Part shown: in pieces, positions 1 through 16,554 of the stretch
Numbering within the stretch: position 1 is the stretch's first letter
How the letters are laid out: each line of letters starts with the position of its first letter
DNA from: Acaryochloridaceae cyanobacterium SU_2_1
GTDB lineage: Bacteria > Cyanobacteriota > Cyanobacteriia > Thermosynechococcales > Thermosynechococcaceae
DNA: 16,554 nt
Reading direction: 5' to 3'
Assembly: GCA_012030735.1 (NCBI GenBank)
Contig: JAAUUW010000065.1
Span: 1-16,554, forward strand
Notes under the pieces: generated by a model
The model's database searches: none
Seen by the model: only the letters and a program-made list of their open reading frames with translations
Told to the model about the DNA's origin: nothing
Made by a program: the position numbers and the translations under genes

Positions 1-1
1 C

Positions 2-334
2 CTATTGGGATTTCTTTGTGTCACCGCCGTAGAACTGTTGCGCTTGACCTATTTAGAGCGCACACAGCCTCAACTCCCTGCCCAAGATGTTCTGACACCA
101 TTACAAATCAAAGTTCTAACTGCCAAAATACCGAAGGTTCCTAAAGCGCTGACGGTTCCATGGGCTGTTAAAGCAGTTGCACGACTCGGAGGATATCTTG
201 AGCATCGTCGCAACACACCGATTGGAATTCAAGTGCTCTGGAAAGGATGGGCTAAGTTAAATGACCTGATGGAGGGCTGGCTGTTGGCCACCCAGGAAAA
301 CTTAGCGGGAAAAGTCAGATCCCAGAGGAGTGCC
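2..334 (+). mobile_element. 3' fragment of an IS4-family (Tn5/IS50-like) transposase gene, truncated by the window edge; no stop codon of its own
   Basis: The frame is open from nt 2. The translation ...VPWAVKAVARLGGYLEHRRNTPIGIQVLWKGWAKLNDLMEGWLLA resembles, from memory, the Tn5 transposase C-terminus (LQWAYMAIARLGGFMDSKRTGIASWGALWEGWEALQSKLDGFLAA). The 3' boundary and terminal inverted repeat could not be located, so the end coordinate is approximate. Confidence 0.65.
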
Positions 335-745
335 ATGATGTTGGAGAAATATCTGCCCTGTGTGGCCCAAGGGCTGCTGTCTGCAATTTTTATCCGTGCT
401 GGTATTGGCCATTGTCTAGAATTTGAAAAGATGCAAGGGGCGATCGCAACTCAGGGGGTTCCTGATCTGTTGGCGCTAATGATGGCTATCGGAGGCATTC
501 TGCTGCTCTTGGGGGGAGGGCTTTCGATTTTGGTGGGATATAAAACTGCATGGGGTGCGATCGCAGTGATCCTTTTTCTAATTCTGGCCACCCTAATGTT
601 CCATTGGCAGTTAACAGACCCCCAAGAACAGATTCAGTTTTTCAAGAATCTGGGCCTCATCGGTGGACTCCTATTGTTATTAGAGAGGGGTGCTGGGCCC
701 CTGAGCCTAGATGCTAGGCAAAGCTCCCGTCTTGGTCAAGACTAA
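335..745 (+). CDS. DoxX-family small integral membrane protein (136 aa)
   Basis: ATG ATG at 335-340 is preceded by gaggag (325-330). The protein MMLEKYLPCVAQGLLSAIFIRAGIGHCLEF...FFKNLGLIGGLLLL has about 4 predicted hydrophobic helices and a DoxX-like pattern. It lies in the same frame as the upstream transposase remnant. Confidence 0.75.
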   Translation: MMLEKYLPCVAQGLLSAIFIRAGIGHCLEFEKMQGAIATQGVPDLLALMMAIGGILLLLGGGLSILVGYKTAWGAIAVILFLILATLMFHWQLTDPQEQIQFFKNLGLIGGLLLLLERGAGPLSLDARQSSRLGQD

Positions 746-893
746 GCCACTTGGCCTAAAAATCAGGGTGATTTCCGATAATTCTGCCCTTGTGTGCCCT
801 TTTCAGGAAGACAATGACATCAGGTTGAGGTAATGCTCTAAAATTGACTGTAATGATGTTTCCCCTAGCTATTATTTTGACGAGTCATGTCCT

Positions 894-1676
894 ATGACCA
901 AAGCTTCCTCTTTGCCTGAAGATCTCTGGAATTCCTTTTTCAACCGTGTTATTTCACCCATTAGACATTCTGTATGGTCAGATCTAACCCTGAACGTTCT
1001 AGAGCCACTCCGTCGCTTTGCCAACCGTTGGCTCAGCTTGCAAAGAGAGGGGTTATTGGCCTGGTTGATCGCTTTAGCAGCGGCCTTATTACTACTGGTC
1101 TGGAATGGGTCCTTACTATTTGCCTTGGTGATGGGCTTAGGCACAGTTTTTGTTGTCCATCACTTCTATGGATCAGAGGTGAGATCAACCCTGAACAAGG
1201 GAAAAAGGCTCCTTTTCGCCTATGCCTCAGTGATCGTAGCGGTGGGAGCTGGCCTAGTGTCCCTTGTGGCAAGCTACCTGACCCTCCTCATTTGGCAAGA
1301 CACGAATAGCTTGGCCCTCGCCCTGGCTATTCTGTTGCAAGGCTTAGCACTGCTGACCATATTGGGCTTTCTTCTCTGGCAGAATCTAAGGGCTGTCAAG
1401 GGCAGTACTCCCCTTGCCTTAGAAGACTGGGTTAACTCTTTAGCTACAGATAGTCCCCTGAGTCGGCTGATTGCAGTCCGTCAAATTAGTCACCGCATTG
1501 ACTCAGCCTCACTCAATTCTGCTCAGACTAAAGAATTGAGTGAGTATTTCCAACTCTTGCTACAGCAAGAGTCTGAGCCAATCGTTCGTCATGCTATTTT
1601 GGACGGTCTATTGATTTTGAACGCACCTGTCACCCAAGAACTGCCTGCTAGCCCCCGCTCAACCATCAAGCTGTAA
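894..1676 (+). CDS. Hypothetical membrane protein with a C-terminal HEAT-like repeat region
   Basis: 260-aa ORF with several hydrophobic segments (LLAWLIALAAALLLLVW, LFALVMGLGTVFVV, ASVIVAVGAGLVSLVASYL, LALALAILLQGLALLTILGFLLW). The C-terminal motifs SRLIAVRQISHRI and EPIVRHAILDGLL look HEAT-like. No function is assigned. Confidence 0.6.
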   Translation: MTKASSLPEDLWNSFFNRVISPIRHSVWSDLTLNVLEPLRRFANRWLSLQREGLLAWLIALAAALLLLVWNGSLLFALVMGLGTVFVVHHFYGSEVRSTLNKGKRLLFAYASVIVAVGAGLVSLVASYLTLLIWQDTNSLALALAILLQGLALLTILGFLLWQNLRAVKGSTPLALEDWVNSLATDSPLSRLIAVRQISHRIDSASLNSAQTKELSEYFQLLLQQESEPIVRHAILDGLLILNAPVTQELPASPRSTIKL

Positions 1677-1812
1677 GAAAGGTTGAATGGATTAAATGTA
1701 GGTCTTAGGATCCTTAGTTATCCTCAAGCAGAGATAGCACCCAGAGATGACACCCCTTGAAGAGGACTGTCTAGCCAGAGGTTCAGGGAAGGGTCAATCA
1801 ATTATCAATCAA

Positions 1813-2709
1813 TTAATTGCAAGCGCTTCCAGCACAGACTGGCCCATTGGTAGAGTTAGGGCGAATCGGTCGAGGCCGTGAGGGAAGACCGGGTTGAAAA
1901 CCCGGGACAGCGACGGGAAGGCTGAGGTTGTCTACTGGAGTGGCAGCGGAGGTTGTCCCTGCTGGGGGCAAGGGCGAGGGCTGAGTCGCAGTGGCTGCTG
2001 ATTTTGTGTCTAGCTTTATACCCACCTTGGGGGCCAGGGCGAGGAAGGTCTTAATGGGAATCCCCAAATTGAAGCCTGCCTTAACTTGGATCCCCTCACT
2101 GAGATCTGTTTCGGCGCGGCCATGGATACCCACCAACTGGCCACTATCATTGATCACGGGGCCACCACTCATGCCCTTGCGGGTCAGGTTGCTATAGACC
2201 AAAGAATAACCATCCTTCGCTTGGGCATTTTGACCCGTCACCTCACCCTTGGTGAATTGGAAAAGACGGTCAGCAATGGCTTGCCCAGGATCGGGGTAGC
2301 CCGCCACATAGACCACCGCTAGGATATTAGCCTGACCTGAAGCGGCGAACTGGGCGGTACTATAGCTGTGATCACTGGTAAAAGTGATCACAGCTAGGTC
2401 AACCCCTGGCAGTTTTTTGACGTTTTGGTAGTTGACGGGATATTTTTGCTTGTCCTTGGTGATGATCTTATATTCAAAGTCAGGGTATCTGACCACATGC
2501 TCTGCGGTTAAAACCGTATAGGTCTTGCCCTGCTTATTGATAATCACACCAGAACCAGGTGAATCACTATCAACAACAACCGTAAAGCCTTCTACCTGCT
2601 CAATCTGGCCCTCGGTTAGAGCGATAGCCTTAGGGATGGTAAGACAGGCCATGGTCCCAGTCAGGCATAGGCCCCCAAGAATGGCTGTAAATTTTGCATT
2701 TAATCCCAT
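1813..2709 (-). CDS. Secreted trypsin-like (S1 family) serine protease with a Pro-rich C-terminal tail
   Basis: N-terminal signal-like segment (AILGGLCLTGTMACLT). Catalytic triad contexts are TAEHVV (His), VDLAVITF (Asp) and GMSGGPVINDSGQLVGIHG (Ser). The C-terminus is Pro/Ser/Thr-rich and ends in CAGSACN. Confidence 0.88.
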   Translation of the reverse strand: MGLNAKFTAILGGLCLTGTMACLTIPKAIALTEGQIEQVEGFTVVVDSDSPGSGVIINKQGKTYTVLTAEHVVRYPDFEYKIITKDKQKYPVNYQNVKKLPGVDLAVITFTSDHSYSTAQFAASGQANILAVVYVAGYPDPGQAIADRLFQFTKGEVTGQNAQAKDGYSLVYSNLTRKGMSGGPVINDSGQLVGIHGRAETDLSEGIQVKAGFNLGIPIKTFLALAPKVGIKLDTKSAATATQPSPLPPAGTTSAATPVDNLSLPVAVPGFQPGLPSRPRPIRPNSTNGPVCAGSACN

Positions 2710-2986
2710 GCTGCTTATCCAGTAACCTTAAGAAGAATCATATCTCAAGGTTTTAGATTACTTCAATTTATTTGTTGATTTCTGTTGCTTAGGTGATTGT
2801 TTTAGCTGCCAGATTTCTGTAGATTACTGAGAGAGCGAATATGATCAGGGTTTTCAGCTAAAAACAGCCCTTAGGGTCAGTTAATCGCTATCTTAAGCCA
2901 AGGAATTTCTAGGAAGAAGTCCAGCTCATTTGCTTTATTTTCATAACCCATCTATGGGCAATGTCCTATACAGCGAAGCACGGAGG

Positions 2987-4036
2987 ATGTCAATGCTGCA
3001 GAAACGGTACTTAGCCTTAGCCCAGCTCTTGATTTTGAGCTCATGCTTGGGAGGTTTTGGGCTTGAGGATCGAGTTGCGATCGCCCAAAAACGAGACACT
3101 GCGATCTACGAAGACGATCTCAACACTGCGGATGGTTTGCGATGGGCTGGTCCTAAACTACCCTACCGTCGAACTGTGGATATTAAAGATGGTCTAGTGG
3201 GTGTGCCCTTGGGCAAGGTGGCAGCAGATCGTCATGGAATTGGCTCCTCTGTGAATCTTGCTGACATAATCACCGGCACTTTTTCCCACCCAGTTCCTGG
3301 AAGAGCTGTCTATATTTCCCTGTGGGGAAGTAAAATCGAAGGCTGCTTTGTAGAAATTGTTGTTCAACTAGCACCGAATAATGACACCTTAGAAAAAGCA
3401 GATATGGTACCCAGTCTTTTAGAGCTGGGAATTGGCAGTCAACTGTTGGAGTTACCGCCGCAAACCACAAGCGAGCCCAAATTATTAAGCCAGAACTATC
3501 GATACTTTGCCGCCAACTTACAGGACGAATCGACGGGCACCTGGTATATGACCCGTAATGTATTTGTAGTGGATTCAGCCATTGCCCAGATTCTTAGTAA
3601 TGCCCCTGACTCGGAAGTGCGTGCCCGCCTGACCATGGCCAATGGCCAAAAAATCTTGATTCCCATCAATAAAAAAACGGTGGCGAGCTGGAAAACAGCC
3701 TATGCCTTTAACCCTGCTTGTCAATCCCCAGACAAACTTGCTCAACAAACAGCCCTCAGCCAAAAGCCTTTGCTGAAAGCCTTTACCGACTATTCTGGTT
3801 CGGCTAGCCAGATAGCAGCCTTAGACTGGCTTCAAACTCAAATCAACGCACCGATCTTGGCTGAATTTACACAGCGTTGGCGAGGCACAAAAACTGCCAA
3901 TGGTCAGTCCTTAAAGTTGATCAATGCCGCTAAGTTCTACCAGAAAATACCCCAGCAACAAGAAGCGCTGGAATGGTTACAAGGTAAACTTACCAAACAT
4001 ACCCAAGACCAGTTTTTACAAAAATGGGGATCCTGA
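2987..4036 (+). CDS. Secreted hypothetical protein with two C-terminal 24-aa repeats
   Basis: The ORF is open from 2930. The likely start is ATG 2987 or 2993, after ggagg at 2982-2986, giving the signal peptide MSMLQKRYLALAQLLILSSCLGG. Repeat consensus is Q-x-x-A-L-[DE]-W-L-Q-x2-[IL]-x7-F-x-Q-[RK]-W, at nt 3809-3880 and 3956-4027. Confidence 0.65.
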   Translation: MSMLQKRYLALAQLLILSSCLGGFGLEDRVAIAQKRDTAIYEDDLNTADGLRWAGPKLPYRRTVDIKDGLVGVPLGKVAADRHGIGSSVNLADIITGTFSHPVPGRAVYISLWGSKIEGCFVEIVVQLAPNNDTLEKADMVPSLLELGIGSQLLELPPQTTSEPKLLSQNYRYFAANLQDESTGTWYMTRNVFVVDSAIAQILSNAPDSEVRARLTMANGQKILIPINKKTVASWKTAYAFNPACQSPDKLAQQTALSQKPLLKAFTDYSGSASQIAALDWLQTQINAPILAEFTQRWRGTKTANGQSLKLINAAKFYQKIPQQQEALEWLQGKLTKHTQDQFLQKWGS

Positions 4037-4040
4037 ATTA

Positions 4041-4763
4041 ATGGATGAGCGATTTACGGTGGAGGTGATTTCCCAATCTCTGAACCCCCAACAAATTATT
4101 TATGCTGCGATGCATCAGGATTATGCAGAGGAGTTGGTCTGGGATCAACGGGATCAATGGCCCGATGAGCAAAATTCTGGCGAGCTAGTGGTCAAAAATC
4201 TTTTGCAAGGTAATCGAGGCCATTATGGTCCCTTTGAGCATCCTCAAATTGTCTTGAATTTTGGTTATTTTCCCCATAGCACCATGCAGCAAATGCGTAC
4301 TCATCGGAACGTATCCTTTGATGTGCAATCCTTTCGCTATACGGGTCAGAGAATTTTAGAGGTGGCTGAGGGTAAACAAGATCTAGAGGATGTCTTCTAT
4401 TTACGGCCCGTGGGCAGCTATAGCGATCGTCAGGGCAAAAAATATGACTATACGGCCGAGCAGCGTCAGCAAGATCTAGACTGGTGCCAGCAAGCTTGCC
4501 AGCGCTATGCTGAACGAGTGGGGCAAGGGCTAGCGGAAGAGCATGCCCGGGGGCTGATTCCCTTTGATGTGCGTCAACATTGGGTGATGAGTGCCAATGC
4601 ACGATCGCTGATGCATCTGCTAGATATTCGGGGTAAATTTGATGTCCAAATTGAAACTCGGATCATGACCGAACTGATGTTTACCCAGTTTCAACAATGG
4701 ATGCCAGAAGTTGCCAGTTGGTACGAAAAGACTCGGTGGCGTAAAGGACCTTTAGCGCCCTAA
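4041..4763 (+). CDS. thyX: FAD-dependent thymidylate synthase ThyX
   Basis: ThyX signature RHRxxSxxxxSxRY is seen as MRTHRNVSFDVQSFRY. The N-terminus MDERFTVEVISQSLNPQQIIYAAMHQDY is typical. ATG 4041 lies 4 nt after the upstream stop (4034-4036). The 3924 start in the ORF track overlaps the upstream gene and is rejected. Confidence 0.92.
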   Translation: MDERFTVEVISQSLNPQQIIYAAMHQDYAEELVWDQRDQWPDEQNSGELVVKNLLQGNRGHYGPFEHPQIVLNFGYFPHSTMQQMRTHRNVSFDVQSFRYTGQRILEVAEGKQDLEDVFYLRPVGSYSDRQGKKYDYTAEQRQQDLDWCQQACQRYAERVGQGLAEEHARGLIPFDVRQHWVMSANARSLMHLLDIRGKFDVQIETRIMTELMFTQFQQWMPEVASWYEKTRWRKGPLAP

Positions 4764-4903
4764 GTTTCGTCTAGGGATCGAATTGAGACTCTCCTTGCCA
4801 TGGCGATGGACTAGATTTGTCCTGCGATGCTGCCCGTCATTCTGCAATTTTGCCCTTCTCTATGCTCACCTTCTCTCTACAGTAAACAGATACAGGCTTA
4901 CAT

Positions 4904-6154
4904 ATGTCTATGACCCCTCGGCAATGGCGATCCTTAATCAGTGCAACTGTAATGGCGATCGCAACGACACTTGCCACCGCTATCTCCCCTGCCACCGCCA
5001 AACTAGAGGACAGTCCCAAAGCCTTAGTCGATCAAGCCTGGCAAATTGTCCATCAAGAATATGCGGATCGCAGCTTTAACGACAAAGATTGGTTAGCTGT
5101 CCGCCAACAATATTTAAGCCAGCCCTACAGTTCAACTGACCAAGCCTATTTGGCGGTTGACCAAATGCTCAAGCAATTGGGAGATCCCTATACGCGTTTT
5201 TTGACTCCAGCGGGCATGAAGGATATCGTCGATAACGTTTCTGGTGACTTTATTGGGGTGGGAGTGACCGTCACCTTAGACCCCCTCACCCAAGAATGGG
5301 TTGTGCTCGAGGTGGCCCCCGGTTCCCCCGCAGCAAATGTGGGGATTAGCAAGCAAGACATTGTGGTCAGCATCAATGGCAAACAGACCGCCAGTATTAA
5401 CCCTCGGCAAGCTAGTCAATACATTATTGGACCTGTGGGCAGTAAAGTTGCCCTGCAAGTCCGGCGAGGGCGAGATTTCTTAGTCCATCAGTTAGTGCGC
5501 GAGCATATTGATCTTAACCCCCTGATCTATGGGGTCCAAAGCACAGATAAGGGCAAGTTTGGTTATATCCGCATGCCCGTTTTTACCACTAAATCGACCA
5601 AGGCCATGGAGCAAGCCTTGATTACCTTAGAAAAGCAGCAAGTACAGGGCTATCTTTTAGACTTACGTCACAATCCAGGCGGTGTGTTTGAGGCCAGTAT
5701 TGACATTGCCCGCCTATGGATGGGCTCTGGTCAAGTGATCTCTTCTATTTTACAAAGAGGACAAAAGGAAGTATTTCGTGCCCCAGGGCCAGGCTATACA
5801 GCCAAGCCTCTCGTGGTCCTAGTGGATGAACAGTCTGCCAGTGCTAGCGAAGTCCTAGCCGCCGCCCTCCAAGATAATCGCCGCGCTCCAATAGTCGGCA
5901 CTAAAACCTTTGGCAAGGGCATTGTCCAAAATCTTAAGGCCCTGACGGACGGATCGGGCGTCGTTGTCACCACTGCTCAATACTTTACCCCCAAGGGCAA
6001 AAATATCCACAAGATTGGCTTAACCCCTGATCTAATTGTTAATCTGCCGGAGGGGACAAGCTTCAAACCCAAAGCCAGTGAGGTTCTGCCACCCCTGACC
6101 GATCAGCAATATGCCCGAGCTTTAAAACTACTCACCAAACAGACTCGGCCTTAA
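4904..6154 (+). CDS. Carboxyl-terminal processing protease (S41 family, Ctp; paralogue A/B/C not resolved)
   Basis: Signal or TM segment (LISATVMAIATTLATAISPATA), a PDZ-like region (VVLEVAPGSPAANVGISKQDIVVSING) and S41 catalytic contexts (VDEQSASASEVLAAAL; TFGKGIVQ). Confidence 0.92.
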   Translation: MSMTPRQWRSLISATVMAIATTLATAISPATAKLEDSPKALVDQAWQIVHQEYADRSFNDKDWLAVRQQYLSQPYSSTDQAYLAVDQMLKQLGDPYTRFLTPAGMKDIVDNVSGDFIGVGVTVTLDPLTQEWVVLEVAPGSPAANVGISKQDIVVSINGKQTASINPRQASQYIIGPVGSKVALQVRRGRDFLVHQLVREHIDLNPLIYGVQSTDKGKFGYIRMPVFTTKSTKAMEQALITLEKQQVQGYLLDLRHNPGGVFEASIDIARLWMGSGQVISSILQRGQKEVFRAPGPGYTAKPLVVLVDEQSASASEVLAAALQDNRRAPIVGTKTFGKGIVQNLKALTDGSGVVVTTAQYFTPKGKNIHKIGLTPDLIVNLPEGTSFKPKASEVLPPLTDQQYARALKLLTKQTRP

Positions 6155-6180
6155 CCCTTACCCCAGCCTTGAGAATCAGC

Positions 6181-7542
6181 TCAGAGCGTCATCGCCTGCG
6201 GATTCTCTTCCAAGAGTATTGCGAGATCCTTGAGAAAGGCAGCAGCATCAGCGCCATAGATCACTCGGTGATCACAGGTGATGTTCACCTTCATTTGTCG
6301 CTTGACCCCTAACATACCCTGTTGATCAGCCACAACCTGGGGTTGGGAGCCACCAATGGCCAAGATCGATCCTTGGCCAGGGGGCAAGATCGCATCAAAG
6401 CTATCCACCCCAAACATGCCCAGGTTAGAGAGGGTAAAGGTGCCAGTGCTATATTCCTGGGGCTGGAGTTGCTTGGTCCGCGCCCGCGCCACTAGATCCT
6501 TCCAAGTTCGAGACAGGGAGTAGAGATCCAGCTGGTCTGCCTGGGGGAGGACGGGGGTAATCAGACCACCACCAGGCATGGCCACAGCAACAGCAATATT
6601 GATTTGGCTATTGTATTGAATTCCCTCGGGGGCAAAACTGGCATTGACTAAGGGATGCTGGCGCAGGGTGAGGGCAATCGCCTTTGCCAACAGAGCGGTC
6701 ATGGTCACGCCTTTGCCCTTGACTTGCTGGTAGAGCTGATCTAATGCATCGGTAATGATTGTATAGCCAACATGGAAAGTAGGGACTTCTAAGCTGGCGA
6801 TCATATTATTGATCACTGCTTGCTGCAAAGTATTGAAGGGTACCCGTTCACCTGCTGCCACTGCTGCTGGCAAAGGCGCTGCTGATAGAGACGCCGACGC
6901 TGGCTGAGAGGGCATGGTGCTATGACTGGGCGTGGCGTTGCTTCTACCTGAAGTTTGGCCCGCAGCCGCTTCGATATCTGCTGCGACAATCCGACCATGG
7001 GGACCCGTTCCCCTTAGGCTAGTGGGATCTACTTTGAATTGCTTGGCGAGTTTACGGGCACGGGGAGATAGAGCCAGACGACCGCTTGAACTGGGCTGGG
7101 GAGCAGTCTGGGTCGGGGTTACCGTTGCCGTGACGGAGGTCGGGGCTGGGTTGCCACCGCCATTTAAGGCGGCAGCAACGGCCGGAGAAGAATTGGTGAT
7201 CGCAACAGCAGCCTCTGCCCCTGCAGCAGGGGTCGGCGCTGGAGCAACTGGAACCGAAGCAGTAGCGGTATTGGCCTTGGCCTGGGCTTCGGGAATTTCA
7301 GCTTCGGTTTCAGCGACATAACCCAGGGCAGAACCCACGGCAGCAACGCCCCCTGCAGGCACAGCAATCGCCGCTAAATACCCACTATAGAAAGATTCCA
7401 CATCCATATCGGCCTTATCCGATTCCACGATGAGGACGGTGTCACCCTTTTCTACCTTGTCTCCTGGCTCCTTCGACCAAGAGACAATCTTGCCCTCCGT
7501 CATGGTCGAGCTGAGCGCGGGCATAAACACTTCATGAATCAT
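6181..7542 (-). CDS. pdhC: Dihydrolipoamide acetyltransferase, E2 component of pyruvate dehydrogenase
   Basis: N-terminal lipoyl domain (MIHEVFMPALSSTMTEGKIVSW...VESDKADMDVE), a long Ala/Pro-rich linker, a subunit-binding motif (LSPRARKLAKQFKVD...GTGPHGRI) and the catalytic motif DHRVIYGADAAAFL. Confidence 0.95.
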   Translation of the reverse strand: MIHEVFMPALSSTMTEGKIVSWSKEPGDKVEKGDTVLIVESDKADMDVESFYSGYLAAIAVPAGGVAAVGSALGYVAETEAEIPEAQAKANTATASVPVAPAPTPAAGAEAAVAITNSSPAVAAALNGGGNPAPTSVTATVTPTQTAPQPSSSGRLALSPRARKLAKQFKVDPTSLRGTGPHGRIVAADIEAAAGQTSGRSNATPSHSTMPSQPASASLSAAPLPAAVAAGERVPFNTLQQAVINNMIASLEVPTFHVGYTIITDALDQLYQQVKGKGVTMTALLAKAIALTLRQHPLVNASFAPEGIQYNSQINIAVAVAMPGGGLITPVLPQADQLDLYSLSRTWKDLVARARTKQLQPQEYSTGTFTLSNLGMFGVDSFDAILPPGQGSILAIGGSQPQVVADQQGMLGVKRQMKVNITCDHRVIYGADAAAFLKDLAILLEENPQAMTL

Positions 7543-7649
7543 GGGTTAGCGTTCCAAAACCAAATAGCGACATAAACCATAGCTTATCCAGTTTGAATTT
7601 TAGCTTGATTCGCGCCGCTAGAATGATGTCCTTATAGCCAATATCGAAG

Positions 7650-8519
7650 TTATTGGAATCCTCCGGTCAACCAGGCTGTTGGATCTACAGATTTGCCGTT
7701 GACATTGAGGCCAAAATGCAAATGCGGGCCTGTAGAAGCCCCCGTAGAACCAACAGTACCGATAATTTGACCCTTTTGGACCATTTGACCCTCTTTAACA
7801 TTGATCTGACTCAAGTGCAAATAAACTGTGTTGACCCCTTGGCCATGATCAATCCCGATAATATTGCCATGAATGCGAAAACCCTCAGCTTCACGACCCA
7901 CCAGCCGCACCTGACCCGAGGCCGCTGCCTTGACCGGAGAGCCAGCCCAGCCTGCGTAATCTAGACCGCGATGATAGTCTGGATCTGAATAATCACCGTT
8001 GTAAATACGTCGAATGCCGTACCCAGCGGTTAATGGTCCATTGTTGGGGCGCTGAAAAGGGCCATTCCAGAGCCGTTTAGGAGAAACAATGGCCTTGAAG
8101 GCATCGACGCGGTCAAATTCTAAGTCTGTCCCAGAATGATCATTCCCTGGCAGCCAAATACTTTGGGTAGGAAACCAGCGATCGCCAATCCATAGCACCA
8201 TATTGCGGGTCTGCTGATTGCCGGTGACAAGGAGGCTGCGTCGGCCATGCTTCTCTATGGCGATCGTAGGCATTAAAGCTCGCCAACGGTTGGCAGAGAT
8301 TTGATAGACCGGTAAAGCTTGTCCTGCAACTTTTATGGTGGGTGCTTGATTAAGCTGCTCTCCAGGCTCTGGGGTGACTGTAATGGAGAGCGTATCGCCC
8401 AAGCGAGGTTTAGAGGGTTGAACCACCACTTCAATGGCTAGGGCAGGGGCAAGACCGATGCTTGAGAAGCAAATAGTCCATAGCACCAATCTGAGCGTGG
8501 CAATAGATTGAAAGGTCAT
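7650..8519 (-). CDS. M23 family metallopeptidase (LytM/lysostaphin-like), secreted
   Basis: Signal peptide (LVLWTICFSSIGLAPALA). M23 motifs are HRGLDYA (HxxxD) and GSTGASTGPHLHFGLNVNG (HxH). Confidence 0.9.
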   Translation of the reverse strand: MTFQSIATLRLVLWTICFSSIGLAPALAIEVVVQPSKPRLGDTLSITVTPEPGEQLNQAPTIKVAGQALPVYQISANRWRALMPTIAIEKHGRRSLLVTGNQQTRNMVLWIGDRWFPTQSIWLPGNDHSGTDLEFDRVDAFKAIVSPKRLWNGPFQRPNNGPLTAGYGIRRIYNGDYSDPDYHRGLDYAGWAGSPVKAAASGQVRLVGREAEGFRIHGNIIGIDHGQGVNTVYLHLSQINVKEGQMVQKGQIIGTVGSTGASTGPHLHFGLNVNGKSVDPTAWLTGGFQ

Positions 8520-8628
8520 AAATGATCGGGGGTGAGATTGTTGGGGTTGTTTTTATCAAGAGCCACGCAGGGGATCTGCGGATCGGTTGCTCTATTTCTA
8601 AGCCTTATAGCTCCTCACTAGCAAAGGA

Positions 8629-8997
8629 CTAACCAATCCAAGGAATCGTTCCTTGGCCCTTGGGTCGCTTTTGGCCAGAGGATCCGGATTGACTAGATTG
8701 ACTCGGTGCAGAGCGATTTCGATGGGTCAGGCAGTCGCTCATTTCTTCCTTGGAGAGTTGGAGGCTGCTGCGCTCCGGCAAAATAACTTTTTGAAAAAGA
8801 TATTCAATGGTTTGCTCCTTCACCCAGCCTCGTGCCACCACAATCTCACCAAAGGGCATAGCTGTGAGATTTTGATCGGCAAGGGCAACTCCTACCTGTG
8901 CTTCTGTTATCAAACCCGCCTCCACCAGATATGTCCCGAGGGGTCTGTGGGTATAGAGCAGTTTTCGGTTTGAATGTGGCATTGCCATTGATTCCAA
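8629..8997 (-). CDS. Small protein with an MshEN/T2SSE_N-like domain and a Ser/Gln-rich tail
   Basis: Two helix-pair motifs, LGTYLVEAGLITEAQVGVALADQ and FGEIVVARGWVKEQTIEYLF, match the pattern LGxxL(V)xxGxIxxxQ(L)xxAL typical of GspE/MshE N-terminal domains. The start codon is uncertain because there are several in-frame ATGs. Confidence 0.5.
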   Translation of the reverse strand: MESMAMPHSNRKLLYTHRPLGTYLVEAGLITEAQVGVALADQNLTAMPFGEIVVARGWVKEQTIEYLFQKVILPERSSLQLSKEEMSDCLTHRNRSAPSQSSQSGSSGQKRPKGQGTIPWIG

Positions 8998-9208
8998 TCC
9001 TCACCAGAAAGGGGAGATCCGGCATTAGCCAGATCTGAATCAGGGTGGCTATCAGGCTCTGAGTAGAGCTAAAAATAACAATGCTGATCGCCCAATAACT
9101 TAGAAAAAATATAACATAGGGCGCTCTTAGTCAGCTCAGCGCCATAACAAGGCTAGATTTGCCCTGTCTCCTTAGATTTGATCACACTAATTTGATCAGA
9201 TTAAACTC

Positions 9209-9424
9209 TTAAGCCTTTGGTTTTAGGAAGACGATGGCTTGCTTCCAGACAATGGTGGGTTGATCATAATGGTCGAGTAAACATAAGCAGGAGGTATCCT
9301 GCCAACGGATTTTTCCAATGAGTAAATCATTGGTGAGCAGCTTAATCTCAACTTCGGATTCCTCTTGAATCAGATTTTGTAGCTGCCGCACGCTGGGAAG
9401 ATTGACATCCAGTTCAATGGCCAT
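9209..9424 (-). CDS. hfq: Cyanobacterial-type Hfq (Sm-like RNA chaperone homologue), 71 aa
   Basis: MAIELDVNLPSVRQLQNLIQEESEVEIKLLTNDLLIGKIRWQDTSCLCLLDHYDQPTIVWKQAIVFLKPKA follows the cyanobacterial Hfq pattern remembered from Synechocystis and Anabaena Hfq (LPS[VI]RQ[LV]Q.LI...VEIKL.T.D...G...WQD...C....D.....T.[IV]WKQAI..L.PK). Confidence 0.85.
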   Translation of the reverse strand: MAIELDVNLPSVRQLQNLIQEESEVEIKLLTNDLLIGKIRWQDTSCLCLLDHYDQPTIVWKQAIVFLKPKA

Positions 9425-9586
9425 AGGAATTAGGGGGGTGGGTGGACAAGTTAACGTTGCACAGGTGATCGCAGGCCCTCAACAGAGACTGATGCTGCCA
9501 TGATAATGGCAATATCCTCAAATATCATTCCCGCTTGCTCAGAGTACTATAAGGGAAGGTCTATTTTTGTAACACAAGGATTGCTG

Positions 9587-10435
9587 ATGCGGGTTGAGTT
9601 TACTAAGTATCAAGGGCTCGGTAATGATTTTGTCCTAGTGGATAATCGACACCAGTCTCAACCCTGTTTAACTCCGGCCCAAGCTGTGCAGATTTGCGAT
9701 CGCAACTTTGGCGTCGGTGCCGACGGTGTAATCTTTGCCTTGCCATCAGTCAAGAATACCGACTATCGCCTCCGCATTTACAATTCCGATGGTTCAGAAC
9801 CAGAAATGTGTGGCAATGGCATTCGTTGTTTAGCCCGCTTTCTGGCCCAACTCGAAGGTCAGCCCGCCACAGCGACTGTCACCTACCGCATTGATACCCT
9901 CGCTGGCGTGATCACACCCAGACTACAAGCCAATGGCCAAGTGGAAGTAGAGATGAGCCCTCCCTATTTAGCTGCCGATCAAATTCCCACCACCTTAGCC
10001 AGTGGCCAACCCCAGGTGATCAATCAACCCTTAGCGGTAGCAGGGCAGACCTGGTCTGTGACCTGCCTTAGCATGGGAAATCCTCATTGTGTGATCTTTG
10101 TTGAAGATTTAGAAGCGATAGATCTGACTATCTTAGGGCCTCAGTTCGAGCATCATCCTCAATTTCCCCAACGCATCAATACCGAGTTCATCCAAGTCCT
10201 CCGTCCGGACTATCTGAAGATGAGAGTCTGGGAGCGCGGGGCGGGCTTAACGCTGGCCTGTGGAACCGGCGCTTGTGCCGCCTTAGTTGCAGGTGTGTTA
10301 ACGGGGCATTGCCAAGGGGAAGCGACCATTGAGTTGCCGGGTGGGCCTCTGTTGATTCGGTGGATGGGGCAGGGGCATCCTGTTTATATGACCGGACCTG
10401 CTGAGCAGGTGTTTACCGGAGTTTTAGATCTTTGA
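9587..10435 (+). CDS. dapF: Diaminopimelate epimerase
   Basis: MRVEFTKYQGLGNDFVLVDNR is a canonical DapF N-terminus. Active-site Cys contexts are EMCGNGIRC and LACGTGACA. ATG 9587 is preferred over the track start at 9500, whose 29-aa extension lacks DapF-like sequence. Confidence 0.95.
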   Translation: MRVEFTKYQGLGNDFVLVDNRHQSQPCLTPAQAVQICDRNFGVGADGVIFALPSVKNTDYRLRIYNSDGSEPEMCGNGIRCLARFLAQLEGQPATATVTYRIDTLAGVITPRLQANGQVEVEMSPPYLAADQIPTTLASGQPQVINQPLAVAGQTWSVTCLSMGNPHCVIFVEDLEAIDLTILGPQFEHHPQFPQRINTEFIQVLRPDYLKMRVWERGAGLTLACGTGACAALVAGVLTGHCQGEATIELPGGPLLIRWMGQGHPVYMTGPAEQVFTGVLDL

Positions 10436-10533
10436 CCCGTTTTCGCCTGAGGGTTCTGGTATAAGGCATTTGGGTTCATTGAATCTATATCTATCCTCTG
10501 AGCAACAGACCAGGGAGAATCCTTGGATGAAAC

Positions 10534-10547
10534 AACCATTAATGGTT
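10534..10547. repeat. Perfect 14-bp palindrome AACCATTAATGGTT upstream of the amidohydrolase gene
   Basis: Read directly from the sequence. It lies about 60 nt upstream of ATG 10608, in the 172-nt dapF/amidohydrolase intergenic region. Its function is unknown. Confidence 0.5.
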
Positions 10548-10607
10548 CTGCCCTAGCCACCGAATCTTCGATACAGTAGAGTCAGATGTCTTGTTTCCCT
10601 AACCTCC

Positions 10608-11864
10608 ATGGTTTCTTCTGCAATTGCTAGTTCTAGCTTCGGATCGGCTGGATCGATGCCCGTTCGGCCCCAAATTCAAGACTTGCAGGCCGAGGTGATT
10701 GCTTGGCGACGCCATCTGCATCAATATCCTGAGCTGGGGTATAAAGAAGAACAAACCGCTGACTTTATCCAACAGAAGTTAAGTCAATGGGGAATTGAGC
10801 ATCAAGCAGGTATTGCCCAGACAGGGATAGTAGCGACCATCCCCGGCCAGGAACCCGGCCCTGTCTTGGCCATTCGAGCAGATATGGATGCCTTGCCCAT
10901 TCAAGAGGAAAATGAAGTTCCCTATCGATCTCGCCATGATGGGGTGATGCATGCCTGTGGCCATGACGGACATACGGCCATCGCCCTGGGGACGGCCTAT
11001 TATCTTGCCCAGCATCGTGCTGACTTTGCGGGGACAGTCAAACTCATTTTTCAGCCCGCCGAAGAATCGCCAGGGGGGGCTAAACCAATGATTGAGGCTG
11101 GGGTGCTTCGCAACCCAACCGTCGATGCCATGGTGGGTCTTCATTTATGGAATAACCTGCCCTTGGGGACAGTAGGGCTGCGGGAAGGTCCCCTAATGGC
11201 AGCGGTAGATTTGTTTGAATGCTCGATTCAGGGCAAGGGAGGCCACGGGGCCATGCCTCACCAAACCATTGATGCAGTGGTGGTTAGTGCTCAAATTGTC
11301 AATGCATTGCAAAGTATTGTCGCCCGTGGTCTTGATCCCTTAGATGCCGCTGTGCTTACGGTGGGCCAGTTACATACAGGCAGCGCTTCGAATGTGATTG
11401 CTGACCGGGCCTGGATGAGTGGCACGGTTCGCTACTTCAACCCTGATTTAGCCATGGAGACGGCGGGCTTACCCTCTGTGATCGCAGCCCAAATGGACCA
11501 GATCATCACTGGGGTTTGCCAAAGCTGGGGGGCGACGGCCCAACTCAAATATTGGCATCTCTATCCTGCCGTGATCAATGATCCGAGGGTAACGGACATG
11601 GTGCGGTCGATTGCCACCTCCCTGGTGGAAACGCCCCTGGGCTTGGTCCCCAACTGCCAAACCATGGGCGGTGAGGACATGTCATTTTTCTTGCAAGAGG
11701 TGCCTGGATGCTATTTCTTTTTAGGATCTGCTAATCCTAGCCAGGGCTTAGATTTCCCTCACCATCATCCTCAGTTTAATTTTGACGAATCGGCACTGGC
11801 CCTAGGCATTGAAATTTTTGTGCGCTGTGCAGAAACCTTTAACCTCGAGGTTGTGGGCCGCTAA
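10608..11864 (+). CDS. M20D family amidohydrolase (N-acyl-L-amino acid amidohydrolase / hippuricase-like)
   Basis: Motifs RRHLHQYPELGYKE, LAIRADMDALPI, HACGHDGHTA, FQPAEE and GGEDMSFF are typical of M20D peptidases. Confidence 0.9.
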   Translation: MVSSAIASSSFGSAGSMPVRPQIQDLQAEVIAWRRHLHQYPELGYKEEQTADFIQQKLSQWGIEHQAGIAQTGIVATIPGQEPGPVLAIRADMDALPIQEENEVPYRSRHDGVMHACGHDGHTAIALGTAYYLAQHRADFAGTVKLIFQPAEESPGGAKPMIEAGVLRNPTVDAMVGLHLWNNLPLGTVGLREGPLMAAVDLFECSIQGKGGHGAMPHQTIDAVVVSAQIVNALQSIVARGLDPLDAAVLTVGQLHTGSASNVIADRAWMSGTVRYFNPDLAMETAGLPSVIAAQMDQIITGVCQSWGATAQLKYWHLYPAVINDPRVTDMVRSIATSLVETPLGLVPNCQTMGGEDMSFFLQEVPGCYFFLGSANPSQGLDFPHHHPQFNFDESALALGIEIFVRCAETFNLEVVGR

Positions 11865-11865
11865 A

Positions 11866-11909
11866 AGCTAAGGATTATGGCCTTAGACGCTCGCGTTTGA
11901 TCCTTAGCT
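11866..11909. repeat. Perfect 10-bp inverted repeat (potential stem-loop) starting 2 nt after the amidohydrolase stop codon
   Basis: AGCTAAGGAT (11866-11875) is the exact reverse complement of ATCCTTAGCT (11900-11909), with a 24-nt loop. No U-tract follows, so a terminator function is not established. Confidence 0.5.
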
Positions 11910-12069
11910 CCGTAAAATAGGCTAGTATCAGCCTCATAAACCGCTCAAGAGCCATTTTGAAGTCTTGATGTTATATTAAGTCCGAAACTCTTGTTTTTAT
12001 TTTTGTAGATAATTTTATAGATCTGAACATTCACTCCGTAATCCATCTAAGTTTTAGGAGATTTTAACC

Positions 12070-12360
12070 TTGACAACCGCAACCCTGTCCAAAGAGACCC
12101 TCATTGTTGCCACCTCTGAGCAAGTCTCCTCCGACCTCGCCGGTGAATCCGTGATTCTGAATCTAAAAACCGGCATGTATTTTGGCTTGAATGAGGTGGG
12201 GGCAAGCATTTGGAATTTGCTGAAAGAGCCTCGATTGGTGAGTGATATCCTGGCCTTGATCCAGCAAGATTATGAAGTTCAGGCCAGTCAATGTGAGCAA
12301 GATGTTCTGGCCTTGCTCCAGGAGTTAATGGCTTCGGAATTGATCGAGATCAAAAATTGA
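12070..12360 (+). CDS. PqqD-family RiPP recognition element; lasso peptide biosynthesis protein B1
   Basis: ESVILNLKTGMYFGLNEVGASIWNLL...DILALIQQDYEV...CEQDVLALLQELMASELIE is the PqqD/RRE pattern (beta strands followed by a winged helix). The start is TTG at 12070 with aggag at 12056-12060. An in-frame stop lies at 12055-12057, and the first in-frame ATG would remove the beta-strand region. Confidence 0.85.
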   Translation: MTTATLSKETLIVATSEQVSSDLAGESVILNLKTGMYFGLNEVGASIWNLLKEPRLVSDILALIQQDYEVQASQCEQDVLALLQELMASELIEIKN

Positions 12361-12364
12361 GTTA

Positions 12365-12829
12365 ATGATGAAGCCATTGCTTAAGTTTATAGGGCTATCG
12401 CAGCGAGAACGTCACTTTTTGCTCAAAACCTATCTGCTATTAGGGCTGATTCGCCTTGGTTTATGGCTGTTGCCCTTTCAAACTTTGCAAGCATGGTTGG
12501 CTAAATTACAGCATAAACCGGGCCTCTATCAAGCCCCCAAACTCACCAAAATCAGTTCTCGATCTGTGGGTAAAGCCATTTGGGCGGTCAATGTCAGTAG
12601 TCGCTATATGCCAGGGAAAGTTAAATGTTTGGCTCGCGCCTTAGCCACTCAAGTCTTAATCTGCCGCCAAGGCTATCAGCCAGAGCTGAAAATTGGTGTG
12701 GCTAAGGCCGCAGATCATTCCTTAGAGGCCCATGCATGGATTGAGCTGCAAGGACAGGTGATTATGGGTTTAGTCCATGATTTATCCCGCTTTACACCTA
12801 TGCCCTCTCTAGACTCAAAATCACGCTAA
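12365..12829 (+). CDS. Lasso peptide biosynthesis B2 protein (transglutaminase-like cysteine protease that removes the leader)
   Basis: GKVKCLARALATQVLICRQGYQPELKIGVAKAADHSLEAHAWIELQGQVIMG is the hallmark B2 core, with Cys88, His123 and a possible Asp139. The gene starts 4 nt after the B1 stop. Confidence 0.9.
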   Translation: MMKPLLKFIGLSQRERHFLLKTYLLLGLIRLGLWLLPFQTLQAWLAKLQHKPGLYQAPKLTKISSRSVGKAIWAVNVSSRYMPGKVKCLARALATQVLICRQGYQPELKIGVAKAADHSLEAHAWIELQGQVIMGLVHDLSRFTPMPSLDSKSR

Positions 12830-12921
12830 TCTTGCCTAGTCGAGGCCTGATCCTTACAATCACCCCATAGAGAACCAAATTCATTCCACCATTGCTGACC
12901 TTAATTTTTGCTTAGACAACA

Positions 12922-13530
12922 ATGCCTAATGCTGACTTTTTTGGACGGTTAGGGCTTTTTGTCCGTCGTGATTTCCTTGATCCTGATTTTTGTAGACAGT
13001 ATCTCTTAGAGGCCCAAACTTGTCATTGTGCTTTGGCCCAACTGAGGCGCAATGGTGGTGTGATCACTGATGAAAGCCATCGCCGTACCCAGCAATTGCG
13101 AGTGTCCACCAGTACCTTTCAAGAGATTAAACAACGATTATTGACGACGATGCCTGAGGTGGCTAGACATTTCCAACTCACCCTTGCAGAACTGGAGTCA
13201 CCTTCTTTTTATCGGTATCAGGAGGGTGATTTCTTTGGTATTCATAAGGATGTGATTGAGCCAGATTTACCGGGTTCTAGATTTGAGAAAAATCGCAAGG
13301 TTTCCTTAATTCTGTTCTTGAATAGTTTTGCTGAAGCACCCAGCCAAAATAGCTTTTCCGAGGGCACTCTAACCCTCTATGGTCTGCTGAAGGATCCGCG
13401 ATCGCAAAACTTTGGCTTTCCTCTCGAACCCGAGCAAGGGGTACTCATTGGCTTCCCTGCCGAGGTTTGGCATGAAGTCAAGCCCGTCACCCGTGGTGAA
13501 CGCTTCACCATTGTCAGTTGGTTTATTTAG
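12922..13530 (+). CDS. 2-oxoglutarate/Fe(II)-dependent oxygenase (prolyl-4-hydroxylase-like fold); candidate lasso tailoring hydroxylase
   Basis: HxD facial-triad motif FFGIHKDV (His108/Asp110, nt 13243-13251). The distal His is in EVWHEVKPV and the 2OG-binding Arg in GERFTIVSWF. Confidence 0.85.
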   Translation: MPNADFFGRLGLFVRRDFLDPDFCRQYLLEAQTCHCALAQLRRNGGVITDESHRRTQQLRVSTSTFQEIKQRLLTTMPEVARHFQLTLAELESPSFYRYQEGDFFGIHKDVIEPDLPGSRFEKNRKVSLILFLNSFAEAPSQNSFSEGTLTLYGLLKDPRSQNFGFPLEPEQGVLIGFPAEVWHEVKPVTRGERFTIVSWFI

Positions 13531-13600
13531 GGGCGAACCCTGTCGCTTTTAAAATTTGCTCTGTCAGTTTGAACCTACCTGCAGGTACCCTTAAATCCTT

Positions 13601-14546
13601 ATGTCACATTGCTATTCAGCCTACGGGCTGATGATTGACTCAGAGATTCAGTTGCCAGAACTGATCCTCCATGGGGGATCAGTTCTGGGATCAACCCCAG
13701 GATCAACCTCAACCTCAGAGGCTGATCTCTGTCTTCGTTTAGGTCAGATTGATCCCAACCCCTTAGCCGACAGCGATGCACCTCATCGCTACAAAAATAC
13801 CGATCAAGGCATGTATCTCTATTGGCAAGGGGTGGGCTATTTCTGGATACAATCGGGTCGCAGAATACTGATCGATTTAGAGGTAGATCTAGACGAAGAC
13901 CGTCTACGTCTATTTATATTGGGGAGCAGTGATGGGTGTCGTATTGCATCAACGGGGCTTTTTGGTGATGCATGCCAGCGCCGTGGCGATGCAAGGAGCG
14001 GCGGTGATCTTTATGGGAGATAAACGCTGGGGAAAGTCCACTATGGCTGCGGCCTTACATGCCAACGGACATAGCTTGATTGCCGATGATGTGGTGGCCT
14101 TAGAGATCAGCCCCTCACAACCGATTAAAGTCCGGCCCGCCTTTCCCCAAATCAAATTATGGCCCGATGCCGTCGCCTCTTTGGGCCAAGATCCTGATCA
14201 AATCCCGCGGTTAGCTGCCCCCTTCGAAAAACGCGACCATCGGTTATCCGCAGGTTTTACGATGGATATTCTGCCCCTCCAGCAAATCTATGTTTTGGGA
14301 CAGGGAGAACAGATCGAAATCACTCCCCTCTCCGCCCAGGAGATGCTTCAACATTTGTTCCGCAATTCTTATATCACCCGCTTTGGTGAAACATTGTTGC
14401 AGCCCAACAGTGCAGCACATTTCCAGCAATTGACAACCCTGGCTCAGCAAGTTCCCCCTCAGCGGTTGCTACGACCAGCAAACTTAGACCTACTGCCTAC
14501 CGTTGTTACACTGGTCGAGACCCATGCCAGTGGTCATCCCTCTTAA
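13601..14546 (+). pseudogene. HPr kinase-like (HprK-related) kinase of the kind found in lasso clusters, split by one frameshift near 13921-13928
   Basis: The N-terminal part is in frame 2 (MSHCYSAYGLMIDSEIQLPEL...DLCLRLG...RLRLFILG). The C-terminal part is in frame 3 (VMGVVLHQRGFLVMHASAVAMQGAAVIFMGDKRWGKSTMAAAL), with a P-loop-like GDKRWGKST at 14016-14042. Deleting one G from the GGGG run at 13921-13924 gives the continuous sequence RLFILGAVMGVVLHQRGFLVMHASAV and a 314-aa product. Confidence 0.8.
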
Positions 14547-14575
14547 TCCATTGTCGTTATGGTGCGTCTGTTTGT

Positions 14576-16554
14576 ATGAGTGCGATCGCAGGTATCTTTC
14601 ATCGAGATCATTGTCCCCTTCAGCCCCAACAACTCGAAGAGATGATCCAAGCCCTCGCGCATCGCGGGCCACAGGGTTGCCATAGCTGGCTGCAAGGATC
14701 GATTGGCCTCGGACATTGCTTACTATGGACAACACCTGAATCCATCCATGAGACCCTTCCTCTGCAACAAGAAACCCTCGTAATCACCGCCGATGTTCGT
14801 CTAGATAATCGTCCAGATCTGATCGATCAACTCGATCTTCAAGACCCTGATCTGAGCCAACTGACCGACAGCCAACTGATCCTAGCTGCCTATCAGCGCT
14901 GGGGAAAAAGCTGCCCAGCATATCTGCTTGGGGATTTTGCCTTTGCCCTTTGGGATGGCAAACAGCAACAGCTATTTTGTGCCCGCGATCATTTTGGTGT
15001 CAAACCTTTTTTTTTATCATGCCACCGAGGGGCTGTTTGTTTTTGCCACGGAAATCAAAGCCCTGTTAACTCAGCCAGAGGTTCCCAATCGCTTAAACCC
15101 AGTGAGAGTTGGCGACTATCTCACCTTAATGCTCTTTGACAAGACCATAACCTTCTATGAGCAGGTTCTGCGTCTACCCCCCGCCCATTCCTTGATCGTG
15201 GGGCTAGAGACCTTAGAACTCAACTGCTACTGGGAATTAGACCCTAACTATGAACTGCGTCTAGAGAGCGATGCTGCCTATGTGGAGCAATTTCGGGCAA
15301 TTTTTACAGAGGCCGTTCATTGCCGTCTACGCAGCGCTTTTCCGATTGGCACAATGCTCAGCGGGGGCTTAGATTCCTCCTCTATTACCTGTACAGCAAC
15401 CCAGTTGTTAGAGCAAAGTCACCCGAAGGGTGGGGGTTCAAAATTACCAACCTTTACCGCTGTATTTAACGAAATCACCGCCTCCGACGAGCAAGACTAT
15501 ATTCAGGCGGTGATCGCTCAAGGCCAAATCGAATCCCATGTGATTCAAGGAGATCAACTCAGTCCTTGGACGGAGATTCAACAGGTTCTAAGCCAACAGG
15601 ATGAGCCCCTCTTTGCCTGCAACCTCCATCTCACCAGAGCCTTATACAAAGTGGCTCAAGCAAAACAGGTTCGGGTCATCCTAGACGGATTCGATGGCGA
15701 CATGGCCGTCTCTCATGGCGTAGGCTATCTCAGAGAATTAGCCCGCGCTGGTCACTGGCTAAAACTAGCCCAGGAAATGCAAGGCTTTGCCCTGAGTTTC
15801 AATTACGCTTTCCCCCAGCTCTATTGGTCCTATCTCTATCGATATGGGCTAAGACCGATCCTCAAGCGGACAAAACTACTCAAAGTCCTTCCTAAAATTC
15901 AAAAGATTAAACAAAATAGCTTCGGCACCAAAACGAAAACCAGAGCTGAGGCTTCCCCCCCTTGGTCCCTCCCCCTACAGCCAACCTTTACCGAAGAAAT
16001 TCACCTGCGAGAGCGCTATCAACAGTTATACCAAGCCCGTTTTGGCCCCAGCCAATGCCAACGCCAAGAGCATTACCAGGATGTCACCTCTGGTTTAATT
16101 TCTTGACCCTAGAAGTCATGGATAGAGCCGCAGCACCCCATGGCATAGAATTAAGGTTCCCCTTTTGGGACAAGCGTTTAGTTGAATTCTGTGTCTCCCT
16201 GCCCGCCGAGCAAAAAATGCAACAGGCTGGACTCGGATGATCCTACGTCGAGCCATGGTCGATATTCTGCCCACCAAAATTCAATGGCGCCGAGGCAAAG
16301 GCAATTTAGGGATAGCCTTTGATCACACCTTGCAAAAGTTTGGGAAAGGGCTAATGGCCGAAGTCATCAATCATTCCTCAGACAGCCTCTCTACCTTCAT
16401 CGATATGGCTGATTTAGGTAAAATCTATGAGCGTTTCAACCAAGGCCAAGCAAGCACAGAAGATATCCTATCCCTATGGCAAGCCGTTAACTTATCCCTG
16501 TGGTTAGAGACTCGTCAGTCTTCAACCACAGGGATAAGTCCTAAAGTAAATTAA
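14576..16554 (+). pseudogene. Asparagine-synthetase-like lasso peptide cyclase (C protein), broken into four frames by three frameshifts
   Basis: N-terminus MSAIAGIFHRDHCPL...ALAHRGPQGCHSW..GSIGLGHCLLWTTPES...LVITADVRLDNR. PP-loop SGGLDS lies at 15360-15377. The C-terminal region reads DRAAAPHGIELRFPFWDKRLVEF...GWTRMILRRAMVDILP...RRGKG. Frames run 2 to 3 (T9 run 15007-15015), 3 to 2 (16089-16105) and 2 to 1 (A6 run 16212-16217). The raw length is 1979 nt. The proposed -1/+1/+1 corrections give 1980 nt, or 660 codons including the stop. Confidence 0.85.

What the first reader, a model, noticed from the sequence alone, without database searches (positions are those of the whole stretch)
12070..16554. 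Lasso-peptide gene cluster with split B1/B2, a 2OG oxygenase and an HPr-kinase-like kinase in a cyanobacterial context
Five co-directional, tightly spaced genes encode the core lasso machinery: a PqqD-like RRE (B1), a transglutaminase-like Cys protease (B2) and an Asn-synthetase-like cyclase (C). Two candidate tailoring enzymes sit between B2 and C. The core assignments rest on motifs read directly from the translations (KCLARALA...EAHAWIE; SGGLDS; PqqD pattern). From established knowledge, split-B lasso clusters with HprK-like kinases give C-terminally phosphorylated lasso peptides, as in the paeninodin type. As far as I know, no cyanobacterial lasso peptide has been isolated, and the gene order B1-B2-oxygenase-kinase-C with both a hydroxylase and a kinase has not been characterised. 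The cluster begins abruptly after housekeeping genes, behind an AT-rich spacer, and reaches the window edge, so a transporter, an isopeptidase or the precursor may lie further downstream.
Basis: partly seen in the sequence, partly recalled or inferred. Interest (0 to 1): 0.85.

Follow-up and report, generated by a model that had tools for sequence, protein, structure and literature searches.

The report
Doubly tailored cyanobacterial lasso-peptide gene cluster
This is a real, probably intact gene cluster for a knotted ("lasso") peptide in an Acaryochloris-family cyanobacterium, with an added kinase and oxygenase; it is an uncharacterised variant of a well-known pathway, and its apparent gene breaks are assembly errors.

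Summary
Window 12070-16554 (+) carries five co-directional genes. They are a PqqD-type recognition protein (B1), a transglutaminase-like leader protease (B2), a 2OG/Fe(II) oxygenase, an HPr-kinase-like kinase (K) and an Asn-synthetase-like lasso cyclase (C). Lasso-specific NCBIfam models pass their curated cut-offs.

In the window, K has one frameshift and C has three. An overlapping public contig (Acaryochloridaceae cyanobacterium CSU_5_19) matches with 0 substitutions and 11 single-base indels. Choosing between the two at each indel gives intact K (314 aa) and C (659 aa; 848 bits against a cut-off of 525). The breaks are therefore assembly errors, not decay.

A 47-aa precursor starts 296 bp past the window end and matches NCBIfam "lasso_cyano"; it ends in Ser. 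An ABC exporter follows it.

A syntenic but larger cluster sits in Acaryochloris marina MBIC11017. Oxygenase homologues at 37-62% identity recur beside lasso C and K genes, mainly in cyanobacteria but also in other phyla. The oxygenase model resembles peptidyl-prolyl hydroxylases, but its target is unknown.

I found no report of a characterised cyanobacterial lasso peptide, or of a lasso pathway combining this oxygenase type with a kinase.

The parts
11865..12069 (.). AT-rich intergenic spacer between the M20 amidohydrolase gene and B1. It probably holds the operon's promoter and ribosome-binding site (AGGAG at 12056-12060, 9 nt before the TTG start).
   Evidence: 36% GC against 49-50% in the flanks. 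Sequence read. The sigma-70 consensus scan found no site in this spacer, so a promoter here is inferred only.
12070..12360 (+). B1: PqqD-family RiPP recognition element (96 aa) that binds the precursor's leader.
   Evidence: PF05402 73 bits. NF033536 lasso_PqqD_Bac 81.9 bits against a cut-off of 80. 75% identical to the A. marina MBIC11017 B1.
12365..12829 (+). B2: transglutaminase-like Cys protease (154 aa) that removes the leader. Cys88 lies in KCLARALA and His123 in EAHAWIE.
   Evidence: PF13471 101 bits. NF033537 lasso_biosyn_B2 115.5 bits against a cut-off of 33, covering 3-131 of 132 profile positions. Motif positions.
12922..13530 (+). 2OG/Fe(II) oxygenase (202 aa) with a prolyl-hydroxylase-like fold; candidate tailoring hydroxylase.
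   Evidence: PF13640 49 bits. H108, D110, H184 and R194 are invariant in 40 homologues. AF2 model pLDDT 91. Best PDB matches are P. putida prolyl-4-hydroxylase (TM 0.73), PHD2 and algal P4H. Homologues at 37-62% identity sit inside lasso clusters.
13601..14546 (+). K: HPr-kinase-like P-loop kinase, 314 aa after repair. The window carries one extra G in the run 13921-13924, which splits it into ORFs 13601-14023 and 13929-14546.
   Evidence: Hpr_kinase_C E=3e-7 to 6e-7, 29.6-30.6 bits, below the Pfam cut-off of 33.3. PDB HprK/P hits at E about 0.01. AF2 model pLDDT 89.5; top fold matches are L. casei HprK/P, then PEPCK. His124, GKST 144-147 and Asp162-Asp163 are invariant in 38 homologues. Repair shown.
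14576..16554 (+). C: Asn-synthetase-like lasso cyclase, 659 aa after repair. The window has three single-base errors: an extra T in the run 15007-15015, a missing C after 16104, and a missing G at 16225-16226. The stop codon is the last three bases of the window.
   Evidence: The four fragments match NF033535 lass_lactam_cya positions 1-152, 147-528, 530-570 and 575-667. The repaired protein scores 848.4 bits against a cut-off of 525 over 1-667 of 668 positions. SGGLDS PP-loop motif seen. One continuous 649-aa tblastn alignment to the A. marina C protein at 59% identity.

Best explanation
This is the five-gene enzymatic part of an intact class-II-type, split-B lasso-peptide operon in an Acaryochloridaceae cyanobacterium. 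The full order is B1-B2-oxygenase-K-C inside the window, then precursor A and ABC exporter D just beyond the window end.

Proposed pathway:
1. The 47-aa precursor MKKNYNAPQLKVYGSVENMTQ/SAPTLNRIDVPFGTPISGEDINDVTS is bound through its YxxPxL...G...T leader by B1.
2. [quoted passage not shown] A Pro of the conserved DVPFGTP stretch is my leading guess. Asp or Asn is also possible.
3. B2 removes the leader.
4. C uses ATP to join the new N-terminus (Ser1, or Ala if cleavage is one residue later) to Asp9 (or Asp8). This traps the tail as a lasso.
5. D exports the product.

What is shown: gene identities, catalytic motifs, the precursor, the exporter, and conservation of this gene set in relatives.

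What is inferred: the order of steps (by analogy with paeninodin and canucin), the phosphorylation site, the hydroxylation target, the ring size and the threaded topology.

The four frameshifts in the window are single-base assembly errors.
For: - Lasso-specific curated HMMs are passed by B1, B2, the repaired C and the precursor.
- The overlapping contig L004 (GCA_012033145.1, JAAUPK010000032.1) equals window 13119-16554 with 0 mismatches and 11 one-base indels.
- No frameshift is shared. Picking one assembly's version at each site yields K of 314 aa and C of 659 aa.
- Each repaired protein aligns to its A. marina orthologue in a single HSP.
- The precursor and an MsbA-like ABC exporter lie on L004 at 3735-3878 and 3988-5688.
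- The same gene set (M20, B1, B2, oxygenase, K, C, two precursor genes, D) is present in A. marina MBIC11017, where the precursors end in D(V/I)TS.
- Oxygenase, K and C also co-occur in freshwater and other cyanobacteria, Binatia and Acidobacteriota.
- The oxygenase facial triad and 2OG-binding Arg are invariant, and the fold resembles PHD/P4H enzymes.
- K has an HprK/P-like fold with the His, P-loop Lys and Asp-Asp residues invariant. Reviews report a conserved catalytic His-Lys-Asp-Asp motif in lasso kinases, phosphorylation of the precursor's C-terminal Ser, and B1-assisted hydroxylation of the linear precursor by the Fe/2OG enzyme CanE (PMC9266682, PMC8498205).
Against: - No product has been observed.
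- K scores just below Pfam's gathering threshold (29.6 against 33.3 bits) and far below every NCBIfam kinase cut-off.
- Several related K-containing clusters have precursors that do not end in Ser (L006 ...PSA, L008 ...GPV, L023 ...PNV). C-terminal Ser phosphorylation is therefore not a rule for this kinase clade.
- A PF13640 enzyme in a graspetide pathway hydroxylates an isopeptide-linked Lys after cyclisation (PMC13097080). Neither the prolyl target nor action before cyclisation can be assumed.
- In the A. marina and L005 precursors the residue after the T-x leader end is Asn. This is unusual for a lasso N-terminus, so the cleavage site and ring size are uncertain.
- About 6.6 kb of conserved housekeeping genes upstream in the window show no frameshift. 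The error density is therefore very uneven. I attribute this to the poorly covered end of a contig, but I did not prove it.
Confidence: 0.8

Rival explanations
1. The cluster is a decaying relic. K and C are true pseudogenes broken by frameshifts, and no peptide is made.
For: The window as given has 4 frameshifts in 3 kb. The roughly 6.6 kb of conserved housekeeping genes upstream has none. An IS4 transposase fragment lies at the window start.
Against: An independent overlapping contig of the same organism has none of these four frameshifts. It has five different indels of its own in coding sequence, and not a single substitution. Real pseudogenising mutations would be shared. Three of the four window errors lie in homopolymer runs. 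The repaired proteins align end to end with orthologues and keep all catalytic motifs.
Confidence: 0.07
2. The core lasso machinery is functional, but the oxygenase and/or kinase do not act on the lasso precursor. They could be passenger genes, or serve another substrate such as self-immunity or regulation.
For: No biochemical data exist. Most oxygenase homologues at 40% identity or less (Pyrinomonadaceae and others) are not next to lasso genes. Some relatives with K lack a C-terminal Ser.
Against: The oxygenase sits between B2 and K or C with gaps of 70-92 nt and in the same orientation. The oxygenase, K and C association persists from 62% down to about 37% oxygenase identity (L023) and across phyla, with gene order shuffled. 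That pattern indicates functional linkage. Characterised lasso kinases and the Fe/2OG enzyme CanE act on the precursor (PMC9266682).
Confidence: 0.1
3. The Asn-synthetase-like and transglutaminase-like genes make something other than a lasso peptide, for example another macrolactam or an amidated product.
For: Asn-synthetase homologues also make non-lasso macrolactams. The albusnodin/ikarugamycin-type model gives a weak hit.
Against: The cyanobacterial lasso cyclase model scores 848 bits against 94.6 bits for the macrolactam model. The B1 and B2 lasso models are passed. A precursor with the canonical lasso leader and an Asp at core position 8 or 9 lies next to C.
Confidence: 0.03

Closest known systems
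Paeninodin-type phosphorylated lasso peptides (Paenibacillus dendritiformis PadeK; ThcoK; SyanK)
   Same: Split B1/B2, an HPr-kinase-like kinase in the operon, an ABC exporter, and a precursor ending in Ser. The kinase keeps the His, P-loop Lys and Asp-Asp residues reported as catalytic (PMC9266682).
   Different: The phylum is Cyanobacteria; the reviews describe such clusters in Firmicutes and Proteobacteria (PMC8498205). The gene order is B1-B2-oxygenase-K-C-A-D. A 2OG oxygenase is added. Sequence relatedness to PadeK, ThcoK or SyanK was not tested. Some clade members lack a C-terminal Ser.
[quoted passage not shown]
   Same: A lasso cluster that carries an Fe(II)/2OG-dependent oxygenase as a tailoring enzyme, together with a split B1 that could present the linear precursor (PMC9266682).
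   Different: This precursor ends in Ser, not Asp. The oxygenase has a PHD/P4H-like fold (PF13640). Its relation to CanE is untested. A kinase is also present.
NCBIfam cyanobacterial lasso set (NF033528 lasso_cyano precursor; NF033535 lass_lactam_cya cyclase) and genome-mined cyanobacterial lasso clusters (Cyanocohniella sp. LLY, Roseofilum)
   Same: The precursor and the repaired cyclase pass both curated cut-offs. The B1-B2-C core is as described in PMC9332814 and PMC9967302.
   Different: The published examples describe only core genes, with or without transporters. They report no oxygenase-plus-kinase pair and no product.
Acaryochloris marina MBIC11017 chromosomal cluster (NC_009925.1, about 1.908-1.919 Mb)
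   Same: Same position downstream of the M20 amidohydrolase gene (74% identity). Orthologues: B1 75%, B2 73%, oxygenase 60%, K 63%, C 59% identity to the window proteins, and an orthologous ABC exporter (82% to the L005 exporter used as query). Precursors share the DVPFGT...D(V/I)TS pattern.
   Different: The A. marina cluster has two extra genes, a 307-aa weakly glycosyltransferase-like gene and a JmjC-domain oxygenase. It also has two precursor genes. The window's cluster is the pared-down version.
CorC, the PF13640 2OG oxygenase of the corallotide graspetide pathway
   Same: Same Pfam family, used as a RiPP tailoring hydroxylase (PMC13097080).
   Different: CorC hydroxylates the delta-carbon of an isopeptide-linked Lys after cyclisation. 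This core peptide has no Lys.

Membership tests
Lasso peptide biosynthetic gene cluster (split-B type) | B1: a PqqD-like recognition element | tested here: met
   NF033536 81.9 bits against a cut-off of 80; PF05402 73 bits.
Lasso peptide biosynthetic gene cluster (split-B type) | B2: a transglutaminase-like Cys protease with catalytic Cys and His | tested here: met
   NF033537 115.5 bits against a cut-off of 33; Cys88 and His123 present.
Lasso peptide biosynthetic gene cluster (split-B type) | C: an Asn-synthetase-like lasso cyclase, full length | tested here: met
   In the window the gene lies in four frames, and no single fragment reaches the cut-off. After repair using the overlapping contig it scores 848.4 bits against a cut-off of 525.
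Lasso peptide biosynthetic gene cluster (split-B type) | A precursor with a YxxPxL...G...T-x leader and a core with Asp or Glu at position 7-9 | tested here: met
   Absent from the window. Found 296 bp past the window end on L004 at 3735-3878. NF033528 39.8 bits against a cut-off of 33. Thr at -2 and Asp at core position 9, or position 8 if cleavage is one residue later.
Lasso peptide biosynthetic gene cluster (split-B type) | A threaded macrolactam product | not testable with these tools
   Requires expression, MS/MS and NMR.
Paeninodin-type phosphorylated lasso peptides | An HPr-kinase-family kinase encoded in the cluster | tested here: inconclusive
   Pfam Hpr_kinase_C gives E=6e-7, but 29.6 bits is below the gathering score of 33.3. 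NCBIfam kinase models score far below their cut-offs. The fold search puts HprK/P first, at TM about 0.5. The catalytic-type residues are invariant. It is HprK-like, but it does not pass a curated threshold.
Paeninodin-type phosphorylated lasso peptides | A precursor ending in Ser, the phosphorylation site | tested here: met
   The precursor ends ...NDVTS. The same is true of the A. marina, L005 and Cyanomargarita precursors, but not of L006, L008 or L023.
Paeninodin-type phosphorylated lasso peptides | Orthology to PadeK, ThcoK or SyanK, and demonstrated phosphorylation | not tested
The activity needs an experiment.
CanE-type lasso hydroxylation | An Fe(II)/2OG oxygenase with an intact HxD...H triad and a 2OG-binding Arg | tested here: met
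   H108, D110, H184 and R194 are invariant in 40 homologues.
CanE-type lasso hydroxylation | A C-terminal Asp as the substrate residue | tested here: not met
   The precursor ends in Ser; the nearest Asp is four residues from the end. The chemistry is therefore probably different from canucin.
Peptidyl-prolyl 4-hydroxylases (PHD/P4H) | A PHD/P4H-like double-stranded beta-helix fold | tested here: met
   The top Foldseek PDB hits are P. putida P4H (TM 0.73, E 8e-12), PHD2 and Chlamydomonas P4H.
Peptidyl-prolyl 4-hydroxylases (PHD/P4H) | Pro as the hydroxylated residue | not testable with these tools
   Pro residues are conserved in the core (DVPFGTP), but Pro also occurs in precursors of clusters without the oxygenase. 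Another PF13640 RiPP enzyme hydroxylates Lys (PMC13097080).

The most novel reading that the evidence does not exclude
This cluster and its relatives in Acaryochloris and other cyanobacteria, with more distant examples in Binatia and Acidobacteriota, define an uncharacterised lasso-peptide subfamily. A prolyl-hydroxylase-like 2OG oxygenase and an HprK-like kinase would both modify the same precursor, giving a hydroxylated (possibly hydroxyproline-containing) and C-terminally phosphorylated lasso peptide. I found no report of that chemistry for lasso peptides. It would also be the first characterised lasso peptide from a cyanobacterium.
Probability: 0.4. Interest if true: 0.55.

Novelty: new variant of a known kind. 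Interest (0 to 1): 0.42.

Why it matters
Lasso peptides are stable scaffolds with antibiotic and receptor-antagonist activities, and tailoring enzymes that accept linear precursors are useful engineering tools.

Solved lasso structures came from only three phyla as of 2025 (PMC12214591). One paper calls cyanobacterial lasso peptides "underexplored" (PMC9967302). The reviews I read describe lasso kinases only in Firmicutes and Proteobacteria, and lasso hydroxylation only on C-terminal Asp or Trp (PMC8498205, PMC9266682).

This locus points to a conserved family that combines a PHD-like oxygenase with a kinase, found in several phyla. A related, larger cluster with the same core genes lies in a cultured, fully sequenced strain (A. 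marina MBIC11017), so the prediction can be tested directly.

It is a solid genome-mining lead rather than a conceptual surprise. The core pathway, curated HMMs for cyanobacterial lasso genes, and both classes of tailoring enzyme are already known.

The case also shows that apparent pseudogenes at the ends of metagenome-assembled contigs can be indel artefacts.

Tried and rejected
- **Precursor inside the window.** A six-frame regex for the lasso leader motif gave only spurious hits inside thyX and on the strand opposite the M23 peptidase gene. Rejected: the precursor lies outside the window.
- **Exact-sequence look-ups.** Look-ups of the window's B2 and of the best C homologue found no contig.
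- **Real pseudogenisation.** Considered because the upstream housekeeping genes are intact. Rejected because the overlapping contig shares none of the frameshifts.
- **Horizontally acquired island.** GC content is not distinctive (0.49 against 0.50), and the position downstream of M20 is shared with A. marina. Not supported.
- **Promoter and terminator scan of 11700-14700.** The number of sites was no higher than in shuffled sequence, and no promoter was called in the AT-rich spacer. Uninformative.
- **Sequence search of the PDB.** The oxygenase gave only weak PKHD-type hydroxylase hits (E 1e-3), and B2 gave nothing meaningful. Fold search was needed for the oxygenase.
- **Using precursor conservation to pin the oxygenase target.** Pro is present in every precursor, including those of clusters without the oxygenase, so it does not discriminate.
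- **Literature.** The paeninodin paper (PMC4919450) and the RODEO paper (PMC5391289) are not held. I therefore could not check whether they already list cyanobacterial kinase clusters or kinase-plus-oxygenase clusters. The phrase 'cyanobacterial lasso peptide' returned nothing. Searches pairing 'lasso peptide' with Acaryochloris, hydroxyproline, prolyl hydroxylase or PF13640 returned only papers with no relevant characterisation.

Full report
**1. The observation**

ORF listing of window 10500-16554 shows five co-directional + strand genes with short gaps. They are 12070-12360 (96 aa), 12365-12829 (154 aa), 12922-13530 (202 aa), a kinase-like gene over 13601-14546, and an Asn-synthetase-like gene over 14576-16554.

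Pfam assigns them as follows:
- PqqD, 73 bits.
- Transglut_core3, 101 bits.
- 2OG-FeII_Oxy_3, 49 bits.
- Hpr_kinase_C, E=3e-7.
- GATase_7 plus Asn_synthase.

NCBIfam is more specific:
- lasso_PqqD_Bac, 81.9 bits against a cut-off of 80.
- lasso_biosyn_B2, 115.5 bits against a cut-off of 33.
- For the last gene, the cyanobacterial lasso cyclase model NF033535, matched in four consecutive pieces at model positions 1-152, 147-528, 530-570 and 575-667.

The caveat is that the kinase occupies two reading frames and the cyclase four.

**2. The frameshifts are assembly artefacts**

A search with the oxygenase found a partial protein 100% identical to it, from the metagenome-assembled genome "Acaryochloridaceae cyanobacterium CSU_5_19". 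Its contig is L004 (GCA_012033145.1, JAAUPK010000032.1, 7152 bp).

L004 positions 1-3439 align to window 13119-16554 with 0 mismatches and 11 single-base gaps. Most of the gaps lie in or beside homopolymers. The cyclase is fragmented in L004 too, but at different places.

I enumerated the two alternatives at every differing site. One combination gives an uninterrupted 314-aa kinase and a 659-aa cyclase. It takes the L004 version at the four window errors and the window version elsewhere.
- The window errors are an extra G at 13921-13924, an extra T in the T9 run 15007-15015, a missing C after 16104, and a missing G at 16225-16226.
- The repaired cyclase scores 848.4 bits against a cut-off of 525, over 1-667 of 668 model positions.
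- Both repaired proteins align to their Acaryochloris marina orthologues in single HSPs.

No frameshift is shared and there are no substitutions, so these are consensus indel errors and not pseudogenising mutations.

One oddity remains. The conserved housekeeping genes upstream in the window are all full length: thyX, ctpB-like, PDH E2, dapF and M20. The errors are therefore concentrated in the last 3 kb. That would fit two contig ends overlapping with low coverage, but I could not verify it.

**3. The missing parts**

The window contains no lasso precursor. On L004 a 47-aa ORF starts 296 bp after the cyclase stop codon, which is the window's last base. Its sequence is MKKNYNAPQLKVYGSVENMTQSAPTLNRIDVPFGTPISGEDINDVTS.

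It passes the curated NCBIfam model for cyanobacterial lasso precursors, NF033528, at 39.8 bits against a cut-off of 33. It has these features:
- the YxxPxL...G...T-x leader, with Thr at -2;
- a small residue at core position 1 (Ser);
- Asp at position 9, or position 8 if cleavage is one residue later;
- a C-terminal Ser.

An MsbA-like ABC exporter follows at L004 3988-5688, and then a GT4 glycosyltransferase.

**4. Relatives and context**

The closest cyclase homologues in the large protein collection are only about 48% identical. Many are annotated "lasso peptide isopeptide bond-forming cyclase" in Nostocaceae, Richelia, Pleurocapsa, Cyanomargarita and Merismopedia, and also in Chloroflexi and Binatia. 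Cyanomargarita has the order B1-B2-C-A-K-D with no oxygenase.

The oxygenase has closer relatives, and these are informative.
- At 62% identity, a Logan contig (L005) carries oxygenase, a 318-aa gene, K, a JmjC gene, C, A and D.
- At 60%, the complete chromosome of Acaryochloris marina MBIC11017 carries M20, B1, B2, oxygenase, a 307-aa gene, K, JmjC, C, A1, A2 and D.
- Its M20 gene is 74% identical to the window's upstream gene. The cluster therefore sits at a conserved chromosomal position and is not a recent insertion.
- At 45-48%, freshwater metagenome contigs carry B1-B2-oxygenase-C-A-K-methyltransferase-D, and B1-oxygenase-C-A-K.

In the scan of species-representative genomes, roughly 15 of the 80 oxygenase loci also hold a lasso-type C and/or K. 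They come from cyanobacteria, Binatia, Acidobacteriota and Actinomycetota. The many Pyrinomonadaceae homologues at 40% identity or less do not. One of those lies beside radical-SAM genes.

The oxygenase, K and C linkage survives gene-order shuffling and phylum boundaries. That argues all three act on the same peptide.

**5. The two tailoring enzymes**

*Oxygenase.* H108, D110, H184 and R194 are invariant in 40 homologues. The AlphaFold model has pLDDT 91. Its best PDB matches are protein prolyl hydroxylases: P. putida P4H, which hydroxylates EF-Tu (TM 0.73), then PHD2 and algal P4H. PKHD-type hydroxylases follow.

The core peptides of the Acaryochloris-type clusters (window/L004, L005, A. marina) and L008 share D-V-P-F-G-T, usually followed by Pro; more distant oxygenase-linked clusters share only a Pro near the ring Asp (L006, DVPRGP) or elsewhere in the tail. 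A prolyl target is my leading guess. It is weak for three reasons:
- Pro also occurs in precursors of clusters without the oxygenase.
- A PF13640 enzyme in a graspetide pathway hydroxylates an isopeptide-linked Lys (PMC13097080).
- The one characterised lasso Fe/2OG hydroxylase, CanE, acts on a C-terminal Asp (PMC9266682), which this precursor lacks.

*Kinase.* Pfam Hpr_kinase_C is matched at E=6e-7 but 29.6 bits, below the gathering score of 33.3. PDB sequence hits are HprK/P at E about 0.01. The AlphaFold model has pLDDT 89.5, and its best fold matches are L. casei HprK/P and then PEPCK. His124, the GKST P-loop and Asp162-Asp163 are invariant. This matches the His-Lys-Asp-Asp motif reported for lasso kinases (PMC9266682).

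The precursor's C-terminal Ser fits the paeninodin rule. However, three related K-containing clusters have precursors that do not end in Ser.

**6. Mechanism**

The most likely sequence of events is:
1. B1 binds the leader of the precursor.
2. K and the oxygenase modify the linear precursor. This order is inferred by analogy with PadeK, ThcoK and CanE, all of which act before cyclisation (PMC9266682, PMC8498205).
3. B2 cleaves after the T-x leader end.
4. C forms the N-terminus-to-Asp isopeptide bond.
5. D exports the product.

The gene identities and the conserved linkage are shown. The order of steps, the modification sites, the ring size and the threading are inferred.

**7. Comparison with what is known, and novelty**

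Cyanobacterial lasso clusters are already recognised. NCBI has curated precursor and cyclase models for them. Genome-mining papers describe core clusters in Cyanocohniella and Roseofilum (PMC9332814, PMC9967302).

I found no report of a characterised cyanobacterial lasso peptide.
- The exact phrase is absent from the library.
- Lasso peptides are called "underexplored in Cyanobacteria" (PMC9967302).
- Solved lasso structures come from three other phyla (PMC12214591).

The reviews place lasso kinases in Firmicutes and Proteobacteria, and list hydroxylation only on a C-terminal Asp or Trp (PMC8498205, PMC9266682). Searches pairing lasso peptides with Acaryochloris, hydroxyproline, prolyl hydroxylase or PF13640 gave nothing relevant. 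The primary paeninodin and RODEO papers were not readable, so prior bioinformatic listing of this architecture cannot be excluded.

My verdict is a genuine, probably intact cluster that is a new variant of a known kind.

Noticed in passing
window 2-745 (+): The window opens inside the C-terminal part of an IS4-family transposase (residues 3-92 match model positions 311-405 of 405). The same open frame runs on into a DoxX/MauE-like membrane protein, with no stop codon between them. This could be an IS insertion next to doxX, or another indel artefact at a contig end.
   Followed up: partly
window 13119-16554 compared with L004 1-3439: Two assemblies of the same locus differ by 11 single-base indels and 0 substitutions. 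Each assembly breaks K and C at different places. The conserved housekeeping genes upstream in the window show no frameshift, so the errors are concentrated at the overlapping contig ends.
   Followed up: yes
window 10608-11864 (+); L012 7768-8994; L003 1458-2639: An M20 amidohydrolase gene lies directly upstream of the lasso cluster here and in A. marina MBIC11017 (74% identity). A 40%-identical M20 gene lies a few kb upstream of the Merismopedia lasso cyclase. This is probably synteny of a housekeeping gene. A role in the pathway was not examined.
   Followed up: partly
L012 (A. marina MBIC11017, NC_009925.1) 10624-11547 and 12539-13789; L005 10648-11604 and 12644-13867: The Acaryochloris marina and L005 versions of the cluster carry two genes that the window lacks. 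One is a 307-318-aa protein with only a faint GT2-like hit. The other is a JmjC-domain (cupin) oxygenase between K and C. A. marina also has two precursor genes. This suggests still more tailoring steps in those strains.
   Followed up: partly
L012 16067-16207 and 16392-16532; L005 16142-16288: In these precursors the residue after the conserved leader end (M-T-K) is Asn. This is an unusual first residue for a lasso core. Either cleavage is shifted by one residue, giving Ala or Ser at position 1 and an 8-membered ring, or this clade tolerates an N-terminal Asn.
   Followed up: no
L005, whole 20.6-kb locus: This relative has oxygenase, K, JmjC, C, A and D, but no B1 or B2 within 10 kb on either side by tblastn. 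The leader-recognition and protease genes must lie elsewhere or be absent.
   Followed up: partly
L003 (Merismopedia glauca, PVWJ01000035.1) 6475-12840: This lasso cyclase is flanked by two NTP_transf_5 nucleotidyltransferase genes, an HprK-like kinase, two nearly identical precursors that do not end in Ser, and a B1 on the opposite strand. No B2 was detected. It recalls the kinase-plus-nucleotidyltransferase pair of pseudomycoidin.
   Followed up: no
L009 and L010 9001-17167 (Pyrinomonadaceae-type contigs): A 38%-identical homologue of the oxygenase sits beside a B12-binding radical-SAM enzyme, a 984-aa AMMECR1-domain protein and a SPASM radical-SAM enzyme, with no lasso genes nearby. This may be a different peptide-modification system that uses the same oxygenase family.
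   Followed up: no
P0252 (A. marina orthologue of K): NCBI names this protein 'phosphoenolpyruvate carboxykinase (ATP)', while UniRef calls it HPr kinase/phosphorylase. The PEPCK name looks like an over-annotation based on the shared P-loop fold.
   Followed up: partly
window 2930-4036 (+) and 894-1676 (+): Two sizeable ORFs (368 aa and 260 aa) have no Pfam or NCBIfam match. The first overlaps the start of the thyX ORF by about 110 nt.
   Followed up: no
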